From Chitinophagaceae bacterium (GTDB lineage: Bacteria; Bacteroidota; Bacteroidia; Chitinophagales; Chitinophagaceae): a stretch of DNA of 64,000 nucleotides. Positions 1 to 64,000 of this stretch are shown here, piece after piece. Each line of letters starts with the position of its first letter. Positions within the stretch are counted from its first letter, which is position 1. Location of the stretch: contig JADJLJ010000005.1 of assembly GCA_016710165.1 (NCBI GenBank), positions 10,937-74,936 on the forward strand. Direction: 5' to 3'. The notes under the pieces are model-generated. The model searched no databases and was not told the origin of the DNA. It worked only from the letters and a program-made list of their open reading frames with translations. A program made the translations under genes and the position numbers.

Positions 1-790
1 GCAGTAATTTTCCATCGTTGTTGCTTACCAGCGCCCGTATGTTCAGGCTGCGGGTATTTTCTGAGATCCCCGATTCAGCTGCTATGATCCTGGCCGAATA
101 GGTTCTTGGATTGCCTTCAATGCTGAAGTCAACCGATTGCCCGATCCGGAAGCTGCTGCTGTATTTTTCAGGCAACGTAAAATCCAGTTTCAACTGGCTG
201 TTCTGCCGGATGGTGGTTAATGTTGTTGCGGGGCTGATGTACGCACCGGCGCTTACATTCTTCAAACCCAGTGTTCCGCCAAAAGGGGCCCTTATCTCTG
301 TACGGCTGATGCCGGTACGTACAATCTCCATATCGGCCCTGATGGTGTTTACCTGTAAAGCGCTCAGGTCATACTCCTGCTGGCTCACGCCGTTTATCTT
401 CAGCAGTTCGCCCATGCGGCTTACGGTTTGTTCGGCCACGGCCAGCTGCACCTGTAATTTCTTTAACTGGGCCTGCAGGTCGCCGTCATATATTTTAGCC
501 AATAAAGCCCCCTTGCCTACTGTTTTTCCTTCGTTGATGTTGAGGTAAACCAGCCTGCCGGAGATCTCGGGATGTATCTCTGTTTCCTCGTTGGCAATGA
601 TGGAACCGGGTAATTCGGCCTTGTCGCTAACCATCATGGGTTTAACGATATAGCCCTCCACCTTCATTGCGGTGGGTTTAGGTGCTGCGGGGGCATCGGC
701 TTTTTTATCGCTGCCCTTGCAGGAAATAAGTAAAAAAACGGTAACCGTGATACTGCTAATAAAATAAATGCTGCGGAAGAATATTTTCAC
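1..790 (-). CDS. RND efflux periplasmic adaptor (membrane fusion protein), lipoprotein; 3' end runs off the window
   Basis: Not in the ORF track; translated by hand from GTG at 790: VKIFFRSIYFISSITVTVFLLISC (lipobox)...IANEETEIHPEISGRLVYLNINEGKTVGKGALLAKI...EIRAPFGG. This is the typical MFP lipoyl/barrel-sandwich pattern. Confidence 0.85.
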   Translation of the reverse strand, partial: MKIFFRSIYFISSITVTVFLLISCKGSDKKADAPAAPKPTAMKVEGYIVKPMMVSDKAELPGSIIANEETEIHPEISGRLVYLNINEGKTVGKGALLAKIYDGDLQAQLKKLQVQLAVAEQTVSRMGELLKINGVSQQEYDLSALQVNTIRADMEIVRTGISRTEIRAPFGGTLGLKNVSAGAYISPATTLTTIRQNSQLKLDFTLPEKYSSSFRIGQSVDFSIEGNPRTYSARIIAAESGISENTRSLNIRALVSNNDGKLL

Positions 791-872
791 CTGTTGTTGG
801 TTTGATTCAGGCGATAAATTTAAGCCATATTCACTACCCGGAATCAATTTTTTATATGACCGGCAACTGCCA

Positions 873-2378
873 TCAACGGGCTTTTACAAAGAGGGTATTT
901 TTAATGCGGTTGGCCTGGTGGATGAGCTCCTGTTTTTCCCTGCTCAGGATGGTAATATGGCCCATCTTACGGCCCGGTTTGGTTTCTTTTTTTCCGTAGA
1001 TATGAACGAACACATTTTCGATCTGCAGAATTTCATTCAGTCCTTCATAAACGGCTTCGCCGGTATACCCCTCCGCACCGATCAGGTTTACGATAGCAGC
1101 GGGTAAAATAGGGTCGGTACATCCCAGCGGGTAACCCAGCATTACCCGCCACAGCATGTCAAACTGCGAACTGTAGCTGGCTTCAATGGTATGATGACCA
1201 CTGTTGTGTACCCGGGGGGCTGTTTCGTTCACGAAAACATTATCGTCGGTGTCAACAAATAATTCCACAGCAAAAATGCCGGGGCTTTTCAGATCCTTCA
1301 CCACTTTCAGTGCCACTGCTTCCACTTTCCATAATACCTTTTGGGGCAGGTCTGCCGGGCTTACCTGGTATTCCAGCAAATTGAGTTTGTTATCAAAGAT
1401 CATGTCCACAGGCGGGTACAGGGCTGTTTCGCCTTTGTCGTCCACCGCGATGATCATGGAAACTTCTTTTTTGATGCGGATGAGTTTTTCCAGCACAGCG
1501 GGGGCGTTAAAACCTTTGTCCAGGTCGGCTTCTGTTTTGATCAGTTGAACACCCTTTCCGTCGTAACCACCCATTGCCAGTTTATGGGCAGCAGGTAAAA
1601 AACCAGTCTGCTTTTTCAGTTCAGCCAGATCGTTTGTGATCACAAAATCACTGGTAGGGATCCCGTTGTCTTTATAAAACTGCTTTTGAAGTATTTTATT
1701 CTTGATGGTCTTAAGGGCCGATGGCCTGGGATAGATCTTAATGCCTTCGGCTTCCAGTTTTTCCAGTGCATCTGCATTCACCGATTCAATTTCGATGGTG
1801 AGGGCATCCAGGCCTTTGCCGAAATTGTAAACATCCTCAAAGCTGGTTATATCGCCTTTGGTGAAATGATGACAGAGGTGTGCTGCCGGGCAGGCGGGAT
1901 CGTTCTCCATTACAAAGGTTTCCACGGGGTAGTTGGCAGCCGCTTGTAACAGCATGCGGCCTAACTGGCCACCCCCTAAAATGCCAACCCGGGGCTGCCC
2001 TGAGCGGAGTCGAAGGGCAGATGGCCGGGCGGAGTCGGGACCTTTTTCCAAATCTTTATACTTATGGTGTGAAAAATTATTGCATTGCGAAAGTAACTGA
2101 AGCTTGTGAAAATTCCCTTCTGTCAGTGCTTTTTTCTTTGCTTTTGACCAGCCTTTGATCTGTGATTCCCTTTCAACAGCATCTTTCAAAAAGGGGATGG
2201 TCTCGTAATACTTTAATACCAATGGTCTTCGGCTGAATGTATAGTAGGTTTCATAGTACCCGGTCTTATGTTCTTCAAATCTTCGTACCAGGTCATCGGT
2301 GAGGCCTGTGTAGTAAGAGCCATCATTGCACAGGATGATATATATATAATATGATTCCTGTTGGGTATTATAGATCAT
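873..2378 (-). CDS. purK: Fusion: N-terminal GIY-YIG endonuclease (aa ~1-109), repeat-encoded linker, and N5-carboxyaminoimidazole ribonucleotide synthase PurK (aa ~131-501)
   Basis: N-terminus YIYIILCNDGSYYTG...RRFEEH...ERESQIKGWS is a small GIY-YIG domain. The C-terminal part has GILGGGQLGRM, GYDGKG, NETAPRVHNSGH and YGKKETKPGRKMGH (ATP-grasp PurK). A possible internal TTG start lies at 2051. Confidence 0.9.
   Translation of the reverse strand: MIYNTQQESYYIYIILCNDGSYYTGLTDDLVRRFEEHKTGYYETYYTFSRRPLVLKYYETIPFLKDAVERESQIKGWSKAKKKALTEGNFHKLQLLSQCNNFSHHKYKDLEKGPDSARPSALRLRSGQPRVGILGGGQLGRMLLQAAANYPVETFVMENDPACPAAHLCHHFTKGDITSFEDVYNFGKGLDALTIEIESVNADALEKLEAEGIKIYPRPSALKTIKNKILQKQFYKDNGIPTSDFVITNDLAELKKQTGFLPAAHKLAMGGYDGKGVQLIKTEADLDKGFNAPAVLEKLIRIKKEVSMIIAVDDKGETALYPPVDMIFDNKLNLLEYQVSPADLPQKVLWKVEAVALKVVKDLKSPGIFAVELFVDTDDNVFVNETAPRVHNSGHHTIEASYSSQFDMLWRVMLGYPLGCTDPILPAAIVNLIGAEGYTGEAVYEGLNEILQIENVFVHIYGKKETKPGRKMGHITILSREKQELIHQANRIKNTLFVKAR
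1989..2042 (-). repeat. Two REP-like hairpins read in frame as the GIY-YIG/PurK linker (GPDSARPSALRLRSGQPR)
   Basis: Minus strand GGTCCCGACTCCGCCCGGCC and CTGCCCTTCGACTCCGCTCAGGGCAG (7-bp stem). Same core as the CTTCGACTTCGCTCAG array at 2497-2628, in opposite orientation. Confidence 0.85.
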
Positions 2379-2460
2379 GCCGGTAAGCTAATGCCGGGCA
2401 ACTAAAAGGGGAAGTGAAAAACAGCATGGTTTTATGTGGTTGTCACCGACTTATTGGGTC

Positions 2461-2482
2461 GTACCTCGACTTCGCTCGGTAC
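2461..2482 (+). repeat. Single hairpin copy of the CTTCGACTTCGCTCAG family
   Basis: GTACC-TCGACTTCGCTC-GGTAC: a 5-bp stem around the family core. Confidence 0.75.
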
Positions 2483-2496
2483 TTGCCGCTTCCACA

Positions 2497-2628
2497 CTTC
2501 GACTTCGCTCAGTGCGGACTTCGACTTCGCTCAGTGCAGACTTCGACTTCGCTCAGTGCGGACTTCGACTTCGCTCAGTGCGGGCTTCGACTTCGCTCAG
2601 TGCGGGCTTCGACTTCGCTCAGTGCGAT
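2497..2628 (+). repeat. Tandem array of 6 x 22 bp (CTTCGACTTCGCTCAGTGCGGA consensus), no spacers
   Basis: Units start at 2497, 2519, 2541, 2563, 2585 and 2607. They vary only in the last 4 nt (CGGA/CAGA/CGGG/CGAT). Confidence 0.97.
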
Positions 2629-2641
2629 TGAGAACTTTTAT

Positions 2642-2649
2642 TATCTTTG
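2642..2649 (+). promoter_or_regulatory. Bacteroidota sigma-A -7 element (TATCTTTG), probably for hppD
   Basis: Matches TAnnTTTG; lies immediately after the tandem array and ~150 bp upstream of hppD. Confidence 0.45.
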
Positions 2650-2795
2650 GATTAATAATGACACCCGATTATCCACATAAACTCTTTTCCGACAAGCGTA
2701 ACAGCTATTCTATGCTGATGCTTACGCTTGCGATGGATTCGGCCGGTTAATTTGAATGCAGCTCCCAGGCTATTTTTTATTTCAAATTAATTACC

Positions 2796-3929
2796 ATGCA
2801 AACAACAACCGTTCAAACCTCAACCGTAAATAACAGCACAACTGATTTTCTTCCCCTGCAGGGAACCGACTATGTAGAGCTTTATGTTGGCAACGCCAAA
2901 CAGGCGGCCCATTTTTATAAAACAGCTTTCGGCTTTCAGTCGGTGGCCTATGCAGGTCCTGAAACCGGCATGAGGGATAAAGTGAGTTACGTGATCCGCC
3001 AGAACAAACTCACGTTTGTGCTGACCACACCGTTAAAGAGCAGTAATCCCATTGCAGACCATATTCATAAACACGGCGATGGCGTGAAAGTGCTTGCCTT
3101 AAAAGTGGAGGATGCCGCCAGCGCTTTTGAAGAAACCACCAAACGGGGCGCCAAAGCATATCTTGAACCAACGGTTTTAAAGGATGCCGATGGCGAAGTG
3201 GTACTGAGCGGGATACATACCTACGGCGATACCGTGCACATCTTTGTGGAGCGTAAGAATTACAAGGGCCTATTCATGCCGGGATTCCGGGAATGGAGGT
3301 CGAACTATAATCCTGCAGAGACCGGTTTGTTGTATGTTGACCATTGTGTGGGCAACGTAGGATGGAACCAGATGAATCCCTGGGTGAAGTTTTACGAGGA
3401 TGTGATGGGCTTCCGCAATATCCTGAGTTTTGATGACAAGGATATATCTACTGAATACTCGGCACTGATGAGTAAGGTGATGAGCAATGGAAATGGTTAT
3501 GTGAAATTCCCCATCAATGAGCCGGCAGAGGGCAAGAAGAAAAGCCAGGTGGAAGAATACCTTGATTTTTACGACGGGGAAGGGGTACAGCATGTGGCCA
3601 TTGCCACCAACGATATCGTTAAAACAGTGACCGAACTGCAAAACAGGGGGGTGGAGTTCTTAACCATCCCGCCCAGTTATTATGAAACCGTTCTGGAACG
3701 GGTTGGCAAGATCGATGAAGACCTGGAGCCATTGCAAAAGCTGGGTATACTGATCGACCGGGACGACGAGGGGTATTTGCTGCAGATATTCAGTAAACCA
3801 CTGGAAGACCGGCCGACACTGTTTTTCGAGATCATCCAGCGCAAGGGCGCCAGGAGCTTTGGTAAAGGGAATTTCAAAGCCTTGTTTGAAGCGCTGGAAA
3901 GAGAACAGGACGCACGGGGAAATCTATGA
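2796..3929 (+). CDS. hppD: 4-hydroxyphenylpyruvate dioxygenase
   Basis: HGDGVK, DHCVGN, FPINEP, GVQHVA, LLQIFSKP and FFEIIQRKG..FGKGNFKALFE motifs. Confidence 0.97.
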   Translation: MQTTTVQTSTVNNSTTDFLPLQGTDYVELYVGNAKQAAHFYKTAFGFQSVAYAGPETGMRDKVSYVIRQNKLTFVLTTPLKSSNPIADHIHKHGDGVKVLALKVEDAASAFEETTKRGAKAYLEPTVLKDADGEVVLSGIHTYGDTVHIFVERKNYKGLFMPGFREWRSNYNPAETGLLYVDHCVGNVGWNQMNPWVKFYEDVMGFRNILSFDDKDISTEYSALMSKVMSNGNGYVKFPINEPAEGKKKSQVEEYLDFYDGEGVQHVAIATNDIVKTVTELQNRGVEFLTIPPSYYETVLERVGKIDEDLEPLQKLGILIDRDDEGYLLQIFSKPLEDRPTLFFEIIQRKGARSFGKGNFKALFEALEREQDARGNL

Positions 3930-3946
3930 TACCGGATCACGTATTT

Positions 3947-3981
3947 AAAAATAACTGCATGGTTACCATGCAGTTATTTTT
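3947..3981. terminator. Bidirectional-type intrinsic terminator after hppD
   Basis: AAAAATAACTGCATGG-TTA-CCATGCAGTTATTTTT, a perfect 16-bp inverted repeat. Confidence 0.85.
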
Positions 3982-4089
3982 GTTTTTGGGTATCCTGCCC
4001 GAAAGAATTCCCGTTTTGGATGCTTTTATATTGAATATTTTTTTTTACTTTTAAAGTCGCTAATAAATAAATCAATCCACTTAAAATTA

Positions 4090-4857
4090 ATGAACCGCTT
4101 ACTTCTCAAATCATGTTTGCCGGTATTCATTGCAGTTTTTGCAAGCTTTGCCTGCTTTTCCCAAACGGCATTCAACGATAATCAAAAGAACAATTACCGG
4201 GTGGGGGGTACATTCAACAAACTGGAGGATTCTTTGAAAAGGCAGTTTGAAGAAAAGAAACTTGCCTGGCCTCCCCAGTCACTTTATATCCGCTCATTCA
4301 AATACGACCGCCAGCTGGAAGTGTGGGTGAAGAACGGCAACAACGAGTCCTTCAAACTTTTTAAAACATACAAGGTTTGCATGCAGAGCGGCACCACCGG
4401 TCCGAAGCGTATGGAAGGCGACTACCAGATCCCGGAAGGCTTTTATTATATCAACGAATTCAATCCAAACAGCAAATACCATTTATCACTCGGGCTCAAT
4501 TATCCCAATGCATCCGACAGGATATTGAGCGATTCGATCCGGCCCGGCGGGTCCATCTACATTCATGGTAATTGTGTTTCCACCGGCTGTATTGCCATCA
4601 GCGATATTCCCATTGAAGAATTGTTCATCATCGCTACCCGGGCAAGGGCCAACGGGCAGGATTTCATCCCGGTGCATGTGTTCCCGGTGCGGTATGATGT
4701 GAAAAAATCCCTTCTATACCTTGCCGAAGCAACCATCCGTAACCAGGTGATACAGAAATTTGCCATCCGCCTCAAAGAGGCGTTTGATTATTTTGAAGAG
4801 AAGAGACAGCTGCCTGTCATCATGGTCAGCAAAACAGGTGAGTACGTGATCAATTAG
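4090..4857 (+). CDS. L,D-transpeptidase family protein (YkuD; YafK/DpaA-like)
   Basis: Signal peptide; GPKRMEGDYQIPEGFY, LSLGLNYPN and IYIHGNCVSTGC (His/Cys catalytic motif). Confidence 0.88.
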   Translation: MNRLLLKSCLPVFIAVFASFACFSQTAFNDNQKNNYRVGGTFNKLEDSLKRQFEEKKLAWPPQSLYIRSFKYDRQLEVWVKNGNNESFKLFKTYKVCMQSGTTGPKRMEGDYQIPEGFYYINEFNPNSKYHLSLGLNYPNASDRILSDSIRPGGSIYIHGNCVSTGCIAISDIPIEELFIIATRARANGQDFIPVHVFPVRYDVKKSLLYLAEATIRNQVIQKFAIRLKEAFDYFEEKRQLPVIMVSKTGEYVIN

Positions 4858-6116
4858 CGCATCAATACCTGCACGGTTTCGGGTGTACGTTGCATCAGTA
4901 AAACAGTCTTTCCATTTGTAAGCTCCTCGTATTTCTCCCTCGAATAATGCCGGATGGTGAGCAACGTAAGGTCTTTTTCCAGTTGCACATCAAAGATATC
5001 CGAAGCAGCCAGCGCCAGTTTTTCAATCTTATCCGGTTTGTCATCGAGGCAGCATAACAGGCTTACTGCCCCGTTCTGCGAAATGTTTGGACGGATCTTG
5101 ACCTGGTCGAATATCTCATGCAGCGCTGCGATCGGTTTTTCCTCCACAAATGAAAAGTCTTTTGAACTTAACTCCATCAGCACCTGGCTCTTCTTCAGCA
5201 CGATAATGGGAGGCAGGTTGTGAACCGGTTTATTGCTGATGACCGTGCCGGCGATCTCCGGTTTCAGGAAGCAACGCACGTGCAGGGGAATGTTCTTATT
5301 CTCCAGCGGCTTGATGGTTTTTGGGTGTATCACCTGGGCGCCGTAGTATGCCATCTCCACCACTTCCCGGTAACTCAGGGCATTGATCACTACGGCATCC
5401 GGGAATTCTTTCGGGTCGGCATTCATCACACCCTCCACATCTTTCCAGATGGTCTGGCTTTGGACATTTAATATATTGGCAAAAATGGCGGCGCTGAAAT
5501 CACTGCCTTCCCGTCCGAGGGTGGTGCTTTCATTCTCACCGGTAGCGCCAATGAAACCCTGGGTGATTACAATATCGTATGCCGCAAACAAAGGTTCCAC
5601 TACTGTTCTTATTTTCTGCCGGGTATGATCCCAGTCGATGGCGGCATCCCGGAAGTTGTCATCCGTACGAACAATGTCCCGCACATCCAGCCATTTGTTC
5701 TTTATGCCGGCTTCCTGGAGGTAATTGCTCACCAGCGAGGTACTTAATAATTCACCGCAACAAACCACCTGGTCGTAATAATAATCGTAATCCCTTACCG
5801 GTTTATCATGCAGCAGCCATTCCACTTCGGTAAAAAAATCCTTCAGCTGGTTTTCGGCCTGCTGCCAGTTGATGTGGATGAGGTATTTAAGCAGGTTCTG
5901 GTGCGATTCCTTCACCTGGTCAAATAATCGCAGGGCATCTTCTTTCCTTCCTTCAAAAAAAGCATCCACCACTTTCTCCAGCGCATTGGTGGTTTTGCCC
6001 ATGGCAGAGATGATGACGAGTATTTTTTCGCCGCCGTACGATCTTAAAATATTGCCTGTGTTCTGTATCCTTTCTGCCGTGCTGATACTGGCGCCGCCAA
6101 ACTTAAAAACCTTCAT
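4854..6116 (-). CDS. lysC: Aspartate kinase
   Basis: MKVFKFGGAS, ISAMGKTTN, TLGREGSDFSA, WKDVEGVMNADP and AYYGAQVIHP. Confidence 0.95.
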   Translation of the reverse strand: MKVFKFGGASISTAERIQNTGNILRSYGGEKILVIISAMGKTTNALEKVVDAFFEGRKEDALRLFDQVKESHQNLLKYLIHINWQQAENQLKDFFTEVEWLLHDKPVRDYDYYYDQVVCCGELLSTSLVSNYLQEAGIKNKWLDVRDIVRTDDNFRDAAIDWDHTRQKIRTVVEPLFAAYDIVITQGFIGATGENESTTLGREGSDFSAAIFANILNVQSQTIWKDVEGVMNADPKEFPDAVVINALSYREVVEMAYYGAQVIHPKTIKPLENKNIPLHVRCFLKPEIAGTVISNKPVHNLPPIIVLKKSQVLMELSSKDFSFVEEKPIAALHEIFDQVKIRPNISQNGAVSLLCCLDDKPDKIEKLALAASDIFDVQLEKDLTLLTIRHYSREKYEELTNGKTVLLMQRTPETVQVLMR

Positions 6117-6249
6117 TCGGTGTGGGTTGATTGAGTAAATTGGGTTAATTTAGCCCTGGTAAAATGATTGCAAAAATCGTTAATCTTGCCCAATAAACTA
6201 ATAAGCTGTTTAAAAATGCTGCATAGGGTTTCTTATTATCATTTCAAAA

Positions 6250-6308
6250 GTGGCCGGTGGGGACACAGGCCACGGCGGACCGCCGCGGTTGGTGCCCTCA
6301 CCAACCGC
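6250..6308. repeat. Inverted doublet of a 29-bp REP-like hairpin (REPIN-like), between divergent lysC and fbp
   Basis: The reverse complement of 6250-6278 (CCGCCGTGGCCTGTGTCCCCACCGGCCAC) aligns end to end with 6280-6308 (CCGCCGCGGTTGGTGCCCTCACCAACCGC, perfect 10-bp stem). Confidence 0.75.
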
Positions 6309-6371
6309 AAATGCTGAAAGTAACTTTCCTTTTTTAAATAAACCAACAATTGCTTAATCAAACAGATCATC

Positions 6372-7382
6372 ATGAGTATTAACCGCAGAATACAGACACT
6401 GGATGAGTTCACCATCCAGCAAATGAGGGATTTTCCGCATGCCACCGGCGAACTGGCCGGGCTGTTGCGGGACATTGGCCTGGCAGCAAAACGGGTTAAC
6501 GTGGAAGTGAATAAGGCCGGGCTGGTGGATATCTTAGGTGATGCCGGGAGCATCAATGTACAGGGAGAAGAGGTGAAGAAACTGGATATATATGCCAACA
6601 ACCAGTTTGTGGGCGTGCTGCAGCATGGGATCAGTTGTGCAGGCATCGGCAGCGAAGAACTGGATGATATCGTTGTGTTTGACGACCCCGTGAGCAATAA
6701 CAGCAAATACGTATGCCTTTTCGATCCGCTGGATGGCAGCAGCAATATTGATGTGAATGTTTCCATCGGCACCATCTTCAGCGTTTTCCGCCGCGTGAGT
6801 GAACTGGGCAAACCCGCTACCCAGGAAGATTTTCTGCAACCCGGCAATAAGCAGGTGGCAGCAGGTTACGTGATCTATGGTTCATCCACCATGCTGGTGT
6901 ATGCAACACGGAGGGGCGTGAATGGGTTTACCCTGGATCCTTCCATCGGGGAATATACACTCAGCCATCCGAACATCACCTGCCCGGAAAAAGGGAAAAT
7001 GTATTCCGTTAACCACGGCAATTTCTTCCAGTACGATGAGCAGGTAAAAAAATACATTACGGCATGTCAGAAAAAGGATAAGACGAATGGCGGTCCGTAT
7101 ACCCAACGGTATATCGGCAGTATGGTGGCTGATGTGCACCGGAACCTGATCAAGGGGGGGATATTCATGTACCCCGGTACTACAGATAAACCAAAAGGGA
7201 AACTGCGGTTATTGTATGAGTGTAATCCCTTTGCTTTTATTGTGGAAAGGGCAGGAGGCCTTGCAACCAATGGAAAGATACGGATACTGGATATCCAGCC
7301 AACAGAGCTTCACCAGCGTACCCCCTTCTTCATCGGCAGTAAAGGGATGATGGAAGAATTAAACGGTTTTTTACTTTCTTGA
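6372..7382 (+). CDS. fbp: Fructose-1,6-bisphosphatase class 1
   Basis: [43 protein letters not shown] and [10 protein letters not shown]. Confidence 0.97.
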
Positions 7383-7383
7383 A

Positions 7384-7848
7384 ATGGAAATAATTGAATA
7401 CGAAAGCAGGTACCGGGAGGATTTTAAGCGGCTGAACCTGGAATGGCTTGATAAGTACGGTCTCACGGAGAGTCATGACCTGGAGATATTGAACGATCCC
7501 GAAGGAACCCTGATAAATACGGGCGGCTGTATTTTCCTGGCAATGTACGGCGGGCAGGTGATCGGCACCGCCGGATTATCGAAAAAAAATGAAAAGGAAT
7601 ACGAATTGGTAAAGATGTCGGTTCACCCGGCATACCAGGGCCGGGGTATCAGTAAACATTTGCTTGACCGTTGCCTGGATGAAGCCAGAAAGACAAAAGC
7701 AGAAAAGGTCTCTCTTTTTTCGAACAGTCAATTGCAGGCCGCATTGAAGCTGTATGAAAAATATGGATTTCACCGCGTTGCCGTAACCGATACACCCATG
7801 CTGACAGCAGATGTAAAAATGGAATTATCTTTATCCCCCAATCAATAA
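7384..7848 (+). CDS. GNAT family N-acetyltransferase
   Basis: KMSVHPAYQGRGIS acetyl-CoA motif; LYEKYGF. Confidence 0.88.
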   Translation: MEIIEYESRYREDFKRLNLEWLDKYGLTESHDLEILNDPEGTLINTGGCIFLAMYGGQVIGTAGLSKKNEKEYELVKMSVHPAYQGRGISKHLLDRCLDEARKTKAEKVSLFSNSQLQAALKLYEKYGFHRVAVTDTPMLTADVKMELSLSPNQ

Positions 7849-7849
7849 A

Positions 7850-8611
7850 ATGACGAATACGATCATTTCGGTAAAGAACCTGGAAAAGAACTATGGTACG
7901 TTCCGGGCAGTGAAAGGAATTTCCTTTGACGTGTATGAAGGGGAGATATTCGGTTTGCTGGGGCCTAACGGTGCCGGTAAATCCACCACGCTGGAGATCA
8001 TTGAAACACTCCGCACCAAGACCAGTGGCCAAGTGATGGTTTGCGGGATGGACCTGGATAAGGAACCGGACAACATTAAAAAGATAATCGGTGTTCAGTT
8101 GCAGACATCCGGCTTTTACCCGGGACTCAGTTTAACGGAACTGATCGAATTATTCGGCGGCTTGTACAACCAGCCTGTCAACCCATACGAATTACTGAAA
8201 CTGGTAAACCTTGCCGACAAAGCAAAAAACAAATACAAGGAATTGAGCGGGGGACAAAAGCAACGTTTCTCCATTGCCACCACGCTTATCAATAAACCGA
8301 AGATCATATTCCTGGATGAGCCCACTACCGGCCTTGACCCCCAGGCCCGGCGCAACCTGTGGGACCTGGTCCGGAGTATCCGGGCGCAGGGGGCCACGGT
8401 CATCATCACCACCCATTATATGGATGAAGCAGAACAGCTATGCGACCGCATTGCCATTATGGATGAAGGGAAGATCATTTCGCTTGACAGCCCGGATAAA
8501 ATGATCGATGACCTTGTACACAGCGGCTTTGAGCGGCCCAAACAGGTAAAAGCCGCCAGCCTGGAGGACGTTTTCATACATTTAACAGGAAAGGAAATGA
8601 GGGAAGAATAA
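7850..8611 (+). CDS. ABC transporter ATP-binding protein (ABC-2/DrrA-like); no adjacent permease
   Basis: GPNGAGKST, LSGGQKQR, FLDEPTTGLD and TTHYM. Confidence 0.93.
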   Translation: MTNTIISVKNLEKNYGTFRAVKGISFDVYEGEIFGLLGPNGAGKSTTLEIIETLRTKTSGQVMVCGMDLDKEPDNIKKIIGVQLQTSGFYPGLSLTELIELFGGLYNQPVNPYELLKLVNLADKAKNKYKELSGGQKQRFSIATTLINKPKIIFLDEPTTGLDPQARRNLWDLVRSIRAQGATVIITTHYMDEAEQLCDRIAIMDEGKIISLDSPDKMIDDLVHSGFERPKQVKAASLEDVFIHLTGKEMREE

Positions 8612-8628
8612 AATGACGTTTATTTGCA

Positions 8629-8646
8629 TTCCGATAGCTATCGGAA
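8629..8646. repeat. Perfect 18-bp palindrome TTCCGATAGCTATCGGAA (same family as 45620-45637)
   Basis: Self-complementary; shares the CCGATAGCTATCGG core with the copy in the tmRNA 5' fragment. Confidence 0.8.
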
Positions 8647-8670
8647 CATTTTTCAACTAAAAAAACATCT

Positions 8671-9422
8671 ATGAAAAGAGTTTTCTTAAGTACGATCGTG
8701 TTGTGTATTGCCGGTTTATCTGTAACGGCACAAAGTGGTGCAAAACCAAAAGCAAAACCTGCGGCCAAACCAGCTGCCCCGGTAATGAAGAACCTGCTGG
8801 ACAGTTTCAGTTATGCCGCCGGTGTTAATGTGGCTACCAATATGAAGGCACAGGGCATCAGCAAGCTGAACACCGCCATGATGGTAAAAGGTATCGATGA
8901 TGTATTTAAAACAACAAACAACTCCTGGACCAGGAAGCCAACAACACCTGCATGCAGCGGCAGCTGGATATTTTTTCAGCCGAAAAAGATGCGGGTGCAA
9001 AGGCAAAGGGGGTCGCATTCCTGGAGAATAATAAAAAGCGCAAGGGTGTGATTATCCTTCCGAACGGATTGCAATACGAAGTGATCAAGAGCGGGGACGT
9101 CAACGGCAGCAGCCCGAAGATCACAGATACCGTAGAAGTGAACTATTCAGGAACCCTGATAGACGGAACGGAATTTGATAATTCATTCAAACGCGGGGAG
9201 GCAGCTGCGTTCCCGGTTGGCGGGGTGATAAAAGGATGGATCGAGATATTGCAGCTGATGAAACCCGGCGACCACTGGAAGGTGTACATTCCCAGTGACC
9301 TGGCCTATGGGGCATCGGGTGCCGGCAGCGCCATCCCGCCTAACTCGGTGCTGATATTTGAAATTGTACTGGAAAAGATCCGGGTTGCAGCAGCACCGGC
9401 TGATGTACCTAAAAATAACTAA
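8671..9422 (+). CDS. FKBP-type peptidyl-prolyl isomerase (FklB/Mip-like), split by a 1-nt deletion at the A-run 8908-8911
   Basis: The N-terminal half (signal peptide, DSFSYAAG) and the C-terminal half (LPNGLQYEV, YSGTLIDGTEFDNS, VIKGW, LAYG, PPNSVLIFE) join if one A is added (DVFK-NNKQLLDQE-ANNTCMQRQL). Confidence 0.85.
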
Positions 9423-9427
9423 GGCAC

Positions 9428-9952
9428 ATGGAAGACTTAAGATACCCGATCGGTAAATATATCGTTCAGCCATTCTCAGATAGGTTATGGCAGGAATGGC
9501 TGGTGGATATAAAGAACCTGCCACAGCACCTGGAAAATGCGGTGCTTAATTTAGACGAATCTCAATTGAATACCCCATACCGTGATGGAGGGTGGACCGT
9601 GAAGCAGCTGGTGCATCACGTGGCGGACAGTCATATGAATGCATACATCCGTTTTAAACTGGGCCTTACGGAAAACAACCCGGCAATAAAACCATACGAT
9701 CAAAGCGCCTGGGCAGAGATGGCCGATACGAAGAACCTGCCTGTAAATATCTCGCTTACTATTTTACATGCCCTGCATGTGCGCTGGTACGAGGTATTGA
9801 AAAATATGAGCCGGGACGAACTGGACAGGACCGTTTTTCATCCCGAACATAAAAAGGAATTTACGCTCTGGGAACTGCTGGGCATGTATGCATGGCACAG
9901 CAGGCACCATGTGGCGCATGTTACGTCATTGAGGGAGCGCATGAAGTGGTAA
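9428..9952 (+). CDS. YfiT/BstA-like bacillithiol transferase (DinB superfamily)
   Basis: LRYPIG, YRDGGWTVKQLVHHVADSHMNAY and YAWHSRHHVAH metal-binding histidines. Confidence 0.9.
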   Translation: MEDLRYPIGKYIVQPFSDRLWQEWLVDIKNLPQHLENAVLNLDESQLNTPYRDGGWTVKQLVHHVADSHMNAYIRFKLGLTENNPAIKPYDQSAWAEMADTKNLPVNISLTILHALHVRWYEVLKNMSRDELDRTVFHPEHKKEFTLWELLGMYAWHSRHHVAHVTSLRERMKW

Positions 9953-9972
9953 TGAATGTTATCCGTTAGTCC

Positions 9973-10052
9973 GTTAATTGGTTAATTCGTTAATTGGTTA
10001 ATCTGTTAATTTGGTAGTACGGATTAACATGTAAACAAATCAACCAATTAAC
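9973..10052. repeat. 5 x 8-bp GTTAATTG-type tandem repeat with a downstream inverted copy
   Basis: GTTAATTG/GTTAATTC/GTTAATTG/GTTAATCT/GTTAATTT at 9973-10012. CAACCAATTAAC at 10041-10052 is its reverse complement. Confidence 0.7.
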
Positions 10053-10058
10053 GTTTCG

Positions 10059-10601
10059 ATGAACTGGAAAACACTTTCTTCAAAATACTTAAGCAAACAC
10101 ATCTATTTTACCGCAAGGGAAGACCGTTGCGAAATGCCGGATGGGACGATTGTGGATCCGTATTTTGTGGTGGAAATGCCCGAATCTGTCTGCGCCATGG
10201 CTGTTACGGAGAACAATGAAGTAATACTTGTAAAACAATACCGCCATCCCATTGAAGCAAGTATCCTGGAATTACCCGGGGGGTTTGTTAACAAGGGCGA
10301 AACAGCTGAAACGGCCATTGCACGGGAGCTCCTGGAAGAAACCGGTTATTGTTTTTCCCATTTCTATTATTTGGGCCGCACGGCAGCAAACCCTGGTGTA
10401 CTGAATAATTTTACAGGCCTTTACCTGGCAACCGGCGGTAAAAAAGTAGCGGAGCAGCGTCTGGATCTTAATGAAGAGATAGAGGCAAAGCTATTTCCGC
10501 TGGAAGAAGTGAGGCAGATGCTTCAGCACAATGAGATCATACAGGCCATGCATGCAATCTGTATGTTTTATGGGTTTAGTAAACTGGATGGACTTAAATA
10601 G
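10059..10601 (+). CDS. NUDIX hydrolase (ADP-ribose pyrophosphatase-like)
   Basis: Nudix box LPGGFVNKGETAETAIARELLEETG; KQYRHP. Confidence 0.92.
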   Translation: MNWKTLSSKYLSKHIYFTAREDRCEMPDGTIVDPYFVVEMPESVCAMAVTENNEVILVKQYRHPIEASILELPGGFVNKGETAETAIARELLEETGYCFSHFYYLGRTAANPGVLNNFTGLYLATGGKKVAEQRLDLNEEIEAKLFPLEEVRQMLQHNEIIQAMHAICMFYGFSKLDGLK

Positions 10602-10738
10602 CGGTGTATGCTCCCGGGCACCAAAACTTCATTTCCGCAAGCAATAAATATACCCTCTGCAGTTCATTACGTTACGTTTCTTCTCCTACCTGGCTTATCT
10701 ACGGCGGTATAGAAGGTGCCGGGACAAATATTCCTCCT

Positions 10739-13700
10739 TTACGCCGGATTTTTCAGTCTCCATTCCTGCGGGGTTACACCATGGTCCTGTTTAAATACCC
10801 GTGCAAAATAACCGGCATCGTTATAGCCGCATTCCCCTGCAATGGTTGCGATGGATAATGCAGGGTCGGCCAGCAGTTCTTTTGCTTTGTTTAAACGCAC
10901 CATGCGGATGAATTTGTTGGGAGAACTGCCGGTAAGCGCTTCCAGTTTCCGGTGCAGTTGGGAATGACTCATAAAGATCAGTTTGCACAACTGCTCCACA
11001 CTGAATTCATAATTGGTAAAATTAGCTTCCACCAGTTCCCTCACTTTCCGTACAAATTCATGCTCTGTTCTTTCATCCGTAACGGGTTGTATCTCTTCAT
11101 TGGAGGATGTTCCGGTGTTATCTGTTATACCGATCTGCTTACTGTAGTAATGCTGCAGGTTTTTCCGGAGCTCCAGTAATTTCTTTATCCGGAGCAGTAA
11201 TTCTTCTTTATGAAACGGCTTTTCGAGGTACACATCGGCGCCTTTTTCAAGGCCTTCCAGTTTGCTCTGCATATCTGCTTTTGCAGTGAGCATGATGATG
11301 GGGATATGACTGGTACGTTCATCCTGCCGCAGTTTACGGCACATTTCAAAGCCATCCACAAATGGCATCATCACATCCGTAATGATCAGGTCAGGGATGC
11401 TGTCTACCGCAATTTCAAAACCCTCTCTGCCGTCTTTACCAACTGCCAGTTTATAATCGGGCAAACAGCTTGCCGTGTAGGCTACCACATCAACATTATC
11501 CTCTACCAATAAGATCAACGGGGCTGCCGTATCGGAATTTGTATTGGCAATTACATGCTGACCTATGTCCCCGTTCCTGGAAATCTCTGTTTTAGTTGGT
11601 TTCAGCACAGCCCCCGGTATGGTTTCATGGGCAGTTGTGCCTGCTTTGTGTAATGGGATGGTTATAATGAATTCTGTTCCCTTTGTTGCACCCACCGGCG
11701 GGCTTTTTACGGATATCGTTCCCTTCATCAATTTTACCAGTTCTTTGGTAAGCGCTAAGCCAATTCCGGTTCCGTCTGCCTTGCGGGTGTGGCTGTTATC
11801 CAACTGGTAAAAACGGTCAAATATATGCTCTAACTGGGTTTCGGGTATACCAATGCCGGTATCTTTTACTTTTAATACCAGGATGGTGGTTTCGGGATCT
11901 GCGGTATTTTCCTGCGAAATGCTGATGTATACATTGCCCGGCGCCGGCGTGAATTTTAATGCGTTGGATAATAAATTGGAAATGATCTGCCGTATCTTTT
12001 CTGCGTCGTAAGCCACTACCAGTTCATCCGTATCTGCTAAAAAGTGAAACTGTTTTTGCTCACTGGCGGCCAGTGATTGAAATGATTCTACCACGTATCG
12101 TAAAAAAGTAATGACATCGCCCTGCACCAGGTTCAGGGTCATTTTACCATCTTCCAGTTTTGACAGGTCCAGCATTTCATTTACCAGGTTCAGCAGGTTT
12201 TCCCCGTTGCGTATGATCATATCCAGGCCTTTGTGTGCATGCTGCTGCGGATCATTTTTTACCTGCTGGGCCATGCCCAGGATAACCGTAAGCGGCGTTC
12301 TGAATTCATGCGTGATGTTGGCATACAGCTGGGTCTTTACCGTATCCAGTTCTTTGATACGCCTGGCTTCCTGTTGTTCAAAGATCAACTGCGATTGCAG
12401 CCTGGCTTTATTTATTCTGAACCTGAAGAAGATCCCTGCCCCGGAAATAAACAACAGGGCATACCCCAGGTAAGCCCACCAGCTAAGCCACCAGGGCGGG
12501 TTTACGATGATCTTTAACGTGGCCGTTTTATTGCTCCATACTCCCTGGCTGTTACTTCCCTGTACTTTAAAAACATATTTGCCGGCCGGCAGATGCAAAT
12601 AGGTGGCAAAACGCCTGGTACCGCTTTCCACCCAGTCTTCATCAATGCCCACCAGTTGATACCGGTATTTATTCTGACCGGGCGCTGTAAAATCAAGCGA
12701 CGAAAATTCAAGCGTTAAAATATCCTGCAAATGATTCAGGGTAATGGATCGTGTTTGTTCAATGGTATGCTGCAGTACGCCGGTCCTGTCGTTGGGCAAA
12801 ACAACCTGGTTGCCCACTAAGATATTGGTGATAAAAACATTGGGGGTGTAACCGTTTTGCAGAACCGCTGCCGGCTTAAAGATATTTATTCCGTTAATGC
12901 CCCCAAACGCAAGCCTGCCATCAGGTAGTTTGGCAAATGCACCGGTGTTGAATTCATCATCCTGTAAGCCGGCGGTCTTTGTGAAATTCCGGAAATGGTA
13001 GGTTGCTTTACCGGCATCCCTGGTTGCCGTCATGCAGAAAATACCTTTATTGGTACTGCCCCAGATATTACCGGCATCATCTGTAAGTATCCCGTACACT
13101 ACGTCATCGGGCAGGCCATCGTTGGTGGTGAGATGAAAAAAATCGCCGTTTGTTTTATCCAGCCTGTTTAAACCACCCCCCTTGGTGGCGATCCAGATGA
13201 ACCGTTCAGGCGATGACGGGTCATCCAGGAAGCAGGAAACAAAATTATAATTCAGCGAATTACGGTTGCTGCTGTTATTTAAAAACCATTGTACCTGCGG
13301 CAACGAAAAGTCATTGTTTGCAATGCGGATCTTTACGAAACCATTTTCTGTACCGATCCAGAATACCCCTTGTTTATCTTCAAACAAAAAAGTGCAGATG
13401 ATCTTAGCGCCCCCGGGGTTGATCGTAATGCTATCCAGTTTGTTTGCTGCTTTATGAACGATGGTAATGGCTCCATCCTGCCCGGGCAGCCAGATATTCC
13501 CTTTGCTGTCTTCCAGGAAGGGCTGCTTTTTGCCAAACGGCTGATTGGAATTTATCTGCGGATAAGGTACCAGTAAATTGGTGGCCGGGTTATAGGAATA
13601 ATATCCTGTTTTATCACTTTTTATCCAGTAATCGTTTGTTGAGGAAATAATAAAATTATCAATCTGGCTTACAGCAGGTGTTTTCCTGAATACATCGGTC

Positions 13701-14833
13701 AGCAATGTATCTTTTTTTAACTGCATCCATTTATAGGCATAATCAACCAGGAAGAGATCGTTACCGGCAGTGGGTACTATTAAGCGTATGCTGTTCCCTT
13801 TGGCCTGTGTTGTAAATATGGTATTGGCTTTATGGTATTTGCGCAAGCCATAGCCAACGGAGCCGCTCCATAATATACCGGAACGGTCGATGATAAACGG
13901 ATAACAGATCCTGGTTGCAGGGTCGATGGGCAGTTTTTCATTCCAGTTTGGTTTTGTGCCCTTTTTCCAACTGCTGATATCGTAAAAATATAATTCCCGG
14001 TGATGAAATTCCCATAACGCACTGTTCGGTTTAAAGATGATATTGCCCTCGGGCCACCGGCCGGTATCAAACAAAGGGATGATGTCTTTTCCATCATCCA
14101 GGAAAAGGTTGTTGTTTATTACAACAGATCCATCTTTATTGAGATAGCCATTATTGTACAGTTTCCCGCCGGGTAATGGCGTAAAGCTGTTTTTTTTGTA
14201 ATCGAACTGGTAGATGGTACCATCCATGCCACCGATCCAGATATTGCCATTCTTATCTTTTCCCATACCATATACCTGTTTATTATTGGGCAGGGAAAGC
14301 CGGGTAACAGGCGGGGCAGAGTCTTTGTCAAAAAGATCGGGCGTAATGGTCACAATGTTGAGCCCCGCGGCATCTGTAGCAACCAGTATCCTCCCATCGG
14401 GTATTTCTTCAATGGCCTTGATACCGTTTCCCGAAAGACTGGACGGGTTTGATGGAATATGGGTTACGCGGTAAAAAATGCCGGTTCTTTTGTCATAAAT
14501 ATTCACCCCGGCATTTTCAGTACCGGCCCATATCCTGCCTTTACTGTCTTCAAACAGTTTACTGATGGTATTGCTGCTGAGGGAGTGTATATTATAGGGG
14601 TCATTCGTAAAAACCTTAAAACTATAACCGTCATACCTGTTTAACCCGTCTTTGGTGGCTACCCAGATAAAATCGTCCGCATCCTGCAGCATGTCAAATA
14701 CCATCCCTTGCGATAAACCATGGGCAATGGAAATGCTTTCGTAGTCTTTTTCCTTTTGGGCAAATGAAACAAAGGCCAGGCAAATACAGGCGATCGTAGT
14801 AAGCAAGGTAAAACGGAAACCGGTTTTGCGCAT
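10739..14833 (-). CDS. Hybrid two-component sensor kinase/response regulator (beta-propeller, Y_Y_Y, HisKA, HATPase, REC, AraC HTH)
   Basis: Propeller repeats (GLNRYDG, IWAGT), HEFRTPLT, GTGIGL, LLVEDN, DVMMP and the C-terminal AraC motif IAGECGYNDAGYFARVFK. Confidence 0.95.
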   Translation of the reverse strand: MRKTGFRFTLLTTIACICLAFVSFAQKEKDYESISIAHGLSQGMVFDMLQDADDFIWVATKDGLNRYDGYSFKVFTNDPYNIHSLSSNTISKLFEDSKGRIWAGTENAGVNIYDKRTGIFYRVTHIPSNPSSLSGNGIKAIEEIPDGRILVATDAAGLNIVTITPDLFDKDSAPPVTRLSLPNNKQVYGMGKDKNGNIWIGGMDGTIYQFDYKKNSFTPLPGGKLYNNGYLNKDGSVVINNNLFLDDGKDIIPLFDTGRWPEGNIIFKPNSALWEFHHRELYFYDISSWKKGTKPNWNEKLPIDPATRICYPFIIDRSGILWSGSVGYGLRKYHKANTIFTTQAKGNSIRLIVPTAGNDLFLVDYAYKWMQLKKDTLLTDVFRKTPAVSQIDNFIISSTNDYWIKSDKTGYYSYNPATNLLVPYPQINSNQPFGKKQPFLEDSKGNIWLPGQDGAITIVHKAANKLDSITINPGGAKIICTFLFEDKQGVFWIGTENGFVKIRIANNDFSLPQVQWFLNNSSNRNSLNYNFVSCFLDDPSSPERFIWIATKGGGLNRLDKTNGDFFHLTTNDGLPDDVVYGILTDDAGNIWGSTNKGIFCMTATRDAGKATYHFRNFTKTAGLQDDEFNTGAFAKLPDGRLAFGGINGINIFKPAAVLQNGYTPNVFITNILVGNQVVLPNDRTGVLQHTIEQTRSITLNHLQDILTLEFSSLDFTAPGQNKYRYQLVGIDEDWVESGTRRFATYLHLPAGKYVFKVQGSNSQGVWSNKTATLKIIVNPPWWLSWWAYLGYALLFISGAGIFFRFRINKARLQSQLIFEQQEARRIKELDTVKTQLYANITHEFRTPLTVILGMAQQVKNDPQQHAHKGLDMIIRNGENLLNLVNEMLDLSKLEDGKMTLNLVQGDVITFLRYVVESFQSLAASEQKQFHFLADTDELVVAYDAEKIRQIISNLLSNALKFTPAPGNVYISISQENTADPETTILVLKVKDTGIGIPETQLEHIFDRFYQLDNSHTRKADGTGIGLALTKELVKLMKGTISVKSPPVGATKGTEFIITIPLHKAGTTAHETIPGAVLKPTKTEISRNGDIGQHVIANTNSDTAAPLILLVEDNVDVVAYTASCLPDYKLAVGKDGREGFEIAVDSIPDLIITDVMMPFVDGFEMCRKLRQDERTSHIPIIMLTAKADMQSKLEGLEKGADVYLEKPFHKEELLLRIKKLLELRKNLQHYYSKQIGITDNTGTSSNEEIQPVTDERTEHEFVRKVRELVEANFTNYEFSVEQLCKLIFMSHSQLHRKLEALTGSSPNKFIRMVRLNKAKELLADPALSIATIAGECGYNDAGYFARVFKQDHGVTPQEWRLKNPA

Positions 14834-15069
14834 AGGTTATAAAGATAATTGCATTCCGGTTTTTTTATACTGCCGGGTAAAACAAAAATGACCTGGCGGG
14901 GCAAAATGATGAATTTATCCTGTTGCTGCACAGTTTGTCCGGTTAAATGCTCAGTATATAGGGTAGAATGTCAGGTTTGTACTAACAAAAAACCGGTTCC
15001 GAGCAGACCTTTGTTTTGTCAAAATTGAACTCCAATTGTTGGCTTTTATTCACTACTAAATGTTTTAAC

Positions 15070-15822
15070 ATGCAAAAGAACAACCAATCCAGATTAAAAA
15101 TGAAGATCAGCATTCTTCTTGCAATGCTCCTGCCCATACTTGGTATCGGCCAAACCCAAAATGTGATCTCCACCCAACGGGTTTTCCCCAAAATGGACAA
15201 AGTGATGGAATTTGAAAAAGCGCTGGCAGCCCACGCCCAGAAATACCATAATAGTGGTAAGGTACAGTGGCGGGTATTTGCCATACAGTCCGGACCCGAT
15301 ATGGGCGGCTATCACATCACGGAAGGACCAACCAGTTGGGAAGATGAGGATACAAGGGGCGACCTGGGTACCGAGCATATGGTAGACTGGAATAAAAATG
15401 TATCTGCTTACTTAACAGACAGGCAATCGGGTGGTTATTCGGTTTATCTCGATTCATTAAGTACCGTGGCATTGGGCGATTTTTCTGATAAGATCAATAT
15501 TACCCACGTATATCCCAAAGTGGGTAAGAGCGAGAATGTGGTCAGCATCATAAAAAAATTGAAAAAGACCTGGACAGCAGCCGGGGTAACCGTTGCTGTT
15601 TACACCGCCAGTTCTTCCGGGAAGGCGCAGTATACCGTGGTAACAAGATATAAGCAGGGTTTAAAGGAGCGGGCAGCCGGTTTTCGTAAACCATTCAGGG
15701 AAACCTATGAATCTGTGAACGGAGAAGGTTCTTATGCTCAGTACCTGAAAGACCTTGCTGAATATGTTGACGAAAGCTGGAGTGAATTACTGTTCATGCG
15801 TAAAGATCTGGGTTCAAAATAA
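15070..15822 (+). CDS. Secreted hypothetical protein, apparently two tandem alpha/beta-barrel-like modules
   Basis: Signal peptide MKISILLAMLLPILGIG; two similar segments beginning RVFPK and HVYPK. Divergent from the HTCS. Confidence 0.7.
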   Translation: MQKNNQSRLKMKISILLAMLLPILGIGQTQNVISTQRVFPKMDKVMEFEKALAAHAQKYHNSGKVQWRVFAIQSGPDMGGYHITEGPTSWEDEDTRGDLGTEHMVDWNKNVSAYLTDRQSGGYSVYLDSLSTVALGDFSDKINITHVYPKVGKSENVVSIIKKLKKTWTAAGVTVAVYTASSSGKAQYTVVTRYKQGLKERAAGFRKPFRETYESVNGEGSYAQYLKDLAEYVDESWSELLFMRKDLGSK

Positions 15823-15940
15823 TAAAGGTATCCGGGAAAATACTCAGCCGGTATTAACCGGCAACCCTCAGGCTCTTAACCGGTGGAGGAGTGATCTGAT
15901 GCACTCCTCCTTTATTTATTCATTTAAAGCAAGTGATAAA

Positions 15941-17290
15941 ATGCAACCTTCGGTAAGCATCCCGTTAAAGAAAGGCAACAACCTGCCGGCCCTTTCTGAT
16001 AATACCTTTTTAAGGTATTTCAACTTTATTGCTTTGTATTTTGCACAAGGCGTTCCTGAAGGGATGTTGTTCTTCGGGATCCCGGCCTGGATGGCCATGA
16101 ATGGTAAAACAGCAGGCGAGATCGCGGGCTTTGCCATTGTATGCGGACTTCCCTGGAGTTTTAAATTCATCGTGGCGCCGCTGATGGACCGGTATACGTA
16201 TTTACCGATGGGACGTAAAAGGCCCTGGGTTATATTTGGCCAGTTGGGGTTGATGGCAGGTTGTATCGCCATGGCTTATCTGCCCGACCCCTTAAACAAC
16301 CTGAACCTGTTGATGGCAGCAGGTTTTGTGATATCTTTCTTTGGGGCTTTCCAGGATGTAGCAACGGATGGAATGGCGGTTGATATTATTCCCATTCACC
16401 AACAGGCCCGGGCCAATGGTTTGATGTGGGGTTCAAAAATAATCGGCATATCTGCATCCCTGGCCCTGGGCAGCTGGCTTCTGAACAAATACAGTTTCTC
16501 CGTTGCTATACTGATGCTTGCACTGGTGATCGGTACCATTATGCTGGTCCCCGTCTTTTTAAGGGAGCGGCAGGGAGAAAAGATCGTACCCTGGTCAGCA
16601 GGGGCGGCAGCTCCGGAAACCAAAAAAATGCAGTTGGGCAGCTGGGCCACTATTTTCAGATCGCTGTACCGGGTTTTCAGTTTACGCAATTCCCTGTTGC
16701 TGACATCCATATTGTTTGTAGCCCAGGGTGCATATAATTATATTGATACAGCGTTGCCCATTTTTACCGTGAAGGCTTTGGGCTGGACCAATGTTACCTA
16801 TTCGCAATACTATGCAAGCGCCAAACTGATCGGGGGGATCGGCGGTATGCTCATCGGGGGTATCCTGATCGACCGGTTCGGTAAAAAGAATATGATGAGT
16901 ATTTATTTTTTCTTCATGATCCTGTTAACTTCCGGGCTGGCATTCTTAAAAACATTTTGGGTAAGCACCGCCTTAATTTACGGCTTTATGATCCTGCATA
17001 ACGTATTGTACACATTTGCCTGTATCGGCATTTTTGCCATTGCCATGCAATGTTGCTGGAAGAAGGTCTCGGCCAGCCAGTTTACATTATACATGACCAT
17101 TGGTAACCTGGGGCGTATTGCTTTTGCTGCGCTGCTGGGCCCCATAAAGGCAAATTTCAGTTGGGAGATCACGCTGTTCTCTTTTGCCGTTATGATTGCA
17201 GTGGCCTTATTGCTGCTGCGTTTTTTGAATATCAATAAACAGGTGGCAAGCATCATTCATATAAACAGTAAAGATCCGCATGCCGGGTAA
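15941..17290 (+). CDS. MFS transporter, AmpG-like
   Basis: LYFAQGVP, PWSFKFIVAPLMDR and FQDVATDGMAVD; about 12 hydrophobic segments. Confidence 0.87.
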   Translation: MQPSVSIPLKKGNNLPALSDNTFLRYFNFIALYFAQGVPEGMLFFGIPAWMAMNGKTAGEIAGFAIVCGLPWSFKFIVAPLMDRYTYLPMGRKRPWVIFGQLGLMAGCIAMAYLPDPLNNLNLLMAAGFVISFFGAFQDVATDGMAVDIIPIHQQARANGLMWGSKIIGISASLALGSWLLNKYSFSVAILMLALVIGTIMLVPVFLRERQGEKIVPWSAGAAAPETKKMQLGSWATIFRSLYRVFSLRNSLLLTSILFVAQGAYNYIDTALPIFTVKALGWTNVTYSQYYASAKLIGGIGGMLIGGILIDRFGKKNMMSIYFFFMILLTSGLAFLKTFWVSTALIYGFMILHNVLYTFACIGIFAIAMQCCWKKVSASQFTLYMTIGNLGRIAFAALLGPIKANFSWEITLFSFAVMIAVALLLLRFLNINKQVASIIHINSKDPHAG

Positions 17291-17368
17291 TGTAAAGCCT
17301 GCGAAATGCGTACGGTATTTGTTGAATGTGTAAACGTTGTGGCAATGGCTGTAATGTACTGATCCAGT

Positions 17369-18664
17369 TCAATACGCAACTTCTCCAACCAGGAAAACGC
17401 TGCCGCAGACCACAATGGTATCTGTATGAGCTGCCTGTTGCCTTGCGTATGCAATGGCCGCATTTACATCATCAAAACCATCCCCGGTTAATTGATGGGC
17501 CCGTGCCTTTTGCCTTAACTCGGTATGTGGTAATGCCCTGGGTATATGCGCATTGGTAAAGTAATAATGTGCATTTTTGGGTAACAGGGAAAGCAGTTTT
17601 TCAACATCTTTATCTTTTACCAGTCCGAGTATAAAATGATAACTGCCCGCATCGGGGCACACGAGGGATAACTGGCCAAGCACCTGTTTCATTCCGTCTT
17701 CATTATGGGCTACATCAATTACAACGGTTGGATCTTTTGCAATCACCTCCCAGCGGCCGTGTAAACCGGTGAGTCTTTTCACATTGGCCAACGCGGTCTT
17801 TTCGCCGGGTTTTGTAAGAATAAAGGCCTTGGTCCTTAAAATGTCTGCAGCACATAAAGCGGTGCATATATTTTTAGCCTGGTATATGCCGTTCAGGTCT
17901 GATCTGAAATGTCCGGTTGTGTTATGGGTTGTATGGGTTACATCCAGGGAAAGAAAATCTGCCGCATACTGGATGCCGGTTGCCTTGTATTCATCCTGTA
18001 CAAAATGAATGGGTGCATTCACTTCCTTTGCTTTGTTGAGGAATATGCTTTTTGTTTCAGGCAGGTATTCGCCAATAACAACCGGTACTCCTGGTTTGAT
18101 GATGCCGGCCTTTTCGGCAGCGATCTCTTCCAGCGTGTTACCCAGTATGTTCATGTGGTCGTAACCGATGTTGGTAATGATGGAAAGTATGGGGGTGATG
18201 ATGTTCGTACTGTCCAGCCTTCCACCCAGGCCGGTCTCTACTACGGCGATATCAACCTTTTCTTTTTCAAAATAATCAAACGCCATCGCCACGGTGAGTT
18301 CAAAGAAAGAAGGCTGGATCTCGTCAGTCAGGGCTTTTGTACTTTCCACAAAATCTACCACAAATTCTTTCCGGATCATTTCGCCATCCACTTTTATGCG
18401 CTCCCGGAAATCCTTTAAGTGCGGGGAGGTATAGAGACCGGTCTTATATCCTGCCTGCTGCAATATGGCTGCCAGCATGTGACTGGTGCTGCCCTTGCCG
18501 TTGGTGCCGGCAATATGTATGCTTTTGAATCTTTTTTGCGGATCGCCGATCGCTTTACAAAGGGCAATGGTATTGTGCAGGTCTTTCTTATATGCCGCTG
18601 CGCCGATACGGCTGAACATGGGGAGCTGTGCATATAAATGATCAATGGTCTGCTGATAGTTCAT
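17369..18664 (-). CDS. folC: Bifunctional folylpolyglutamate/dihydrofolate synthase
   Basis: HIAGTNGKGS, GLYTSPHL, ETGLGGRLDSTN, EKAGIIK and DVAHN. Confidence 0.96.
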   Translation of the reverse strand: MNYQQTIDHLYAQLPMFSRIGAAAYKKDLHNTIALCKAIGDPQKRFKSIHIAGTNGKGSTSHMLAAILQQAGYKTGLYTSPHLKDFRERIKVDGEMIRKEFVVDFVESTKALTDEIQPSFFELTVAMAFDYFEKEKVDIAVVETGLGGRLDSTNIITPILSIITNIGYDHMNILGNTLEEIAAEKAGIIKPGVPVVIGEYLPETKSIFLNKAKEVNAPIHFVQDEYKATGIQYAADFLSLDVTHTTHNTTGHFRSDLNGIYQAKNICTALCAADILRTKAFILTKPGEKTALANVKRLTGLHGRWEVIAKDPTVVIDVAHNEDGMKQVLGQLSLVCPDAGSYHFILGLVKDKDVEKLLSLLPKNAHYYFTNAHIPRALPHTELRQKARAHQLTGDGFDDVNAAIAYARQQAAHTDTIVVCGSVFLVGEVAY

Positions 18665-18700
18665 CGGCACAAATATAAACACGATGTAACTGAAACAGGA

Positions 18701-19519
18701 TTATTGTTCCCGGAAGTTGAACGGAACGGTCACAATGGACTCGTGGTCTGATTTATTGAACTCAATATTGGGAAGGTAACCCCGTATGGCATTCGCATAT
18801 TTCGGATCGGCGCTGGTTGAACCTTTGTCGAACGTAACAAAGGTTCCCCTTCCTGCCGGAGAAACTTTTATGATGGCATTGATGGTAGCCCTCGGGAGGT
18901 CGCCCATGAAAATATAATTATTTACAATGGTACGGTCGCCCTTTGATACCCTCAGTGCGCCACCCGTTCTTCCACCCGGGTTGTTCCCATAACTATCCGG
19001 TTTACCCGTCGGGCTTCCTGCATCGCCTTTTCCACCCGGGTTATTTCCCTGGTATTTATAACCATTGTCTTCCGTGGCGCCATTGCCGGTACCATTCTTT
19101 GGTCCGCCATACCCGGCTATCTTCGGTTTCTGCGGTTTGGGTTCGGGTTTGGTAACAACCGGTGTTGGTTCCTTTACTTTCACGGTTGTCTTTACCGGGG
19201 TTTTAACCGGCGCTGATTCTTTATCTGCCAGGTCATCGGTCTTTGTATCTTCAACCGCCGGTGTTTTTACCGCCGCCGTCTTTGGTTGTTCTGCATTTTC
19301 TTCCCCGGGAGATCTTTCGCCTTTTACCAATGGCTGTACTTCGCCATAACCTTCTGCATTATTGCCCAGGTTGATCTCGATCAGGTCTTGTAAAACAGGG
19401 GGTGGGGTATGCTGGTGTGTCCAGGAGATGAGAAAGGCCAGCAACAGCAAACTGCCACAGATGATGACTGTGTAGATTAATGCTTTCCGGTTCTTTTCTG
19501 TTTCAAATGTTGCTGACAT
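18701..19519 (-). CDS. TonB/TolA-like membrane-anchored Pro/Lys-rich protein
   Basis: One N-terminal TM helix, a KEPTPVVTKPEPKPQKPK linker, a Gly-rich stretch and a C-terminal beta/alpha domain. Confidence 0.6.
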   Translation of the reverse strand: MSATFETEKNRKALIYTVIICGSLLLLAFLISWTHQHTPPPVLQDLIEINLGNNAEGYGEVQPLVKGERSPGEENAEQPKTAAVKTPAVEDTKTDDLADKESAPVKTPVKTTVKVKEPTPVVTKPEPKPQKPKIAGYGGPKNGTGNGATEDNGYKYQGNNPGGKGDAGSPTGKPDSYGNNPGGRTGGALRVSKGDRTIVNNYIFMGDLPRATINAIIKVSPAGRGTFVTFDKGSTSADPKYANAIRGYLPNIEFNKSDHESIVTVPFNFREQ

Positions 19520-19777
19520 GAAGCTGGTATACATCCCAAAGTTATTTAATTACCGGCAAACGATACAATACCGTGCCGTATTTAATGATGATTGTTAAGG
19601 TTTTAACAAATCTGAAACTCCGGCGGGATCTTACTGAAAAAATATCCTTGACATTGGCCGGGATTCGCCGTACTTTTCTTCTGGCTTTACAACGGCTAAG
19701 GCATTTCTTCATGAGTAACCAGGTACCCCGCCTGCTTCTTTAACTGCCCGTTCTTCGGCTTGCTTAAATTCTTTATT

Positions 19778-21304
19778 ATGAAACAAAACTGCCTGTTGCT
19801 TGCCTTTTTATTTTTTGCGGGCCTGCATCCTTTGTTTGCCCAAACTATTTCCACGCAAAAGGGGTTGACCACGGCCTCATTCAATTTACCGGAAGGAACG
19901 ATCACCGTTTACCTGCCGGATGATATCCGGGCCGGCGACCTGGTCTCAGGAACTGTACTGGCCGTGGCCGGCGGTAAAAACGCAAGGCAGACCCGTAAAA
20001 ATCTTTCGGCACTAAAAAAATATTCCATTGAATTCGACGGGCAGAAATTACCGGTGGCAGAAGCCAATGGCCGGGTACAGTACCGGGCAAATGACAATAA
20101 ACCCCTGCAACGGTTCCTGAGTGTGATCAACGGGGAAGGCGTGAATGCCGGGGAAGTTGGTATCAAGATCCCTGCTGCAGAAGCAAAACCACCGGCCGCG
20201 GCATGCCGTATTCCCACGCATGCTTTAACAGCAGCGCCCCTGCGGATAACAGGTCCGTTTGACGGGAACAGCAGCAACACTACCTGTACCTTTAGCGGCA
20301 AAGAAGCAACCGTGCTGGCTGAGTCGCCCCGGCAGTGCATCATCCGGTTCCCGGAAACTGCAGGTGGAAAACAAACCATGCAGGTAACCGAAAATGATCA
20401 GCAGAAATGTACCGGGACCGTTTCAGGTGTAGACCTGCATGTAACAACCGGGAAATTAAGCCTGCGGAGAGGGGAACGGACTTTCATTAAAGTGGAGATA
20501 AGCGGGCTGCAGAATTTACCAGCTGCCGCAAAGCTCACCTTGACCAATTTGTCGGCGGATGTGGTGGTTTTGCAACCCTCGGATCATTTTATAGAAATGC
20601 TGTACCCCGACAGCGTGAACACGGGCCGCTACGAAAATAATTTTGATGTACAGAGTATGAAGCCAGGAAGTTTTATGGTGAATGTGGAACTTGATCTGCC
20701 CGAGCCACCGCTTGTATACGCCGATAATAAAGGCGTAGATGCGGGTGGTATAAAATTGCACCCGTTAAAAGTGGATGGGTTGAAGAACGGCATGTCGGAT
20801 GCGTTTAAAAAAGCGGTGATCGAAGTAACCGGTAACCGGGCCAATAATTACCCCGAACTGGATGGGTGCGGAAGTTGTTTGACCTGTATACAAAGCATGC
20901 TGGATGAAGGAAAGGTGGCGCTGGTGGGAGAGATCGGGAAAATATTGATGGAGCACTATGTTGATCTGCTGGTAGGAAAGGCCGGAGGGGCACTGGGCTG
21001 GATTAAAGACAAGTTTGATAAACTGGAGAAAGCGGAAGATATCGCCGGTGCCATTGCCGATGCCGTGACAAAAGGGGAGATACAGGTGGTGGAGTTCCCG
21101 GAAAGGATGTGCGGCTATTGCCTGGTGTCGGCCATCGGCTTTTACGATGCAAAGACCCAATGCATGGATGCCTTCTTCTACTGCAAGGGATCGAAGATGT
21201 GCTGCAGCCATTCGCTTACTATTATCCACCTTAAGTATTGTGTAGGGGATGATGGATACAAGAAACCGGATGCAGGATTGGAGATTGACGTAATCAGCCG
21301 GTAG
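19778..21304 (+). CDS. Secreted hypothetical protein with a Cys-rich C-terminal domain
   Basis: Signal peptide; Ig-like beta-rich middle; CGSCLTC, CGYC and MCCSH motifs. Confidence 0.7.
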   Translation: MKQNCLLLAFLFFAGLHPLFAQTISTQKGLTTASFNLPEGTITVYLPDDIRAGDLVSGTVLAVAGGKNARQTRKNLSALKKYSIEFDGQKLPVAEANGRVQYRANDNKPLQRFLSVINGEGVNAGEVGIKIPAAEAKPPAAACRIPTHALTAAPLRITGPFDGNSSNTTCTFSGKEATVLAESPRQCIIRFPETAGGKQTMQVTENDQQKCTGTVSGVDLHVTTGKLSLRRGERTFIKVEISGLQNLPAAAKLTLTNLSADVVVLQPSDHFIEMLYPDSVNTGRYENNFDVQSMKPGSFMVNVELDLPEPPLVYADNKGVDAGGIKLHPLKVDGLKNGMSDAFKKAVIEVTGNRANNYPELDGCGSCLTCIQSMLDEGKVALVGEIGKILMEHYVDLLVGKAGGALGWIKDKFDKLEKAEDIAGAIADAVTKGEIQVVEFPERMCGYCLVSAIGFYDAKTQCMDAFFYCKGSKMCCSHSLTIIHLKYCVGDDGYKKPDAGLEIDVISR

Positions 21305-21308
21305 GCAA

Positions 21309-21962
21309 TTAACGGGAACCGAAAAGCAGGCTGCCGATACGCACCATATTACTCCCTTCTTCCATGGCGATCTGGTAATCGGCGCTCATGCCCATGCTCA
21401 AAATGTTGAATGTTGAATGTTGAATGTTGAATTTGTCGAACAGGCTTTTTAAGTACTTTAGTTCGGTTCTTACCAAATTTGTATCATCCGAAAAAGAGGC
21501 CATACCCATCAGGCCGGTGATGCGGATGTTCTTTAATTCGTGTAATTGGTGTAATTCGATCAATTCGTGTAACTCTTTTTCATCCAGCCCGAATTTGGTT
21601 TCTTCTTTGGCTATGTATACCTGCAGCAGGCAATCGATCACCCGGTTGTTCTTTGCCGCCTGTTTGTTTATCTCTTTCAGCAAACCATAACCATCCACCC
21701 CGTGAATAAGATGAACGAAGGGGGCGATGTATTTTACTTTATTGCTTTGCAGGTGACCGATAAAATGCCAGCGGATGTCTTTGGGCAGTTGCTCATATTT
21801 TTGAGTAAGTTCCTGCACGTAGTTTTCGCCAAAGTCGCGGTGGCCCAGGTCGTACAAAGCCCGGATGTCTTCAACGGATTTTGTTTTGGAGACGGCAACC
21901 AATGTGGCCTTGCCGCTTAACCCGGTTATAATTTCCTGGTAGTTTTTTGTATTAATGCTCAT
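21309..21962 (-). CDS. yggS: PLP homeostasis protein YggS/PROSC
   Basis: LVAVSKTK, FGENYVQE, WHFIGHLQSNKVK, GLMGMAS and LSMGMSADY..RIGSLLFG. Confidence 0.95.
   Translation of the reverse strand: MSINTKNYQEIITGLSGKATLVAVSKTKSVEDIRALYDLGHRDFGENYVQELTQKYEQLPKDIRWHFIGHLQSNKVKYIAPFVHLIHGVDGYGLLKEINKQAAKNNRVIDCLLQVYIAKEETKFGLDEKELHELIELHQLHELKNIRITGLMGMASFSDDTNLVRTELKYLKSLFDKFNIQHSTFNILSMGMSADYQIAMEEGSNMVRIGSLLFGSR
21404..21575. repeat. Two in-frame microsatellites inside yggS: 4 x TGTTGAA (21404-21431) and ~4.5 x 9-mer TAATTCGTG (21534-21575)
   Basis: They encode FNIQHSTFNI and ELHELIELHQLHELK in the yggS frame. Confidence 0.8.
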
Positions 21963-21988
21963 GAATTTCACGCAAAGGGGTAAAGTTA

Positions 21989-22005
21989 ACGCAAAGGCGC
22001 AAAGA
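21989..22005 (+). repeat. Half copy of the CGCAAAGGCGCAAAG repeat (full hairpin at 35295-35358)
   Basis: ACGCAAAGGCGCAAAGA matches GCGCAAAGACGCAAAGA at ~35304. Confidence 0.55.
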
Positions 22006-22033
22006 AAAAATGGAAGAACCCTAAGCCATGATT

Positions 22034-23695
22034 TTACTCTTTCATCGATCTGGTTCTTAAAACAGAATGACGGGTACCTACACCATAAGGTGCCCATACA
22101 GCATCCGGATTGCTGCAAGCCACTTTTATTGTCATGGTGTAACCCGGTGTATAATACGTGGAAGTTACCTGCTGTGTGCCCTGCCAGTAGCCTACTACCG
22201 CACTTTTGTTTACCTGCTCCGTTCGGGTCCAGCTATTTGTATATCCCGAAACTTCTGCGGTTTTGGTCGTTTTAGCATCGCCTCCACAGGGGCATAGGTC
22301 AAAAAAATGCCCCACATAATATTTACTGGGTTTGTATTGCTGCTTATTAGACTCATTGATCTTTCTGCCATCAGCCAGCGTGCCTTCCCGGGCATAGGGG
22401 TCGTAACTAACCACCACACTGGCCAGGCCATCTTTTGCATAAACCTGCCAAACACTGATGTTATTGATAGATGAAGCGGAAGAAACAACTTTGCCTTTGT
22501 CGTACCAGGTTATTGTTTCATTATTAAAATCAGTACTGATAACTTTACCCTGCCAGCCGGTAGCCTGAATCATATAACCTTCATAACTCCACCGAGGTGG
22601 TTTTCCTGCCAGGTAATCTTCCAGGTTTTCATAGGTAGCTTCCTTCAGGTTTCCTTCCCTGAAATTATCTTTTTTCCCGTATGTAATGATGAACCTGTTG
22701 TTCCAATAACTCATCCAGGTGCCTTCTTCAAAAAAACCGTTACTGAATAACCCATACTTTCTTGCACCGATGGTATCCATTATGCCAAATCCATCAGGCC
22801 GGTTATCCTTAATGTACCCCTGGTACTGGTTATTAATATCAACATAGCGGATGGTACCAAAGCCATTGACTTTGCCATTTACCAGCGGGCCGGTGATCAC
22901 ACGGCCATTTTCGTCCTTAATGGTTTGCGGATTGTCCATATCATAGGGGTAGGCACCGCCATTGTCCTCATAGATCAATTGGCCATAGCACCAGAGCTGA
23001 CGGAAAAAGGACGGTTTGCTGATGCCGGATTTTCTTTCACTTTTCACCGCCCAGCCGTGCATTTTTCTGTTGACAAAATTTGCCCGGATGAGTTGATTGT
23101 ATAATGGGTTACTATGGCGGATGTCAATCACCATTTCATGAGATTGATATACATTATTCTGGAAAAGGTTGTCGGATGCACAGATCAAAGTATCGTTTGG
23201 ATACATGAAAGTTACCACACCCGCCTGCTGATTAACCGAATTGACAAAATTACCCTCGTACCTGATATATCTTAGTTTGGTATTTTTAAACCATTTTTCA
23301 GGGATCCATGTAATGGAAGGGTAGATAACATTTTCCATCAGCATGATACCGGGGCCTTCCAGTTGGCCGTTTACGAAATTGCCCGATTTTATAAATGATG
23401 GCTTGAAATCCCAGAGTTTTTCGATGGATGGAATATCCTGTGACAGGGCAAAAAGAAAATCAACCTCGTTGTTTAATTTGCTGTAATTCCATGACATGGA
23501 TACAGACTTTCCTTCTAATTTTCCTTTTTTGTTGAAATGGCCGATCAGGTAAGAAAAACTGCTGCCGGTTCCGATGCGCTGTACCCCAAAACCGTTTTTA
23601 CAATCGCCCTTGAGGCAGGTTTGTGCAGTAAGTATTTGCTGAAAATTCAGTAGCAGGATAATATACAGGCTTATATAGATACTGATTTTTGTCAT
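22034..23695 (-). CDS. Secreted MORN-repeat-like protein with a Cys-bounded C-terminal region
   Basis: Signal peptide; CLKGDCKNGFG start; YEGNFVN, YQGYIKDNRPDGFG and GKVNGFG repeats; C-terminal CPCGG...AC. Confidence 0.65.
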   Translation of the reverse strand: MTKISIYISLYIILLLNFQQILTAQTCLKGDCKNGFGVQRIGTGSSFSYLIGHFNKKGKLEGKSVSMSWNYSKLNNEVDFLFALSQDIPSIEKLWDFKPSFIKSGNFVNGQLEGPGIMLMENVIYPSITWIPEKWFKNTKLRYIRYEGNFVNSVNQQAGVVTFMYPNDTLICASDNLFQNNVYQSHEMVIDIRHSNPLYNQLIRANFVNRKMHGWAVKSERKSGISKPSFFRQLWCYGQLIYEDNGGAYPYDMDNPQTIKDENGRVITGPLVNGKVNGFGTIRYVDINNQYQGYIKDNRPDGFGIMDTIGARKYGLFSNGFFEEGTWMSYWNNRFIITYGKKDNFREGNLKEATYENLEDYLAGKPPRWSYEGYMIQATGWQGKVISTDFNNETITWYDKGKVVSSASSINNISVWQVYAKDGLASVVVSYDPYAREGTLADGRKINESNKQQYKPSKYYVGHFFDLCPCGGDAKTTKTAEVSGYTNSWTRTEQVNKSAVVGYWQGTQQVTSTYYTPGYTMTIKVACSNPDAVWAPYGVGTRHSVLRTRSMKE

Positions 23696-23697
23696 GA

Positions 23698-24732
23698 TTA
23701 TTTTACTTTAAAACTGTAAACGGATTTACCATTATTTTTCAGGTCGTATGCATCAAGCCCATCCTGCCATCCCATAGAAAAATAAGAATACCTGCAATAC
23801 AGCAGGTTTTTATGCAGGTAAAGGGTGTTTTTATACTGATCATCAGGTACACTAAAACGGATATCGGATTCCACTTTGAGGGTTTCGTAATTGAACAGCA
23901 TCGTTCTCAGGTGAAAATCGTTCTTATCGGTACTGTTTCCAAAAAAGATAACATAAGGAGATGAGCGGGAGAACCTGCATTTTACATCGCTCATTTTATC
24001 AAGCCCGGGGACATTGACAAATGCGCCGGCCTGCATATCAAATATCTTATAGAATTTCCTGTCGGGACCTATTTCAAATTCCATGATATACACATCGGGG
24101 TTGAAAAGCCTGGCAGAAGCCAATCCCTTGAAGCGGAACCCGGTATATTCAAAATCCGTTCTGGCCGGCATCTGCAACGAATCCTGGTGAATGGAAAAAA
24201 TACCAAACGTGCTGAACAGGTAATATCGTTCCGATCTTTCATGAAAAGCAATAACTTCTGATGGGGCGTAATACTGGTTGCGTATATTATTTTGTTTATC
24301 TTCTTTTTTCTTTTTTTTCATCAGGCTTTCATCACGATTCAGTATTTCGTCAAACGCTTTTATATCCCGGTAATACAAGCTGCCGGGTTGCTTATCACGC
24401 CATTTCATCAGTTTGTACTTCTGTTTGCTTCTTGCAGTGTCATTAATAAAATCCTGCATTGGGCCATCGGTACCAATCTGAAATTTGAACAGTTGCCTCC
24501 CAAAGACAGTATCCGGTAACTGCGTAGCTGTTTCCATATCTACTGCAAAATATTTATTATTCTTCGCCGGTCGATAGTCTTCTGCAGCCAGGTAATAGCT
24601 CCCTTCATGATAGCGTTGCTTTACAATAAAACTTTGGGAGTTAACCAGAAACGGAAACAGCATAATGCTGCTGATGGTAAACAGCAAAGGCTTTAAGAAT
24701 TTTGCGGGCCTGATGTATTTATAGCATGTCAT
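23698..24732 (-). CDS. Secreted hypothetical protein, paralogue of 24753-25811
   Basis: N-terminal hydrophobic segment; shares blocks with the upstream gene (KQPGSLY/KQPGTVY, LYLHKNLLY/FYLHRNLLY). Confidence 0.7.
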   Translation of the reverse strand: MTCYKYIRPAKFLKPLLFTISSIMLFPFLVNSQSFIVKQRYHEGSYYLAAEDYRPAKNNKYFAVDMETATQLPDTVFGRQLFKFQIGTDGPMQDFINDTARSKQKYKLMKWRDKQPGSLYYRDIKAFDEILNRDESLMKKKKKEDKQNNIRNQYYAPSEVIAFHERSERYYLFSTFGIFSIHQDSLQMPARTDFEYTGFRFKGLASARLFNPDVYIMEFEIGPDRKFYKIFDMQAGAFVNVPGLDKMSDVKCRFSRSSPYVIFFGNSTDKNDFHLRTMLFNYETLKVESDIRFSVPDDQYKNTLYLHKNLLYCRYSYFSMGWQDGLDAYDLKNNGKSVYSFKVK

Positions 24733-24752
24733 AGTTACACTACTGTATAAAA

Positions 24753-25811
24753 CTATCTTTTTAGATTGTACCTGAAAATCTCCTTTTCGCCCTTCGAAAA
24801 ATCCAGTACCCACACGGAACTTTCACCTATATGCCAGGTTGAATTCAAATAGAGCAAATTGCGGTGCAGATAAAAACGCATGTCCTCAATTACCCCACGC
24901 AACTGCAATTTTGTTTCCACTCTCCAATCGCGGAGGTTGATTACACAGGGCGAGAAGGTTTGCCAGGGCAGGACGACCCGTGTATGCACAGCAAAAACAT
25001 AGTCACCAGATGGACAAAATACAAAGCGGGGATCGGTCATATAATCCGACTCGGGGAGTTTGAGCAGTTGCATTGTATGTGTGTCGAAAACGCGGCAAAT
25101 TGTCTTTTCATCATGCCACACATCTTTCACGTCTTGCTGAACATAGAGCAGGAAGATATAGCGGTGGTATTGAGGCGATGCCACACCTCGAAGCCGAAGG
25201 CCGGGTATTTCACCCAGTACCTGCCGGGCTCCATTGGCAAGCGAATCTTCAGATACCCAGGCAATGCCAGCATAGCCAACCAGGAAGACCCGGCGATTAG
25301 TGGTGTCGTGACGGATAACGGGATCATAATACCAGCGTTGAATGGATCGCTTCTTATCTTGCTTTTTCCAGTTTTTCACAAGTTCCTGTTCTCTTTTCAA
25401 CAAATTGTCAAAGCCAGGGATGGTACCAGCATACACTGTACCTGGCTGTTTATTCTTAACAGGCAAAACCTTTACCCTTGGTGAATAAGAAACAGGGCCC
25501 ATTGCACAATTGTTCCAGGCGCACCAAGTGTTCTTTTGTACATTAAAAGTATCCAAAAAATAGGCTATTGGTATAGAATTTAAAGGGCCTGGGGCAATAC
25601 CGGCGCTGTCCCACATTCTCTTGGCCTCCGGCTTTGAAAGCTGATGACAGGTGGCCATTTCCAGGGCAAAATAATTTTCTGGACCATCTTTACATACCAG
25701 GTACCGTTTATTGTGCTGCCAAAACTCACGACTTTCCACCTGAGAATGACATTCAATGGCCAGGCAAAACAGAATGGCAAGCCAGCCAAAGCTTAGATGC
25801 AGCTGTTTCAT
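24753..25811 (-). CDS. Secreted hypothetical protein (beta-rich), paralogue of 23698-24732
   Basis: Signal peptide MKQLHLSFGWLAILFCLAIECHS; aligned blocks as above. Confidence 0.72.
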   Translation of the reverse strand: MKQLHLSFGWLAILFCLAIECHSQVESREFWQHNKRYLVCKDGPENYFALEMATCHQLSKPEAKRMWDSAGIAPGPLNSIPIAYFLDTFNVQKNTWCAWNNCAMGPVSYSPRVKVLPVKNKQPGTVYAGTIPGFDNLLKREQELVKNWKKQDKKRSIQRWYYDPVIRHDTTNRRVFLVGYAGIAWVSEDSLANGARQVLGEIPGLRLRGVASPQYHRYIFLLYVQQDVKDVWHDEKTICRVFDTHTMQLLKLPESDYMTDPRFVFCPSGDYVFAVHTRVVLPWQTFSPCVINLRDWRVETKLQLRGVIEDMRFYLHRNLLYLNSTWHIGESSVWVLDFSKGEKEIFRYNLKR

Positions 25812-25868
25812 GCTGATAAAGTTAATTCGCAGGCCGGTTTACCTTCATACCCGCTTATGGGTATTTTT

Positions 25869-25904
25869 AAAAAAGGCCACCGATATGATAAGGTGGCCTT
25901 TTTT
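25869..25904. terminator. Intrinsic terminator downstream of the acyl-CoA dehydrogenase gene
   Basis: AAAAAAGGCCACC...GGTGGCCTTTTTT, a 13-bp inverted repeat. Confidence 0.85.
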
Positions 25905-25920
25905 TAAAATAATGTTTTAT

Positions 25921-27075
25921 TTACTTTAAAATACTCCTGCTGATCACGATCCGCTGCACTTCGCTCGTTCCTTCGTAGATCTGGGTGATCTTGGCATCCC
26001 GCATCAGCCGTTCTACATGGTATTCTTTTACAAAACCATAGCCGCCGTGTACCTGTACGGCTTCGGTGGCTGTCCACATGGCTGTTTCGCTGGCGAAAAC
26101 CTTTGCCATACTGCTGCTTAAGGTATAGTCGATTTTATTGTCTTTTTCCCAGGCTGCTTTTAAACAAAGTAAACGGGCAGCTTCGATCCTTGTTGCCATG
26201 TCTGCCAGTTTAAACTGGATGATCTGGTGGTTCATGATCTCGGTGCCAAAGGCCTTACGCTGTTTGCTGTATGCAAGCGCCAATTCATAAGCGCCGCTGG
26301 CAATGCCCAATGCCTGTGAGGCAATACCGATCCTGCCGCCGGCCAATGTCTTCATGGCGAATTTGAAACCGAAGCCATCTTCCCCGATGCGGTTCTCTTT
26401 GGGCACTTTCACGTCGTTGAATAATATGCTGTGGGTATCGCTTCCACGGATACCTAATTTATTCTCTTTGGCGCCCACCACCACGCCGGGCAGGTTCTTC
26501 TCCACGATGAAGGCATTGATGCCACGGCTTCCCTTGGCAGGGTCCGTTTGTGCGATCACCAGGTAAACACTGGCGCTGTTGCCGTTGGTGATCCAGTTCT
26601 TGGTACCGTTCAGCAGGTAATGGTCGCCCTTATCTTCCGCCGTGGTCTGTTGCGAAGTGGCATCGCTGCCTGCCTCGGGTTCGCTCAGCAAAAAAGCGCC
26701 GATGTATAATTCCCCGTCCTTCTTTCCCTGTGCCAGCGGGGCCAGGTATTTATTTTTTTGTTCTTCGGATCCATATTCCTGCAGGCCATAACAAACCAGG
26801 CTGTTGTTCACACTCATACAAACACTCACGCTGGCATCCACCTTGCTGATCTCTTCCATGGCCAGCACATAACTTATGGTATCCATACCGCTGCCGCCAT
26901 ATTCCTGTTTCACCATCATGCCCATAAAGCCCAGGTCGGCTAATTTTTCGATCTGTTCTTTTGGAAATTTCTGGTGTTCATCCCTTTCTATTACCCCGGG
27001 AAGGCATTCATTTACGGCAAAATCCCTGGCCGCCTGCCTGATCATCAGTTGTTCTTCAGTTAGTTGAAACAGCAT
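25921..27075 (-). CDS. Acyl-CoA dehydrogenase (short-chain/butyryl-CoA type)
   Basis: LSEPEAGSDA, LNGTKNWITNG, KLGIRGSDT, GRIGIASQALG and RDAKITQIYEGTSEVQR. Confidence 0.95.
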   Translation of the reverse strand: MLFQLTEEQLMIRQAARDFAVNECLPGVIERDEHQKFPKEQIEKLADLGFMGMMVKQEYGGSGMDTISYVLAMEEISKVDASVSVCMSVNNSLVCYGLQEYGSEEQKNKYLAPLAQGKKDGELYIGAFLLSEPEAGSDATSQQTTAEDKGDHYLLNGTKNWITNGNSASVYLVIAQTDPAKGSRGINAFIVEKNLPGVVVGAKENKLGIRGSDTHSILFNDVKVPKENRIGEDGFGFKFAMKTLAGGRIGIASQALGIASGAYELALAYSKQRKAFGTEIMNHQIIQFKLADMATRIEAARLLCLKAAWEKDNKIDYTLSSSMAKVFASETAMWTATEAVQVHGGYGFVKEYHVERLMRDAKITQIYEGTSEVQRIVISRSILK

Positions 27076-27112
27076 ATGCAATGGTTTTGGATCCGGTGCA
27101 AAAAATAAGGGT

Positions 27113-27760
27113 TTATTGCCCTGCATTTTCAGCAATTATCCGGGTAAATGACTCCCGGCTGATCATCCGGGCACCCAGGCTTTCAAGGTGTTCTGTATAT
27201 ACCTGGCAGTCTATTAATTGAACACCCTCCTTTTGTAAATGCTGCACATAATTCAGGAATGTGAATTTGCTGGCATTCTTCTCCATGCTGAACATGCTTT
27301 CACCAAAAAAAATATTGCCGAGCCGGATGCCATATAAGCCACCCACCAGTTTTCCATCCAGCCAGGTTTCTGCACTGTGGGCATATCCTTTCTCATGCAG
27401 AAGGGTGAAGGCTTTTTGTACGGCCGGAGTTATCCAGGTACCTGCCTGCCCTTTCCGGGTAATGGTTTTGCAGTTTTGTATCACCCGGTCAAATACTTTG
27501 TTGATGGTGAACCGGAATTTACCATTGCCGAGGATCGCCCGCATGCTTTTGCTCACTTTCAGTTCGGTGGGAAATAAAACAAACCGTGGGTCGGGGCTCC
27601 ACCAGCAGATGGGCTCCTTTTCATTGTACCAGGGAAAAATACCTTTGCTGTAGGCGAGTAATAACCGTTCAGTACCCAGGTCGCCGCCAATGGCAAGCAG
27701 GCCATCTTCATCCGCCATTTCTACAGGAGGAAATACCAGTTCGGCGCTGAGCAGGTACAT
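27113..27760 (-). CDS. aat: Leucyl/phenylalanyl-tRNA-protein transferase
   Basis: GLLAIGGDL, GIFPWY, WWSPDPR, GYAHSAE and FFGESMFS. Confidence 0.96.
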   Translation of the reverse strand: MYLLSAELVFPPVEMADEDGLLAIGGDLGTERLLLAYSKGIFPWYNEKEPICWWSPDPRFVLFPTELKVSKSMRAILGNGKFRFTINKVFDRVIQNCKTITRKGQAGTWITPAVQKAFTLLHEKGYAHSAETWLDGKLVGGLYGIRLGNIFFGESMFSMEKNASKFTFLNYVQHLQKEGVQLIDCQVYTEHLESLGARMISRESFTRIIAENAGQ

Positions 27761-27769
27761 GGATTGAAA

Positions 27770-28066
27770 TTAATTGGCGATCACTTCTATCGTAGCATTG
27801 ATACCCCGGTCTGTAATGGCATCGCACTGGGGTTTCAACAGGTCGTAGCTTCCTTCCTTAACGGCATATTTGCCTTTGGAGTCGATGATGATGGCACATT
27901 GTTCGGCCTGTTCGGGGCTGTGGCCGCATATCTTTATAAGTGTCTCAATCACCCATTCAAAGGTATTCACCTCGTCGTTCCATACAATGAGGGTGCAGAA
28001 GTCATCTACAGCAGTAAGCTGGCCGGTTTGCTCACTGAATTTTGTATTTGAATTGGATGACATCAT
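27770..28066 (-). CDS. clpS: ATP-dependent Clp protease adaptor ClpS
   Basis: LIVWNDEVNTFEWVIETL...HSPEQAEQCA; adjacent to aat (N-end rule pathway). Confidence 0.9.
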   Translation of the reverse strand: MMSSNSNTKFSEQTGQLTAVDDFCTLIVWNDEVNTFEWVIETLIKICGHSPEQAEQCAIIIDSKGKYAVKEGSYDLLKPQCDAITDRGINATIEVIAN

Positions 28067-28133
28067 GTATGAAAGACAAAAATAAGCTGAAATTTCACTA
28101 AAAAGATAAAAAATGAAGGGGTATTTTAAATGA

Positions 28134-28160
28134 AAAAGGTTCACGGTACGTGAACCTTTT
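28134..28160. terminator. Terminator hairpin after tRNA-Val
   Basis: AAAAGGTTCAC-GGTAC-GTGAACCTTTT. Confidence 0.8.
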
Positions 28161-28162
28161 AG

Positions 28163-28237
28163 TGGGAGTTGACGGGGTCGAACCGCCGACCCTCTGCTTG
28201 TAAGGCAGATGCTCTAAACCAACTGAGCTAAACTCCC
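28163..28237 (-). tRNA. tRNA-Val (TAC), CCA not encoded
   Basis: GGGAGTTTAGCTCAGTTGGTTTAGAGCATCTGCCTTACAAGCAGAGGGTCGGCGGTTCGACCCCGTCAACTCCCA folds into a cloverleaf. Confidence 0.97.
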
Positions 28238-28278
28238 TTTTTTCCCTTCGACAATATATGCTCAGGATTTTCGGATGG

Positions 28279-28286
28279 CAAAGATA
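28279..28286 (-). promoter_or_regulatory. -7 promoter element (TATCTTTG) for tRNA-Val
   Basis: TAnnTTTG match ~40 bp upstream of the tRNA. Confidence 0.65.
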
Positions 28287-28323
28287 AGGGTTAAATTTTT
28301 CCGGCAAAATTTTTTAGCTGGAA

Positions 28324-28638
28324 TCAGTTCAATTGTACTGCCGGCAGCCGGTAAGACTGCCCGTCGTATACAAATAATTCATCAATCTCCACGGTCCAGT
28401 ATTTATACAGGGGCGATTTGCTGAGATAATGCTCCACTTCTTCCTTATTGGGGGCATTGAATACCATCCAGCTGCGCTGGCTTTCCATGCTTACGGTATA
28501 GTAATCAACCACATTCTTTTCGATCAGGCTGTTGATGTAAACCCGGTGAGGGGGCACAAAACTCATGAACGCATCATCCATTTCAAAACGGATGGTAACC
28601 TGGTATTTATTCAATTGGGTATCGTTTATATTTTCCAT
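28324..28638 (-). CDS. Small hypothetical protein (muconolactone isomerase/YCII-like dimeric barrel)
   Basis: HRVYINSL...SWMVFNAPNKEEVEHYLSKSPL pattern; overlaps the mtaB stop. Confidence 0.65.
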   Translation of the reverse strand: MENINDTQLNKYQVTIRFEMDDAFMSFVPPHRVYINSLIEKNVVDYYTVSMESQRSWMVFNAPNKEEVEHYLSKSPLYKYWTVEIDELFVYDGQSYRLPAVQLN

Positions 28639-29909
28639 TCTGCTATTTTATTCTCCCGGTCGGGTTGGTACGGAATTGTTATTTTAATATAGTTATCGGT
28701 ATAGCCTTCCATCATACCGTTCTTGTTAATTGTCTCAAAAAGCACTTTTCTTGTTTCACCAATGTGCTGATTTGTGAAGTACTGCATCTTCTGGTAACTC
28801 AGGTTACGCAGCATTTTATTCCGTTCGTGCCGTACGTTTACAGGAACAACAGGCCTCATTTCTGCTGCCAGTGTATTGCTTCTTTCCGAATACGTGAATA
28901 CATGCAGGTAAGATACATCCAATAGCTGCAGGAAATCAACCGTTTCCATAAAGTCGGCATCTGTTTCACCCGGAAAGCCGACGATCACATCTGCCCCGAT
29001 ACAGCAATGCGGCATTACGGTTTTTATAAGCCCGGTCCTTTCGGCATACAATTCTTTTTTATACCTCCTTCGCATCAGTCCCAGTATCTTGTTGCTGCCG
29101 CTTTGCAAAGGGATGTGAAAATGGGGCATAAACCTTTTACTGTTGCTTACAAACTCAATGATCTCGTTGCTCAGCAGGTTCGGTTCAATGGAAGAAATAC
29201 GAAAACGTTCTATACCCTCTACTTTATCTAACTGTTGTATAAGTGTAAAAAAATTTTCTTTAACCGGGACTTGCTCTAAATCCCCCTTTTGGGGGGTGGG
29301 GGGGCGGAAATCCCCCAGGTTAATTCCGGTCAATACAATTTCTTTTGCTCCCTGTTCAGCGATACTCCGCACATTGGCAATAATGTTGTCGATGCTGTCA
29401 CTCCGGCTTTTGCCCCTTGCCAGCGGAATGGTGCAGAAGGAACAATTGTAGTCGCAGCCATCCTGCACTTTTAAAAATATCCGGGTACGGTCGTTCATGG
29501 AATGGGATGCAGTGAATTCATTCAGGTCACCGATCTCACAACTGCAGATCTTCGTGCTGTCGCCCTTGGTGATCTCTTTCAGGTGTTGCGTGATGTTGAA
29601 TTTTTCTGCAGCGCCCAATACCAGGTCAACGCCGGGTATGGAAGCAATTTCGTTTGGCTTCAGCTGGGCATAGCAGCCGGTGATCACCACCATGGCCTCC
29701 GGCGCTTTACGTTGTATGCGGCGTACCAGCATCCGGCATTCCTTATCGGCATTTTCAGTCACCGAACAGGTGTTGATCACATACACGTCGGCCACTTCAT
29801 CAAAGTTCCTTTTCTCAAAGCCGTCGTTCTCCAGCAACCTGCCAATGGTGGATGTTTCGGAAAAATTAAGCTTGCAGCCCAATGTATGTAATGCCACGGT
29901 CTTGTTCAT
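28626..29909 (-). CDS. mtaB: tRNA t6A37 methylthiotransferase MtaB
   Basis: HTLGCKLNFSE, INTCSVT, KVQDGCDYNCSFC (radical SAM) and LHVFTYSER. Contains an in-frame RPPTPQKGDL insert. Confidence 0.94.
   Translation of the reverse strand: MNKTVALHTLGCKLNFSETSTIGRLLENDGFEKRNFDEVADVYVINTCSVTENADKECRMLVRRIQRKAPEAMVVITGCYAQLKPNEIASIPGVDLVLGAAEKFNITQHLKEITKGDSTKICSCEIGDLNEFTASHSMNDRTRIFLKVQDGCDYNCSFCTIPLARGKSRSDSIDNIIANVRSIAEQGAKEIVLTGINLGDFRPPTPQKGDLEQVPVKENFFTLIQQLDKVEGIERFRISSIEPNLLSNEIIEFVSNSKRFMPHFHIPLQSGSNKILGLMRRRYKKELYAERTGLIKTVMPHCCIGADVIVGFPGETDADFMETVDFLQLLDVSYLHVFTYSERSNTLAAEMRPVVPVNVRHERNKMLRNLSYQKMQYFTNQHIGETRKVLFETINKNGMMEGYTDNYIKITIPYQPDRENKIAEWKI
29281..29305 (+). repeat. CCCC...GGGG(A/G)TGGGGGC element, in frame in mtaB
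   Basis: TCCCCCTTTTGGGGGGTGGGGGGGC. Confidence 0.7.
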
Positions 29910-30032
29910 CGGGGCAAAATTAACGAAAACCAAAATAGAAACGCGGATGATGCTGATGAAACTGATATTCACGGATCATATCTGCTTAAATCCGTGTCAT
30001 CAGCGTTTCTATCAATTAAAGTAACTTGCATC

Positions 30033-30485
30033 ATGCTTAAGAAATACCTCCCTTATATCTTCCTGGTTGCCGCTGCTTTATTGCTGTTCTTCATCAAGAG
30101 AAACCAGCGGGGGGCAGTGCCTGTAAAGCCAGCCACCGGACAGGCCGATAACCGGGTTACCGTTCCGGCAGTAGTGCCTGCCGGCGAAAAACCGGAAGAG
30201 ATCGAAGGTTTCAACAGGAATACGACCAACCTGGTCTTCAGCAAACATGCCAGGTGCAGGATGGATTGCAGGAAGATCGATGAAAGTGAAATACGGGGGA
30301 TATTGAAGAATGGAACCGTGAATAAGAAAAAGATACAGCGGGATAAGCGGGGTATGACCTACCCGGTGGAGGGCACCACGCACGACGGGCAGCGGGTACG
30401 GATCGTTTTTGCTCCAAAAGGCGATGCCCTGGTGGTGGTAACGGTGATCGACCTGGGTAAAGAATGGTCATGCGATTGTAAATAA
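30033..30485 (+). CDS. Membrane-anchored DUF4258-like protein
   Basis: N-terminal TM helix; SKHARCRMDCRKIDESEI...RVRIVFA..VVVTVIDL. Confidence 0.75.
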   Translation: MLKKYLPYIFLVAAALLLFFIKRNQRGAVPVKPATGQADNRVTVPAVVPAGEKPEEIEGFNRNTTNLVFSKHARCRMDCRKIDESEIRGILKNGTVNKKKIQRDKRGMTYPVEGTTHDGQRVRIVFAPKGDALVVVTVIDLGKEWSCDCK

Positions 30486-30556
30486 GTTCCCGTTCATAAA
30501 TCTTCACTTTTCTTAACAATAAAAACAGTGTAAGTTTGTTGCTGAACGGTTGAGTA

Positions 30557-32107
30557 ATGAATATCAAATCCATCCTGGCAAAGCCATTTGCCGGTTATAT
30601 ATACAAACAGATAAAGAAGGGAATGGAAACGGCGGTAGCCGACCAGCAATCTATTTTCAACCAGCTTATAAAAGTCGGCACAAAAACGGTCTTTGGGAAA
30701 GACCATGATTTTGCAAACATACGATCACACGAAGATTTTGTAAGGAAGGTCCCGCTGCGTGATTACGAAGCATTCAGGCCTTACATCGAAAAAATAAAAC
30801 AGGGCACACACAATGTGTTGTGGAAGGGGCAGCCGATCTATTTTTCAAAAACGAGCGGTACCACCAGCGGGGTAAAATATATCCCCATAACAAAAGATTC
30901 CATTCCCAATCATATCAATACGGCCCGGAATGCTTTGTTGTGCTACATGGCCGAAACAGGCAATACAAAATTTGCCGACGGCAAACTGATCTTCTTAAGC
31001 GGCTCTCCTGTCCTGGAAAGGGTAGGCGGAATACCTACCGGCAGGCTAAGCGGGATCGTGAATCACCATGTGCCAAAATATTTACGTGCCAACCAGTTGC
31101 CTTCCTTTACCACAAACTGTATTGATGAATGGGAAGAAAAACTCGATAAGATCGTGGAAGAGACGATCAGCCAGGACATGACACTCATCAGCGGCATACC
31201 CCCATGGATGCAGATGTATTTTGACAGGCTGGTAGAGAAGAGTGGAAAGAAAGTAGGGGAACTGTTCCCTAATTTCAGTGTGATGGTCCAGGGCGGAGTG
31301 AATTTTGAACCGTACAAGGCAAAGTTGTTTGAAAGCATCGGCCGGCAGATCGACTGCATCGAATTGTTCCCGGCAAGCGAAGGTTTTTTTGCTTTCCAGG
31401 ACCTGACTGCCGGCAGGCAAGGTTCGCAAGACAATCCGGGTTTGTTGCTGAATACGAACAGCGGAATATTTTTTGAGTTTGTTCCGGCTGCAGAAATTTT
31501 CAAGGAGGATCCAACGCGGCTGACATTGAAAGACGTTAAAGTGGGAGAGAATTACGCCCTGGTCGTTAGCAGCAATGCCGGTTTGTGGGGATACAATATC
31601 GGCGATACCGTCCGCTTTGTCTCCACCGATCCATACCGGCTGGTGGTTACGGGACGTACCAAACATTTCATCTCGGCTTTTGGCGAGCACGTGATCGGTG
31701 AAGAAGTGGAAGCTGCTTTGCTAAAGGCTGCAGAAGAGGAGAATATCCGGGTCACCGAATTTACTGTTGCCCCGAAGATATCCACCGATGCCGGCAAGAG
31801 CTGTCATGAATGGTTCATTGAATTTGAGAACATGCCTTCCGGCCTGGAAGCATTTGCAAAAAAGATTGATGATAACCTGCGCAACAAAAATGTATACTAC
31901 GATGACCTGGTGGGCGGCAATATTTTACGACCGTTGAAGATCTCACCCATCAGGAAGAACGGCTTCATTGATTATATGAAAAGCATCGGCAAACTGGGCG
32001 GGCAGAATAAAGTGCCCCGGCTGAGCAATGACCGTACCATTGCAGATGAACTTACTCCATTTGTTAATTCTGTTGAAACAGCCGGTCCCTTTTCGGGCTT
32101 GAAATAA
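30557..32107 (+). CDS. GH3 auxin-responsive promoter family acyl-adenylate enzyme
   Basis: SKTSGTTSG.KYIP, FPASEGFFAFQD and YNIGDTVRF...GRTKHFISAFGEH. Confidence 0.9.
   Translation: MNIKSILAKPFAGYIYKQIKKGMETAVADQQSIFNQLIKVGTKTVFGKDHDFANIRSHEDFVRKVPLRDYEAFRPYIEKIKQGTHNVLWKGQPIYFSKTSGTTSGVKYIPITKDSIPNHINTARNALLCYMAETGNTKFADGKLIFLSGSPVLERVGGIPTGRLSGIVNHHVPKYLRANQLPSFTTNCIDEWEEKLDKIVEETISQDMTLISGIPPWMQMYFDRLVEKSGKKVGELFPNFSVMVQGGVNFEPYKAKLFESIGRQIDCIELFPASEGFFAFQDLTAGRQGSQDNPGLLLNTNSGIFFEFVPAAEIFKEDPTRLTLKDVKVGENYALVVSSNAGLWGYNIGDTVRFVSTDPYRLVVTGRTKHFISAFGEHVIGEEVEAALLKAAEEENIRVTEFTVAPKISTDAGKSCHEWFIEFENMPSGLEAFAKKIDDNLRNKNVYYDDLVGGNILRPLKISPIRKNGFIDYMKSIGKLGGQNKVPRLSNDRTIADELTPFVNSVETAGPFSGLK
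31402..31422 (+). repeat. 21-nt in-frame variant of the CCTGCCTGCCGGCAGGCAGG palindrome (encodes LTAGRQG)
   Basis: CCTGACTGCCGGCAGGCAAGG lies between codons for FQD and SQD. Confidence 0.75.
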
Positions 32108-32135
32108 TTTTTGGCCGTTTTTTTTCAAAAAAACA

Positions 32136-32143
32136 TACTTTTG
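32136..32143 (+). promoter_or_regulatory. -7 promoter element (TACTTTTG) for the arg operon leader
   Basis: TAnnTTTG match 25 bp before the leader ORF. Confidence 0.6.
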
Positions 32144-32168
32144 TACTGCAAATAACCATTAACAGCAA

Positions 32169-32264
32169 GTGAACCCTGTTCAAGCACATATTCCTGCATC
32201 TGAACTGCTGCCTACTGCAGGCAGCATGCCCCGGTTCATTTCCCGATGCCGACGTGGATGCTGA
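32169..32264 (+). promoter_or_regulatory. Candidate Arg-rich leader peptide and hairpin (attenuator-like) before the arg operon
   Basis: GTG-started VNPVQAHIPASELLPTAGSMPRFISRCRRGC*, or ATG-started MPRFISRCRRGC* from 32226. Followed by an imperfect hairpin CTGATAGG...CCTGTCAG (32261-32298). Confidence 0.5.
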
Positions 32265-32358
32265 TAGGACGAGCAGTTAAAAGCTGCCCCTGTCAGTGAA
32301 AAAATCCCCGAACCATTTCCTTTAACATCATTTATTATCACGCTTTCAATTGTAAGAA

Positions 32359-33057
32359 TTGGAAAACAGCAACATTATCATCCGGGTTGCCATACCCGCC
32401 GATAAAAAATATGCCCCCGTCATCACCGATGAAATGGCATCATCTGCAAAAGCCCGTGGCACCGGTATTGCCAAACGCAGCCCGGCGTACATCGAACAGA
32501 AGATGGAAGAGGGTAAGGCAGTCATTGCCCTGACCAACTCCGGTGAATGGGTGGGTTTTTGTTATATAGAGGCCTGGGAACACAACAGGTTTGTTGCCAA
32601 CAGCGGCCTCATTGTTTCTCCTGAATTCCGCAAAACAGGCGTGGCCAAAGCCATCAAGAAAAGGATCTTTGAGTTGAGCCGGGAAAAATACCCGGATGCA
32701 AAGATCTTTGGATTGACGACCGGGCTGGCGGTGATGAAAATAAATTCCGACCTCGGCTATGAACCGGTCACGTATTCCGAACTCACCAATGATGAACAGT
32801 TCTGGGCCGGCTGCAAAAGCTGCGTGAACTACGACATCCTGGTGAGCAAAGAGCGGAAGAACTGCATGTGCACCGCCATGCTGTTTGACCCGGCCGATCA
32901 TTTTGAACCGGAAGAGACAAAAGAAGAGTTCAAGAGGCATTCGAAATTGTATGAACGTTTCATGCGCCTGAAGCAAAGCAGGCTGATCGGGTTCCTGCAG
33001 AAGAAACAGGGAGATGGCATGAAGCGGTCATTGCTTGGCCAGTTTTTTAATTTTTAA
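32359..33057 (+). CDS. GNAT-family N-acyl-glutamate synthase candidate (Bacteroidota ArgA-like)
   Basis: First gene of the arg operon; ARGTGIAKRS, VANSGLIV, FGLTTGLAVMKIN and FWAGCKSCVNYDIL. Confidence 0.75.
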   Translation: MENSNIIIRVAIPADKKYAPVITDEMASSAKARGTGIAKRSPAYIEQKMEEGKAVIALTNSGEWVGFCYIEAWEHNRFVANSGLIVSPEFRKTGVAKAIKKRIFELSREKYPDAKIFGLTTGLAVMKINSDLGYEPVTYSELTNDEQFWAGCKSCVNYDILVSKERKNCMCTAMLFDPADHFEPEETKEEFKRHSKLYERFMRLKQSRLIGFLQKKQGDGMKRSLLGQFFNF

Positions 33058-33068
33058 AATCAGTATAG

Positions 33069-34322
33069 ATGATCGCAAATAAAATAGAAACTTCTGGAGA
33101 CTCCCCGCCAGCCGGCGGGGATGGAGGCAAAGTAGTATTGGGTTTCAGCGGGGGGTTGGATACTACGTATTGTGTAAAATACCTCACCGAAGAAAAGGGA
33201 TATGAAGTGCACTCCATCATTGTGAACACCGGTGGTTTTACAGGTGATGAATTGAAGAAAACAGAAGAACATGCATACAAGCTGGGAGTTAAAACACATA
33301 CTACCGTTGATGCTGTTAAAAGTTATTACGACAAGATCATTAGGTACCTGGTTTTTGGAAATGTATTGAAGAATAATACGTATCCCCTGAGCGTGAGTGC
33401 CGAGCGGCTTACACAGGCAGTTTTTATTGCAGAACACGTGCAACACCTGCAGGCAGACATTGTAGCGCACGGCAGTACCGGCGCCGGCAACGACCAGGTA
33501 CGGTTTGATATGATATTTAATATCATGATCCCCGGCGTGGAGATCTGCACACCTATCCGGGATATGAAATTAAGCAGGGAAGAAGAGATCGCTTATTTAA
33601 AGAGCAAGGGAGTGGAAATGAACTTTGAAAGATCCATTTACTCCATCAATAAGGGCCTGTGGGGAACCAGCGTGGGCGGTAAGGAAACCTTAAGCAGCAA
33701 CGGGATGTTGCCCGAAGAGGCCTGGCCAACACCCTTGTCAAAAAAAGGGAATGAGGATCTTGAGTTGGGATTTACCAAAGGAGAATTATACAGCGTGAAC
33801 GGTAAGGCATTTACACATCCATCCGAAGCGATACAGGAAGTTCAAAGGATCGCCGGGCCTTATGCAATAGGCCGGGACATACATGTGGGCGATACCATCA
33901 TCGGCATCAAAGGCCGGGTAGGTTTTGAAGCCGCGGCGCCCATGATCATTTTAAAAGCGCACCATGCCCTGGAAAAACATGTGCTTACCAAGTGGCAGCT
34001 GAACTGGAAAGACCAGCTGGCATTGTTTTATGGCAACTGGCTTCACGAAGGGCAGATCCTTGACCCGGTGATGAGGGATGCGGAAGCCTTCTTTGAGAAT
34101 TCCCAGCAAAATGTGACCGGTAAAGTGTTTGTTAACCTGGCGCCATACCGGTTCCAGGTTACCGGTATTGAATCGAACTATGACCTGATGAGCACTACGT
34201 TCGGTAAATACGGCGAGATGAACAATGGCTGGACGGGAGAGGATGTGAGAGGCTTCTCAAAGATATTCGGCAATCAAACCATGATCTATCACGCTGTTAA
34301 ACAAATGGCAGATGGCAAATAA
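33069..34322 (+). CDS. argG: Argininosuccinate synthase
   Basis: VLGFSGGLDT, AHGSTGAGNDQVRF and YSINKGLWG. The N-terminus carries a SPPAGGDGG insert. Confidence 0.95.
   Translation: MIANKIETSGDSPPAGGDGGKVVLGFSGGLDTTYCVKYLTEEKGYEVHSIIVNTGGFTGDELKKTEEHAYKLGVKTHTTVDAVKSYYDKIIRYLVFGNVLKNNTYPLSVSAERLTQAVFIAEHVQHLQADIVAHGSTGAGNDQVRFDMIFNIMIPGVEICTPIRDMKLSREEEIAYLKSKGVEMNFERSIYSINKGLWGTSVGGKETLSSNGMLPEEAWPTPLSKKGNEDLELGFTKGELYSVNGKAFTHPSEAIQEVQRIAGPYAIGRDIHVGDTIIGIKGRVGFEAAAPMIILKAHHALEKHVLTKWQLNWKDQLALFYGNWLHEGQILDPVMRDAEAFFENSQQNVTGKVFVNLAPYRFQVTGIESNYDLMSTTFGKYGEMNNGWTGEDVRGFSKIFGNQTMIYHAVKQMADGK
33101..33128 (+). repeat. CCCC...GGGGATGGAGGC element, in frame in the argG N-terminus
   Basis: CTCCCCGCCAGCCGGCGGGGATGGAGGC. 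Confidence 0.75.
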
Positions 34323-35289
34323 GATAAAAGCAGGTATAGTGGGTGGTGCCGGTTATACCGGTGGCGAACTGGTAAGGATATTATTGAATCATCCTGCGGC
34401 CGAGATGATTTTTGTACGCAGTAAGAGCAATGCCGGGAATTTCCTGCACAGTGTGCACCAGGACCTGCTGGGAGAAACGGATATGAGATTCGCGGCAGAG
34501 ATGAATGATGATATAGATGTTTTGTTTCTCTGTGTGGGACATGGCGAAGCAAAGACCTTCCTGGAAAAAAATACGATCGGGGATAAGATAAAGATCATTG
34601 ACCTGAGCCAGGATTTCAGGCTGGGCGAATCTGTTAAGCACCGGAAATTCATTTATGGTCTGCCGGAGCTGAATAAAGAAAAAATAAAGGCAGCAGATAA
34701 CGTTGCCAACCCGGGTTGTTTTGCCACGGCTATCCAGTTGGGACTTTTGCCATTGGCGAAGGCTGGTTTGTTGCAGGATATATATACAACGGGCATTACA
34801 GGCTCCACGGGTGCCGGCCAGGCATTGAATGCCACATCGCATTTCAGCTGGCGGGCAAATAATATCCAGGCATATAAAACATTAACGCACCAGCATCTTG
34901 CCGAGATCGGACAGTCGTTCCTGCAATTGAACCCTTCCGGTGATGCAGACCTGAGCTTTATTCCCTGGCGGGGGGATTTTACAAGAGGAATCTTCATCAG
35001 TTCCCAGGTAAAATGTGAATTAAGTATGGAAGAACTGAATGTATTGTATAATGAATATTATGCGACGCATCCTTTTGTATCGCTGAGCGGCGGGTCCATC
35101 TATTTAAAACAGGTAGTGAATACAAATAGATGCTTTATCCAACTGGAAAAAGTGGGTAGTAAGCTTGTTATTCATTCTATCATTGATAATCTATTAAAAG
35201 GAGCAAGCGGGCAGGCGGTGCAGAATATGAATTTAATGTTTGGCCTGGACGAGATGGCTGGTTTGAAACTAAAAGCAAATTATTTTTAA
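34312..35289 (+). CDS. argC: N-acetyl-gamma-glutamyl-phosphate reductase
   Basis: GGAGYTGGEL, ANPGCFAT, GITGSTGAG and DNLLKGASGQAVQNMN. Confidence 0.96.
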   Translation: MANKIKAGIVGGAGYTGGELVRILLNHPAAEMIFVRSKSNAGNFLHSVHQDLLGETDMRFAAEMNDDIDVLFLCVGHGEAKTFLEKNTIGDKIKIIDLSQDFRLGESVKHRKFIYGLPELNKEKIKAADNVANPGCFATAIQLGLLPLAKAGLLQDIYTTGITGSTGAGQALNATSHFSWRANNIQAYKTLTHQHLAEIGQSFLQLNPSGDADLSFIPWRGDFTRGIFISSQVKCELSMEELNVLYNEYYATHPFVSLSGGSIYLKQVVNTNRCFIQLEKVGSKLVIHSIIDNLLKGASGQAVQNMNLMFGLDEMAGLKLKANYF

Positions 35290-35294
35290 AATTA

Positions 35295-35358
35295 ACCGCG
35301 GAGGCGCAAAGACGCAAAGAAAAGATCAGTTAACTCGGCGTCTTTGCGCCTTAGCGGT
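35295..35358. repeat. Intergenic 21-bp hairpin (CGCAAAG family) between argC and argD
   Basis: ACCGCGGAGGCGCAAAGACGC...GCGTCTTTGCGCCTTAGCGGT, with 2 mismatches. Confidence 0.75.
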
Positions 35359-35370
35359 AAAAAAAATAAA

Positions 35371-36501
35371 ATGAAACTATTCGACGTATATCCACTCAAT
35401 GACATCACAATTGAAAAAGCATTGGGCTCTTATGTGTGGGATGACAAGGGTGAAAAATACCTGGACCTCTATGGTGGTCATGCAGTCATTTCCATCGGGC
35501 ATACCCATCCGCATTATGTAAAACGGATAGAAGATCAGCTGCACAAAGTGGGGTTCTATTCCAACTCAATAAAAATACCCTTACAGGTTGAACTGGCTGA
35601 AAAACTCGGGAAGGTCTCCGGTAAGGAAGACTACCAGCTCTTCTTATGCAATTCCGGGGCAGAAGCCAATGAGAATGCTTTAAAGCTGGCTTCGTTCTAT
35701 AATGGAAGAAAAAAAGTGATCGCTTTTAAAAAAGCATTTCATGGCCGGACTTCCCTGGCAGTTGCGGCAACAGATAACCCGAATATCGTGGCCCCGGTGA
35801 ATGAAACAGACAATATCATCTTCCTGCCTTTCAACGATGAAGCAGCGTTGGAAGAAGCCTTTAAGCAAAACGATATTTCATCTGTCATCATCGAGGGAAT
35901 ACAGGGAGTTGGCGGGATCAATGTTGCCGCTGATCCATTTCTCCAAAAGATAAGAACACTGTGTGATCAATATAATGCAGTTTTTATTGCCGACAGTGTC
36001 CAGTGTGGCTATGGGCGTAGCGGAAAATTTTATTCACATGATCATGCCGGCGTGAATGCCGACATATATACGATGGCAAAAGGAATGGGAAATGGCTTCC
36101 CGGTTGCCGGCATTTCCATCTCGCCCAAAATCAAGCCAAAGCACTTCATGCTGGGTACAACCTTTGGTGGCAATCACCTGGCTTGTGCGGCTGCACTGGC
36201 TGTATTGGAAGTGATGGAAGAAGAGAAATTAATGGACAATGCCAGAGCGGTTGGTGAATACCTGGTCAATGAGCTGAAAAAACTGCCAGCAATAAAAGAA
36301 GTAAGGGGGAGAGGACTGATGATCGGAATAGAATTACCCGAAGAGTTAAATGGAGTGAAGAAGAACCTGCTGTTCAAACACAAAATTTTTACCGGGGAAG
36401 CAAAACCAAATGTGATACGCTTGCTGCCTGCTTTGAATATTACCAGGACCGAAGCGGATTTTTTTTTACAGGCCATTAAAACCGAGTTAAACCTGGTCTG
36501 A
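35371..36501 (+). CDS. argD: Acylornithine aminotransferase
   Basis: YLDLYGGHAV, CNSGAEANE, AFHGRT, DSVQCGYGR and MAKGMGNG. Confidence 0.94.
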   Translation: MKLFDVYPLNDITIEKALGSYVWDDKGEKYLDLYGGHAVISIGHTHPHYVKRIEDQLHKVGFYSNSIKIPLQVELAEKLGKVSGKEDYQLFLCNSGAEANENALKLASFYNGRKKVIAFKKAFHGRTSLAVAATDNPNIVAPVNETDNIIFLPFNDEAALEEAFKQNDISSVIIEGIQGVGGINVAADPFLQKIRTLCDQYNAVFIADSVQCGYGRSGKFYSHDHAGVNADIYTMAKGMGNGFPVAGISISPKIKPKHFMLGTTFGGNHLACAAALAVLEVMEEEKLMDNARAVGEYLVNELKKLPAIKEVRGRGLMIGIELPEELNGVKKNLLFKHKIFTGEAKPNVIRLLPALNITRTEADFFLQAIKTELNLV

Positions 36502-36594
36502 CGCCCCGCCTGCCTGCCGGCAGGCAGGTCTGGCCAACGAAGAAAAAACAATTTAAATCATGGTCTGACGCCCTCGTCTGACCAACGAAGAAAA
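36494..36594 (+). repeat. Direct pair of REP-like hairpins; the first copy carries the 20-bp perfect palindrome CCTGCCTGCCGGCAGGCAGG (36509-36528)
   Basis: Copy 2: TGGTCTGACGCCCTCGTCTGACCAACGAAGAAAA. Copy 1: TGGTCTGACGCCCCG[20-mer]TCTGGCCAACGAAGAAAA. Confidence 0.88.
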
Positions 36595-36599
36595 CAGCA

Positions 36600-37553
36600 A
36601 TGCAAAACTTTATCTCAGTAAACGATGTTGAAGATGTGAACGCCCTGGCGGAAAAGGCGTTGGCGTATAAAGCCGATCCGTTTGCCGACCGGAACCTCGG
36701 TGTTGACAAACGGATCGGCTTGTTATTTTTGAATCCGTCACTGAGGACAAGGCTGAGTACACAGGTGGCTGCCATGAACCTGGGAATGAAAGCCATTGTG
36801 CTGAACGTGGACAAGGAAGGCTGGGCGTTGGAATTTGAAGAGGGAGCCATCATGAATGGCGTTACGGTTGAGCACATCAAAGATGCGGCACCAACCCTGG
36901 GCCAGTACTTCGATATTTTATGCATCCGTACATTCCCTGCTCTAAAGAACCGGGAGGAGGATTATGCGGAAACGGTGATCAGCCAGTTCATTAAATATGC
37001 CGGGGTACCTATTGTTAGCCTGGAAAGTGCCACACTGCATCCGTTGCAAAGCCTTACCGATATCATTACCATCAAGGAAACATTTGCAGGAAAGGACAGG
37101 CCAAAAGTGGTCTTAACCTGGGCGCCGCATGTAAAAGCATTGCCGCAGTGTGTGGCCAATTCCTTTGCGCAATGGATCAATGCATGGGGAGAGGCAGACT
37201 TTGTGATCACGCATCCGGCCGGGTATGAACTGGAAGAGGCATTCACCCGTGGGGCAAGCATCACGGCCGACCAGGATGAAGCATTAATAAATGCCGACTA
37301 TGTATATGTAAAGAACTGGAGCAGCTACCACGATTATGGAAAGGTCATCTGTACTGACGCTTCCTGGATGTTGACCAATGAAAAACTGGAGCGCACAAAT
37401 AATGCAAAACTGATGCATTGTTTACCGGTGCGCAGGAATGTGGAACTGGGTGATGACATACTGGATGGCAGCAACAGCCTTGTAACCCGGCAGGCGGGCA
37501 ACCGGGTATGGGCTGCACAGGCCGTATTAAGCGAAATATTAAAGCCGGTGTGA
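36600..37553 (+). CDS. argF: N-acyl-ornithine carbamoyltransferase (ArgF'; probably N-succinylornithine type)
   Basis: FLNPSLRTRLS, EHIKDAA, ESATLHPLQ, LTWAPH and MHCLPVRRNV. Confidence 0.92.
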   Translation: MQNFISVNDVEDVNALAEKALAYKADPFADRNLGVDKRIGLLFLNPSLRTRLSTQVAAMNLGMKAIVLNVDKEGWALEFEEGAIMNGVTVEHIKDAAPTLGQYFDILCIRTFPALKNREEDYAETVISQFIKYAGVPIVSLESATLHPLQSLTDIITIKETFAGKDRPKVVLTWAPHVKALPQCVANSFAQWINAWGEADFVITHPAGYELEEAFTRGASITADQDEALINADYVYVKNWSSYHDYGKVICTDASWMLTNEKLERTNNAKLMHCLPVRRNVELGDDILDGSNSLVTRQAGNRVWAAQAVLSEILKPV

Positions 37554-38368
37554 TGGAAAAATTATTTGTCATAAAGATCGGGGGGAATGTTATTGATGAT
37601 GCAGAGGCATTGCGGTCATTCCTGATTGATTTTGCTGCTGTGGAGGGCAAAAAGATACTCGTTCATGGCGGGGGAAAGATCGCAACATCCATTGGTAAAC
37701 AACTGGGCATTGAGCCGAATTATGTAAATGGAAGACGGATAACAGATGCCGCGACCATCGACCTGGTAACCATGGTGTATGGCGGTTTGCTGAACAAGAA
37801 GATCGTGGCAGGGCTGCAACTGTTCAATTGCAATGCACTGGGCCTGACCGGGGCGGATGCCAATATCATACCAGCAACAAAAAGACCTTTTGCTAACTCC
37901 CCGCAAGCCGGCGGGGGTGGGGGCATTGATTTCGGTTTTGTGGGTGATGTTAACAGTTATCAGTTATCAGTTAGTAGTTTGCAGGTATTTCTTACTAATC
38001 ATCTGGTTCCGGTTGTGGCACCTCTGACCCATGACGGCAAGGGGCAGTTATTGAATACCAATGCAGATACCATTGCTTCGGCCTTGGCCATTGCGTTGTC
38101 GGCACATTATGATGTAAGGCTGATCTATTGTTTTGAAAAGAAAGGTGTGCTGGAGAATGTGGATGATGGGTCATCGGTGATCGGGCTGATAAATAAGGAA
38201 AGATACCAGCAATTGATTGCAGGTAAAAAACTGGCGGATGGCATTCTTCCAAAGATCGACAATGCGTTTGCTGCCATCGACAGTGGCGTAAAAGAAGTTC
38301 TGATAGGTGATGCAAATGATCTGTTGCTGAATGTTACGGAAAATGTAAAAGGAACCCTGTTCCGGTAA
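37553..38368 (+). CDS. argB: Acetylglutamate kinase
   Basis: VIKIGGN, VHGGGK, GRRITD, NTNADTIA and GILPKIDNA. Contains inserts SPQAGGGGG and SYQLSVSS. Confidence 0.95.
   Translation: MEKLFVIKIGGNVIDDAEALRSFLIDFAAVEGKKILVHGGGKIATSIGKQLGIEPNYVNGRRITDAATIDLVTMVYGGLLNKKIVAGLQLFNCNALGLTGADANIIPATKRPFANSPQAGGGGGIDFGFVGDVNSYQLSVSSLQVFLTNHLVPVVAPLTHDGKGQLLNTNADTIASALAIALSAHYDVRLIYCFEKKGVLENVDDGSSVIGLINKERYQQLIAGKKLADGILPKIDNAFAAIDSGVKEVLIGDANDLLLNVTENVKGTLFR
37897..37981 (+). repeat. In-frame G/C element (37897-37924) and CAGTTAT heptamer run (37954-37981) in argB
   Basis: CTCCCCGCAAGCCGGCGGGGGTGGGGGC; CAGTTAT-CAGTTAT-CAGTTAG-TAGTTTG. Confidence 0.75.
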
Positions 38369-39450
38369 TGGATACTGACATATTATATAATGATGCCGTG
38401 GGGTTATTGAAACAATTAATAGCCACGCCTTCTTTTTCAAAAGAGGAAGATAAGACCGCGATGATCATCGGGCAGTTTTTCAGCGACAGGAAAATCCCGG
38501 TTAACCGGCTGCTGAATAATGTGTACTGTGTAAATAAACATTTTGATCCCACGAAGCCGGCCATTTTACTCAACTCACACCACGATACGGTAAGGCCAAA
38601 CCCGCAGTATACAAGGGATCCGTTTAGCCCGGTTATTGAAGACGGGAAACTCTATGGCCTCGGCAGCAATGATGCCGGGGGATGCCTGGTAAGCCTTATT
38701 GCTGCGTTTCTTTTTTTCTACAATAAAGAGAATTTGAAATATAACCTTGTTATAGCAGCGACTGCTGAAGAGGAAATAAGCGGCACAAATGGGATAGAAA
38801 AGTTGCTGGCTTTAGCGGAGTCCGTTTCCCCATTCAGGGAGTTGGGTGGCGCCCTTGTGGGTGAACCCACGCAAACCAATTTAGCCATTGCTGAAAAAGG
38901 GTTGCTGGTATTGGATTGCGTTGCAAACGGTAAAGCAGGACATGCTGCAAGAGAAGAAGGAGTGAATGCCATTTACAAAGCCATGCCTGGTATTGAATGG
39001 TTCAGAACATATCAATTCCCGAAACTATCTGAAAGCCTGGGCCCGGTGAAAATGTCTGTAACCTCCATCAATACGGAGAACAAGGCACACAACATGGTGC
39101 CGGCCATCTGTAGCTTTGTGGTAGATATCCGGGTTACAGATGAATATACGCATGAAGAGATACTGGAAACAATAAAGCATCATGTGAAATGTGAAGTGCA
39201 GCCAAGGAGCATGCGGTTGCGTTCATCCAAAATAGCTGTTGATCACCCCTTGGTAAAGGCTGGCATTATGCTGGGAAAGCAGATCTATGGTTCACCAACC
39301 ACTTCCGATGCAGCCTTGATCCATGCGCCCGTTTTAAAGTGCGGCCCTGGCGATAGCGCAAGAAGTCATGCAGCAGACGAATTCATTTACCTGGAAGAAA
39401 TTAAGGAAGGTATTGAAACGTACATCAACATACTTCAACAAATAATGTAG
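38368..39450 (+). CDS. argE: M20 family acyl-citrulline/acetylornithine deacylase
   Basis: LNSHHDTV, GLGSNDAGG, AEEE, VGEPT and RSHAADE. Confidence 0.9.
   Translation: MDTDILYNDAVGLLKQLIATPSFSKEEDKTAMIIGQFFSDRKIPVNRLLNNVYCVNKHFDPTKPAILLNSHHDTVRPNPQYTRDPFSPVIEDGKLYGLGSNDAGGCLVSLIAAFLFFYNKENLKYNLVIAATAEEEISGTNGIEKLLALAESVSPFRELGGALVGEPTQTNLAIAEKGLLVLDCVANGKAGHAAREEGVNAIYKAMPGIEWFRTYQFPKLSESLGPVKMSVTSINTENKAHNMVPAICSFVVDIRVTDEYTHEEILETIKHHVKCEVQPRSMRLRSSKIAVDHPLVKAGIMLGKQIYGSPTTSDAALIHAPVLKCGPGDSARSHAADEFIYLEEIKEGIETYINILQQIM
38827..38850 (+). repeat. Degenerate CCCC...GGG element, in frame in argE (SPFRELGG)
   Basis: TCCCCATTCAGGGAGTTGGGTGGC. Confidence 0.5.
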
Positions 39451-39475
39451 ATCATTCACCATAAATAAAAATGAA

Positions 39476-40852
39476 ATGGTAAACTCAGAAAGCGCTGGCT
39501 CCCCTTTAGGGGATGGGGGTATGAAACTCTGGCAAAAAGAAAAAGCATCATTGAAGGAAGTGGAGCAGTTCACTGTTGGCAATGACAGGGAACTGGATAT
39601 CTATCTTGCCCCCTTTGATGTATTGGGTTCCCTGGCACATATCAAAATGCTGGAGTCGGTTGGGTTGTTATCAGAAGATGAGTTGCAGTCATTGGAAAAA
39701 GCGCTGAAAGAGATCTATGCACAAATAACAAGCGGCCGTTTTAAACTGGATGAAGGGGTGGAGGATATTCATTCGCAGGTGGAGTTGATGCTTACGCAGA
39801 AACTGGGCGATGTTGGAAAGAAGATCCACAGCGCCCGGAGCAGGAACGACCAGGTATTGGTTGATCTGAAACTATATATGCGTGGTGAGATCGAAAAACT
39901 GGTTGTATCAACAAAAGGGTTATTCGATCTGCTGATTGCCCAAAGCGAAGAATACAAAGACGATCTGCTGCCCGGTTATACACACCTGCAGCTGGCCATG
40001 CCTTCTTCTTTCGGTTTATGGTTTGGAGCCTATGCCGAAAGCCTGGCAGATGATATGCTCACCCTGGAAGCGGCTTACCGGGTGGTAAATAAAAATCCAT
40101 TGGGTTCGGCGGCCGGTTACGGTTCATCATTTCCCATCAACCGGCAAATGACAACGGACCTGCTGGGTTTTGATGCCCTGAACTATAACGTGGTGTATGC
40201 GCAGATGGGCAGGGGCAAAACAGAACGTATCGTTGCATCGGCTTTGGCAAATATAGCAGCCACCCTTTCCAGGCTGAGCATGGATGCCTGCCTCTATCTC
40301 AACCAGAATTTTGCCTTTATCTCTTTCCCCGAAGAGCTGACCACGGGCAGCAGCATCATGCCCCATAAAAAAAATCCGGATGTATTTGAACTCATCCGCT
40401 CTCATTGCAACCGCATCCAGGCATTGCCTAATGAAATTATGCTGATGACCACCAACCTGCCGTCGGGTTATCACCGTGACCTGCAGCTGATAAAGGAACA
40501 CATTATCCCTGCTTTTGAAAATTTGCAGCACTGCCTGCAAATGACCCACTTGATGCTGGCAAACATCCAGGTTAAAAAAGACATTCTTAAAGACGAAAAG
40601 TACGCACTGCTTTTCAGCGTGGAAGAGGTAAATAAGCTCGTGCTGCAGGGAATCCCTTTCCGGGATGCATATAAAAAAGTGGCAGCGGATATTGAACAGG
40701 GGAAATTCAGTCCCACACAGACTTTGCAGCAAACACACGCCGGTTCAGCCGGTAATCTCTGCAATGATGCGATCCGGCAAATGATGGATGATATTATCCA
40801 AAAGTTCAATTTTACTAAAGTGAAAATTGCGTTGCAACAATTATTAAGTTAG
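39476..40852 (+). CDS. argH: Argininosuccinate lyase (alternative start 39521)
   Basis: HSARSRNDQV, LPGYTHLQ, PLGSAAGYG and TGSSIMPHKKNPD. Confidence 0.96.
   Translation: MVNSESAGSPLGDGGMKLWQKEKASLKEVEQFTVGNDRELDIYLAPFDVLGSLAHIKMLESVGLLSEDELQSLEKALKEIYAQITSGRFKLDEGVEDIHSQVELMLTQKLGDVGKKIHSARSRNDQVLVDLKLYMRGEIEKLVVSTKGLFDLLIAQSEEYKDDLLPGYTHLQLAMPSSFGLWFGAYAESLADDMLTLEAAYRVVNKNPLGSAAGYGSSFPINRQMTTDLLGFDALNYNVVYAQMGRGKTERIVASALANIAATLSRLSMDACLYLNQNFAFISFPEELTTGSSIMPHKKNPDVFELIRSHCNRIQALPNEIMLMTTNLPSGYHRDLQLIKEHIIPAFENLQHCLQMTHLMLANIQVKKDILKDEKYALLFSVEEVNKLVLQGIPFRDAYKKVAADIEQGKFSPTQTLQQTHAGSAGNLCNDAIRQMMDDIIQKFNFTKVKIALQQLLS
39499..39520 (+). repeat. CCCC...GGGGATGGGGGT element immediately before the canonical argH start (MKLWQK at 39521)
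   Basis: CTCCCCTTTAGGGGATGGGGGT; in frame as SPLGDGG if translation starts at 39476. Confidence 0.75.
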
Positions 40853-40879
40853 ATTTGTCGCTACAACTGTATTCTGGTA

Positions 40880-42049
40880 ATGACTGATCAGGCTTCTAAA
40901 AAGCGAATTGCGATTTTTGGCTCCACAGGTTCTATAGGCACCCAGGCGCTGGATGTTATCCGTGCCAATCCTTCCTTGTTTGAGGTGGAGATCCTTACAG
41001 CCCAGACCAATGATGAATTACTGATCACCCAGGCCATGGAATTCAGGCCCAATGCGGTGGTCATTGGCGACCATACCCGGTATGAAAAGGTCAGGACAGC
41101 GCTTTCTTCCACCGACATCAAAGTGTTTGCCGGAGAATCTGCCCTGGAAGAAGTGGCCGATTTTGATACCTATGATATGATGCTGGCAGGCATTGTTGGT
41201 TTTGCCGGCCTTAAACCCACATTAAAGGCGGTGGAAAAAGGAAAGGCTGTGGCCCTTGCCAATAAGGAGACCCTGGTGGTGGCGGGCGATATCGTGATGC
41301 AGACAGCCATAGACAAAAGGGTTCCTATCATCCCGGTAGACAGTGAGCATTCTGCCATTTTCCAATGCCTGGTCGGTGAGATGAGAAATCCCATCGAGAA
41401 GATCATCCTTACCGCAAGCGGGGGCCCTTTCCTCGGAAAGAAACCGAACTTCCTGGTGAATGTAAAGAGAGAGCATGCACTTCAGCATCCCAACTGGAGC
41501 ATGGGTGCCAAGATATCGATCGATTCAGCCACCCTGATGAACAAGGGCCTGGAGATGATCGAAGCCAAATGGCTTTTCAACCTGCGGCCCGACCAGATAC
41601 AGGTAGTGATCCATCCGCAAAGCATCATACACAGCATGGTTCAGTTTGAAGACGGGAGTATAAAAGCACAAATGGGATTGCCCGATATGAAACTGCCCAT
41701 TCAGTATGCCATGGCATTCCCGGGCAGGGTAAAGAACGACCTTCCCCGTTTCAGCTTCCGCCGCTATCCTTCGCTCACTTTTGAAGAACCGGATGTTAAA
41801 ACTTTCAGAAATTTACTGCTGGCAACCGAAGCGCTTAACCAGGGAGGAAATATGCCCTGCGTGCTGAATGCAGCCAATGAAATAGCCGTTTGGGCCTTTC
41901 TCCGTAACCGCATTGGCTTTCTAGACATGACAGCCATGGTGGAAAAGACCATGCAAAAAATATCTTTCATCGAAAAACCAACCCTGCAACAATATTTTGA
42001 CAGCGACGGTGAAGCCCGTAATTTTGCGGCTTCGCTGATAAACCTGTAA
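40880..42049 (+). CDS. dxr: 1-deoxy-D-xylulose-5-phosphate reductoisomerase
   Basis: GSTGSIG, ALANKETLV, PVDSEHSA, HPNWSMGAKISIDSAT and NAANE. Confidence 0.97.
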   Translation: MTDQASKKRIAIFGSTGSIGTQALDVIRANPSLFEVEILTAQTNDELLITQAMEFRPNAVVIGDHTRYEKVRTALSSTDIKVFAGESALEEVADFDTYDMMLAGIVGFAGLKPTLKAVEKGKAVALANKETLVVAGDIVMQTAIDKRVPIIPVDSEHSAIFQCLVGEMRNPIEKIILTASGGPFLGKKPNFLVNVKREHALQHPNWSMGAKISIDSATLMNKGLEMIEAKWLFNLRPDQIQVVIHPQSIIHSMVQFEDGSIKAQMGLPDMKLPIQYAMAFPGRVKNDLPRFSFRRYPSLTFEEPDVKTFRNLLLATEALNQGGNMPCVLNAANEIAVWAFLRNRIGFLDMTAMVEKTMQKISFIEKPTLQQYFDSDGEARNFAASLINL

Positions 42050-42129
42050 ACGGGATCATGAGACCGCTTTTGTACCGGGCGAAGCCGGAGTTTTTTTCAG
42101 CAACAATAAACATTAATACAAATCTTTAA

Positions 42130-43515
42130 ATGGAATTATTAGCAATAAACTGGAGCAGTGTGGGGCTTAAAGTAGCGCAATTGATCCTGTCCCTGTCGAT
42201 CCTTGTCATTCTCCACGAATTCGGGCATTACATTACCGCCAGGTGGTTCAAGTGCCGGGTGGAAAAATTCTATCTTTTTTTTGATCCCTGGTTTTCCATT
42301 GTAAAGAAAAAGATCGGCGATACCGTTTATGGCATTGGCTGGCTTCCGCTGGGAGGTTATGTGAAAATTGCCGGTATGGTTGATGAAAGCATGGATAAGG
42401 AAGCGCTCAAACTGCCCCCGCAGTCGTGGGAATTCAGGAGCAAACCGGCCTGGCAGCGTTTGATCATCATGCTGGGCGGCGTTACGGTAAATGTGTTACT
42501 GGCTTTTGTGATCTATGCCGGGATATTGATGGTTTGGGGTGAAGATAAAATGCCGAACCAGTCGGTAAAGAACGGTGTGTGGGTCACCGATTCACTGATG
42601 TATGAGATCGGGTTACGGGACGGTGATAAGATAATGGCGGTGAATAATGACAGCATCGGATATTTTGAAGACATTCCTAAACGGATACTGTTCAGCGGCG
42701 GCGGGCATATAAATGTGGTACGGAACAACAAGGATACCAGTATCGAGATACCAAGAAGTCTTATCGGGCAGTTGGTGGAGAAGAAAAAATCCAGGGGCCG
42801 GTTGTTTTTTCCAAGGATCCCGGCAATCATAGGTGACTTTGACAAAGCGGATACTTCCAATGCAAAGAAGGCCGGTCTTCAATATTGGGATAAGATAGTA
42901 AAAGTGGATTCCACGCCGGTATACTTCCTGGATGAAGCTGCCGCCTATTTTGGTACAAAGAAGAACCAGAAAGTAATGCTCACGGTCATAAGGAACGGAA
43001 CGGAGATGAGCCTGCCTGTGCAACTGGATGAAGACGGTAAAATGAATCCTACCATACTGAATAACCGGCAATATGATAGTTTGGGTGTACTGAAAATTGA
43101 ACACACCGATTATGGGTTCTTTACGGCATTCCCGGCAGGGTTTAATTTAGCTGTTACCTCTTTGAAGGATTATATTGACCAGTTCAAGCTCATACTTTCT
43201 CCCAGCACCGGCGGCTATAAAGCAGTCGGAGGTTTTAAAGCGATGGGCTCCGTCTTCTCGGGCAGCGAATGGGACTGGCGGCATTTCTGGAATATAACCG
43301 CATTCTTCTCTATTGTGCTGGCTTTTATGAACCTGTTACCGATACCGGCATTGGATGGCGGCCATGTCCTGTTCACATTGGGTGAAATGATCACGGGCCG
43401 GAAGCCCAGCGAAAAATTCCTGGAGTATGCACAGATCGCCGGCATGGTTGTTTTACTGGCGCTGATGCTTTATGCCAATGGCAATGACTGGTTTGGATGG
43501 GGAAGGGGGAAGTAA
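42130..43515 (+). CDS. rseP: RIP metalloprotease RseP
   Basis: HEFGH, LPLGGYVKIAG, PDZ region and NLLPIPALDGG. Confidence 0.95.
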   Translation: MELLAINWSSVGLKVAQLILSLSILVILHEFGHYITARWFKCRVEKFYLFFDPWFSIVKKKIGDTVYGIGWLPLGGYVKIAGMVDESMDKEALKLPPQSWEFRSKPAWQRLIIMLGGVTVNVLLAFVIYAGILMVWGEDKMPNQSVKNGVWVTDSLMYEIGLRDGDKIMAVNNDSIGYFEDIPKRILFSGGGHINVVRNNKDTSIEIPRSLIGQLVEKKKSRGRLFFPRIPAIIGDFDKADTSNAKKAGLQYWDKIVKVDSTPVYFLDEAAAYFGTKKNQKVMLTVIRNGTEMSLPVQLDEDGKMNPTILNNRQYDSLGVLKIEHTDYGFFTAFPAGFNLAVTSLKDYIDQFKLILSPSTGGYKAVGGFKAMGSVFSGSEWDWRHFWNITAFFSIVLAFMNLLPIPALDGGHVLFTLGEMITGRKPSEKFLEYAQIAGMVVLLALMLYANGNDWFGWGRGK

Positions 43516-43518
43516 TGA

Positions 43519-43718
43519 TCGTTTAAATCGTTTAAATCGTTTAAATCGTTTAAATCGTTTGAGTCGTTGAAGTCGTTTCATGCAGGATGCTCCAACCTTT
43601 TTAAACCCTGCAACCTTTTTAAACCCTGCAACGATTTCAACCCTGCAACGATTTAAACCCTGCAACGATTTCAACCCTGCAACGATTTAAACCCTGCAAC
43701 GATTTCAACCCTGCAACG
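43519..43718. repeat. Composite tandem array: 7 x 9-mer TCGTTTAAA, then 2 x 18-mer and 5 x 17-mer CAACGATTT(C/A)AACCCTG in inverted register
   Basis: 9-mers at 43519-43581; 18-mers at 43593-43628; 17-mers at 43629-43713 alternate C/A. Confidence 0.93.
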
Positions 43719-45509
43719 TCATAATTCGATCCCGATCTTCTTCATCAGGATGGAGGCATTCAGGCTGGTGCAGATGCCTTCCTTCAGCCGGTAATCAAAA
43801 TAAAGTTCATCCTTGTTTACCTGCACATCAAAATGATGGTTCAGGATATTGGAAGGAAATTCTGTTTTCATTTTTGCCAGTTCCACATCATGCGTGGCAA
43901 TGATCCCCGATGCATTCTTTTTTATGAGTTGTTTAATAAGGGCCACCGATCCGGTATGCCGGTCCAGCGAATTGGTACCCCGTAAGATCTCATCCAGTAA
44001 GATGAATACCTTTTCGTTGTTGTTTACTTTGTCAATGATCGTCTTTAGTTTTTTCAGTTCCGCGTAAAAGGTGGAAGTGCTTTCTTCCAGGTTATCGGCG
44101 ATCCGCATGCTGCTGATGATCTGCACCGGGGATAAGCAAAAGTACCCGGCACAGACCGGTGCCCCCGCCATGGCCAGGATGGTATTGATGCCAATGCTGC
44201 GCAGGTAGGTACTCTTGCCGGCCATATTACTTCCGGTGACCAGCATCAATTCTCCGGCCTTATCAATTTTAACGGGATTATTCACCCGCTTTTCAACAGG
44301 TATCAGGGGATGGCCAACATGCTTTCCTTCCATAAAGAAATATTGTTCCGCAAAGACAGGAAAACACCAATCCGGGTGATTGAAAGATAAAGTGGCCAGG
44401 CTGCTGATCGCTTCAAAACTGCCCAACGCCTCAAACCAGTGCATCACATTTTCCTTGTTCTGCTGTTTCCATTTTTCCAGGGCGATCACCTGCTGCAGGT
44501 CCCACTGCAACAGAATATCCAGCGGAATGAAAACCAGGAAATTAAAACGCAGGTCAAGCCGCTCCAGAATTTTCTTAAGCCGGTTAAGCTTTGCGGATGC
44601 TTTTTCATCCTGGTGACCAAACGGCGACTGTAAGGTTTGTAAAAATTCAGCGGTGAATTTTGTTTGTTCGATCAGCCGGATGCTGTCTTCCAGCACTTCC
44701 AGTTCATCTGCCATTTTGGATACCTGCTGGTGAAGCGGGGTTACTTTTTTACTGAGATAAAGGGCAAACAACGCCGATAACAGCAGGAAATAATTCCGCA
44801 GGTGATCGTCCACCACACCGGCAATGTTTAAAACCACCACGGTGATAATAAGGGCCGGCAGCAGGAACCTCAGCCATAGCCATATTTTATTATTGATGAA
44901 CCGGTCTCCTTCCCTGAACCATTCCAGCAACCGGGTTTGTGTGGCAGTTTGTATCTTTTTTGCTGCGCCGAGGGCCTGTAATTTTTGTCTCCATGCTGTA
45001 TGTGCAGCCAGTTCTTTCACAGCAGCCTGTCTTTGCAATATGGTTTGCTCATCCGATGGTTGTAAAAGCCAGTTTGCCAGTGTGCTGCTGCCCATATCAG
45101 AAGAGGTCCGGTTCAGGTATTGATAAAGCGACGCATGGCCAAGAATATCCAGGTCGTTGGCATATGCATGTTCTTTGGGTATGAATTCATGGCCGTCTCC
45201 AAACCGGTAGTAATCGTGATCAAGTGCTTTTAATTCTTTCTCATTGATGGCGACCAGGAACCTGGTATGCTCAATGGCCGATCTGTTTTCCAGGTCTGCA
45301 AAGACCAGCCGGGTAAAAAGCGTGAGTAAAAGCAGGGCGGCAACTGCCACATAGGGCCACCCGGAGGGGACCAGGAAATAAACGGAAAAGGCCAGAGCAA
45401 TGATCGTTGCAAAACGAAGCCAGGCAAATAACGATCTTTTATTGAGCAATGTGTTCAGATCTGTTCTCAGCTTTTCGGTCTGTTGTATATAAAAGGTTTC
45501 CGGCTGCAT
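43719..45509 (-). CDS. MutS-related ATPase (membrane-anchored, domain V only)
   Basis: TM segments; TGSNMAGKSTYLR, SSMRIADNL..STFYAEL, LDEILRGTNS and ATHD. Confidence 0.9.
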   Translation of the reverse strand: MQPETFYIQQTEKLRTDLNTLLNKRSLFAWLRFATIIALAFSVYFLVPSGWPYVAVAALLLLTLFTRLVFADLENRSAIEHTRFLVAINEKELKALDHDYYRFGDGHEFIPKEHAYANDLDILGHASLYQYLNRTSSDMGSSTLANWLLQPSDEQTILQRQAAVKELAAHTAWRQKLQALGAAKKIQTATQTRLLEWFREGDRFINNKIWLWLRFLLPALIITVVVLNIAGVVDDHLRNYFLLLSALFALYLSKKVTPLHQQVSKMADELEVLEDSIRLIEQTKFTAEFLQTLQSPFGHQDEKASAKLNRLKKILERLDLRFNFLVFIPLDILLQWDLQQVIALEKWKQQNKENVMHWFEALGSFEAISSLATLSFNHPDWCFPVFAEQYFFMEGKHVGHPLIPVEKRVNNPVKIDKAGELMLVTGSNMAGKSTYLRSIGINTILAMAGAPVCAGYFCLSPVQIISSMRIADNLEESTSTFYAELKKLKTIIDKVNNNEKVFILLDEILRGTNSLDRHTGSVALIKQLIKKNASGIIATHDVELAKMKTEFPSNILNHHFDVQVNKDELYFDYRLKEGICTSLNASILMKKIGIEL

Positions 45510-45583
45510 TTTTATGATTTGTTAAATGAAGGTATTACAAATTGGTTTCACGCTGCGATCAACGGTCTTCGGGATTCTTTTCG

Positions 45584-45591
45584 TAATTTTG
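45584..45591 (+). promoter_or_regulatory. -7 promoter element (TAATTTTG) upstream of the duplicated tmRNA 5' end
   Basis: TAnnTTTG match; no equivalent seen directly before the intact copy at 45761. Confidence 0.5.
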
Positions 45592-45609
45592 TATTGTTTG
45601 GTAATTCCC

Positions 45610-45677
45610 GGGGCTGACCTCCCGATAGCTATCGGGATTGACAGCATAGTTCTTTTTATCCCGATGAATACCGGGAT
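45610..45677 (+). repeat. Duplicated, interrupted tmRNA 5' end carrying two CCCGAT...CGGGA palindromes
   Basis: GGGGCTGACC[TCCCGATAGCTATCGGGA]TTGACAGCATAGTTCTTTT versus the intact GGGGCTGACC-GGTT-TTGACAGCATAGTTCTTTT. Followed by ATCCCGATGAATACCGGGAT (45658-45677). Confidence 0.85.
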
Positions 45678-45760
45678 TACATATGATCGGAAATGCTGAA
45701 ATTCCTGCCAGGTTGATAACCTTGTATGAAAAAAAGATAAGTTGATTAAACTATATATCC

Positions 45761-46132
45761 GGGGCTGACCGGTTTTGACAGCATAGTTCTTTTGTAAGTG
45801 TAAGCATGTAGTGCGTTGCGTAATTAGCACTTTAATATGAATACGAAAACTTTAAATGGCAATACTTCGTATGCCATGGCTGCTTAATCGATAGATTAAC
45901 ATCCATATGGGCCGCCGAACAGGTCAGTTCTGTTACCATGTTCCGCCGCCGACTCAAAAACAAAACGGAATGCTGCAGTGGAATGATGTGACTATTGCTT
46001 AAGACCATTCATCTAAGGACAGGGTTGGTTGGTTAGGTTCCTGCTTTGTCCCGACAATCAATAACTAAATAAACATGTAGAAAGCTTACGGCGGATATGT
46101 TTGGACCAGGGTTCGATTCCTGCAGCTCCACC
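45761..46132 (+). ncRNA. ssrA: tmRNA
   Basis: Acceptor stem GGGGCTG/CAGCTCC with a G-U wobble; TTCGATT T-loop; tag frame GNTSYAMAA* at 45858-45887. Confidence 0.93.
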
Positions 46133-46136
46133 TGGC

Positions 46137-46173
46137 GGGACAACTCTGTATTTTTGAAGAGTTGTCCCTTTTT
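46137..46173 (+). terminator. Intrinsic terminator after ssrA
   Basis: GGGACAACTCT...AGAGTTGTCCC followed by a T-tract. Confidence 0.85.
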
Positions 46174-46209
46174 ATTTACTCCGGATCATGCGTTATTCAT
46201 ACGCTCATT

Positions 46210-47142
46210 ATGTCAAAGATCATTACCATAACGTTCAGTCCCTGTATTGATAAAAGCACGACCGTGCCGGCTTTGATCCCTGAAAAAAAATTAAAATGCA
46301 CTGCCCCTAAACTGGAGCCGGGAGGCGGGGGGATCAATGTGGCAAGGGCTATTAAAAAACTGGGGGGAGAAGCCATTGCCATATTTCCTTCGGGTGGCTA
46401 TACCGGGAAATTCTTTAACCACCTGCTGGAAAAGGAAAAAGTACCATCGGTGATCATTGAATCGGCCAATGAAACCAGGGAGAATATCATTGTGCTGGAT
46501 GACTCCACCAATGACCAGTATCGTTTTGGCATGCCGGGTACTGAATTAACCGGACAGGAATGTAAAAAATGCCTGCAGGCCGTGGAAGAAATGAGTGATG
46601 TTGAATTTATCATTGCAAGCGGTAGCTTACCACCGGGAGTTCCGTTAAATATCTATGCTCAGTTGGCAAGGATCGCCAAAAGCAGGAAGGCAAAATTCAT
46701 AGTGGATACTTCCGGTGAGCCATTGAAATATGCAGCGGATGAAGGGGTTTACCTGCTCAAACCAAATCTCGGGGAATTGAGTTCCCTGGTGGGTAAAAAC
46801 GAATTGAAGCCTGGTGAGATCCGGGATATTGCCCGGGAGATCATTGCCAAAGGGAATTGCACGGTGATGGTGATCTCCATGGGGGCAGCAGGTGCGATGC
46901 TTGTTACCCATGAACAGGCAGAGGTATTCACACCTCCGCCGGTGATGAGGAAAAGCACCGTGGGAGCAGGGGACAGCATGGTGGCCGGGATCGTTCATTA
47001 CCTGTCGCAGGGGAAAACGCTCAGCGAAGCCGTGCAATATGGTGTTGCCTGCGGTACCGCGGCCACACTGAATCCCGGAACGGAACTGTGCAAAAAAGAA
47101 GATGCAGACCGTTTATATGACCAGGTGAAAAAAGTTTTATGA
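46210..47142 (+). CDS. PfkB/1-phosphofructokinase-family hexose kinase
   Basis: PGGGGINVARA, SGSLPPG, LKPNLGEL and STVGAGDSMVAG. Confidence 0.92.
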   Translation: MSKIITITFSPCIDKSTTVPALIPEKKLKCTAPKLEPGGGGINVARAIKKLGGEAIAIFPSGGYTGKFFNHLLEKEKVPSVIIESANETRENIIVLDDSTNDQYRFGMPGTELTGQECKKCLQAVEEMSDVEFIIASGSLPPGVPLNIYAQLARIAKSRKAKFIVDTSGEPLKYAADEGVYLLKPNLGELSSLVGKNELKPGEIRDIAREIIAKGNCTVMVISMGAAGAMLVTHEQAEVFTPPPVMRKSTVGAGDSMVAGIVHYLSQGKTLSEAVQYGVACGTAATLNPGTELCKKEDADRLYDQVKKVL

Positions 47143-47197
47143 CCCAGGCTGGTATCGGAAAACTGTTATCATATCTCCTTATGAATCTGCCAGAAGG

Positions 47198-49131
47198 TTA
47201 ATGGGCAGCAGGGCCGGTTTCCCGCCTGCCTAAAATATTTTCCAGGTCTTCCTTAAAGATCACTTCATTTTCCAGGAGTAATTCAGCAACCCGGTTCAAG
47301 GATGTTTTATTCTCCTGCAGCAACGCGGTCGTTTGTGCATAGGCATCACTGACCAGTTTGCGAACCTCCTCATCAATGAGTTTGCCGGTTTCTTCGCTGT
47401 ACGGTTTTTGAATACTCATATCCCGCTGGCCCGTGGAATCGTAAAAGCTGATATTTCCGATGGTCTTATTGAACCCGTAATAAACCACCATCATATAGGC
47501 TTCTTTTGTGACTTTTTCCAGGTCATCCAGTGCACCGGTGGAAATATCGCCAAATGTGATCTCTTCGGCTGCCCGTCCGCCTAAAGTGGCACAAAGATGT
47601 TCCATAAAAGCGGTCCTGCTCCTTAACTGTTTCTCTTCCGGTAGATACCAGGCGGCCCCCAGTGATTTGCCCCGGGGAATGATGGACACTTTTATCAATG
47701 GGTCAACGTGTTTCAGCAGCCAGCTTACCACTGCATGTCCTGCTTCGTGGTAGGCAATGATCTTCTTCTCTTCCGGTGATATGATCTTGCTTCTCTTTTC
47801 CAACCCGGCTACGATCCGGTCAATGGCATCGAGGAAATCCTGCCGGTCTATGAATTGCTTTTTCTTCCGGGCAGCGATCAGGGCAGCTTCATTACAGATA
47901 TTGGCAATGTCGGCACCGGAGAACCCCGGGGTTTGTGCAGCCAGGAAAGCGGTATCGATCCCGCTGTCAACGATCAGGGGGCGGAGATGCACCTTGAATA
48001 TCTCTTCCCGTTCTTTCAGGTTAGGCAATTCCAGGTATATGTGCCTGTCAAACCTGCCGGGCCGCAGCAAGGCAGGGTCAAGCATATCCGCCCGGTTGGT
48101 GGCGGCCAGCACGATCACGCCATTGTTGGTGCCAAAACCATCCATCTCTGTTAACAGCTGGTTGAGGGTACTTTCCCTTTCATCATTGGCTCCGCCCAGG
48201 AATGCACCTTTCCCCCGTGATCTCCCGATTGCATCGATCTCATCGATGAATATGATGCAGGGCGCTTTTTCCTTGGCTCTTTTGAACAGGTCCCGGACCC
48301 TCGAAGCACCCACGCCCACAAACATCTCTACAAACTCGGAGCCTGAAATGGAAAAGAACGGGACCTGGGCTTCCCCGGCCACCGCTTTTGCAAGCAGGGT
48401 TTTTCCGGTGCCGGGCGGACCGACCAATATGACGCCTTTGGGGATCTTTGCGCCCAGTTTGGTGAATGATTCCGGGGTCTTTAAAAAATCAACGATCTCC
48501 TTTACTTCCATTTCCGCTTCTTCCAGCCCGGCCACATCCGCAAAAGTTATATTGCTTTTTTGCTTTTCAACCAGGGTCGCTGTTGATTTACCAAAATTGA
48601 AAATAGATGAACCACCTGTTCCCATTCCACCGGACCTTCTGAGGAGAAAATTCCCACATCAGCAAAGAAAAACGAACGGCAATAACCATCCGGCGATATT
48701 CCAGAACCAGTTTGTTCTCCTGGTGTAACGTACATTGATATCATCGCCGGTAGAATATTTTTTTTCTGCTTCATCCAGTTTCCGTTCAAAGGATTCCACC
48801 GAGCCGATGCGGAGGGTATAGTGGGGCCCCGGGTTTAAGGATCGTCCGATGAATGGCTTAAAGACATCCCTGAACATGCTGTCATTCGACCTTTCTTTCT
48901 TTATGTACACTTCCGCTTTTTCATTATTTATGATCACGATCTCTTCAACCGCGTTGCGGCCAGGATATCTTTTTCAAACTGCTGCCAGCTGATCTCCTGC
49001 GTACCCGTGAAATTATTCAGCAGGGAAGGCAGCAGAACCAACGCCAATAACCCCAGGTATACCCAGTACCGCTTGAAACGGTTACCCGGCGGATCTGAAC
49101 GGCGGGGGCCTTTGTTCCTGGTGTTATTCAT
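47198..49131 (-). pseudogene. ftsH: ATP-dependent zinc metalloprotease FtsH, interrupted by a frameshift (~48958) and an in-frame TGA (48659-48661); possibly assembly errors
   Basis: The pieces join into a full FtsH: TM1, periplasmic domain, TM2, GPPGTGKTLLA, FIDEIDA, RPGRFDR and HEAGH. Each break lies in a homopolymer run. Confidence 0.8.
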
Positions 49132-49165
49132 GCAGTAAAGTTTAACATCCTTTGCTGTTCTGTAA

Positions 49166-49248
49166 ATGATAAAGATCAATCCGGTCAATGATTTGATTCA
49201 TGGAATGGCCTGTACAGATCAGCAATGAAATTTATTGACCACTGTCAT
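49166..49248. promoter_or_regulatory. Three FNR/CRP-like boxes between divergent ftsH and nitroreductase
   Basis: ATGAT-AAAG-ATCAA (49166), ATGAT-TTGA-TTCAT (49188) and TTGAC-CACT-GTCAT (49235). Confidence 0.55.
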
Positions 49249-49336
49249 ATTACCGGGTATCTGCGATCATCCATACGACAGCATCCTGTTGTTAGCTTTG
49301 AATTGGCCGGATCGGTTTGATCAGCCTCCATCAGTT

Positions 49337-49855
49337 ATGAAAGATACATTGGATGCCATACGCGAAAGGAAGAGTGTCCGGAGTTATACCGGTGAACCGG
49401 TAAGCAGGGAATTCATTGATAAACTGCTTCATGCGGCCATGGCTGCACCTGCTGCCATTCATATGCTCCCGTGGAAATTCATTGTGGTCACCGATAAGGA
49501 AAGACTAAAGGCTTTGGCCGGCGGTCTGCCGTTTGCTCAAATGGTAAACCGGGCAGGAACCGGCATTGTGGTTTGTGCAGTGCCGGAGGAAGCTGCCATG
49601 AACAGCGAAGCATACGCGGTGCTGGATTGTGCCTGCGCCAGTGAGAACATATTATTGGCAGCGGAGGCGCTCGGTTTGGGGGCAGTGTGGACAGCTATAT
49701 ATCCCAACCAGGAGCTGATGGATTTTGTAAGGGAGGAATTGGGGATCCCCAAAAATGTAATTCCGCTCAACCTGATCCCGGTCGGCTATCCAACCGGGGA
49801 GGAGAAAGCAACAGATAAATATGATCCCAGGAATGTCCATTGGGAAAAATGGTAA
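49337..49855 (+). CDS. Nitroreductase family protein
   Basis: IRERKSVRSYT, AAMAAPAA, PWKFIVV, DCACASENILLAAEALGLG. Confidence 0.92.
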   Translation: MKDTLDAIRERKSVRSYTGEPVSREFIDKLLHAAMAAPAAIHMLPWKFIVVTDKERLKALAGGLPFAQMVNRAGTGIVVCAVPEEAAMNSEAYAVLDCACASENILLAAEALGLGAVWTAIYPNQELMDFVREELGIPKNVIPLNLIPVGYPTGEEKATDKYDPRNVHWEKW

Positions 49856-49890
49856 ATAAATATATTCGGATAATACTAAAATGAAGAACC

Positions 49891-50295
49891 ATGTATATCG
49901 AAATAAATGATAACACCGTGATCCGGGATATCCAGCAGAAAATTGCCGATTATTATCCGTACCTGCAGGTAAAATTTTACAGTAAACCGCATAAAAAATA
50001 TGAAGCATCCGATCCGGGGGACCAGGTCTCTCCGGCTAAAAAGATCAGTGAGGTCAGGCAAACACATGTATCGGCCCTGCTGGAAATAACACCGGTATCA
50101 CGGATCCGGGATATTGAAAGTGAATTCCAGCAACGGTTCGGACTTTCCGTACAGATCCTGCGGAAAGAAAAGGGGATATGGGTCCAGACAACCGGAATGG
50201 ATGATTTTACGCTGAAGGAACTGAATGTGCTGAGCAGGAATTCTTCTGATGAATATATTCTTTCTGAACCCGATTCGGAATACCCGGAACAATAA
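49891..50295 (+). CDS. Hypothetical protein
   Basis: Clean ORF with an AT-rich upstream region; FQQRFGLSVQILRK...W pattern; no family recognised with certainty. Confidence 0.65.
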   Translation: MYIEINDNTVIRDIQQKIADYYPYLQVKFYSKPHKKYEASDPGDQVSPAKKISEVRQTHVSALLEITPVSRIRDIESEFQQRFGLSVQILRKEKGIWVQTTGMDDFTLKELNVLSRNSSDEYILSEPDSEYPEQ

Positions 50296-50335
50296 AGGTT
50301 ATTACTAATGGATCAATTTCAAAAAAAGCAGCCAT

Positions 50336-50728
50336 ATGCCCAATACGATCGCAGTATATTATACAGATGAACTTTCGGAATGGAAAGATTCGGTAACGCA
50401 CTGTTACCATGAGATAGATGAACTGACCCGAAAACTGGCAGATGTGATCCGCCGGAATTCCATTACCGGTATTGCGGAAAAGGTGGAGGTCCACCAGGAT
50501 ATGCTGAACCAGGCAGCCGATAATTTTTACCGGCTGGAAACGGGTATACAGCAGCAGGAAGAAGCACTGAAAATGGACAGTACCCTGCTTGACAATGAAC
50601 ATATTAACCATGAAACAGCGAACAGGCAAAATGAATTACGCCAGCGGATGCAGGCAGCAGAAAAGCAATTTATTGATGTGAAGTTTGATTGCTATGGATT
50701 CCTGGCAGGCACTTTGCAGAAAAAATGA
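50336..50728 (+). CDS. Hypothetical helical/coiled-coil protein
   Basis: Co-oriented ORF; amphipathic helical composition. Confidence 0.65.
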   Translation: MPNTIAVYYTDELSEWKDSVTHCYHEIDELTRKLADVIRRNSITGIAEKVEVHQDMLNQAADNFYRLETGIQQQEEALKMDSTLLDNEHINHETANRQNELRQRMQAAEKQFIDVKFDCYGFLAGTLQKK

Positions 50729-50794
50729 ACGGCAGCGGGTTCTGCGATCTGAATATCCCCGACGGGGGTTCTGGTTCCTGTATCATTCGTTTAG

Positions 50795-50808
50795 CTGATG
50801 GATATCAT
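50795..50808. promoter_or_regulatory. FNR/CRP-like box
   Basis: CTGAT-GGAT-ATCAT upstream of the HPF-like gene. Confidence 0.5.
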
Positions 50809-50876
50809 GGTTAATGGCTCCCGGTCCGTTTACTTTTAATGCAGGATTTTTTTTCAGACCATATAAAAAATATTTT

Positions 50877-51209
50877 ATGACCATCGAATTTCACACACCG
50901 CATGGAAAAGTACCTGAAAAACTGGTAAGTACCATCCGCAACGAAGTGCTCGAACTTCTGCATATCAATAAAAAGATATCCCGGGCAGAAGTGATGATGA
51001 GGGAGGAAATGAACAACCTGCAGGGAGAGAATGATGTCTGCGAGATCCGGCTCAGTATCTACGGCGATAATCTGTTTGTACATGGCCAGGCTGTTAGCTT
51101 TGAGAAAGCAGCAAGGATCGCTTTGAAAGAACTGAAACGACTGGTACGCCAGCAGGTAAAGAAGCAAAAGGAAGTTCCTGATCAAAAACTCAGTACGGTA
51201 AAGGTTTGA
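50877..51209 (+). CDS. HPF/RaiA-like (ribosome hibernation fold) protein
   Basis: KISRAEV...VCEIRLSIYGDNLFVHGQAVSFEKAA...LKRLV pattern. Confidence 0.6.
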   Translation: MTIEFHTPHGKVPEKLVSTIRNEVLELLHINKKISRAEVMMREEMNNLQGENDVCEIRLSIYGDNLFVHGQAVSFEKAARIALKELKRLVRQQVKKQKEVPDQKLSTVKV

Positions 51210-51266
51210 TGAGAGCGGATAAACGGGAATAGAAATTGTGCAGGGATCATTCCGGCGAGGATGATC

Positions 51267-51899
51267 TCAGCCTGTTTTTTTCAGTTCTTTCAGTTTATCC
51301 AGGTAATGCATCACTTCTTCATCACTTACCTGTTCAAAGTCTTCATAAAAAGCACCTACCCCGTAAAAATCTTCGGGTATTAAAACGGCCACCACTTCAT
51401 CCACTTCTTTTTCCAGTTTTTGAACCGCAGTTTCCGAGGCCACCGGGACACCGATCACGATCTTAGCCGGATTACTTTTTCGCAACACATTCACCGTACC
51501 CAGCAGTGTATTGCCGGTGGCAATGCCGTCGTCGATCACAATGACCGTCTTCCCTTCGAGTTTTTCCGGTTCTTTATCACCCATGAAACGGGCATGCATC
51601 TCCTTCAGCCTGCTGCGGATGCGTTGTAATTCCTGTTCGATATATTCTTCGGTAACACCCTCATGCGGCACTACAAAATGATCGGTAAGGCTTGCTGCGC
51701 CAATTGCATATTCTTTATTCATCGGGTGGCCGATCTTTTTGGTCAGTATTACTTCTACCGGCAAGCCCAGTTCCCGGGCAACGGCATAAGCAACCGGCAT
51801 ACCTCCCCTGGGAACTGCCAATACAATTCCGGGATCGTTCTTATACTTTTTCAGTTTGGCTGCCAGTAATAAACCTGCTTCCAGTCTGTCGTGAAACAT
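51267..51899 (-). CDS. Phosphoribosyltransferase
   Basis: MFHDRLEAG, VPRGG, VIVIDDGIATG (PRPP motif) and VGAFYEDFEQVSDEEV. Confidence 0.9.
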   Translation of the reverse strand: MFHDRLEAGLLLAAKLKKYKNDPGIVLAVPRGGMPVAYAVARELGLPVEVILTKKIGHPMNKEYAIGAASLTDHFVVPHEGVTEEYIEQELQRIRSRLKEMHARFMGDKEPEKLEGKTVIVIDDGIATGNTLLGTVNVLRKSNPAKIVIGVPVASETAVQKLEKEVDEVVAVLIPEDFYGVGAFYEDFEQVSDEEVMHYLDKLKELKKTG

Positions 51900-51920
51900 A
51901 AAATTTACTTTTTCTCATTC

Positions 51921-52562
51921 TTACCCGGCCAGGTGTTTTTCAAACCAGTTGCCAGCGAGTTCAGAAACAATTTCCATTTTCCCGGGTTCCTCAAACAAAT
52001 GTGTTGCTCCTTCTACCAACTCCAGTTTTTTTTCACATTGCAGTTTTGCATACGCTTTCTTATTCATTTCCACTACTTCGTGATCCAGGCTGCCCACGAT
52101 CAACAGGGTAGGAGCCTGTACACTGGGTAAAACATCTATTGCCAGGTCAGGCCTGCCTCCCCTGGAAACCACGGCAGCTATCTGCGGCAGGTATGCAGCA
52201 GCCCTCAGGGCAGAGGCAGCGCCCGTGCTGGCGCCAAAATAGCCGATGCGGCATTCTTTTACAGCAGGAAGTCCTTCCAGCCATTCAGTCGCACCGGCCA
52301 GTCTTTTGGAAAGTAAATTGATATCAAACCGGTTGGAATAATCTTCGTCTTCTTCCTCTGTCAGCAGGTCAAACAATAATGTTCCGATATTTTTCCCTTG
52401 CAGGTAACTTGCCACCTGCCGGTTGCGGCTGCTGAACCGGCTGCTGCCGCTTCCGTGTGAAAAAATAACAATGGCATTTGCCTTCAGCGGGATGATCAAT
52501 TCCCCCTGTACCGTTACATTGCCAAGCGGAATGTCTGTTTCCCTGTTAAGACGAAAATCCAT
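51921..52562 (-). CDS. Dienelactone hydrolase-like alpha/beta hydrolase
   Basis: FSHGSGSSRFS, GYFGASTGAA, VSRGGRPDLA and GATHLFEE. Confidence 0.88.
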   Translation of the reverse strand: MDFRLNRETDIPLGNVTVQGELIIPLKANAIVIFSHGSGSSRFSSRNRQVASYLQGKNIGTLLFDLLTEEEDEDYSNRFDINLLSKRLAGATEWLEGLPAVKECRIGYFGASTGAASALRAAAYLPQIAAVVSRGGRPDLAIDVLPSVQAPTLLIVGSLDHEVVEMNKKAYAKLQCEKKLELVEGATHLFEEPGKMEIVSELAGNWFEKHLAG

Positions 52563-52572
52563 TTTTAATTTT

Positions 52573-53097
52573 TTATCCGGGTATTACGATGGGCGCCCGG
52601 GCATTGATGTTTATCTCGTGTTCGGCCAGTTGAGTCAGCCGGTCGTCGATCTGTTTTTCATTCACTTCCGCTTCATGAAATACGGCTGCCTGTTGTTCGG
52701 TACCTACTACTTTGGCAAATGCAGCTGCCGTGCCATAGGTACTTATTTTAAAATGGTTAATGGCCTGTATGCTCGCCAGCAGGCAGGCATCTTTTATTTC
52801 AACGTCTGAGCAACCGGAAAGTTTTTCTTCCGTGTCTTCAATAAAGGCTCTCATTACCCGGTTTGTAACGCTGAGCGAAGTGATATGCTCTTCATCAAGA
52901 AAGACCTCCAGTTTTTGTATATGCTCTTCTACGTACAAAAGATACCGCTGCAGCACCGTTTTAAGTTTTAGCGAGCCCGCTTTATTTATCCATTCCGGTA
53001 ATTTGTTCTTTAACTGCACTTCTGCACTGGTGAACTTACGGGCATCATCATCCAGCAGGTTGCGCAGTGTGGCGATGGGTTGATAGTTTGCTTCCAT
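52573..53097 (-). CDS. DUF892/YciF ferritin-like protein
   Basis: SAEVQL...EEHIQKL...IQAINHFKISTYGT...EKQIDDRL. Confidence 0.82.
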   Translation of the reverse strand: MEANYQPIATLRNLLDDDARKFTSAEVQLKNKLPEWINKAGSLKLKTVLQRYLLYVEEHIQKLEVFLDEEHITSLSVTNRVMRAFIEDTEEKLSGCSDVEIKDACLLASIQAINHFKISTYGTAAAFAKVVGTEQQAAVFHEAEVNEKQIDDRLTQLAEHEININARAPIVIPG

Positions 53098-53147
53098 GAT
53101 ATTCAGTTTTATTGCTACGAATCTACGTTTCCTGCTGCCCGGAATGA

Positions 53148-53220
53148 ATGATATTGGTCACCAAAAATTTTGATTGACCTCATAATGCTGCCCTGGATGG
53201 CGTTAACTGATAATAATCAT
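53148..53220. promoter_or_regulatory. Three FNR/CRP-like boxes in the divergent DUF892/esterase intergenic region
   Basis: ATGAT-ATTG-GTCAC (53148), TTGAT-TGAC-CTCAT (53170) and CTGAT-AATA-ATCAT (53207). Confidence 0.5.
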
Positions 53221-53322
53221 TAAATGCATTGATGGGCGGCATTTTAAACAGGGGCCCGATTCCGTTGCTTTGGGAAAGGAACCCGTCCGGGATACCGGGC
53301 ATAACCGTTAAAACCAAACATC

Positions 53323-54660
53323 ATGCGACGCTACTTCACCAGGGATGTTTTATTGGACGAACGGGAAACAATAAACTCCATCAAACAATGGTCATATCCA
53401 TTACAAAATAAATCCGACCTGCAGCCGCTGCTCGACCGGGTAGGCGATGCCAGGATCGTAATGCTTGGGGAGGCAAGCCACGGTACACATGAGTATTACA
53501 CCTGGCGGACACATATTTCAAAGCGATTGATCGAGGAAAAGGGTTTTCAGTTCATTGCCGTGGAGGGTGACTGGCCGGATTGTTACCGCCTCAACCGTTT
53601 TATAAAAGGCTATGACGGGGAGAGCAGGAATGCATTTCACGTATTGCATTCATTTAACCGCTGGCCTACCTGGATGTGGGCAAACTGGGAAGTAATGGCG
53701 CTGGCGGGCTGGATGCACCGGCACAACAAAGGATTGTCCGTAAATAAAAGGGCCGGCTTTTATGGCCTGGATGTTTACAGTCTCTGGGAAAGCATGCAAA
53801 GCATCATGCAGTACCTGAAAAAAACGGATCCCGCAGCATTGGAAATGGCAGAGGCTGCGTTCCGGTGTTTTGAACCTTACCAGGATGATGAAGGGCGCTC
53901 GTATGCAAGGGCATCGCAGTTTGTTCCGGAATTATGCGAAAATGAAGTGCTGCATTTGCTGAAAGAGATACAGCAAAAAATGCCCACCTACAATACGGAT
54001 CATGAAAATGTTTTCAGTGCAGAACAGAATGCATTGATCGCCGTGCATGCTGAGAAATATTACCGGGCTATGATCAAGGGAGGTCCGCACAGCTGGAATG
54101 TACGGGACAGGCATATGGCCGATACCCTGGAACGCTTACTGGATTTTCACGGGGAAGGATCCAAAGTGATCGTGTGGGCTCATAATACCCATGTAGGTGA
54201 TGCAAGGGCAACGGATATGGTGGATGAAGGCATGTTCAACATTGGTGAACTGGCCAGGATGCAGCATCACGATAAAGGAGTGGTATTGGTGGGCTTTGGT
54301 TCTTACAAAGGAACGGTAACGGCGGGCAGAAGCTGGGGTGCCAAAATGAAAACGGTGGAAGTGCCGGAGGCCAGGAAGGGAAGCTGGGAATATTTACTGC
54401 ACCGGGCCGGAACGGAAAATAAGTTATTGCTGATGGATGACCTTACCGGCAGTGATATGCTGATGGAACATCACATCGGCCATCGGGCGATTGGCGTGGT
54501 ATATAACCCCGAATATGAGCAGTACGGGAATTATGTGCCTACTATCCTGCCTTTGCGGTATGATGCTTTTATTTACGTAGATGAAACCAGGGCATTGCAC
54601 CCGCTGCATATAGAACCCGACGGCCAGCAGATGCCTGAGACGTATCCATTTGCTGTATAA
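53323..54660 (+). CDS. Erythromycin esterase-family protein
   Basis: LGEASHGTHEYY, AVEGDWPD, WPTWMWAN, WNVRDRHM, WAHNTHVGDARAT and HRAIGVVY. Confidence 0.92.
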   Translation: MRRYFTRDVLLDERETINSIKQWSYPLQNKSDLQPLLDRVGDARIVMLGEASHGTHEYYTWRTHISKRLIEEKGFQFIAVEGDWPDCYRLNRFIKGYDGESRNAFHVLHSFNRWPTWMWANWEVMALAGWMHRHNKGLSVNKRAGFYGLDVYSLWESMQSIMQYLKKTDPAALEMAEAAFRCFEPYQDDEGRSYARASQFVPELCENEVLHLLKEIQQKMPTYNTDHENVFSAEQNALIAVHAEKYYRAMIKGGPHSWNVRDRHMADTLERLLDFHGEGSKVIVWAHNTHVGDARATDMVDEGMFNIGELARMQHHDKGVVLVGFGSYKGTVTAGRSWGAKMKTVEVPEARKGSWEYLLHRAGTENKLLLMDDLTGSDMLMEHHIGHRAIGVVYNPEYEQYGNYVPTILPLRYDAFIYVDETRALHPLHIEPDGQQMPETYPFAV

Positions 54661-54683
54661 CCATTACCTTAAACTAAAATACC

Positions 54684-55172
54684 ATGAACAATCCATTGGA
54701 ACATACCGGGGCAACAAGGGCCGTTGATTATATACAGTTAAAGGTCAGCAGTACGGCCTTCGGCGACGGGGAAATGATCCCCTCCAGATATACCTGTGAT
54801 GGGAGTAACATCAATCCCCCGCTGGATATTGAACATATTCCGGAAGAAGCCAGCTGCCTGGTATTGATCGTTGATGATCCCGATGCCCCGGGGGGTACCT
54901 GGGTGCACTGGATCGTTTGGAATATCCCACTGACCCATCACATGAAAGAGAATAATGTACATGGTATGGAAGGCCTTAATGACTTTGGGCAGCATCATTA
55001 TGGCGGGCCTTGCCCTCCATCCGGCACTCACAGGTACTTCTTTAAAGTATATGCCCTCGATTCATTACTTGAGCTGCCTGCCGATACGGATAAACTGCAA
55101 TTGGAAAAAGCAATGAGCGAACATATCCTGGCTTTCGGTGAACTGACCGGCTTGTATAAAAGAATAAGATAA
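54684..55172 (+). CDS. YbhB/YbcL (PEBP/Raf kinase inhibitor-like) protein
   Basis: YTCDG.NINPPL, DDPDAPGGTWVHW and GPCPPSGTHRYFF. Confidence 0.93.
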   Translation: MNNPLEHTGATRAVDYIQLKVSSTAFGDGEMIPSRYTCDGSNINPPLDIEHIPEEASCLVLIVDDPDAPGGTWVHWIVWNIPLTHHMKENNVHGMEGLNDFGQHHYGGPCPPSGTHRYFFKVYALDSLLELPADTDKLQLEKAMSEHILAFGELTGLYKRIR

Positions 55173-55279
55173 AGACGGGTATATTTGTACGGATTAGTTG
55201 TTATCATTACCAACAGGGTTCCGGATGTTTTCGGTGGTATTGAATTCACCGGTTGGCTATCTTTCTTTTATTTCACCCA

Positions 55280-56053
55280 ATGATGAGCACATCCATTGAA
55301 TATTTTGTTCAGAAGGACTCCATTGTGAGAACGATATGGGGGAAATCCGATACCATCCTTTTTATCTTCGCCGGCTCTGCGGCAGAGTTCGCTCTGAACA
55401 AGGCCGTTGATTGGTTGTACTTCACCGGTAAACTTCCGGCTGATCCGCTGGGCAGGTTATTTTCCACCGTTTCGTATGCAAGACAGATCGTTTTTTCAGA
55501 ACTGGGTAAGGCGCATGCAGCGATTGATAGAATTAATGCCATTCATGACGGGGTGGAAAAAAGCCGTAATGCAAAAATACCAGACTGGGCTTACCGGGAT
55601 GTTTTGTTCATGCTCATTCATTATTCCATCGCTTCTTTTGAACTGCTGGAAAGAAAATTGAGTGATGCTGAGAAAGAGGAACTGTATGATGTGTTCTTCC
55701 GGCTTGGCTCCCGGATGAACTTAAAAGAACTCCCGGAAAATTATACCGCCTGGCTCAGCAGCCGGCAGAAGCACCTGGAGACTGACCTGGTAAAAAGTGA
55801 TTACACGGTTGACCTGTACAAGCAGTACAAAAAACACCTGGGGAGGTCAAGGTATAAATTGCTGCTGGAATCGCAAAAACTTGTTGTGCCTGCAGCGGCA
55901 AAGAAAATGCTGGGCCTTAATGAACATTACTGGCTTAAATCCATTCTGCCATTTTATAAATTCAGCAGGAAAATAAAACTGGATGGTTTAATAAAGTCTG
56001 TCATACTGCCTTCCGCATACAGGGAACAGATAAATGCACTTGACAATAATTGA
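55280..56053 (+). CDS. DUF2236/oxygenase MpaB-like protein
   Basis: DPLGRLFSTVSY, INAIHDGVE and AYRDVLFML. Confidence 0.75.
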   Translation: MMSTSIEYFVQKDSIVRTIWGKSDTILFIFAGSAAEFALNKAVDWLYFTGKLPADPLGRLFSTVSYARQIVFSELGKAHAAIDRINAIHDGVEKSRNAKIPDWAYRDVLFMLIHYSIASFELLERKLSDAEKEELYDVFFRLGSRMNLKELPENYTAWLSSRQKHLETDLVKSDYTVDLYKQYKKHLGRSRYKLLLESQKLVVPAAAKKMLGLNEHYWLKSILPFYKFSRKIKLDGLIKSVILPSAYREQINALDNN

Positions 56054-56058
56054 TGCCG

Positions 56059-56502
56059 TCAGCTTTTTTTATTCCGGATGAAGATCACTCCGTCCTGTAT
56101 CTCATCAGCAAGTTGCTGGATTGTCTTTGCGGTGAACAGATTTATCAATTGCGTTTTTATCACTTTGTATTGTGCATGCATGGGACATGGCCGGGTTTCG
56201 GAACATAACTTTAAACCCATCACGCATTTTTCCAGTATCTCCTCTTCGCCCATCGCTTCCAAAACCACACGAACAGGTAATTGTTTTGCCTTTTCCGGAA
56301 TAAAAAAACCGCCCTGCGGGCCCCGGGCAGAACTGACCACCTTATTTCCCCGGGTCAGTTGCTGTAATATTTTTGCCGTAAAAGAGCGGGGAGAATCGAT
56401 CGCCCGGGCAATTTCTTCAATACCCATCTTATTCTCTTCCGAACTTTTTTGGGCTAAAAAAAGGGTGGCCCTCAGTGCATATTCCGTTGCTTTTGAAAAC
56501 AT
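56059..56502 (-). CDS. Rrf2-family transcriptional regulator with an Fe-S Cys motif
   Basis: TEYALRA, AKILQQL, SARGPQGGF and CVMGLKLCSETRPCPMH. Confidence 0.92.
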   Translation of the reverse strand: MFSKATEYALRATLFLAQKSSEENKMGIEEIARAIDSPRSFTAKILQQLTRGNKVVSSARGPQGGFFIPEKAKQLPVRVVLEAMGEEEILEKCVMGLKLCSETRPCPMHAQYKVIKTQLINLFTAKTIQQLADEIQDGVIFIRNKKS

Positions 56503-56551
56503 AGCTTTTATTAAACCGGGAAACTACAATATTTTTTAATGAGCCGGTCAT

Positions 56552-56729
56552 TGATCCGCCAGCGGGTAGTGTTCTATTTTGAATGATTGTCATCCTGAGC
56601 CTGCCTGCCGGTAGGCAGGGTACGAAGGATCTCCTGATCAGGATCGTTTACTTAACCTGAGATGCTTCGTTCCTCAGCATGACAGGTCACAAAATATTCA
56701 AAACAGGACACTACCTGCCGGCGGGTTCA
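56552..56729. repeat. ~180-bp nested hairpin: outer ~30-bp inverted repeat, inner GTCATCCTGAG...CTCAGCATGAC hairpin, and a 20-bp palindrome inserted in the left inner arm (56600-56619)
   Basis: Outer arms CCGCCAGCGGGTAGTGTTCTATTTTGAAT and rc CCGCCGGCAGGTAGTGTCCTGTTTTGAAT. Inner arms GTCATCCTGAG[CCTGCCTGCCGGTAGGCAGG]GTACGAAGGATCT and rc GTCATGCTGAG-GAACGAAGCATCT. Confidence 0.85.
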
Positions 56730-57150
56730 GCGCCCATTCCGCATACGAATCCTTTGTTTCATAGATCTTCAGGTATTCTAAGCGGGTATTCCCGGGTAGT
56801 TTTGTGCTTAATTCATCCTTTATAAAGACCAGCATATTTTCTGCGGTAGGTTCAGCCGCAAACACAACCAGGTTTTCCATGGATGCAAAGCCGGGATTGG
56901 CAGCTACAAAGCCGGCAGACAACAATAGCTTGTGATCGAATTTTTCCAGAACCGTATTGCTTACGATCTTTTTGATCTCTTTGAAGTCCATCACAAAGCC
57001 GGGTGCAGGTATATAAGCATCCCGGTTTGTAACAGAGGAAACCGTTACGTGCAACTCATACGAATGGCCATGGATATTTTTACAGGAGCCCTGGTATCCG
57101 TGTATGGCATGTGCCATTTCAAAGTGAAATATTTTTGTAAGCTTCAGCAT
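56698..57150 (-). CDS. queD: 6-carboxy-5,6,7,8-tetrahydropterin synthase (QueD/PTPS)
   Basis: FHFEMAHAI...CKNIHGHSYEL, DFKEIK, FDHKLL, PTAENM and IYET. Confidence 0.9.
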   Translation of the reverse strand: MLKLTKIFHFEMAHAIHGYQGSCKNIHGHSYELHVTVSSVTNRDAYIPAPGFVMDFKEIKKIVSNTVLEKFDHKLLLSAGFVAANPGFASMENLVVFAAEPTAENMLVFIKDELSTKLPGNTRLEYLKIYETKDSYAEWALNPPAGSVLF

Positions 57151-58569
57151 CTATGTTTTTATTTGGGTTGACCAGTTTAATGAGTTGGTTTGTTCCCCGG
57201 CGCTTTCCTTCCTTTTCCGGATGGCTGTTTTGAAGAAACATACGAGCTGGTTCCTCAGCAGGGGAAAGATCAGCAGGTAGAAGCCTGCCGTCATCACTGT
57301 TCCGGCTATGAAGAAAAGGATGAAGTAAGGCCGCAGTTGCAGCATCATCGTGCTGAAAGGGACCCTGGCCGAACTCATCTGCCATTTGGCTTTTACTATG
57401 CCTGCAGTAATGAGGCTGATCCAGAAAATAAGCAGGGAGAGATTTGCAATGAGGTAACCACGGTTGAACCAGTTCCTCCGCTGCTTAACCGGCATGCATG
57501 TATCCTGCAGGATATCCGATGCCATGGCCAGCAAAAGGAAACTGTTGATGCCGATCGTTGCTCCCATGGTATGGGCCACCGTGATATGTGTGCCATGTGT
57601 ATACACATTTATGGCGGGTACCGACATGGCGATCGCCAAAGCCAGCGTCAGGAATATCCAGATATCTGCCGCCACGATGAACCGGTAGGCCGTGTTGTGA
57701 TAATGCTTTCTTGCAGCAGTTAACGTGGACCTCCATTGCCATATGATCCTTCCTAAAATAAAAAGTTCGGTCATACTTACGGCATAACTGATGTGTTTCA
57801 CCCATGGATAGGTTGGCAGGGTATAAATATGATGTCCCCAGTTGAACATCAGGTTGAACAGGCCCGTGAAATAGAGCAGGAAGGCAATGGGGGCCCGGCT
57901 GTAGTTTTTTTCACCGCTGATCTTTTCCATCAGGAATATGCTGCAGCCATAGATGAGCATGTTCCATGCGCCAACCATGGAACCATAGGATTTCCATTGT
58001 ACGGTCATATCATTTACTACGTTGTTCCGGAAGTAAGGGAATAACCATAAATAGGATTCAATAAAAGTGAACAGGAAAAAGACCAGGCCGGTGAGCCACA
58101 TCCATACGTAGACCGGTTGTTTTTTAAAGCCGTCAATTGATCCCAGGAAGTTAATGATGAAGAGTACCCAGCCGGTTGCAATGGGCATGGCCAGGGCCGG
58201 GTGAAATTCCCAGTATTCCCGGCCGCCGAACACACCGGCACAATACGATATCAAAATAGCAAGAACGGAGATCACAAAAATGAACAATTGGATCCTGGCG
58301 AGAAGGGGTGAATAAAGTTCCCTGCCCGTATATTCCCGTAAATAGGTGAGCACGGCTCCCATAGCACCCAGTATGATCCAGAAGACCATGGAAGATACAT
58401 GCAGGGGCCTGGTCATTTCAAAAGAGAGATGTGATTTTAAGAACCCCGGTACCAGGTATTGTAAAGCACCAGTGAGCCCGAATAACATACCGGCTGCAAG
58501 TAATAGCATACCGGCTACCAGGAAAAATTTTGTGACACCGGGTTTATTTCTGTTCAATGGTTCCATCAT
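57151..58569 (-). CDS. Atypical heme-copper oxidase superfamily subunit (NorB/cbb3 subunit I-like, ~12 TM)
   Basis: RPLHVS (helix II His), GREYWEF, WGHHIY, NVYTHGTHITVAHTM. Start overlaps the cytochrome c stop. Confidence 0.8.
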   Translation of the reverse strand: MMEPLNRNKPGVTKFFLVAGMLLLAAGMLFGLTGALQYLVPGFLKSHLSFEMTRPLHVSSMVFWIILGAMGAVLTYLREYTGRELYSPLLARIQLFIFVISVLAILISYCAGVFGGREYWEFHPALAMPIATGWVLFIINFLGSIDGFKKQPVYVWMWLTGLVFFLFTFIESYLWLFPYFRNNVVNDMTVQWKSYGSMVGAWNMLIYGCSIFLMEKISGEKNYSRAPIAFLLYFTGLFNLMFNWGHHIYTLPTYPWVKHISYAVSMTELFILGRIIWQWRSTLTAARKHYHNTAYRFIVAADIWIFLTLALAIAMSVPAINVYTHGTHITVAHTMGATIGINSFLLLAMASDILQDTCMPVKQRRNWFNRGYLIANLSLLIFWISLITAGIVKAKWQMSSARVPFSTMMLQLRPYFILFFIAGTVMTAGFYLLIFPLLRNQLVCFFKTAIRKRKESAGEQTNSLNWSTQIKT

Positions 58570-58960
58570 AACTGAGCGTAAAGGTTTTTGGGTCCGACCT
58601 GCCGGAGGCATCCAGTTGCCTGAAAAATCCCAGCAGGTTTTTTATCTCCGACTGGTCCAAATGAAAATCGGGCATGATGCTGGTCCCGTTCTTGAGGAAT
58701 GCTTCAATATATGCCGGCCCTCTTACCGAGTAAACATTCGTGAGGTCCGGGCCCAGGTATCCGCCCAGGCCATATACCTGGTGGCATGCATTGCAATTAT
58801 ATTTTTGCCATGACAGTTTCCCGGCAGCGGCTTCCAGGTCCTGTTTGATCCTTTTTACCGGCAGGTTGGAATACAGGTAAACGGAATAACACAGGAAGGA
58901 TGACAGTAAAAGAATCAGTACTGAGATCCGCTGCCGGTCGCTGGATAAATGATAACGCAT
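58544..58960 (-). CDS. Membrane-anchored monoheme cytochrome c (NorC-like)
   Basis: N-terminal TM helix; WQKYNCNACHQVYGLGGYLGPDLTNV; MPDF Met ligand. Confidence 0.9.
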   Translation of the reverse strand: MRYHLSSDRQRISVLILLLSSFLCYSVYLYSNLPVKRIKQDLEAAAGKLSWQKYNCNACHQVYGLGGYLGPDLTNVYSVRGPAYIEAFLKNGTSIMPDFHLDQSEIKNLLGFFRQLDASGRSDPKTFTLSYDGTIEQK

Positions 58961-58964
58961 AAAT

Positions 58965-58990
58965 AATTAAGGACAAATTTATCCTTAATT
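58965..58990. promoter_or_regulatory. 26-bp palindromic operator between the divergent cytochrome c and qNor-like genes
   Basis: AATTAAGGACAAA/TTTATCCTTAATT; 12 of 13 positions pair. Confidence 0.75.
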
Positions 58991-58992
58991 GG

Positions 58993-59000
58993 TATATTTG
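58993..59000 (+). promoter_or_regulatory. -7 promoter element (TATATTTG) of the qNor/Nod-like gene
   Basis: TAnnTTTG match 2 bp after the operator and 16 bp before the ATG. Confidence 0.7.
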
Positions 59001-59016
59001 CCAAAATTTCCCTTTC

Positions 59017-61299
59017 ATGGCAAAGTATAACATTATCAACTACCTGCTTAATCCAAGAAATTGGTGGCTGCCGCTACTGGTTATTTTTGTGATCAGCATT
59101 ACAGGGGTAACGATGATCGGGATTCATACATATACAGAAGCCCCGCCCATTCCATCTTATACTTCATCAAAAAATAAAGTCATCTTTTCTGACGAAGAAG
59201 TGCTGAAAGGACAAGCCGTATTTCAGCAATACGCACTTATGGAATACGGGAGTATGTTTGGGGATGGTGCCAACCGTGGGCCCGACTATACAGCGGAAGC
59301 CTTGCACTATGTTTCCCATTACATGAATGAATATTACCAATCCCTGGTGAAAGCCGATTCTTCAGGCGATCTGATGAGAAAAGGGGTGATGGAACAGGTG
59401 AAAGCAGAGATCAAATCGAACCAATATGACAAGGCTGTTAACAAGGTTGTACTTACCGATGCCCAGGTCTATGCAGCCTCTGAACTGGTTGGGTTGTATC
59501 ATCAGAAATTTACCAACCCTTCCTTCCCGGGAGCTTTTAAACCATCCGGGTATATCAGGGATACAGTTGAGATCAGGTCCCTGACGGCCTTTTTCTTCTG
59601 GGGCGCCTGGGTATGTGGTGTGAAAAGACCTGGGCAACAGTATAGCTATACGCATAACTGGCCTTATGATCCCGCGGCCGGAAATACTCCCAGTTCGGCC
59701 ATCATACTATGGAGTATCATAGGTTCGCTGGGGCTGATATTCGGATTGGGTATTGTATTGTATTACCATGGAAAATTGGAAAAACTCGATGATGAGGCTT
59801 TTACAAACAAAGCCCAGCCATTTATGTCAAGGGGCGATGTAAATGAGTTTCAACCCGATGCTGTTCAAAAGGCTACCTACAAATTCTTTTATGTGGCGGT
59901 TTTGTTATTCGCTGTCCAGGTTCTGTCAGGTATTTTAACGGTTCATGATTTTGTTGGATTGGTAAACTTCTTTGGATTCAATATTTCCGAATCTCTTCCT
60001 GTTACCGTAACCAGGAGCTGGCATGTGCAATTATCTATTTTATGGATATCTGCCTGCTGGATAGGCGCTTCGTTTTTTATGATGTCATTGGTTTCGCCAC
60101 AACAACCCAAAAAACAGGTTACGCTTATCAATACCGTTTTCTGGCTTACTTTTTTACTGTTGGCCGGGTCCTTTGCGGGCATATTCCTGGGCCCAATGGG
60201 AATCATCGGAAAGTACTGGTACTGGCTGGGTCACCAGGGATGGGAGTATATGGAACCTGGAAAACTATGGCAGGTAATACTTGCGGTTATATTTATCATA
60301 TGGGCATTAACACTATACCGGGGTATCAAACCGGTAATGAAACTGAAACAGCCATGGGCTTTGCCGAACTGGCTTGTGTATGCAACGTTCAGTATTATCC
60401 TGTTATTGATATCCGGTTTCATTGCAACTCCCAAGACGAATTTTGTGATCGCTGATTTCTGGCGATGGATGGTGGTGCATATGTGGGCTGAAGCTTTTTT
60501 CGAAGTATTCACTACGGTACTGATCGGTTACTTTATGGTGGTAATGGGCCTGGTAAGCAGGCAGGCAGTGATTCGGGTTATTTACCTGGCTACGTTATTA
60601 TTCCTGGGTTCGGGCCTGCTGGGCATCTCGCATAATTTTTACTGGAATGCAAAACCTGTTGGTACCATGGCTTTGGGAGCTGTGTTCTCCACGCTTCAGG
60701 TTATCCCATTGGTATTGCTGACATTGGAAGCGTGGCGATTCAGTAAATTCCCCAACGTGCTGGAAAATAATAACAAAGTAAACGGTGGCCAGCAAAAGCA
60801 GTTTGGTTTTTCAGGGGTATTCCTTTTTTTGGTGGCTGTTAATTTCTGGAATTTTTTCGGAGCCGGGGTGTTGGGTTTTATTATCAATCTTCCCATTGCT
60901 AATTATTATGAGCTTGAAACCTATTTACCAGACAAGCATGGTCATGCAGCACTGATGGGGGTGTACGGAAACCTTGCATTGACCACTATTTTATTTTGCT
61001 GCCAGTTATTATTTAAAGCAGACTGGTGGAAACCCGGCGTTATTAAAACTGTTTTCTGGTCGATCAACATAGGCCTGTTGCTGATGGTTTTCCTTGATCT
61101 GTTTCCTGCAGGAATTTACCAGTTTAAAACAGTAACGGAGCAGGGCCTATGGTATGCCCGTAGCAGTTCATTTATAGAAAGTAACGGATTTCAAACCCTG
61201 ACCTGGCTACGTATTGCAGGTGGTTCGCTATTCACATTGGGAGGAGTGATACCCCTGGTTTGGTTTATCACCCGGGGAAGAAAAGGGTTGAAAATATAA
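59017..61299 (+). CDS. qNor-family protein with nitric oxide dismutase (Nod)-like active-site substitutions
   Basis: YGSMFGDGANRGPDYTAEALH, HNWPYD, VVHMWAEAFFE, ISHNFYW, STLQVIP, HGHAALMGVYG and LRIAGG. Confidence 0.9.
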   Translation: MAKYNIINYLLNPRNWWLPLLVIFVISITGVTMIGIHTYTEAPPIPSYTSSKNKVIFSDEEVLKGQAVFQQYALMEYGSMFGDGANRGPDYTAEALHYVSHYMNEYYQSLVKADSSGDLMRKGVMEQVKAEIKSNQYDKAVNKVVLTDAQVYAASELVGLYHQKFTNPSFPGAFKPSGYIRDTVEIRSLTAFFFWGAWVCGVKRPGQQYSYTHNWPYDPAAGNTPSSAIILWSIIGSLGLIFGLGIVLYYHGKLEKLDDEAFTNKAQPFMSRGDVNEFQPDAVQKATYKFFYVAVLLFAVQVLSGILTVHDFVGLVNFFGFNISESLPVTVTRSWHVQLSILWISACWIGASFFMMSLVSPQQPKKQVTLINTVFWLTFLLLAGSFAGIFLGPMGIIGKYWYWLGHQGWEYMEPGKLWQVILAVIFIIWALTLYRGIKPVMKLKQPWALPNWLVYATFSIILLLISGFIATPKTNFVIADFWRWMVVHMWAEAFFEVFTTVLIGYFMVVMGLVSRQAVIRVIYLATLLFLGSGLLGISHNFYWNAKPVGTMALGAVFSTLQVIPLVLLTLEAWRFSKFPNVLENNNKVNGGQQKQFGFSGVFLFLVAVNFWNFFGAGVLGFIINLPIANYYELETYLPDKHGHAALMGVYGNLALTTILFCCQLLFKADWWKPGVIKTVFWSINIGLLLMVFLDLFPAGIYQFKTVTEQGLWYARSSSFIESNGFQTLTWLRIAGGSLFTLGGVIPLVWFITRGRKGLKI

Positions 61300-61330
61300 A
61301 CAGGGTCCGGTATATTGAAACAATCATCTG

Positions 61331-61822
61331 ATGAAAAGAATACAGCGCCTCTGGCTGAATATTAAAATAAATATTATCTGGTGGCCAACACATTATTTCC
61401 TGATGGCTGGTGCAAAAAAAGCCAAAGGGGAATTGTCATTTAATAAAAAAAGCACCTGTGATAAACCATTGGTATATTCCTGTTCGGGGTGTTCAAGTGC
61501 TGCACAAATGGCCAATTACCTTGCTGTACGGCTTGACAGAAACGGATTGGCGGAAATGTCGTGCATAGTTGGTGTAGGAGGCAATGTAAAGAAACTGGTA
61601 CATACTGCTTTATCCGGAAGGGGAATAATTACCATTGATGGTTGCCCATTGGCATGCTCTAAAGCATGCCTGGGTAATCATTTATTGCAACCTGCCATGC
61701 ATTTTGAATTGACCAGTATGGGGGTTAAAAAAATACAACATGAAGATTTTGACCTGTTTCAGGCTGATGCGGTATTCAATGTGGTAAAGGCAAAAGTGGC
61801 CGCGTTTACAAAACAATATTAA
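61331..61822 (+). CDS. DGC-domain putative zinc-binding protein (start uncertain)
   Basis: VYSCSGCSSAAQMAN, MSCIVGVGG and IDGCPLACSKACL. Confidence 0.85.
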   Translation: MKRIQRLWLNIKINIIWWPTHYFLMAGAKKAKGELSFNKKSTCDKPLVYSCSGCSSAAQMANYLAVRLDRNGLAEMSCIVGVGGNVKKLVHTALSGRGIITIDGCPLACSKACLGNHLLQPAMHFELTSMGVKKIQHEDFDLFQADAVFNVVKAKVAAFTKQY

Positions 61823-61834
61823 AAACAGGATTAA

Positions 61835-62317
61835 ATGAAGAAGCTGAAGAATAATAAAACGGCTGCAGAATCTAGTATCATTAAAACTGAAGTGGTTTGT
61901 CCCAATGATACAAACCCGATGGGCATGTTGAAAGGAGGCAGGTTGGTGGAATGGATGGATGTAACGGCAGCGGTATGTGCACAAACGCATGCTGGAAATA
62001 TCTGTGTTACTGCATCCATCAATCATGTTGATTTCAACACTTCAGCAACGGTGGGTGACATCATCACAATCCATGCAAAGATCACCCGGGCATTTACCAC
62101 TTCGATGGAGATCTTTGTACAGGCTTTTGCAAGGAAAGTGGCCAGCCTGAAAAATTCATTGATCAGTGAGGCTTATTTCACTTTCGTAGCTATTGATGAG
62201 AATGGCATAGCAACATCCGTTTTGAAATTAAAGCCCGTAGCTGCTTCTGAAAAAAGGCAATATGCAGCTGCACTTCACCGGAAGATGCGCAACAGGCTTA
62301 TTCGTTCGGTCATGTAA
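61835..62317 (+). CDS. Acyl-CoA thioesterase (hotdog fold)
   Basis: PNDTNPMGMLKGGRLVEWMD, VTASIN and AYFTFVAIDE. Confidence 0.9.
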   Translation: MKKLKNNKTAAESSIIKTEVVCPNDTNPMGMLKGGRLVEWMDVTAAVCAQTHAGNICVTASINHVDFNTSATVGDIITIHAKITRAFTTSMEIFVQAFARKVASLKNSLISEAYFTFVAIDENGIATSVLKLKPVAASEKRQYAAALHRKMRNRLIRSVM

Positions 62318-62414
62318 TCTGCATCCTGGTAAACCGGAAAATGCATGGACTATCTCATGTACATCATGGCATAATGTTGATTTATTGGAATTCCAGTGGA
62401 ATAAAAAATTTCGG

Positions 62415-63686
62415 ATGAATGACAGAAAAATTGAATTACTAGCCCCGGCAGGGTCATACGAAAGCCTGCAGGCAGCAATAGTCGCAGGCGCGGATTCCAT
62501 TTATTTCGGGGTGGAGCAGCTAAATATGCGTGCACGTTCCTCCGGTTCATTCTCCGTTACTGATATAAAAACAATAAGCAATATTTGCAAAACGAGTGGT
62601 GTGAAGTCGTACATCACGCTTAATACGGTCATGTATGAGCATGATATGCAACTGCTGAAAGTCATATTGCGGCAAGTGAAGAAATACGGAATCAATGCTG
62701 TGATTGCATCGGATTTTTCTGTGATCGAATATTGCAAAAAGCTGGATATACCGTTGCATATTTCAACCCAGGCGAATGTCAGCAATGTTAAATCAGTACA
62801 GTTCTTTTCCGGTTTTTCAGATGCCATCGTAATGGCAAGGGAACTTACATTAAAACAGGTAAAGGATATTGCACGTGAAATACAACGGAAGAAAATAGTA
62901 GGACCTTCCGGTGATTTGATCCGGATTGAAATATTTGTGCATGGTGCTTTATGTATGGCCATTTCAGGAAAATGTTATTTAAGTCTGCACGTACAAAATG
63001 CTTCTGCAAATCGGGGGGCCTGTATGCAGAATTGCAGAAGGGCTTATCTGGTAAGGGATGCTGAGTCGGGAGACGAACTCAGCATCGACAATGAATACAT
63101 CATGTCACCAAAAGATCTGTGTACGATTGAGATACTCGACCGGGTAATCGATAGCGGGGCAGGCATTTTAAAAATTGAAGGGAGAACCAAAGGGGCCGAT
63201 TATGTCCGGGTGGTTACACAGTGTTATCGTGAAGCAATACAGGCAGTGAAGGAAGGAACATTTACAGCAGAAAAAGTGACAAGATGGAAAAATGAATTGC
63301 GAAAGGTTTATAACCGTGGCTTCTGGGAAGGTTATTATCTTGGAAGAAAGTTCGGTGAGTGGACACTTCATCCCGGTTCTGCGGCTACGGAAAAGAAAAT
63401 CTATATCGGTAAAGGGGTGCGGTATTATCCAGAAATTCATATCGGGGAATTTATTCTTGAATCAGGCAATCTGAAAGCTGGAGATACAATGTTGCGAACA
63501 GGGCCGGAATGTGGAATGCTGAAAGATAGGATAAAGACATTCCGGGTAAATGGAATAGATGGTAATGAAGCGGTTAAGGGTGATAGAATTACTTTTCTGG
63601 TGGATTCAAAAGTCACCGTCAGTGACAAGCTTTATAAAATTATTGAAACAGTCAGCCATGCAGAAGATAGTTCAATACAGAAATAA
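62415..63686 (+). CDS. U32-family protein (Fe-S hydroxylase-type, TrhP/RlhA/UbiU family)
   Basis: ELLAPAG, GADSIYFG, HISTQAN, HGALCMAISGKC, NRGACMQNCRR and LKIEGR. Confidence 0.93.
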   Translation: MNDRKIELLAPAGSYESLQAAIVAGADSIYFGVEQLNMRARSSGSFSVTDIKTISNICKTSGVKSYITLNTVMYEHDMQLLKVILRQVKKYGINAVIASDFSVIEYCKKLDIPLHISTQANVSNVKSVQFFSGFSDAIVMARELTLKQVKDIAREIQRKKIVGPSGDLIRIEIFVHGALCMAISGKCYLSLHVQNASANRGACMQNCRRAYLVRDAESGDELSIDNEYIMSPKDLCTIEILDRVIDSGAGILKIEGRTKGADYVRVVTQCYREAIQAVKEGTFTAEKVTRWKNELRKVYNRGFWEGYYLGRKFGEWTLHPGSAATEKKIYIGKGVRYYPEIHIGEFILESGNLKAGDTMLRTGPECGMLKDRIKTFRVNGIDGNEAVKGDRITFLVDSKVTVSDKLYKIIETVSHAEDSSIQK

Positions 63687-63879
63687 GTGTATCGGTTGTG
63701 GTGTTTGTGCAGAACAACAACCGGAACTCTGGCGTATGTCAAGAAAAGACGGCAAAGCTATTTTATTAAGGGCGGTGAAGAAGAAGGAAATATTTGTATT
63801 GCCAATGAACAATTCAGCTCACCAAAAAACACTCGAAGTGATCCAGGTCTGCCCGGTAAAAAGTATAAAAATATCATGA
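63658..63879 (+). CDS. Ferredoxin (single-cluster)
   Basis: CIGCGVC...VCPVKSI; overlaps the U32 gene stop. Confidence 0.85.
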   Translation: MQKIVQYRNKCIGCGVCAEQQPELWRMSRKDGKAILLRAVKKKEIFVLPMNNSAHQKTLEVIQVCPVKSIKIS

Positions 63880-64000
63880 ACAAGACCATCATTCAATTTC
63901 TTTGTGAGCAAAATTGTGCAAGTATTTGCTGTATAGATGAAGAAGGCAGGCCTTACTGTTTTAGTTGTTTCTATGTATTCAACAGTAAACAGGCGCTGAT
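63876..64000 (+). CDS. Pyridoxamine-5'-phosphate oxidase-like (YhbP-type) protein, partial
   Basis: Translated by hand: MNKTIIQFLCEQNCASICCIDEEGRPYCFSCFYVFNSKQAL; ATGA overlap with the ferredoxin stop. Confidence 0.6.
   Translation, partial: MNKTIIQFLCEQNCASICCIDEEGRPYCFSCFYVFNSKQAL

What the first reader, a model, noticed from the sequence alone, without database searches (positions are those of the whole stretch)
873..2628. Intact GIY-YIG nuclease bracketed by inverted copies of its own repeat family and fused in frame to PurK (REPtron-like cassette)
Seen: the domain keeps Y-I-Y...Y-Y-T-G, Arg33, His37 and Glu (ERESQIK). Downstream (1989-2042) the CTTCGACT(C/T)CGCTCAG core reads on the minus strand. 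Upstream (2461-2628) it reads on the plus strand, as one hairpin plus 6 tandem copies, so the repeats flank the nuclease in inverted orientation. Removing the 54-nt linker leaves TTG-E-K-VGILGGGQ, a normal-looking PurK start. Known: RAYT HUH transposases sit between inverted REPs and are thought to maintain them. Inference: a small GIY-YIG may play the equivalent role for this Bacteroidota repeat family. The cassette would have landed at the purK 5' end and gained selection for retention through an essential purine gene.
Basis: partly seen in the sequence, partly recalled or inferred. Interest (0 to 1): 0.8.

Follow-up and report, generated by a model that had tools for sequence, protein, structure and literature searches.

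The report
GIY-YIG hairpin element fused to PurK
A small DNA-cutting enzyme gene, still bracketed by its own hairpin repeats, was joined long ago in frame to the purine-synthesis gene purK in Ferruginibacter-like bacteria; it is a fused variant of the recently described Ssn nuclease/hairpin-repeat elements, not a wholly new kind.

Summary
ORF 873-2378(-) encodes GIY-YIG (aa 1-112), an 18-codon repeat-made linker, and PurK. The repeat core occurs 8 times in the 64 kb window, all beside this gene and in inverted orientation.

The locus is not a one-off or a recent landing. More than 100 protein clusters from Ferruginibacter/Chitinophagaceae carry the same fusion at the same hppD-purK site, always with the repeats. 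Relatives with an empty site (PurK starting MKKIGILGGGQ) are interleaved among them. The nuclease domain is under purifying selection (dN/dS 0.10-0.15).

The domain belongs to a very large family of about 100-aa stand-alone GIY-YIG genes. Their flanks carry an inverted hairpin pair: TGTCA-stem-TGAGCNNNGTCGAA-stem, then the gene, then the mirror image ending in TGACA. The motif is about 130-fold enriched near the gene and its stem covaries. It also occurs as many gene-less single copies and about 75-bp pairs.

What looks new is the hairpin motif, which the published SRM pattern misses, and the recurrent in-frame capture of housekeeping genes: PurK here, a SpoU methylase in Sphingomonadales.

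The parts
2043..2378 (-). GIY-YIG nuclease domain plus conserved C-terminal tail (aa 1-112; ...ALTEGNFHKLQLLSQCNNFSHHKYKDLEK)
   Evidence: Pfam PF01541 E 6e-15. PDB phmmer hits to UPF0213 proteins 1zg2 (1.5e-11) and 1ywl. AF2 model pLDDT 89.9, with top Foldseek hits 1zg2, 1ywl, Slx1 and UvrC-N. dN/dS 0.10-0.15. Family HMM hit at 2046-2357, E 6e-43.
2024..2042 (-). Degenerate inner repeat unit ('type B', GGTCCCGACTCCGCCCGGC). It forms the first part of the linker and encodes GPDSARP.
   Evidence: Sequence. Relatives carry CTCGACTCCGCTCG (LDSARP, LDYARP) at the same place.
1995..2020 (-). Outer repeat unit ('type A' hairpin CTGCCC-TTCGACTCCGCTCA-GGGCAG). It forms the second part of the linker and encodes ALRLRSGQ.
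   Evidence: Exact core match at 2000-2015. ssDNA fold -6.3 kcal/mol, z -2.2. The same unit is read in all three frames in relatives: PSTTLR, LRLRSGQ, FDSAQG.
1989..2042 (-). 54-nt (18-codon) in-frame linker, made entirely of the two repeat units
   Evidence: In two of the three closest comparisons (window vs L209, L209 vs L210) the linker has lower dS and higher dN/dS than both domains; in the third (window vs L210) its dN/dS lies between theirs.
873..1988 (-). PurK (N5-CAIR synthase) moiety from V131-GILGGGQ to the stop. It has no ATG or native 5' region of its own.
   Evidence: Pfam and NCBIfam. Unfused orthologues start MKKIGILGGGQ.
2379..2460 (-). 82-nt spacer between the upstream repeats and the GIY-YIG ATG. 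It presumably holds the promoter now driving the fusion.
   Evidence: Sequence only. Promoter not tested.
2461..2482 (+). Upstream inner unit (GTACC-TCGACTTCGCTC-GGTAC), inverted relative to 2024-2042
   Evidence: Same position and orientation in L001, L004 and L005. Weak as a free hairpin.
2496..2626 (+). Upstream array of 6 x 22 nt of the outer unit core (ACTTCGACTTCGCTCAGTGCGG), inverted relative to 1995-2020
   Evidence: TRF score 241. Relatives have arrays of other copy number and period at the same place.
2658..2750 (+). Left boundary marker: a conserved 30-aa ORF (MTPDYPHKLFSDKRNSYSMLMLTLAMDSAG) preceding hppD (2796-3929). Not part of the cassette.
   Evidence: Conserved in both empty and filled loci.

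Best explanation
What it is. The cassette is one copy of a compact, IS-like element. It consists of a roughly 100-aa UPF0213/Ssn-type GIY-YIG nuclease gene bracketed by inverted hairpin repeats. The family consensus is 5'-TGTCA-stem-TGAGCNNNGTCGAA-stem ... gene ... stem-TTCGACNNNGCTCA-stem-TGACA-3'.

Likely enzyme activity. By analogy with the characterised Ssn nucleases, the protein most likely recognises its hairpin in single-stranded DNA and nicks beside it (inferred, not shown).

Origin of the fusion. In an ancestor of a Ferruginibacter/Chitinophagaceae clade, one copy inserted into the roughly 65-nt divergent promoter region between the small-ORF-hppD operon and purK. It landed a few nucleotides upstream of the purK ATG and in the same orientation (shown by comparing empty and filled sites). 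ORFs of this family often run through their 3' hairpin, and here the reading frame continued into purK, giving GIY-YIG-(repeat-encoded linker)-PurK (shown).

Later changes. In crown lineages, including this window, the native -7 box-like TATATTTG and the ATG-AAA-AAA codons were lost. PurK can now only be translated from a start inside the cassette (shown for the sequence; the start actually used is inferred). This ties loss of the cassette to loss of PurK and explains why the frame is kept through linkers of many lengths.

Current state. The nuclease domain is not a mere leader. It evolves under purifying selection nearly as strong as PurK and usually keeps its catalytic residues, so it is probably still an active, now largely immobile (domesticated or trapped) nuclease. 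The local repeats are its degenerate ends.
For: The fusion is real and widespread.
- about 100 of the best 120 hits are roughly 500-aa proteins carrying PF01541 plus the PurK domains, at 63-100% identity.
- contigs from four independent DNA runs cover the junction without gaps.
- a 2,196-nt metatranscriptome contig (run X26, about 95% identical) runs unbroken from 800 to 2163, across PurK, the linker and part of GIY-YIG.

Same site in all relatives, and empty sites exist.
-.
- empty sites read ...TATATTTG(N5)ATGAA(A/G)...GGNAT.
- L004 keeps ATGAAAAAAATCGGC 11 nt after the outer unit.

Symmetric arrangement (outer', inner', gene, inner, outer) in every fused locus.

Selection on the nuclease domain.
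- dN/dS for the GIY domain is 0.146, 0.120 and 0.104, against 0.111, 0.065 and 0.070 for PurK.
- 85 of 102 fused proteins keep Y13, Y23, R33, H37 and E71.

Co-inheritance: GIY-YIG and PurK distances correlate at rho 0.79, against 0.85 between the two PurK halves.

Family-wide link between gene and repeat.
- 8,497 representatives (50%-identity clusters), mostly 100-160 aa, many with tails that are repeat-derived peptides.
- enrichment and orientation bias near the gene.
- on 108 units, 82.8% of stem cells pair against 59.2% in shuffles; 137 cells change on both sides against 52 in shuffles (0 of 500 shuffles reach this); slid controls pair at 27-37%.
- in 20 of 54 loci the ORF reads through the 3' hairpin core.

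Gene-less copies exist.
- 153 exact matches in 120 metagenome loci, only 2 within 300 nt of a GIY-YIG. The HMM positive control found the gene in 84 of 86 loci.
- 20 '-+' pairs whose cores lie 19-46 nt apart in 18 of them (107 and 194 nt in the other two).

A published precedent for the mechanism: PMC11893778.

A second, independent fusion of the same kind: GIY-YIG-linker-SpoU methylase in Sphingorhabdus and Sphingomonas.
Against: - The published SRM search pattern finds nothing in the window or next to any of the 80 homologues. Membership of the Ssn family proper (cd10448) could not be tested. The closest solved structures are labelled UPF0213.
- The window's units lack TGTCA/TGACA, and no gene-less copy lies in the 64 kb. 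Current mobility, or any in-trans target in this genome, is therefore unsupported.
- Dependence of PurK on the nuclease is not absolute. L206 lost two thirds of the domain, leaving only TTG as a possible start. L208 has a frameshift. P0093, P0097 and P0111 lost both R33 and E71. All keep PurK.
- Fused and unfused PurK are interleaved. There are about 33 Fitch changes on a noisy tree, discordant pairs occur at 1.6-3% protein distance, and no linkage to PurK sequence shows in any 30-aa window. Unfused alleles carry the native promoter and ATG, which simple deletion from crown fused alleles cannot regenerate. Recombination between alleles must therefore be invoked, and it was not demonstrated.
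- There is no protein-level evidence that the full-length fusion is made. The RNA contig could contain contaminating DNA.
- Most units are weak hairpins by energy alone.
Confidence: 0.6

Rival explanations
1. This is an actively mobile, selfish REPtron-like cassette that landed at purK fairly recently. It maintains a dispersed repeat family in this genome and is kept only because it is welded to an essential gene.
For: The family behaves like a mobile element: inverted ends, gene-less MITE-like pairs, arrays, tandem gene duplicates and other cargo between ends. Presence at purK is patchy among relatives. dS in the GIY part is 3.3x that of PurK between the window and L209, which hints at a separate history.
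Against: All fusions sit at one site and share a signature tail (NFHKLQLLSQCNN). GIY-YIG distances track PurK distances. The local units lack the terminal TGTCA/TGACA, and no other copy occurs in 64 kb. Strong purifying selection on a single fixed copy is not expected from welding alone.
Confidence: 0.15
2. The fusion is only apparent. purK is translated on its own from an internal start (for example TTG 2051-2053 or another non-ATG codon), and the open frame upstream is incidental.
For: In L206 the nuclease is mostly deleted, a TAA precedes the tail, and no in-frame ATG exists before GILGGGQ. PurK there must start at a TTG in the tail remnant. Gene callers chose such starts for P0099, P0118 and P0272. 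The deep lineage L004 keeps an internal ATG in an A-rich context.
Against: The frame is kept through linkers of very different length and sequence in about 100 clusters. The same repeat unit is read in all three frames, which needs compensating indels. Without selection on the frame, about two thirds should be out of frame. In the window no ATG or GTG lies between the tail and GILGGGQ.
Confidence: 0.15
3. The repeats are ordinary regulatory or transcript-level structures (terminators, attenuators, mRNA stabilisers) of the locus and have no functional tie to the nuclease.
For: Single units are frequent away from any GIY-YIG gene. Some solo pairs appear in metatranscriptome contigs.
Against: The units have no T-tract and a short 3-5-bp stem with a 13-14-nt conserved loop. 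There is no Rfam match. Enrichment next to the gene is about 130x, with mirror-image orientation on the two sides, across several phyla. Experimental work on the sister system shows protein-ssDNA recognition and no RNA binding.
Confidence: 0.07
4. Assembly or binning artefact: a missing stop, a frameshift error or a chimeric contig creates the fusion.
For: The source is a metagenome-derived sequence. Repeats break short-read contigs at 2548-2597.
Against: Gap-free contigs across 1700-2235 in independent runs. The same architecture appears in more than 100 clusters from NCBI, ENA, JGI and Logan, including 1.3- and 2.4-Mb contigs.
Confidence: 0.01

Closest known systems
Ssn nucleases and their SRM/NTS hairpin repeats (Chenal et al., Nat Commun 2025, PMC11893778)
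   Same: A small GIY-YIG protein whose gene is flanked on both sides by 20-50-nt hairpin-forming inverted repeats. The repeats are oriented by a conserved flank next to the stem (NTS: C-GTCA-stem; here: T-GTCA-stem). Many further copies lie elsewhere in genomes. The published discussion already notes the IS-like 'repeat-gene-repeat' layout and the REP/RAYT parallel (my).
   Different: The repeat here has a short covarying 3-5-bp stem and a conserved 13-14-nt loop (TGAGCNNNGTCGAA). NTS has a long conserved stem and a small loop. The published SRM pattern gives 0 hits. This copy is a 501-aa fusion, and the paper's Ssn tree excluded proteins over 150 aa. Assignment to cd10448 and ssDNA cleavage are untested here.
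REP/RAYT 'REPtrons' and BIMEs
   Same: A single nuclease or transposase gene sits between inverted copies of a hairpin repeat that also occurs as gene-less singles, pairs and arrays.
   Different: RAYTs are HUH/Y1 enzymes related to IS200/IS605 TnpA. This enzyme is a GIY-YIG. No expansion of the repeat is visible in this window.
IS200/IS605 with PATE/MITE-like derivatives
   Same: Compact elements whose ends are recognised as hairpins in single-stranded DNA. No obvious target duplication. Short non-autonomous derivatives exist.
   Different: A different catalytic family. The ends here are true inverted repeats (TGTCA...TGACA), unlike the asymmetric IS200/IS605 ends. Transposition has not been shown.
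Free-standing GIY-YIG homing endonuclease genes (phage T4 Seg/Mob, I-TevI-like)
   Same: A GIY-YIG gene present or absent at one fixed site between conserved genes in related genomes, with signs of mosaic history.
   Different: Homing enzymes carry a separate DNA-binding domain and cut double-stranded DNA. This domain is about 110 aa with only a short helical tail, and it has hairpin repeats.
UPF0213 proteins (E. coli YhbQ type; PDB 1zg2 BH0048, 1ywl EF2693) and the Slx1 nuclease domain
   Same: These are the closest solved folds and sequences.
   Different: They are solved structural-genomics targets with no known repeat association. The family here has an extra conserved tail L..L(S/A).C.N.(S/T)H.

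Membership tests
GIY-YIG nuclease superfamily | GIY and YIG motifs, catalytic Arg, His/Tyr and Glu, on a beta-beta-alpha-beta-alpha fold | tested here: met
   PF01541 E 6e-15. Y13, Y23, R33, H37 and E71 present, and invariant or nearly so in the family. AF2 model pLDDT 89.9 matches 1zg2, 1ywl, Slx1 and UvrC-N.
Ssn family (Chenal 2025) | Assignment to CDD cd10448, or blastp E<1e-10 with at least 75% coverage to N. meningitidis SsnA (CAX49033.1) | not testable with these tools
   Neither CDD nor the SsnA sequence was available. The nearest PDB relatives are UPF0213.
Ssn family (Chenal 2025) | Single-domain protein of about 94-150 aa | tested here: not met
   This copy is 501 aa, fused to PurK. 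Its stand-alone relatives (100-160 aa) do meet the criterion.
Ssn family (Chenal 2025) | Gene flanked on both sides by hairpin-forming inverted repeats | tested here: met
   Window. Family: 46 of 80 loci have the strict core within 400 nt, 32 of 80 on both sides, in mirror orientation. Variants occur in most of the remaining loci. Stem covariation.
Ssn family (Chenal 2025) | Repeats fit the SRM pattern HGTCWYN(0-2)YYVSBRHN(0-5)WNVSBRGN(0-2)RNCYNB | tested here: not met
   0 hits in the window, 0 within 500 nt of 80 homologues, and 2 in 534 kb of far flank.
Ssn family (Chenal 2025) | Conserved oriented flank beside the hairpin | tested here: inconclusive
   In the family, TGACA follows the 3' stem in about 70-75% of 250 units. 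The window's own units have GGGCAG or GTGCGG instead.
Ssn family (Chenal 2025) | Site-specific cleavage of single-stranded DNA only | not testable with these tools
   Biochemistry required.
REP/RAYT (REPtron) | HUH/Y1 transposase-like protein between inverted REPs | tested here: not met
   The protein is a GIY-YIG with no HUH domain. Only the layout is analogous.
GIY-YIG homing endonuclease | Nuclease domain linked to a sequence-specific DNA-binding domain | tested here: not met
   No further domain is found in the stand-alone relatives. They have only a roughly 25-aa helical tail.
PurK (N5-carboxyaminoimidazole ribonucleotide synthase) | Full-length match above the curated cut-off, with preATP-grasp, ATP-grasp and PurK_C domains | tested here: met
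   NF004679 346.8 bits (cut-off 326) and TIGR01161 324.3 bits (cut-off 318.4). Pfam domains.

The most novel reading that the evidence does not exclude
The TGTCA-hairpin...hairpin-TGACA units define a large, undescribed family of GIY-YIG-driven insertion elements. The family has autonomous copies of about 420 bp and MITE-like copies of about 75 bp. These elements repeatedly settle just upstream of housekeeping genes, read through their own terminal hairpin, and replace the host gene's promoter and start codon. The host gene (PurK in Ferruginibacter, a SpoU methylase in Sphingomonadales, possibly MeaB and a flavoprotein elsewhere) can then only be made as a fusion. That would be a 'welding' strategy by which a selfish nuclease makes itself undeletable.
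Probability: 0.3. Interest if true: 0.8.

Novelty: new variant of a known kind. Interest (0 to 1): 0.6.

Why it matters
1. It extends the newly described Ssn nuclease/hairpin-repeat systems to a very large Bacteroidota-centred branch. That branch has a different recognition hairpin, which the published search pattern does not detect, so current surveys under-count these systems.

2. It gives the clearest comparative hints so far that such units behave as insertion elements: true inverted ends, gene-less miniature pairs, arrays, and empty versus filled sites.

3. The PurK and SpoU-methylase fusions show a repeat-encoded linker read in all three frames and kept open across a whole clade. This is a natural test case for how a selfish gene can become locked to an essential one, or become domesticated.

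4. Each nuclease-hairpin pair is a candidate new site-specific ssDNA nuclease, which is the application the Ssn paper aims at.

Tried and rejected
- Rfam (E up to 1) on 1-5000: no match.
- NCBIfam on the nuclease domain alone: no family.
- The published SRM pattern: no hits.
- Literature searches for GIY-YIG with REP, UPF0213/YhbQ/COG2827, PurK or Ferruginibacter, and for the core sequences themselves. Nothing was found beyond the Ssn paper.
- Its supplementary tables are not held, so I could not see whether Bacteroidota repeats were among its 29 curated genomes.
- A co-conversion gradient: no association between fused/unfused state and PurK sequence in any 30-aa window.
- Preference for sitting upstream of a co-oriented gene: 45 same-strand against 25 opposite-strand neighbours, which is no more than ordinary gene co-orientation.
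- tblastn against plasmids: only two weak hits.
- The idea that LEK is a relic of the PurK start was rejected, because LEK is part of the conserved nuclease tail and MKK survives after the linker in deep lineages.
- The sigma-70 promoter scan was not run, because Bacteroidota promoters are not covered by that tool.
Full report
OBSERVATION.

The minus-strand ORF 873-2378 encodes 501 aa. Pfam finds GIY-YIG at aa 10-82 and the three PurK domains at aa 130-487. NCBIfam scores the protein above the curated PurK cut-offs.

The repeat core CTTCGACTYCGCTCAG occurs 8 times in the 64-kb window, against 0.04 expected, and all copies lie beside this gene. One is on the minus strand inside the 54-nt linker (2000-2015). 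Seven are on the plus strand upstream (2464-2622), six of them as a 22-nt tandem array.

In gene orientation the layout is: array of outer units, one inner unit, 82 nt, GIY-YIG, inner unit, outer unit, PurK.

Contigs from four independent DNA runs from wastewater and sludge cover 1700-2235 without gaps; single contigs from X1 and X3 span the whole stretch. The junction is therefore real.

THE FUSION IS OLD, WIDESPREAD AND AT ONE SITE.

A search with the whole protein returned about 100 clusters (90% identity) of roughly 500-aa GIY-YIG+PurK proteins at 63-100% identity. Where they are named, they come from Ferruginibacter or Chitinophagaceae MAGs.

In all eleven fused or remnant loci I fetched (L001, L004-L007, L206-L211), the gene lies divergent from hppD, as in the window. 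In each locus whose flanks I read, the upstream units are in the '-' orientation and the downstream units are in the '+' orientation inside the linker.

The linkers differ in length. They consist of the same outer unit read in all three frames (PSTTLR, LRLRSGQ, FDSAQG), preceded by the inner unit (LDSARP or LDYARP).

Unfused orthologues (374-376 aa, starting MK(K/R)IGILGGGQ) occupy the same site. They have a 65-nt intergenic region with TATATTTG five nucleotides before the ATG.

A deep fused lineage (L004) still has ATGAAAAAAATCGGC 11 nt after the outer unit. The original insertion was therefore in the purK 5' leader. In the window and other crown lineages that ATG region is gone.

HISTORY OF THE FUSED AND UNFUSED STATES.

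Searching with PurK alone shows fused and unfused proteins interleaved at 80-86% identity. A noisy NJ tree needs about 33 state changes. Discordant pairs exist at 1.6-3% protein distance, although the DNA of one such pair is only about 89% identical.

State is not linked to PurK sequence in any 30-aa window. Among fused proteins, however, GIY-YIG distances correlate with PurK distances (rho 0.79) almost as well as the two halves of PurK do with each other (0.85).

I read this as one origin and co-inheritance, followed by repeated replacement of one allele by the other through recombination among relatives. That last step is inference.

Between the window and its 94% relative, dS is 0.53 in the nuclease part and 0.16 in PurK. 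This points to a mosaic history.

STATE OF THE NUCLEASE DOMAIN.

dN/dS is 0.10-0.15 for the domain, against 0.05-0.11 for PurK. In two of the three closest comparisons the linker shows lower dS and higher dN/dS than both domains, as expected for a DNA-level constraint; in the third it does not.

Of 102 fused proteins, 85 keep Y13, Y23, R33, H37 and E71. A few lineages lost both R33 and E71.

Decay does occur. In L206 the first two thirds of the domain were replaced by a PIN toxin-antitoxin pair. The tail and linker remain in frame behind a TAA, with no ATG before GILGGGQ, so a TTG in the tail must serve as the start. L208 has a frameshift near the N-terminus.

PurK therefore depends on cassette sequence for its start, but not strictly on an intact nuclease.

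A metatranscriptome contig (about 95% identical) runs unbroken from beyond the purK stop to inside the nuclease gene. This fits one transcript, although DNA carry-over cannot be excluded.

THE FAMILY BEHIND THE DOMAIN.

The domain matches the UPF0213 structures 1zg2 and 1ywl. It models confidently as a GIY-YIG fold.

A scan of 1.84 billion representatives gave 8,497 relatives. Most are 100-160 aa, cover the whole domain including a conserved tail L..L(S/A).C.N.(S/T)H, and often end in repeat-derived peptides.

Eighty loci were fetched from named genomes. They are mostly Bacteroidota, with some Nitrospirota, Nitrospinaceae, Chloroflexota, Ignavibacteria, Sphingomonadales and a CPR bacterium.

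- The 8-mers most enriched next to the gene are fragments of the core.
- The strict core TCGA[CG]NNNGCTC gives 139 hits within 400 nt of the gene, against 9 in 534 kb of distant flank.
- Orientation is upstream '-' 60:17 and downstream '+' 47:15. Canonical positions are about 35-50 nt before the start of the domain match and 5-25 nt after its end.
- Loci without the strict core carry variants such as TTCGACAAGCTCA.

On 250 distinct units the consensus is A-N-N-C-TTCGAC-NNN-GCTCA-G-N'-N'-T-GACA.

On 108 equal-length units the five flanking pairs are 82.8% complementary. Shuffles give 59.2% and slid registers give 27-37%. There are 137 double-sided changes against 52 in shuffles (0 of 500 shuffles reach this).

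The element is thus TGTCA-hairpin, gene, hairpin-TGACA. The median distance between the left core and the ATG is only 26 nt. In 20 of 54 loci the ORF runs through the right hairpin. That read-through is the step that made the PurK fusion possible.

GENE-LESS COPIES.

A metagenome scan for TTCGACNNNGCTCANNNTGACA returned 120 loci with 153 matches. Only 2 matches lie within 300 nt of a GIY-YIG gene. The same HMM finds the gene in 84 of 86 control loci.

With a relaxed core there are 138 singles. There are 20 outward-facing '-+' pairs, 18 of which have their cores 19-46 nt apart (the other two 107 and 194 nt), against 6 '+-' pairs. There are also arrays, and one pair enclosing other DNA.

These look like miniature derivatives of the element. 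No such copy lies elsewhere in this window.

WHAT IS KNOWN.

Chenal et al. 2025 (PMC11893778) described the Ssn family:
- It consists of small single-domain GIY-YIG proteins (cd10448).
- Their genes are flanked by hairpin repeats (NTS/SRM) that also occur in hundreds of copies.
- Four purified members cut single-stranded DNA just upstream of their repeat, and cut neither dsDNA nor RNA.
- The authors note that the repeat-gene-repeat layout is that of an insertion sequence, and they compare it with IS200/IS605 and REP/RAYT.

The differences are real, however. The published SRM pattern finds none of the units described here. The hairpin design differs: a short covarying stem, a conserved large loop and a TGTCA flank. 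The paper's family tree excluded proteins longer than 150 aa. No paper in the library contains these core sequences or mentions a GIY-YIG-PurK fusion. I could not test formal membership of cd10448.

A SECOND FUSION OF THE SAME KIND.

In Sphingorhabdus (L046) and Sphingomonas paucimobilis (L063), a family member is fused through a repeat-derived linker to a SpoU-type methyltransferase. The two proteins are 383 and 347 aa and 60% identical over their full length.

Representatives P0234 (start of a MeaB-like protein) and P0217 suggest further cases.

VERDICT.

The locus is best described as an ancient, mostly immobilised Ssn-like GIY-YIG/hairpin element that took over the promoter and start of purK and is inherited as a fusion under purifying selection.

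The anatomy, distribution, selection pattern and repeat-gene association are shown. The ssDNA-hairpin nuclease activity, the start codon actually used, and the recombinational turnover of alleles are inferred.

Noticed in passing
window 2658-2750 (+): A 30-aa ORF (MTPDYPHKLFSDKRNSYSMLMLTLAMDSAG) lies 45 nt upstream of hppD. It is conserved at protein level in L001, L002, L004, L005, L211 and L212, even where the surrounding synteny differs. It could be a leader peptide or a small protein of the hppD operon.
   Followed up: partly
L046 4998-6149 and L063 4998-6041: In Sphingorhabdus and Sphingomonas paucimobilis MAGs, a GIY-YIG of the same family is fused in frame, through a repeat-derived linker, to a SpoU-family methyltransferase. 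The two proteins are 60% identical over their full length. This is a second conserved fusion of the same kind.
   Followed up: partly
L087 7494-7564; L100 971-1045; L117 7863-7934; L123 393-466; L141 1689-1760: Gene-less inverted pairs of about 75 bp: TGTCA-hairpin, about 28 nt, hairpin-TGACA. They have the same ends as the nuclease-bearing element and look MITE-like. No target duplication is evident.
   Followed up: partly
L115 4949-5624: A pair of the same inverted hairpin ends encloses about 630 nt that give no GIY-YIG HMM hit. This may be different cargo.
   Followed up: no
L206 2239-2840: A PIN-domain toxin plus a small partner gene sit where the 5' part of the GIY-YIG cassette was deleted, between hppD and the purK remnant fusion.
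   Followed up: no
L011 4539-5297; L012 4510-5309: Two tandem copies of the GIY-YIG gene lie about 460-500 nt apart in two Flavobacteriaceae genomes.
   Followed up: no
window 2043-2120 (-), aa 87-112: The family has a conserved C-terminal tail with Cys99, Asn101 and His105, and also an invariant Cys17. This tail is absent from the aligned UPF0213 structures. It could be a recognition or metal-binding element.
   Followed up: no
window 43518-43718: There are two adjacent tandem arrays between convergent genes: ATCGTTTAA x about 7, then TTTAAACCCTGCAACGA x 7. The second unit contains the reverse complement of the first around an inserted CCTGCA, so the arrays could pair into a long imperfect hairpin.
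   Followed up: no
window 9964-10018: A short tandem array of GTTAATTG / GTTAATCC units (period 8 or 16). It was not examined.
   Followed up: no
window 1989-2378 versus 873-1988, compared with L209: Synonymous divergence between the window and its 94% relative is 0.53 in the nuclease part and 0.16 in PurK. The two parts of one ORF have different recent histories.
   Followed up: partly

Follow-up and report, generated by a model that had tools for sequence, protein, structure and literature searches.

Hairpin inserts in and around arginine biosynthesis genes of a Chitinophagaceae bacterium as probable lone ends of a DUF559 nuclease cassette

Five G/C-rich hairpin elements lie in or against mtaB, argG, argB, argE and argH in the window, the whole 64,000-nucleotide stretch of Chitinophagaceae DNA analysed here. 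We consider them, with a probability of about two in three, to be lone right-hand terminal repeats of small Ferruginibacter/Chitinophagaceae cassettes, which would have been seeded locally and tolerated as disordered loops. This reading is built on the insertions we observe, their empty sites in relatives, the wider repeat family, its identity with cassette ends and its co-occurrence with the cassettes. Ferruginibacter relatives have a ~490-bp DUF559 (Vsr-like) cassette with the motif (ATAACTCCCCTTYAGGGGATGGGGG) as its terminal inverted repeat; the palindromic element proposed in the first-pass annotation of this DNA is indeed a family of insertions, although not an autonomous palindrome.

Hairpin copies in the window

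The first-pass annotation described five plus-strand copies sharing one consensus, which in its exact form has three matches in the window, all on the plus strand (33102-33128, 37898-37924 and 39500-39520), and none in 100 shuffles. A relaxed pattern gained the mtaB copy (29281-29307), but the argE copy (38828-38850, CCCCATTCAGGGAGTTGGGTGG) fails both patterns, lying at edit distance 3 from the family consensus via three 1-nt insertions; at the edit distance of this copy the genome has 28 hits, compared to ~4 in second-order Markov genomes. The window set comprises four clean copies and one decayed copy (argE), built as C-run, loop, G-run, two nucleotides and G-run:

29277..29307, plus strand: mtaB copy, TAAA TCCCCC TTTT GGGGGG T GGGGGGG CGG
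33075..33128, plus strand: argG long-form insertion, 54 nt, ANKIETSGDSPPAGGDGG, after codon 2
37895..37924, plus strand: argB short-form insertion, AAC + TCCCCGCAAGCCGGCGGGGGTGGGGGC
38828..38850, plus strand: argE decayed copy, CCCC ATTC AGGG AG TTGGGTGG C
39476..39520, plus strand: copy abutting the native argH start codon, ~45 nt

The host genes are:

28626..29912 (start approximate), minus strand: mtaB, TIGR01579, 418 bits, above cut-off
33069..34322, plus strand: argG, argininosuccinate synthase models, E = 1e-82
37553..38368, plus strand: argB, TIGR00761, above cut-off
38368..39450, plus strand: argE (ArgE/DapE family deacylase), profile match
39521..40852 (from the conserved start codon), plus strand: argH, TIGR00838, above cut-off

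MtaB, ArgB and ArgH score above the curated cut-offs of NCBIfam equivalog models; strong matches, though below cut-off, link ArgG (whose NCBIfam profile begins at residue 20-21) to argininosuccinate synthase models and ArgE to ArgE/DapE-family models.

The peptides quoted previously (SPPAGGDGG, SPQAGGGGG, SPFRELGG, SPLGDGG and the antisense RPPTPQKGDL) were read correctly, and the claim that the copies add peptides to proteins holds for ArgB, ArgG, ArgE and MtaB, where they lie in frame. At argH the copy lies 5' of the conserved start codon (ATG 39521; MKLWQK in relatives); this copy has its own in-frame ATG (MVNSESAGSPLGDGG) and a perfect core (CCCCTTTAGGGGATGGGGG, 39501-39519), and translation of SPLGDGG would require a start at the in-frame ATG at 39476. 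The mtaB copy is antisense to its host and is read as RPPTPQKG in the mtaB frame, the argB insertion (net 27 nt) reads (N)SPQAGGGGG at what we term ArgB site 2, and the argE copy gives (S)PFRELGG, which corresponds to the element's PFRG.GG frame. In the argG copy the core of hairpin and G-tail spans 33102-33128 and has a variant loop (GCCAGCCGGC); both the argG (54 nt) and argH (~45 nt) insertions exceed the length of the hairpin. Predicted folding energies lie between -3.6 and -10.6 kcal/mol in the four clean copies and at -2.0 kcal/mol in the decayed argE copy; of these, only that of the argG copy is notable when compared with shuffled sequence. An AlphaFold model of ArgB (mean pLDDT 89.9) falls below a pLDDT of 50 only at residues 116-122, inside the nine-residue insert 116-124. 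The insert peptides are presumably present in the mature proteins.

Empty and filled sites in relatives

Alignment with orthologues, a check proposed in the first-pass annotation, found an empty site for every one of the five copies, which argues against the peptides being ancestral. The mtaB copy is the oldest of the five, its site being filled by a diverged form in a small clade of five relatives (G012, G001, G011, G053 and G055) and empty (DFGKGxxGGKK) in eight other orthologues. In argG the native ATG is retained and the 54-nt insert follows codon 2, by comparison with G053 and G055; the insert is lacking in G053, G012, G004 and G005 (ATG AGY AAG|AAA GTT) and present in G055 and G001, with a canonical or near-canonical TTTA-type loop. 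The argB insertion is missing from 13 GTDB relatives and from 77 of 92 orthologues, while 14 other orthologues besides that of the present genome are filled; its boundaries are identical in L086, L087 and the present genome, and no target-site duplication was found there. Both the argG and argB copies also occur in the nearest relative.

The argE copy coincides with a six-codon insertion missing from all eight aligned orthologues and from G053 and G055. At argH, the sequence ATG AAR CTN TGG CAA AAA is preceded by short spacers of unrelated sequence in four relatives (G055, G053, G001 and G009). Neither the argE nor the argH copy was present in any relative compared, and the order of arrival may have been mtaB, then argG and argB, then argE and argH. 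The last two look younger than the split from G053/G055, though the matching cassette is absent from the present genome.

The repeat family in the genome and genus

A Myers bit-vector scan located 74 loci within edit distance 3 of CCCCTTYAGGGGWTGGGGG in the 4.0-Mb genome, compared to 3-6 in simulated genomes; with other subfamilies added there are 99 copies in 73 loci. Many copies are intergenic, such that both the intergenic copies and the excess frequency anticipated for a mobile repeat were found. Units occur in a short form of ~19-27 nt and a long form of ~45-54 nt, with a 5' flank of (A)TAACT or variable sequence. Elsewhere in the genome in-frame copies are found in ValRS, PGK, AroC, MiaB and MetRS and at the N-termini of MurC, MurG and DapB; many others precede a start codon by 0-15 nt on the sense strand, and the 23S-5S spacer holds one antisense copy. 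There are ~10 inverted pairs of 70-170 bp in the present genome, and many in G052 and G050. Among 41 congeners, 24 have no copies and the remaining 17 have 2-92, the reversed-pattern control giving zero.

The arg/mtaB cluster of five loci is the only place in the genome with at least four loci in 10.3 kb (permutation P = 0.002). Together with five perfect copies within 12.9 kb on the arg contig of one relative (G011), and with the association at argB described below, this clustering strengthens the earlier suggestion of local spreading.

A DUF559 nuclease cassette with matching ends

The cassette is bounded by 25-nt inverted repeats (ATAACT-CCCC-TTYA-GGGG-AT-GGGGG) and contains an ORF for a predicted DUF559 nuclease (Vsr-like, PD-(D/E)XK fold), identified by matches to PF04480 with E values down to 2.4e-38. 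At the right end this ORF lacks its own stop codon and runs on into the host frame. In 14 of 92 genomes the cassette occupies the argF'/argB junction with the motif on both sides, and for the cassettes at this junction in L084, L086, G013 and G011 inverted copies of the same 19-25-mer lie at the borders; in relatives ArgB lacks a separate start codon and forms a fusion with the nuclease. In the present genome the argB ATG overlaps the argF' stop, and the junction is therefore of the empty type. The leader of the long-form argG copy (K-I/V-E-T-S-N-N-S-P) matches the right-end region of the cassette.

No DUF559 cassette with matching ends was found in the present genome, the two that it has, read in frame inside LeuRS and MetRS, carrying TMECO-like or other hairpins. 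The ends of the LeuRS cassette (CCCCTCTCC-CTTG-GAGAGGGG-CC-GGGGGTGAGG) are close to the TMECO consensus discussed below, and by eye, hairpin repeats and Pro/Gly linkers border both inserts. Most of the DUF559 matches listed across the genus lie within open frames of several hundred to 1300 aa, and only four of the rows listed contain an internal stop.

Lone copies inside argB were found in 12 of 14 cassette-bearing genomes but only 8 of 79 others (naive Fisher p = 2e-8 over 92 ArgB loci, a value that ignores shared ancestry; an independent-pairs test gave three supported pairs only). Across the 41 congeners, DUF559 counts correlate with motif counts (Spearman 0.66). A proven homing endonuclease, I-Bth0305I, belongs to the Vsr/DUF559 clade (PMC3424549). 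A pairing of hairpin repeats with a DUF559 cassette was not found described in the searchable literature.

We propose that the DUF559 nuclease moves the elements, and that cassettes would give rise to gene-less end pairs (MITE-like) and to lone ends, the latter mostly close to a resident cassette. Lone ends might be produced when nuclease-induced breaks are repaired by partial copying of one end; local transposition and internal deletion are other possible routes. Copies surviving in coding DNA would be those that keep the frame, contain no stop codon and sit in permissive N-termini or surface loops, and their translation there would yield flexible S-P-x-G-x-G-G peptides. The arg operon of the genus would on this proposal be a recurrent home of the cassette, and the present genome may have lost its cassette, or never fixed one, while keeping five lone ends.

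A broader proposal, which we advance only tentatively, is that DUF559 nucleases and C-run/G-run/G-run hairpins together make up a class of bacterial mobile cassettes that is distinct and so far undescribed, translated through host frames, seeding in-frame lone ends nearby and re-invading or converting occupied sites. Such re-invasion or conversion would explain the repeated hits on two ArgB loops and on the MiaB/MtaB loop. As the ends share the architecture of the E. coli BoxC/PIT/TMECO repeats, the class would also supply those repeats with their missing partner enzyme and an origin.

Alternative explanations

Lone ends and gene-less pairs greatly exceed cassettes in number, one congener (G050) has 16 motif copies and no DUF559, and another (G045) has 58 copies and a single DUF559, so that the nuclease could be a passenger in an independent REP/REPIN-like family moved by some other enzyme (e.g. 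Y1, RAYT/IS200-like). REP/REPIN repeats are short, palindromic and extragenic (PMC3733652), and resemble the present elements in occurring as lone or inverted-pair palindromes with a single-copy enzyme gene between them. The genome does encode a Y1_Tnp protein (PF01797, E = 2.8e-26), but its gene (C5:204165) is flanked by a different, GTAG-tagged array (GTAGCCCCATCAGGGCGYCATTTTG, eight copies) and not by the window motif, which lacks any GTAG or CGTC tag; identity with RAYT/REP was rejected on these grounds, the RAYT having its own repeat family and the enzyme between the motif copies not being a Y1 HUH transposase. The 14 cassettes with the motif on both sides at one conserved junction, the co-variation of DUF559 and motif counts and the open DUF559 frames also argue against a passenger role, and we regard it as improbable.

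Slightly less probable again is that ordinary homologous recombination and gene conversion, among strains as well as among copies, mainly account for the spread and persistence of the elements, which would need no mobility enzyme of their own; Ferruginibacter lineages would exchange filled argB and argG alleles and dispersed copies would homogenise one another. ArgB sites 1 and 2 are patchily filled and empty, with 13 and 10 changes on a maximum likelihood tree, as such exchange would produce, although the tree is weakly supported and one origin followed by many losses is possible for each site. A V-to-F change flanking the argB insert is shared by the present genome and L086, while L084, the sister of L086, is empty. 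In the present lineage a single 10-nt loop has replaced TTTA and TTCA at two orthologous sites, and the GC(C/A)AGCCGGC loops singled out by the first-pass annotation are a lineage-specific change at two already occupied sites. Silent sites are also more conserved in the element core than in host codons (identity 0.83 vs 0.54), a sign of constraint on the DNA itself or of its renewal that counts in favour of the cassette explanation as well. However, recombination leaves unexplained the first arrival at new sites (no donor allele for argE or argH was seen in relatives), the range of 0 to 92 copies among congeners and the inverted-repeat ends around a nuclease gene. Recombination could also act as a second process under the cassette explanation.

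The silent-site conservation of the core, the many sense-strand copies just before start codons and the repeated striking of the arg operon in several genomes might instead suggest a host cis-element (mRNA or DNA structure tuning the operon) or a selected flexible linker. We think this very improbable: most orthologues, including close ones, have empty sites and intact enzymes, positions within the operon vary among genomes, the host genes have no functional relation, 24 of 41 congeners have no copy at all, one copy is antisense in an rRNA spacer, and TMECO/PIT relatives acted neither as promoters nor as terminators in E. coli (PMC4666352). A Shine-Dalgarno-like or 5'-UTR motif was rejected given the empty orthologous sites, the unrelated hosts and the variable copy number among congeners, and an ArgR box or other arg-specific regulator site was rejected as the motif is G/C-rich, genome-wide and missing from most arg operons.

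Comparison with known systems

The cassette and its lone ends relate to RPE-like in-frame repeats, TMECO-like hairpins and Ssn-like nuclease-repeat pairs. Rickettsia palindromic elements (RPE; Ogata et al. 2000) are ~100-150 bp, Rickettsia-specific and have no associated enzyme gene (PMC10969869). Like them, the present elements are small palindromic repeats, also found in intergenic DNA, that lie in frame in unrelated housekeeping genes and are apparently translated in permissive places; the first-pass analogy with a protein-extending, RPE-like element is borne out by in-frame insertions with empty sites in ArgB, ArgG, ArgE and MtaB, and in ValRS, PGK, AroC and MiaB elsewhere in the genome. 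In contrast to RPE, the units are 19-54 nt, form the terminal repeats of a nuclease cassette and reside in Bacteroidota; their size and Chitinophagaceae host exclude membership of the RPE sequence families.

TMECO/BoxC/PIT repeats belong to the intrastrand-triplex type and occur in E. coli as well as in other bacteria (Holder et al. 2015, PMC4666352); the TMECO copies of E. coli are all intergenic, the authors found no nearby mobility gene, and the consensus has 9-nt arms (CCCTCNCCC N3-6 GGGNGAGGG N3 GGGNGAGGG; PMC4666352). All clean window copies and the genome-wide census share the three-block architecture of C-run, loop, G-run, short spacer and second G-run (with class II C-G*G triplex potential), as well as frequent inverted pairs and a link with local genome variability. 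The window copies nevertheless depart from the consensus, having 4-7-nt arms and a 2-nt second loop, and it is approached only by other subfamilies (the LeuRS cassette ends and C4:61412); unlike TMECO, the copies here lie within genes, where they are apparently translated, and form the borders of a nuclease ORF.

Ssn nucleases are GIY-YIG single-strand nucleases associated with NTS/SRM hairpin repeats (Chenal et al. 2025, PMC11893778), and no in-frame coding insertions of these repeats are reported. Here too a small nuclease gene lies between two hairpin repeats of a kind found in many dispersed copies, and the link is argued by the same logic, from flanking on both sides and co-occurrence across genomes. 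The candidate partner, however, is a predicted PD-(D/E)XK, Vsr-like DUF559 protein matching PF04480 and not a GIY-YIG nuclease, and the cassette is read through in host frames. The terminal inverted repeats, short non-coding cores and many copies are those of a MITE, but neither a target-site duplication (absent at argB) nor a parent IS transposase was found, the internal gene being DUF559. Homing endonucleases and inteins are similarly selfish nuclease genes in conserved genes, patchy at one site, and co-conversion of flanking markers is possible; they differ in that inspection by eye gave no indication of intron or intein splicing elements next to the insertions, the insert is apparently kept in the protein, the inverted repeats are hairpins and lone ends are left behind.

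Implications

If the cassette explanation is true, essential enzymes of a common soil and freshwater lineage (including ArgB, ArgG, tRNA synthetases, PGK, AroC, MurC and MurG) carry 7-18-residue inserts that are by-products of a selfish nuclease cassette and not adaptations. To our knowledge no enzyme has ever been assigned to BoxC/PIT/TMECO-type G/C-rich repeats; the 25-nt end and the nuclease defined here, together with the natural empty sites, would now make this puzzle testable. The two ArgB hot sites, with their patchy filling across 92 genomes, may likewise provide a system for the study of homing-like dynamics. The inserts would also bear on alignment indels, the origin of new loops and the annotation of gene starts; several copies lie at or before start codons.

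Hairpin insertions in the arg operon and mtaB

The window (C5:10937-74936 of the 4.0-Mb, 13-contig source genome) carries mtaB on the minus strand and the operon GNAT-argG-argC-argD-argF'-argB-argE-argH, argF' being the gene 5' of argB. The first-pass annotation had described five hairpin copies here in or at coding sequence (C-run, loop, G-run, 2 nt, G-run) and read them as a protein-extending insert, possibly with local spreading; the five copies are confirmed, and the interpretation is supported and can now be made more specific. There are three exact matches to the proposed consensus, at 33102, 37898 and 39500, each on the plus strand, vs 0 in shuffled sequence, and a relaxed pattern picks up the mtaB copy at 29281. 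The argE copy (CCCCATTCAGGGAGTTGGGTGG) is degenerate, with three 1-nt insertions relative to CCCCTTCAGGGGTTGGGGG. At its edit distance the genome holds 28 matches vs about 4 in second-order Markov genomes, and at the position of the copy 6 codons are inserted that 8 of 8 aligned orthologues and the two nearest relatives lack; we accept it as a decayed member of the family.

Empty orthologues were found for all five copies among congeners (G-numbers) and, for ArgB, a 92-genome orthologue set (L-numbers) from Ferruginibacter and other Chitinophagaceae, for the most part MAGs.

Hairpin copies in the window (slashes mark insertion boundaries)
29281, mtaB copy: reads RPPTPQKG; diverged filled forms in G012, G001, G011, G053 and G055; empty in 8 further orthologues
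33102, plus strand, argG copy: 54 nt following codon 2; filled also in G055 and G001
37898, plus strand, argB copy: GCT AAC/TCC CCG CAA GCC GGC GGG GGT GGG GGC/ATT GAT; net 27 nt
38828-38850, argE copy: 6 codons; shared by none, empty across all relatives compared
39500, plus strand, argH copy: adjoins the conserved ATG at 39521; common to no relative compared

The argB insertion has no target duplication at its boundaries. The same loop is filled in 14 of 92 other Chitinophagaceae orthologues, with identical boundaries in L086 and L087, and is empty in 13 GTDB relatives; in its empty form this loop, ArgB site 2, has the sequence AAA AGR CCN GTN AAR GAA/ATT GAT. A V-to-F change flanking the insert is common to this genome and L086, yet the loop is empty in L084, sister to L086. 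The empty argG site reads ATG AGY AAG/AAA GTT in G053, G012, G004 and G005, and the inserted loop is canonical in G055 (CCCCTTTAGGGGATGGGGG) and CCCC-GCCAGCCGGC-GGGG in this genome. At the argH site G055, G053, G001 and G009 have unrelated short spacers. The peptide SPLGDGG had been assigned to this copy: the DNA copy is present, and the peptide would be translated only from an in-frame ATG further upstream, at 39476; the candidate ArgH N-termini are MVNSESAG and the conserved MKLWQK. From these distributions the mtaB copy would be the oldest, followed by those in argG and argB and then by those in argE and argH. Predicted insert-spanning peptides of filled sites include ...RPFANSPQAGGGGGIDF... 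and MIANKIETSGDSPPAGGDGGK.

A repeat family across the genome and genus

The motif is a repeat family and not an arg-specific signal. It occurs far above simulation, with 74 loci no more than edit distance 3 from the TTYA-loop consensus (11 identical to it, 19 one edit away and 16 two edits away) compared to 3-6 in simulated genomes at the same threshold, and with other subfamilies added (ATAGGGG tail, CGGAGGGGG tail, TMECO-like CCCCTCTCC arms, GCCAGCCGGC loops) there are approximately 99 copies in 73 loci. Roughly one third lie between genes, and about 10 inverted pairs, spaced 70-170 bp, enclose AT-rich and mutually unrelated interiors. In the genome-wide census the remaining copies read in frame, in hosts that include ValRS, PGK, chorismate synthase, a GltD-like protein, MiaB and the MetRS C-terminus, and at the N-termini of MurC, MurG, DapB, a thiolase and an epimerase. 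Of 41 congeners, 17 carry the 19-mer, with 2-92 copies each, and the other 24 have none; its reversed-pattern control gives 0 in every one of the 41.

Clustering was borne out by permutation: the arg/mtaB stretch is the only genome region with at least 4 loci (5) in 10.3 kb (P = 0.002). The 12.9-kb arg contig of G011 holds 5 perfect copies.

Several further sites were noted. A second, smaller cluster in the murC/murG region (C1:1571843-1574478) has four copies in 2.7 kb, mostly of the CGGAGGGGG subfamily, at sites which by eye we take to be the MurC and MurG N-termini. A perfect 19-mer at C2:588389 presumably lies just past the 23S 3' end in the 23S-5S spacer, antisense to the rRNA, judging by eye from the 23S rRNA 3'-end sequence. 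The MiaB paralogue at C1:937060-937175 has two inverted ends with no gene between them (APPPPKGG...PPSEGFGEA), placed in the structural loop that also takes the mtaB copy (VDSY/YQAPPPPKGG vs LGDF/RPPTPQKG), and the two sites have the unusual CCCCCCCACCCCCC variant in common, which may reflect site preference or conversion between paralogues.

DUF559 cassettes and their ends

A DUF559 (Vsr-like) nuclease ORF, seen initially between argF' and argB in two relatives, lies at exactly that junction in 14 of 92 genomes of the wider set. The cassette is ~490 bp, with inverted copies of ATAACTCCCCTTYAGGGGATGGGGG at both ends. Its left end is read as the ArgF' C-terminus, and the ArgF' frame stops within this repeat; the nuclease ORF starts at an ATG of its own, lacks a stop and continues via the right end into ArgB (...NNSPSGDGG-KLFVIKIGG). 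In L084, L086, L005, L109 and others, argB lacks its own start codon and the sole open frame is a DUF559-ArgB fusion of ~430 aa. Compared by sequence, the short elements of the window are the right end of this cassette; long forms (argG, argH, the GltD-like protein and ArgB site 1 of relatives, one of two ArgB insertion loops, the window copy being at site 2) add K-(I/V)-E-T-S-N-N codons preceding it. The junction is occupied in both nearest relatives (G053, G055) and of the empty type in this genome, which has two cassettes elsewhere, in frame within tRNA synthetases, with ends of the same architecture as the motif but different in sequence (TMECO-like in LeuRS).

DUF559 inserts in this genome
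C2:~252060-252610: LeuRS insert, bounded by inverted G/C-rich hairpin ends
C1:~1406000-1406450, minus strand: MetRS insert, bounded by inverted G/C-rich hairpin ends

The MetRS C-terminus, ...SSPLGVGGQT*, is itself a lone copy, and in L097 three perfect copies 5' of the cassette (positions 703, 817 and 931, spacing exactly 114 nt) resemble a longer unit repeated in tandem.

Across the 92 ArgB loci, argB itself contains lone copies in 12 of the 14 genomes with the cassette vs 8 of 79 others (naive Fisher p = 2e-8, kinship ignored), and a phylogenetically independent-pairs test goes in the same direction with only three supported pairs. DUF559 and motif counts correlate over 41 congeners (Spearman 0.66). 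Genus-wide, most listed DUF559 matches lie within uninterrupted frames several hundred to 1300 aa long, and an internal stop occurs in only 4 rows; the nuclease is therefore being kept intact.

Tolerance, maintenance and proposed mechanism

Coding copies use the SP.G.GG frame, the PFRG.GG frame or stop-free loops; a copy whose loop puts TAG in the reading frame cannot persist there. In the AlphaFold model of ArgB (mean pLDDT 89.9) the sole stretch below 50 is residues 116-122, within the insert at a tip between two strands. At ArgB site 1 in 8 genomes, third-codon identity is 83% in the element core vs 54% in host codons at invariant residues, thus the DNA motif is under constraint, or else conversion or re-invasion renews it. 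In this lineage a 4-nt loop has given way to GC(C/A)AGCCGGC in two orthologous copies, which is consistent with renewal; the PGK copy has this variant too.

We infer that the DUF559 nuclease moves these elements. It would act on ends or on empty targets, repair would then copy the entire cassette, or its end alone, into neighbouring DNA, and selection would retain only in-frame, loop-compatible copies. Vsr and the homing endonuclease I-Bth0305I are members of the DUF559 clade (PMC3424549). Counting against the nuclease as mover are the absence of target duplication at insertion, the absence of a matching-end cassette from this genome, and a few motif-rich genomes with few or zero DUF559 genes.

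The elements resemble RPE in being in-frame palindromic insertions (PMC10969869), TMECO/BoxC/PIT in three-block architecture (PMC4666352) and Ssn/NTS in organisation as a nuclease-repeat pairing (PMC11893778), but lack the sequence or enzyme features by which each of these is defined; in E. coli, TMECO/BoxC/PIT repeats lie between genes, and no enzyme is known for them (PMC4666352). We searched the literature and found neither hairpin-ended DUF559 cassettes nor lone in-frame ends of such cassettes described. New here are lone-end micro-insertions clustered around the cassette locus, two hot sites in ArgB that are hit repeatedly, and DNA-level conservation.

Other repeats

At C5:203900-204509, eight tandem GTAG-tagged REP-like units (GTAGCCCCATCAGGGCGYCATTTTG) precede a Y1 (RAYT/IS200-like) transposase gene; this array is a repeat system separate from the hairpin motif. 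Scanning window 600-2900 for inverted repeats gave a single weak pair, so the 873-2628 stretch does not belong to the hairpin family. Within the operon, the argD-argF' spacer (window 36494-36594) has two copies of another repeat (TGGTCTGACGCC...GTCTGRCCAACGAAGAAAA), the first broken by a perfect palindrome of 20-odd nt (CCTGCCTGCCGGCAGGCAGG), and the argC-argD spacer (window 35290-35345) has an inverted repeat, GGCGCAAAGACGC ... GCGTCTTTGCGCC. In its place G055 carries a ~450-nt insert with its own repeats on the flanks, whose product, read by eye, we take to be a four-helix-bundle protein of the 23S-rRNA-IVS type.

Follow-up and report, generated by a model that had tools for sequence, protein, structure and literature searches.

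To our knowledge, nitric oxide dismutase (NOD) is the only enzyme proposed to form O2 from nitrogen oxides without light, and it is still biochemically uncharacterised after 15 years. Classical NODs, such as those of Ca. Methylomirabilis oxyfera (DAMO_2434/2437) and strain HdN1, have an architecture derived from the quinol-dependent NO reductase (qNOR). In these proteins, a His ligand is replaced by Asn, a Glu is replaced by Gln, and the quinol-site Asp is lost. The classical nod genes have pmo genes or LuxR-type regulators as neighbours (10.1101/2023.11.21.568154). According to published surveys, more than half of the known NODs belong to Bacteroidota, Sediminibacterium included (PMC11549561, PMC10264387). 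Four NOD subclades are described in the literature. An NsrR-type link to the Bacteroidota nod genes and the idea of detoxification were also raised earlier (10.1101/2023.11.21.568154, PMC13386854). To date, neither purification nor an assay has been reported for any NOD, and the physiological results on O2 production conflict among nod carriers (PMC13386854). The dismutation step, 2 NO -> N2 + O2, is thus hypothetical for every NOD, and an earlier note on the DNA analysed here rightly called the activity unproven.

A 64-kb stretch of DNA from a Chitinophagaceae bacterium (the window) was analysed, and its features are collected in Table 1. As judged from sequence, the central gene is a nod gene of the NOD family, within the qNOR-derived branch of the haem-copper oxidoreductase superfamily, from a Ferruginibacter-like Chitinophagaceae host. 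The host named in the earlier note agrees with a public Ferruginibacter sp. MAG, which contains a 99%-identical protein. Pfam places an N-terminal NorB cytochrome-c-like domain without CxxCH before the COX1 catalytic domain. The qNOR of G. stearothermophilus (Gs; 3AYF) was matched by HMMER across residues 15-751 with an E value of 1.6e-152, and this full-length match already fixes the predicted fold. NCBIfam assigned no family to the protein, which is therefore without a curated name. No second qNOR was seen in the 64-kb window.

Table 1 Features of the nod locus, with positions in the window.
Feature	Position	Strand	Evidence
Rrf2-family regulator, C-x6-C-x5-C motif, NsrR-like by context	56059..56502	-	Pfam, NCBIfam, homolog alignment
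QueD/PTPS-family protein, recurrent cluster member	56698..57150	-	Pfam, NCBIfam; 24/80 nod loci, 47/80 HCO loci
Atypical cNOR-like haem-copper-oxidase (HCO) homolog, 472 aa by public gene call; longest ORF to 58611	57151..58569	-	Pfam, structure-match alignment
Membrane-anchored mono-haem cytochrome c, NorC-like, CxxCH, divergent from nod	58544..58960	-	ORF list, Pfam
22-bp palindrome TTAAGGACAAATTTATCCTTAA, putative Rrf2 operator, in the 56-bp cytochrome c/nod intergenic region	58967..58988	.	Pattern scan, conservation
TATATTTG, candidate -7 promoter element, about 18 bp before the nod ATG	58991..58998	+	Sequence; conserved in locus alignment
nod, NOD-family (qNOR-derived) membrane protein, 760 aa	59017..61299	+	ORF, alignment, Pfam, tree
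His310-Asp311...Gly314: quinol-site His kept (Gs H328), Tyr to Asp (NOD-specific), quinol-site Glu332 to Gly	59944..59958	+	Alignment
Codons His539-Asn540; Asn instead of the third non-haem-metal His ligand (Gs H560)	60631..60636	+	Alignment; same in public contigs
Codon Gln561, in place of the catalytic/proton-relay Glu581 of Gs qNOR	60697..60699	+	Alignment, 378-sequence set
Six private non-synonymous SNPs: H633L, G634E, T638P, V639D, N640K, A656T	60914..60982	+	Comparison with public sequences
Codon Gly736, in place of quinol-site Asp746; nearby Arg732 (Gs R742) retained	61222..61224	+	Alignment
DGC-domain Cys-rich protein, directly 3' of nod	61331..61822	+	Pfam; 33/80 nod loci
4HBT thioesterase, U32-family protein and small ferredoxin, optional downstream module	61835..63879	+	19/80, 13/80 and 13/80 nod loci

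The open reading frame and all the residues named in the earlier note were found exactly as claimed in the ORF list, the HMMER alignment and the direct translation. H488 and E492 correspond to Gs H508 and E512, H539 corresponds to H559, and H641 and H643 correspond to H651 and H653. H336, H488, H539, H641, and H643 are all present, and each is at least 97% invariant in 378 aligned sequences. Of the three metal histidines, only one is lost; both haem ligands, Glu492, Glu496 and the Ca-site Glu410 are retained. The protein shares its fold, its length and the N-terminal haem-less cytochrome-c-like domain with the qNORs of G. stearothermophilus (3AYF/3AYG), Alcaligenes xylosoxidans and Neisseria meningitidis. 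It keeps their haem b/b3 ligands, the Ca-site Glu, the equivalents of Glu512 and Glu516, and the quinol-site His and Arg. It differs from them at FeB His560 (Asn), at Glu581 (Gln) and at the quinol-site Glu332 and Asp746 (both Gly), and it falls outside the canonical qNOR group. Within the quinol cluster, defined as His/Glu/Asp/Arg (PMC10256718), both carboxylates are gone (E332 to G314 and D746 to G736), and H310 and R732 are kept. The change at G314 is a further quinol-site loss that the earlier note had not listed. H310 and R732 are invariant across the Bacteroidota/Planctomycetia-type subclade of NOD, and this retained half of the pocket is a concrete handle for mutagenesis.

The family assignment was examined with an alignment of 378 full-length qNOR/NOD sequences, comprising 339 NOD and 39 canonical qNOR sequences. 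N540, Q561, and G736 co-occur perfectly in 339 of the 378. The canonical qNORs have H and E at the 540 and 561 positions in 39/39 cases, and D at the last position in 97%. At position 540, all 339 NOD-clade sequences have Asn and all 39 qNORs have His, and position 561 (Gs E581) likewise divides NOD, with Gln, from qNOR at 100%. At nine positions dividing both NOD clades from qNOR (D311, S352, W452, M489, N540, A545, Q561, N609, and G736), the window protein has the NOD state at 9/9. With NOD understood in the sense of Ettwig 2012 and Murali 2022-2024, the protein has the His to Asn change at the metal ligand (Gs H560; M. oxyfera N564), the Glu to Gln change and the retained haem and metal histidines, and it branches with NOD. 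The three-His plus Glu FeB site, Glu581 and the His/Glu/Asp/Arg quinol site of canonical qNOR are broken by H560N, E581Q, E332G, and D746G.

Phylogenetic analysis was performed by neighbour joining on 60 non-redundant sequences (732 columns, 200 bootstraps). The phylogeny that the earlier note had called for bears out its reading. NOD is monophyletic and apart from canonical qNOR with a bootstrap of 100%, and the subclade of the window protein is recovered at 98.5%. This subclade is of the Bacteroidota/Planctomycetia type, and its named relatives include the Scalindua 'Planctomycetia-type Nod'. The sister clade contains Magnetovibrio and proteins labelled 'nitric oxide dismutase' by JGI. The classical NOD clade was anchored via Magnetovibrio and these labels, as the tree set holds no explicitly named Methylomirabilis sequence, and none was among the best 120 matches of either extra homology search. 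The identity of the window protein is 41-47% to the classical Methylomirabilis-type subclade and 25-38% to the qNOR representatives. Classical NOD shares D311, W452, M489, A545, and N609 with the window protein, and the two are monophyletic. Classical NOD also lacks His328 and has a 2-residue deletion there, whereas the clade of the window protein keeps His310. The Asn/Gln/Gly signature is not an assembly error. Contigs of four independent public runs show the Asn, Gln, and Gly736 codons without any change and do not restore the His, Glu, and Asp of qNOR.

The closest described proteins are those of the Bacteroidota/'Planctomycetia-type' subclade (Sediminibacterium, Algoriphagus, Cecembia, and Scalindua japonica). 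Its non-redundant members are 51-61% identical to the window protein, and its Chitinophagaceae relatives are 78-91% identical. The window protein has the string of signature residues seen in this subclade, H G. H E E H N Q H G H H G. The Rrf2 neighbour reported for Cecembia is present in the window too, in place of the pmo or LuxR-type context of the classical genes and together with NO-stress genes. The copy of the window species has a C-terminus 20 aa shorter and six private substitutions at 633-656; otherwise, no family-level difference was found. The novelty at the family level is low, as the Bacteroidota NODs, their presence in Chitinophagaceae and the Rrf2 neighbour were all published previously, in agreement with the earlier expectation that the clade was probably not new. 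The window adds nothing categorically new on NOD, and the gain is practical, with several cultured, fast-growing isolates in the Bacteroidota NOD subclade.

The six private substitutions are radical and cluster on the immediate N-terminal side of the haem ligands H641 and H643 and around them, and they are probably damaging or erroneous. The window copy is given slightly less than an even chance of being a defective allele or a sequence artefact. The cluster would then disrupt the helix bearing both haem ligands, and the copy may lack the activity of the family, whatever that is. Several observations point this way. The SNPs in the 69-nt cluster are 6/6 non-synonymous, compared with 5/17 for the other coding SNPs between the window and the public MAG. 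At the six sites, the MAG, two Logan contigs and all four public assemblies have the consensus allele. In the 378-sequence set, H633 and T638 are invariant to at least 97%. The best public run holds at most 81% of the words sampled from the window. The essential gene ftsH is broken in the window by three private homopolymer indels, at 48655, 48663 and 48959, which point to consensus errors in the source assembly, and all nine private differences (six in nod and three in ftsH) are absent from the four public assemblies. However, the ftsH changes are homopolymer indels and the nod changes are substitutions outside homopolymers, so their causes may differ. Ordinary synonymous private SNPs are also present, which argues for a genuine separate strain, and position 633 is Q, I, T or M instead of His in some canonical qNORs. 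As causes of the cluster, gene conversion from a paralog is unlikely, since L633/E634 occurs in none of the other 377 sequences, and DGR-type mutagenesis is unlikely, since the changes are not A-specific.

The most constant partner of nod is the Rrf2 regulator, found within 6 kb in 58/80 nod loci; it is also present in 51/80 loci of the cNOR-like HCO. It scores 2.2e-20 against Pfam Rrf2 and lies above the cut-off of TIGR00738, and its three cysteines are conserved across 56 homologs. Against the NsrR equivalog model NF008240, it reaches 34.8 bits, compared with a cut-off of 182, and it is not filed as NsrR. The regulator is called NsrR-like by context only, and both its effector and its binding to the palindrome are putative. 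The palindrome TTAAGGACAAATTTATCCTTAA occurs once in the 64 kb, where chance predicts 0 occurrences. It is conserved 5' of nod in related loci, and also 5' of the cytochrome c-HCO pair in loci without nod. With up to 5 mismatches allowed, no further operator site was found in the window or in locus L001, and the RIC gene near nod in L001 does not have the operator upstream. The element TATATTTG fits TAnnTTTG, which we take to be the Bacteroidota -7 promoter consensus. The nod loci resemble the NsrR/Rrf2 nitrosative-stress regulons of Proteobacteria and Firmicutes (hmp, ytfE/RIC, and norB) in the divergent Fe-S Rrf2, in the AT-rich palindromic promoter-overlapping operator (putative here) and in the co-located RIC/YtfE-type genes. 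They differ from these regulons in that the regulator is not the NsrR equivalog by NCBIfam score and the operator sequence is particular to these Bacteroidota loci. The putative operator and its regulator are sharply defined, and they are a possible handle for inducing nod.

RIC/YtfE-like genes were found in 20/80 nod loci and DUF1858/DUF2249 genes in 12/80. The DGC-domain protein has conserved CSGC and DGCxLACxxxC motifs. The check for nirK, nirS, and nosZ proposed in the earlier note was made for the window. All three are absent from the 64 kb by Pfam on about 56 ORFs, and no such family is among the recurrent neighbours in 80 loci; a denitrification island is thereby ruled out. The conserved Rrf2 gene and palindrome and the recurrent RIC/YtfE-type genes, without nir or nos, fit an NO-induced, NO-removing role. 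Metatranscriptome contigs cover nod, the HCO gene and the DGC gene, at low contig depth and with possible DNA carry-over.

The best explanation, with a probability of about 0.6, is a nod gene whose product acts on NO without an external reductant, in an Rrf2/NO-induced removal of NO, with the oxidase as an optional separate module. The loss of both quinol-site carboxylates is predicted to abolish electron uptake from quinol as it occurs in qNOR, and if this likely loss is real, Nod would act on NO without an external reductant. The palindrome would cover the upstream half of the nod promoter, and the neighbouring Fe-S Rrf2 protein, an NsrR-like repressor, would probably bind to it, as its conserved context suggests. 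NO would then turn nod on. In these mostly aerobic heterotrophs, the role would be NO removal under nitrosative stress, and any O2 would be a by-product. If NOD in these aerobes is indeed an electron-free NO detoxifier, nod counts taken as 'dark oxygen' evidence in metagenomes would be read differently.

A rather unlikely alternative, which still deserves weight, is that the protein remains an N2O-making NO reductase. It would be detoxifying, with a modified donor site (such as menaquinol via His310/Arg732) or another redox partner, and the Asn and Gln would tune its chemistry. The invariance of His310 and Arg732 in the subclade makes a modified (mena)quinol site possible. The NsrR-like/RIC context is also typical of NO-detoxifying reductases, a detoxifying function is often ascribed to qNOR itself (PMC11214002), and the O2-production results for nod carriers oppose each other (PMC13386854). 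However, both quinol-site carboxylates are gone, and all 339 NOD sequences have substitutions at one metal ligand and at the proton-relay Glu. These replacements are shared by the Methylomirabilis-type clade, where physiological work led to the inference of O2 production (PMC3413370). An ordinary quinol-dependent NO reductase has next to no probability, although Gs qNOR is the best solved-structure match and relatives are publicly annotated as 'nitric-oxide reductase large subunit'. The four replacements H560N, E581Q, E332G, and D746G, the position inside the NOD clade and the low identity to the qNOR representatives rule it out.

Next to nod stands the cytochrome c and cNOR-like HCO pair, and the cytochrome c gene accompanies the HCO in 75/80 HCO loci. 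The pair resembles NorBC of cNOR, with its small membrane-anchored cytochrome c and 12-TM HCO subunit. The best solved-structure matches of the HCO are NorB of Roseobacter and Pseudomonas. Compared with Pa NorB, the HCO has Tyr for the first FeB His (H207), E211 changed to V, E215 to N and the low-spin haem ligand H349 to M. All four changes are strictly conserved across 21 homologs. The HH pair is retained, and His and Met are the ligand pair of the low-spin haem. The protein departs from cNOR, which is defined by a three-His plus Glu211 FeB site, Glu215/Glu280 and a bis-His low-spin haem. The nod regulon would be shared with a strictly conserved, undescribed cNOR-like enzyme. For Bacteroidota, a cNOR-related HCO family has been suggested to be a membrane N2O reductase (PMC11214002). 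The neighbour is at most a candidate member of this 'N2O red' family (Murali et al. 2024), with which it agrees only in the relation to cNOR and the Bacteroidota distribution; the main text of that paper gives no residue definition of the family.

The pairing with an atypical NorBC-like complex, emphasised in the earlier note, is real and recurrent but facultative, and the Rrf2 gene and the operator are the steadier partners. The cytochrome c and oxidase adjoin nod in 22/80 nod loci, and nod is found in 8/51 oxidase loci with enough flank. An obligate two-enzyme pathway, in which the oxidase would consume the O2 or N2O from Nod, is improbable. The divergent arrangement in those 22 loci, with 56-136 bp spacing and a shared putative operator, is in its favour, as are the metatranscriptome contigs over both genes and the N2O reductase proposal for the related HCO family. 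These points are outweighed by the absence of the oxidase from 58/80 nod loci, by the few oxidase loci with nod and by the oxidase having its own operator copy where nod is absent. An obligate pairing is rejected on the reciprocal counts. The cytochrome c and cNOR-like oxidase would be a second, independent and optional module of the nod regulon.

A more speculative reading, which we regard as a long shot, places the two genes under one NO-sensing Rrf2 switch, as outputs that either replace each other or cooperate. Nod would dismutate NO and the Tyr-His-His cytochrome c-linked oxidase would consume the O2 or reduce N2O, leading from NO to N2 without conventional Nor or NosZ. If this joint switch is true, the subclade would have a distinct donor or proton site, recognisable by the invariant His310/Asp311/Arg732 triad. 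The switch could be tested directly in cultured nod carriers such as Hydrotalea flava, Flavihumibacter, Flavisolibacter ginsengisoli, and Daejeonella. In the N2O-reducing option, the neighbour would be the membrane-bound N2O reductase, insensitive to acetylene, that has long been sought in Flexibacter-type bacteria.

The open reading frame that the earlier note had picked out as a paralogue of quinol nitric oxide reductase (qNOR) was verified on the plus strand. It is referred to here as nod, for putative nitric oxide dismutase. Among solved structures, the qNOR of Geobacillus stearothermophilus (Gs; 3AYF) was the top match of the Nod protein by HMMER (E 1.6e-152, residues 15-751 aligned). This alignment and direct translation confirmed the residue assignments of the note: H488/E492 correspond to Gs H508/E512, H539-N540 to H559-H560, Q561 to E581, H641/H643 to H651/H653, H310 to H328, and G736 to D746. 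In addition, Gly314 occupies the position of Gs E332. The haem ligands, the two metal histidines, Glu492/Glu496 and the Ca-site Glu410 are kept, the third metal ligand is Asn, and no CxxCH motif was found in the 760-aa protein. The Gln replaces the Glu that gates the qNOR water channel (Gs E581). The gating residue of the Alcaligenes xylosoxidans enzyme (AxqNOR) is Glu559 (PMC10256718), which the HMMER alignment equates with Gs E581. Within the quinol cluster of His, Glu, Asp and Arg, both carboxylates are lost, and His310 and Arg732 are kept.

The window protein was aligned with 377 further full-length relatives, collected by three homology searches and one exhaustive search of representatives. 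Across these 378 sequences, canonical qNORs (n = 39) show the pattern H-E-F...H-E-E...H-H...E...H-G...H-H...D. The "classical" NOD group (n = 130) has lost H328, with a small deletion there, and carries H-N...Q...G, whereas the group of the window protein (n = 209) keeps H310, together with G314, H-N, Q and G736. N540, Q561 and G736 always occur together, with 0 exceptions in the alignment. The window Nod differs from canonical qNOR by N540, Q561, G314 and G736 while sharing H310 with it; N540, Q561 and G736 are common to both NOD groups. Both NOD groups are set apart from qNOR by eleven columns, nine of which show the NOD state in the window protein (D311, S352, W452, M489, N540, A545, Q561, N609 and G736).

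The note had also proposed a phylogeny with qNor and Nod references. In a neighbour-joining tree (60 non-redundant sequences, 732 columns, 200 bootstraps), all signature-bearing proteins were united in one clade of their own with 100% bootstrap support; the classical group received 100% and the window's group 98.5%. The window Nod is 51-61% identical to its own group, 41-47% to the classical group and 25-38% to qNOR representatives. The residues and the tree together support the reading as a Nod-signature protein. The window's group includes proteins from Candidatus Scalindua, which Elbon et al. termed "Planctomycetia-type Nod". The classical group includes Magnetovibrio and proteins labelled "nitric oxide dismutase" by JGI; its anchoring is indirect because the set holds no sequence explicitly named Methylomirabilis.

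A protein 99% identical to the window Nod (P0001) is encoded in the Ferruginibacter sp. MAG GCA_019052635.1, on a contig collinear with window positions 49017-64000 at 99.83% identity. Ferruginibacter is a genus of Chitinophagaceae, in agreement with the proposed host. Both proteins end about 20 aa before most relatives (760 versus 780-782 aa; window stop at 61297-61299), and the hydrophilic C-terminal tail of the relatives is missing from the window Nod. Species-representative genomes held 570 relatives. The best 80 of these came from Chitinophagaceae, Sphingobacteriales and Cytophagales, plus one Ignavibacteria and one Kapaibacteriota locus, and included the cultured carriers Hydrotalea flava, Flavihumibacter species, Flavisolibacter ginsengisoli and Daejeonella sp. 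The suspicion that the clade was not new proved correct. The signature was defined by Ettwig et al. 2012, who listed a Flavobacterium (PMC3413370), a Sediminibacterium nod was reported by Ruff et al. 2023 (PMC10264387), and a 2024 review counts 16 phyla that contain NOD, divides the sequences into four subclades and assigns more than half of them to Bacteroidota (PMC11549561). The window Nod is a further member of a known, already well-surveyed family.

Features around nod, with the number of nod loci sharing each neighbour within 6 kb (80 genome loci, the best 80 of 570 relatives)
Feature	Coordinates	Strand	Details	Loci of 80
GIY-YIG-PurK ORF	873-2378	-	501 aa; GIY-YIG nuclease domain 9-81 (N-terminal), complete PurK (ATP-grasp)	
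ftsH	47198-49188	-	three frames, 84 + 92 + 475 aa	
Rrf2 regulator	56059-56502	-	Pfam	58
QueD/PTPS-like	56698-57150	-	Pfam	24
cNOR-like HCO	57151-58569	-	Pfam	22
Cytochrome c	58544-58960	-	Pfam	22
Palindrome	58967-58988		22 bp, 11+11	
Palindrome with following element	58967-58998			
nod	59017-61299	+	760 aa; Pfam NorB cytochrome-c-like domain 49-217, COX1 286-737	
DGC-domain Cys-rich protein	61331-61822	+	directly downstream of nod; CSGC...DGCxLACxxxC	33
4HBT thioesterase		+	between DGC and U32 genes	19
U32-family protein and small ferredoxin	62415-63879	+	downstream of nod	13 each
Start of first gene after ferredoxin	63876-64000		150 aa in the MAG; rest lies right of the window end	

Pfam searches assigned the other large ORFs of the 64-kb window to housekeeping functions; nirK, nirS and nosZ were not among them. 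At loci lacking the pair formed by cytochrome c and the atypical cNOR-like haem-copper-oxidase homolog (HCO), Rrf2 lies directly upstream of nod and divergent from it. Clustering of all ORFs further placed a RIC/YtfE-type protein (DUF2249, ScdA_N and hemerythrin) near nod in 20 of the 80 loci and a DUF1858-DUF2249 protein in 12; both are typical nitrosative-stress genes. In the Ferruginibacter MAG, a RIC gene lies 8 kb right of nod. The DGC and QueD-like proteins recur in the cluster; neither has an evident function in NO chemistry. Two families without Pfam match also recur near Bacteroidota nod, one Cys-rich of about 145 aa (26/80) and one of about 600 aa (23/80). The unannotated MAG genes after ferredoxin (150 and 592 aa; locus L001, 14860-17235) resemble both by size and by the lack of a Pfam match. 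U32 proteins include O2-independent hydroxylases (UbiU/UbiV, TrhP, RlhA), which makes such a gene beside a putative O2-generating enzyme curious. In one Chitinophagaceae MAG, nod occurs twice, on contigs JBGAPQ010000004.1 and JBGAPQ010000006.1; the cytochrome c-HCO module accompanies only one of the copies, and a single genome can therefore hold nod paralogs.

The pairing of nod with a NorBC-like complex had been considered notable. Reciprocally, metagenomes were scanned with HCO as the query, and the best 80 of 240 relatives were examined. Of these loci, 75 have cytochrome c beside HCO, 51 have Rrf2 and 47 have QueD-like. Upstream DNA of 3 kb or more is available at 51 loci, and just 8 of those have nod next to HCO. 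Seen from either side, then (22/80 for nod), the pairing recurs but is facultative rather than constant. The top solved matches of HCO are NorB of Roseobacter (E 5e-19) and of Pseudomonas (2e-15). Unlike P. aeruginosa NorB, HCO lacks H207, E211, E215 and H349, which are replaced by Tyr, Val, Asn and Met; Tyr instead of His thus aligns with the first FeB-ligand position, and a His/Met pair serves the low-spin haem. In 21 homologs, QWKSYGSMVG, WGHHIY and AHTMG show strict conservation. Murali et al. 2024 linked a cNOR-related "N2O red" family to Flexibacter canadensis, and their main text defines it by no residues. HCO may be a candidate member of that family.

The 56-bp region between cytochrome c and nod contains an 11+11 palindrome, TTAAGGACAAATTTATCCTTAA, perfect but for one position. 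It is followed by TATATTTG, which matches the Bacteroidota -7 element TAnnTTTG. The palindrome is unique in the 64 kb, with 0 expected from shuffles, and is still the sole site when five mismatches are allowed. It is visibly conserved across related loci at a constant distance from nod. A strict 18-mer of it matches 44 loci, and it precedes cytochrome c-HCO in 33 of 62 loci without nod. As a putative operator, the palindrome would be recognised by the adjacent Rrf2, which keeps C-x6-C-x5-C in 56 homologs. This regulator, as an Fe-S repressor, would bind there and leave upon NO exposure. Rrf2 scored below the level of the NsrR equivalog, so it is called NsrR-like by context only.

Judged from its residues, quinol-driven NO reduction by the window Nod is unlikely, and an electron-neutral reaction on NO would be the economical reading. 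Dismutation of NO to N2 and O2 is the published hypothesis for NOD rather than a demonstrated activity, and the note was right to call it unproven. The chief alternative, a reductase whose donor site has been modified, is kept open by the invariance of His310, Asp311 and Arg732. The NO-stress gene context suggests that in these heterotrophs selection has acted on NO removal. What NOD does is an important question, and the window adds no testability beyond the published Bacteroidota examples. Secondary leads worth using are the operator with its Rrf2 regulon, a quinol pocket of which half is kept, and the atypical, conserved HCO.

Metatranscriptome contigs from bioreactor and sludge cover nod (59033-61160), HCO (57883-58642) and the DGC gene (61632-61836). 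Several are 100% identical, at low depth and with possible DNA carry-over.

Between the window and the Ferruginibacter MAG, 26 SNPs were counted over 14,984 bp. Coding SNPs outside 60914-60982 comprise 12 synonymous and 5 non-synonymous changes, whereas all six within it (nod codons 633-656) are non-synonymous: H633L, G634E, T638P, V639D, N640K and A656T. The first five immediately precede the ligands of haem b3 and haem b, ligands that in AxqNOR share one helix, TM XII (PMC10256718). Both H633 and T638 reach at least 97% invariance across the 378 sequences, and L633/E634 occur in none of the others. The consensus allele is present in the MAG, two Logan contigs and contigs of four independent runs; at most 81% of sampled words were found in any run. 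The ftsH gene, which encodes an essential protease, is interrupted by three one-base homopolymer indels (48655, 48663 and 48959). These indels are absent from four public assemblies and the MAG FtsH is intact (644 aa), which therefore suggests consensus errors in the source assembly of the window. The six-SNP nod cluster may be a sequence error or a real inactivating strain variant. The GIY-YIG-PurK ORF may represent a genuine fusion, or the ORF caller may have run two neighbouring genes together.
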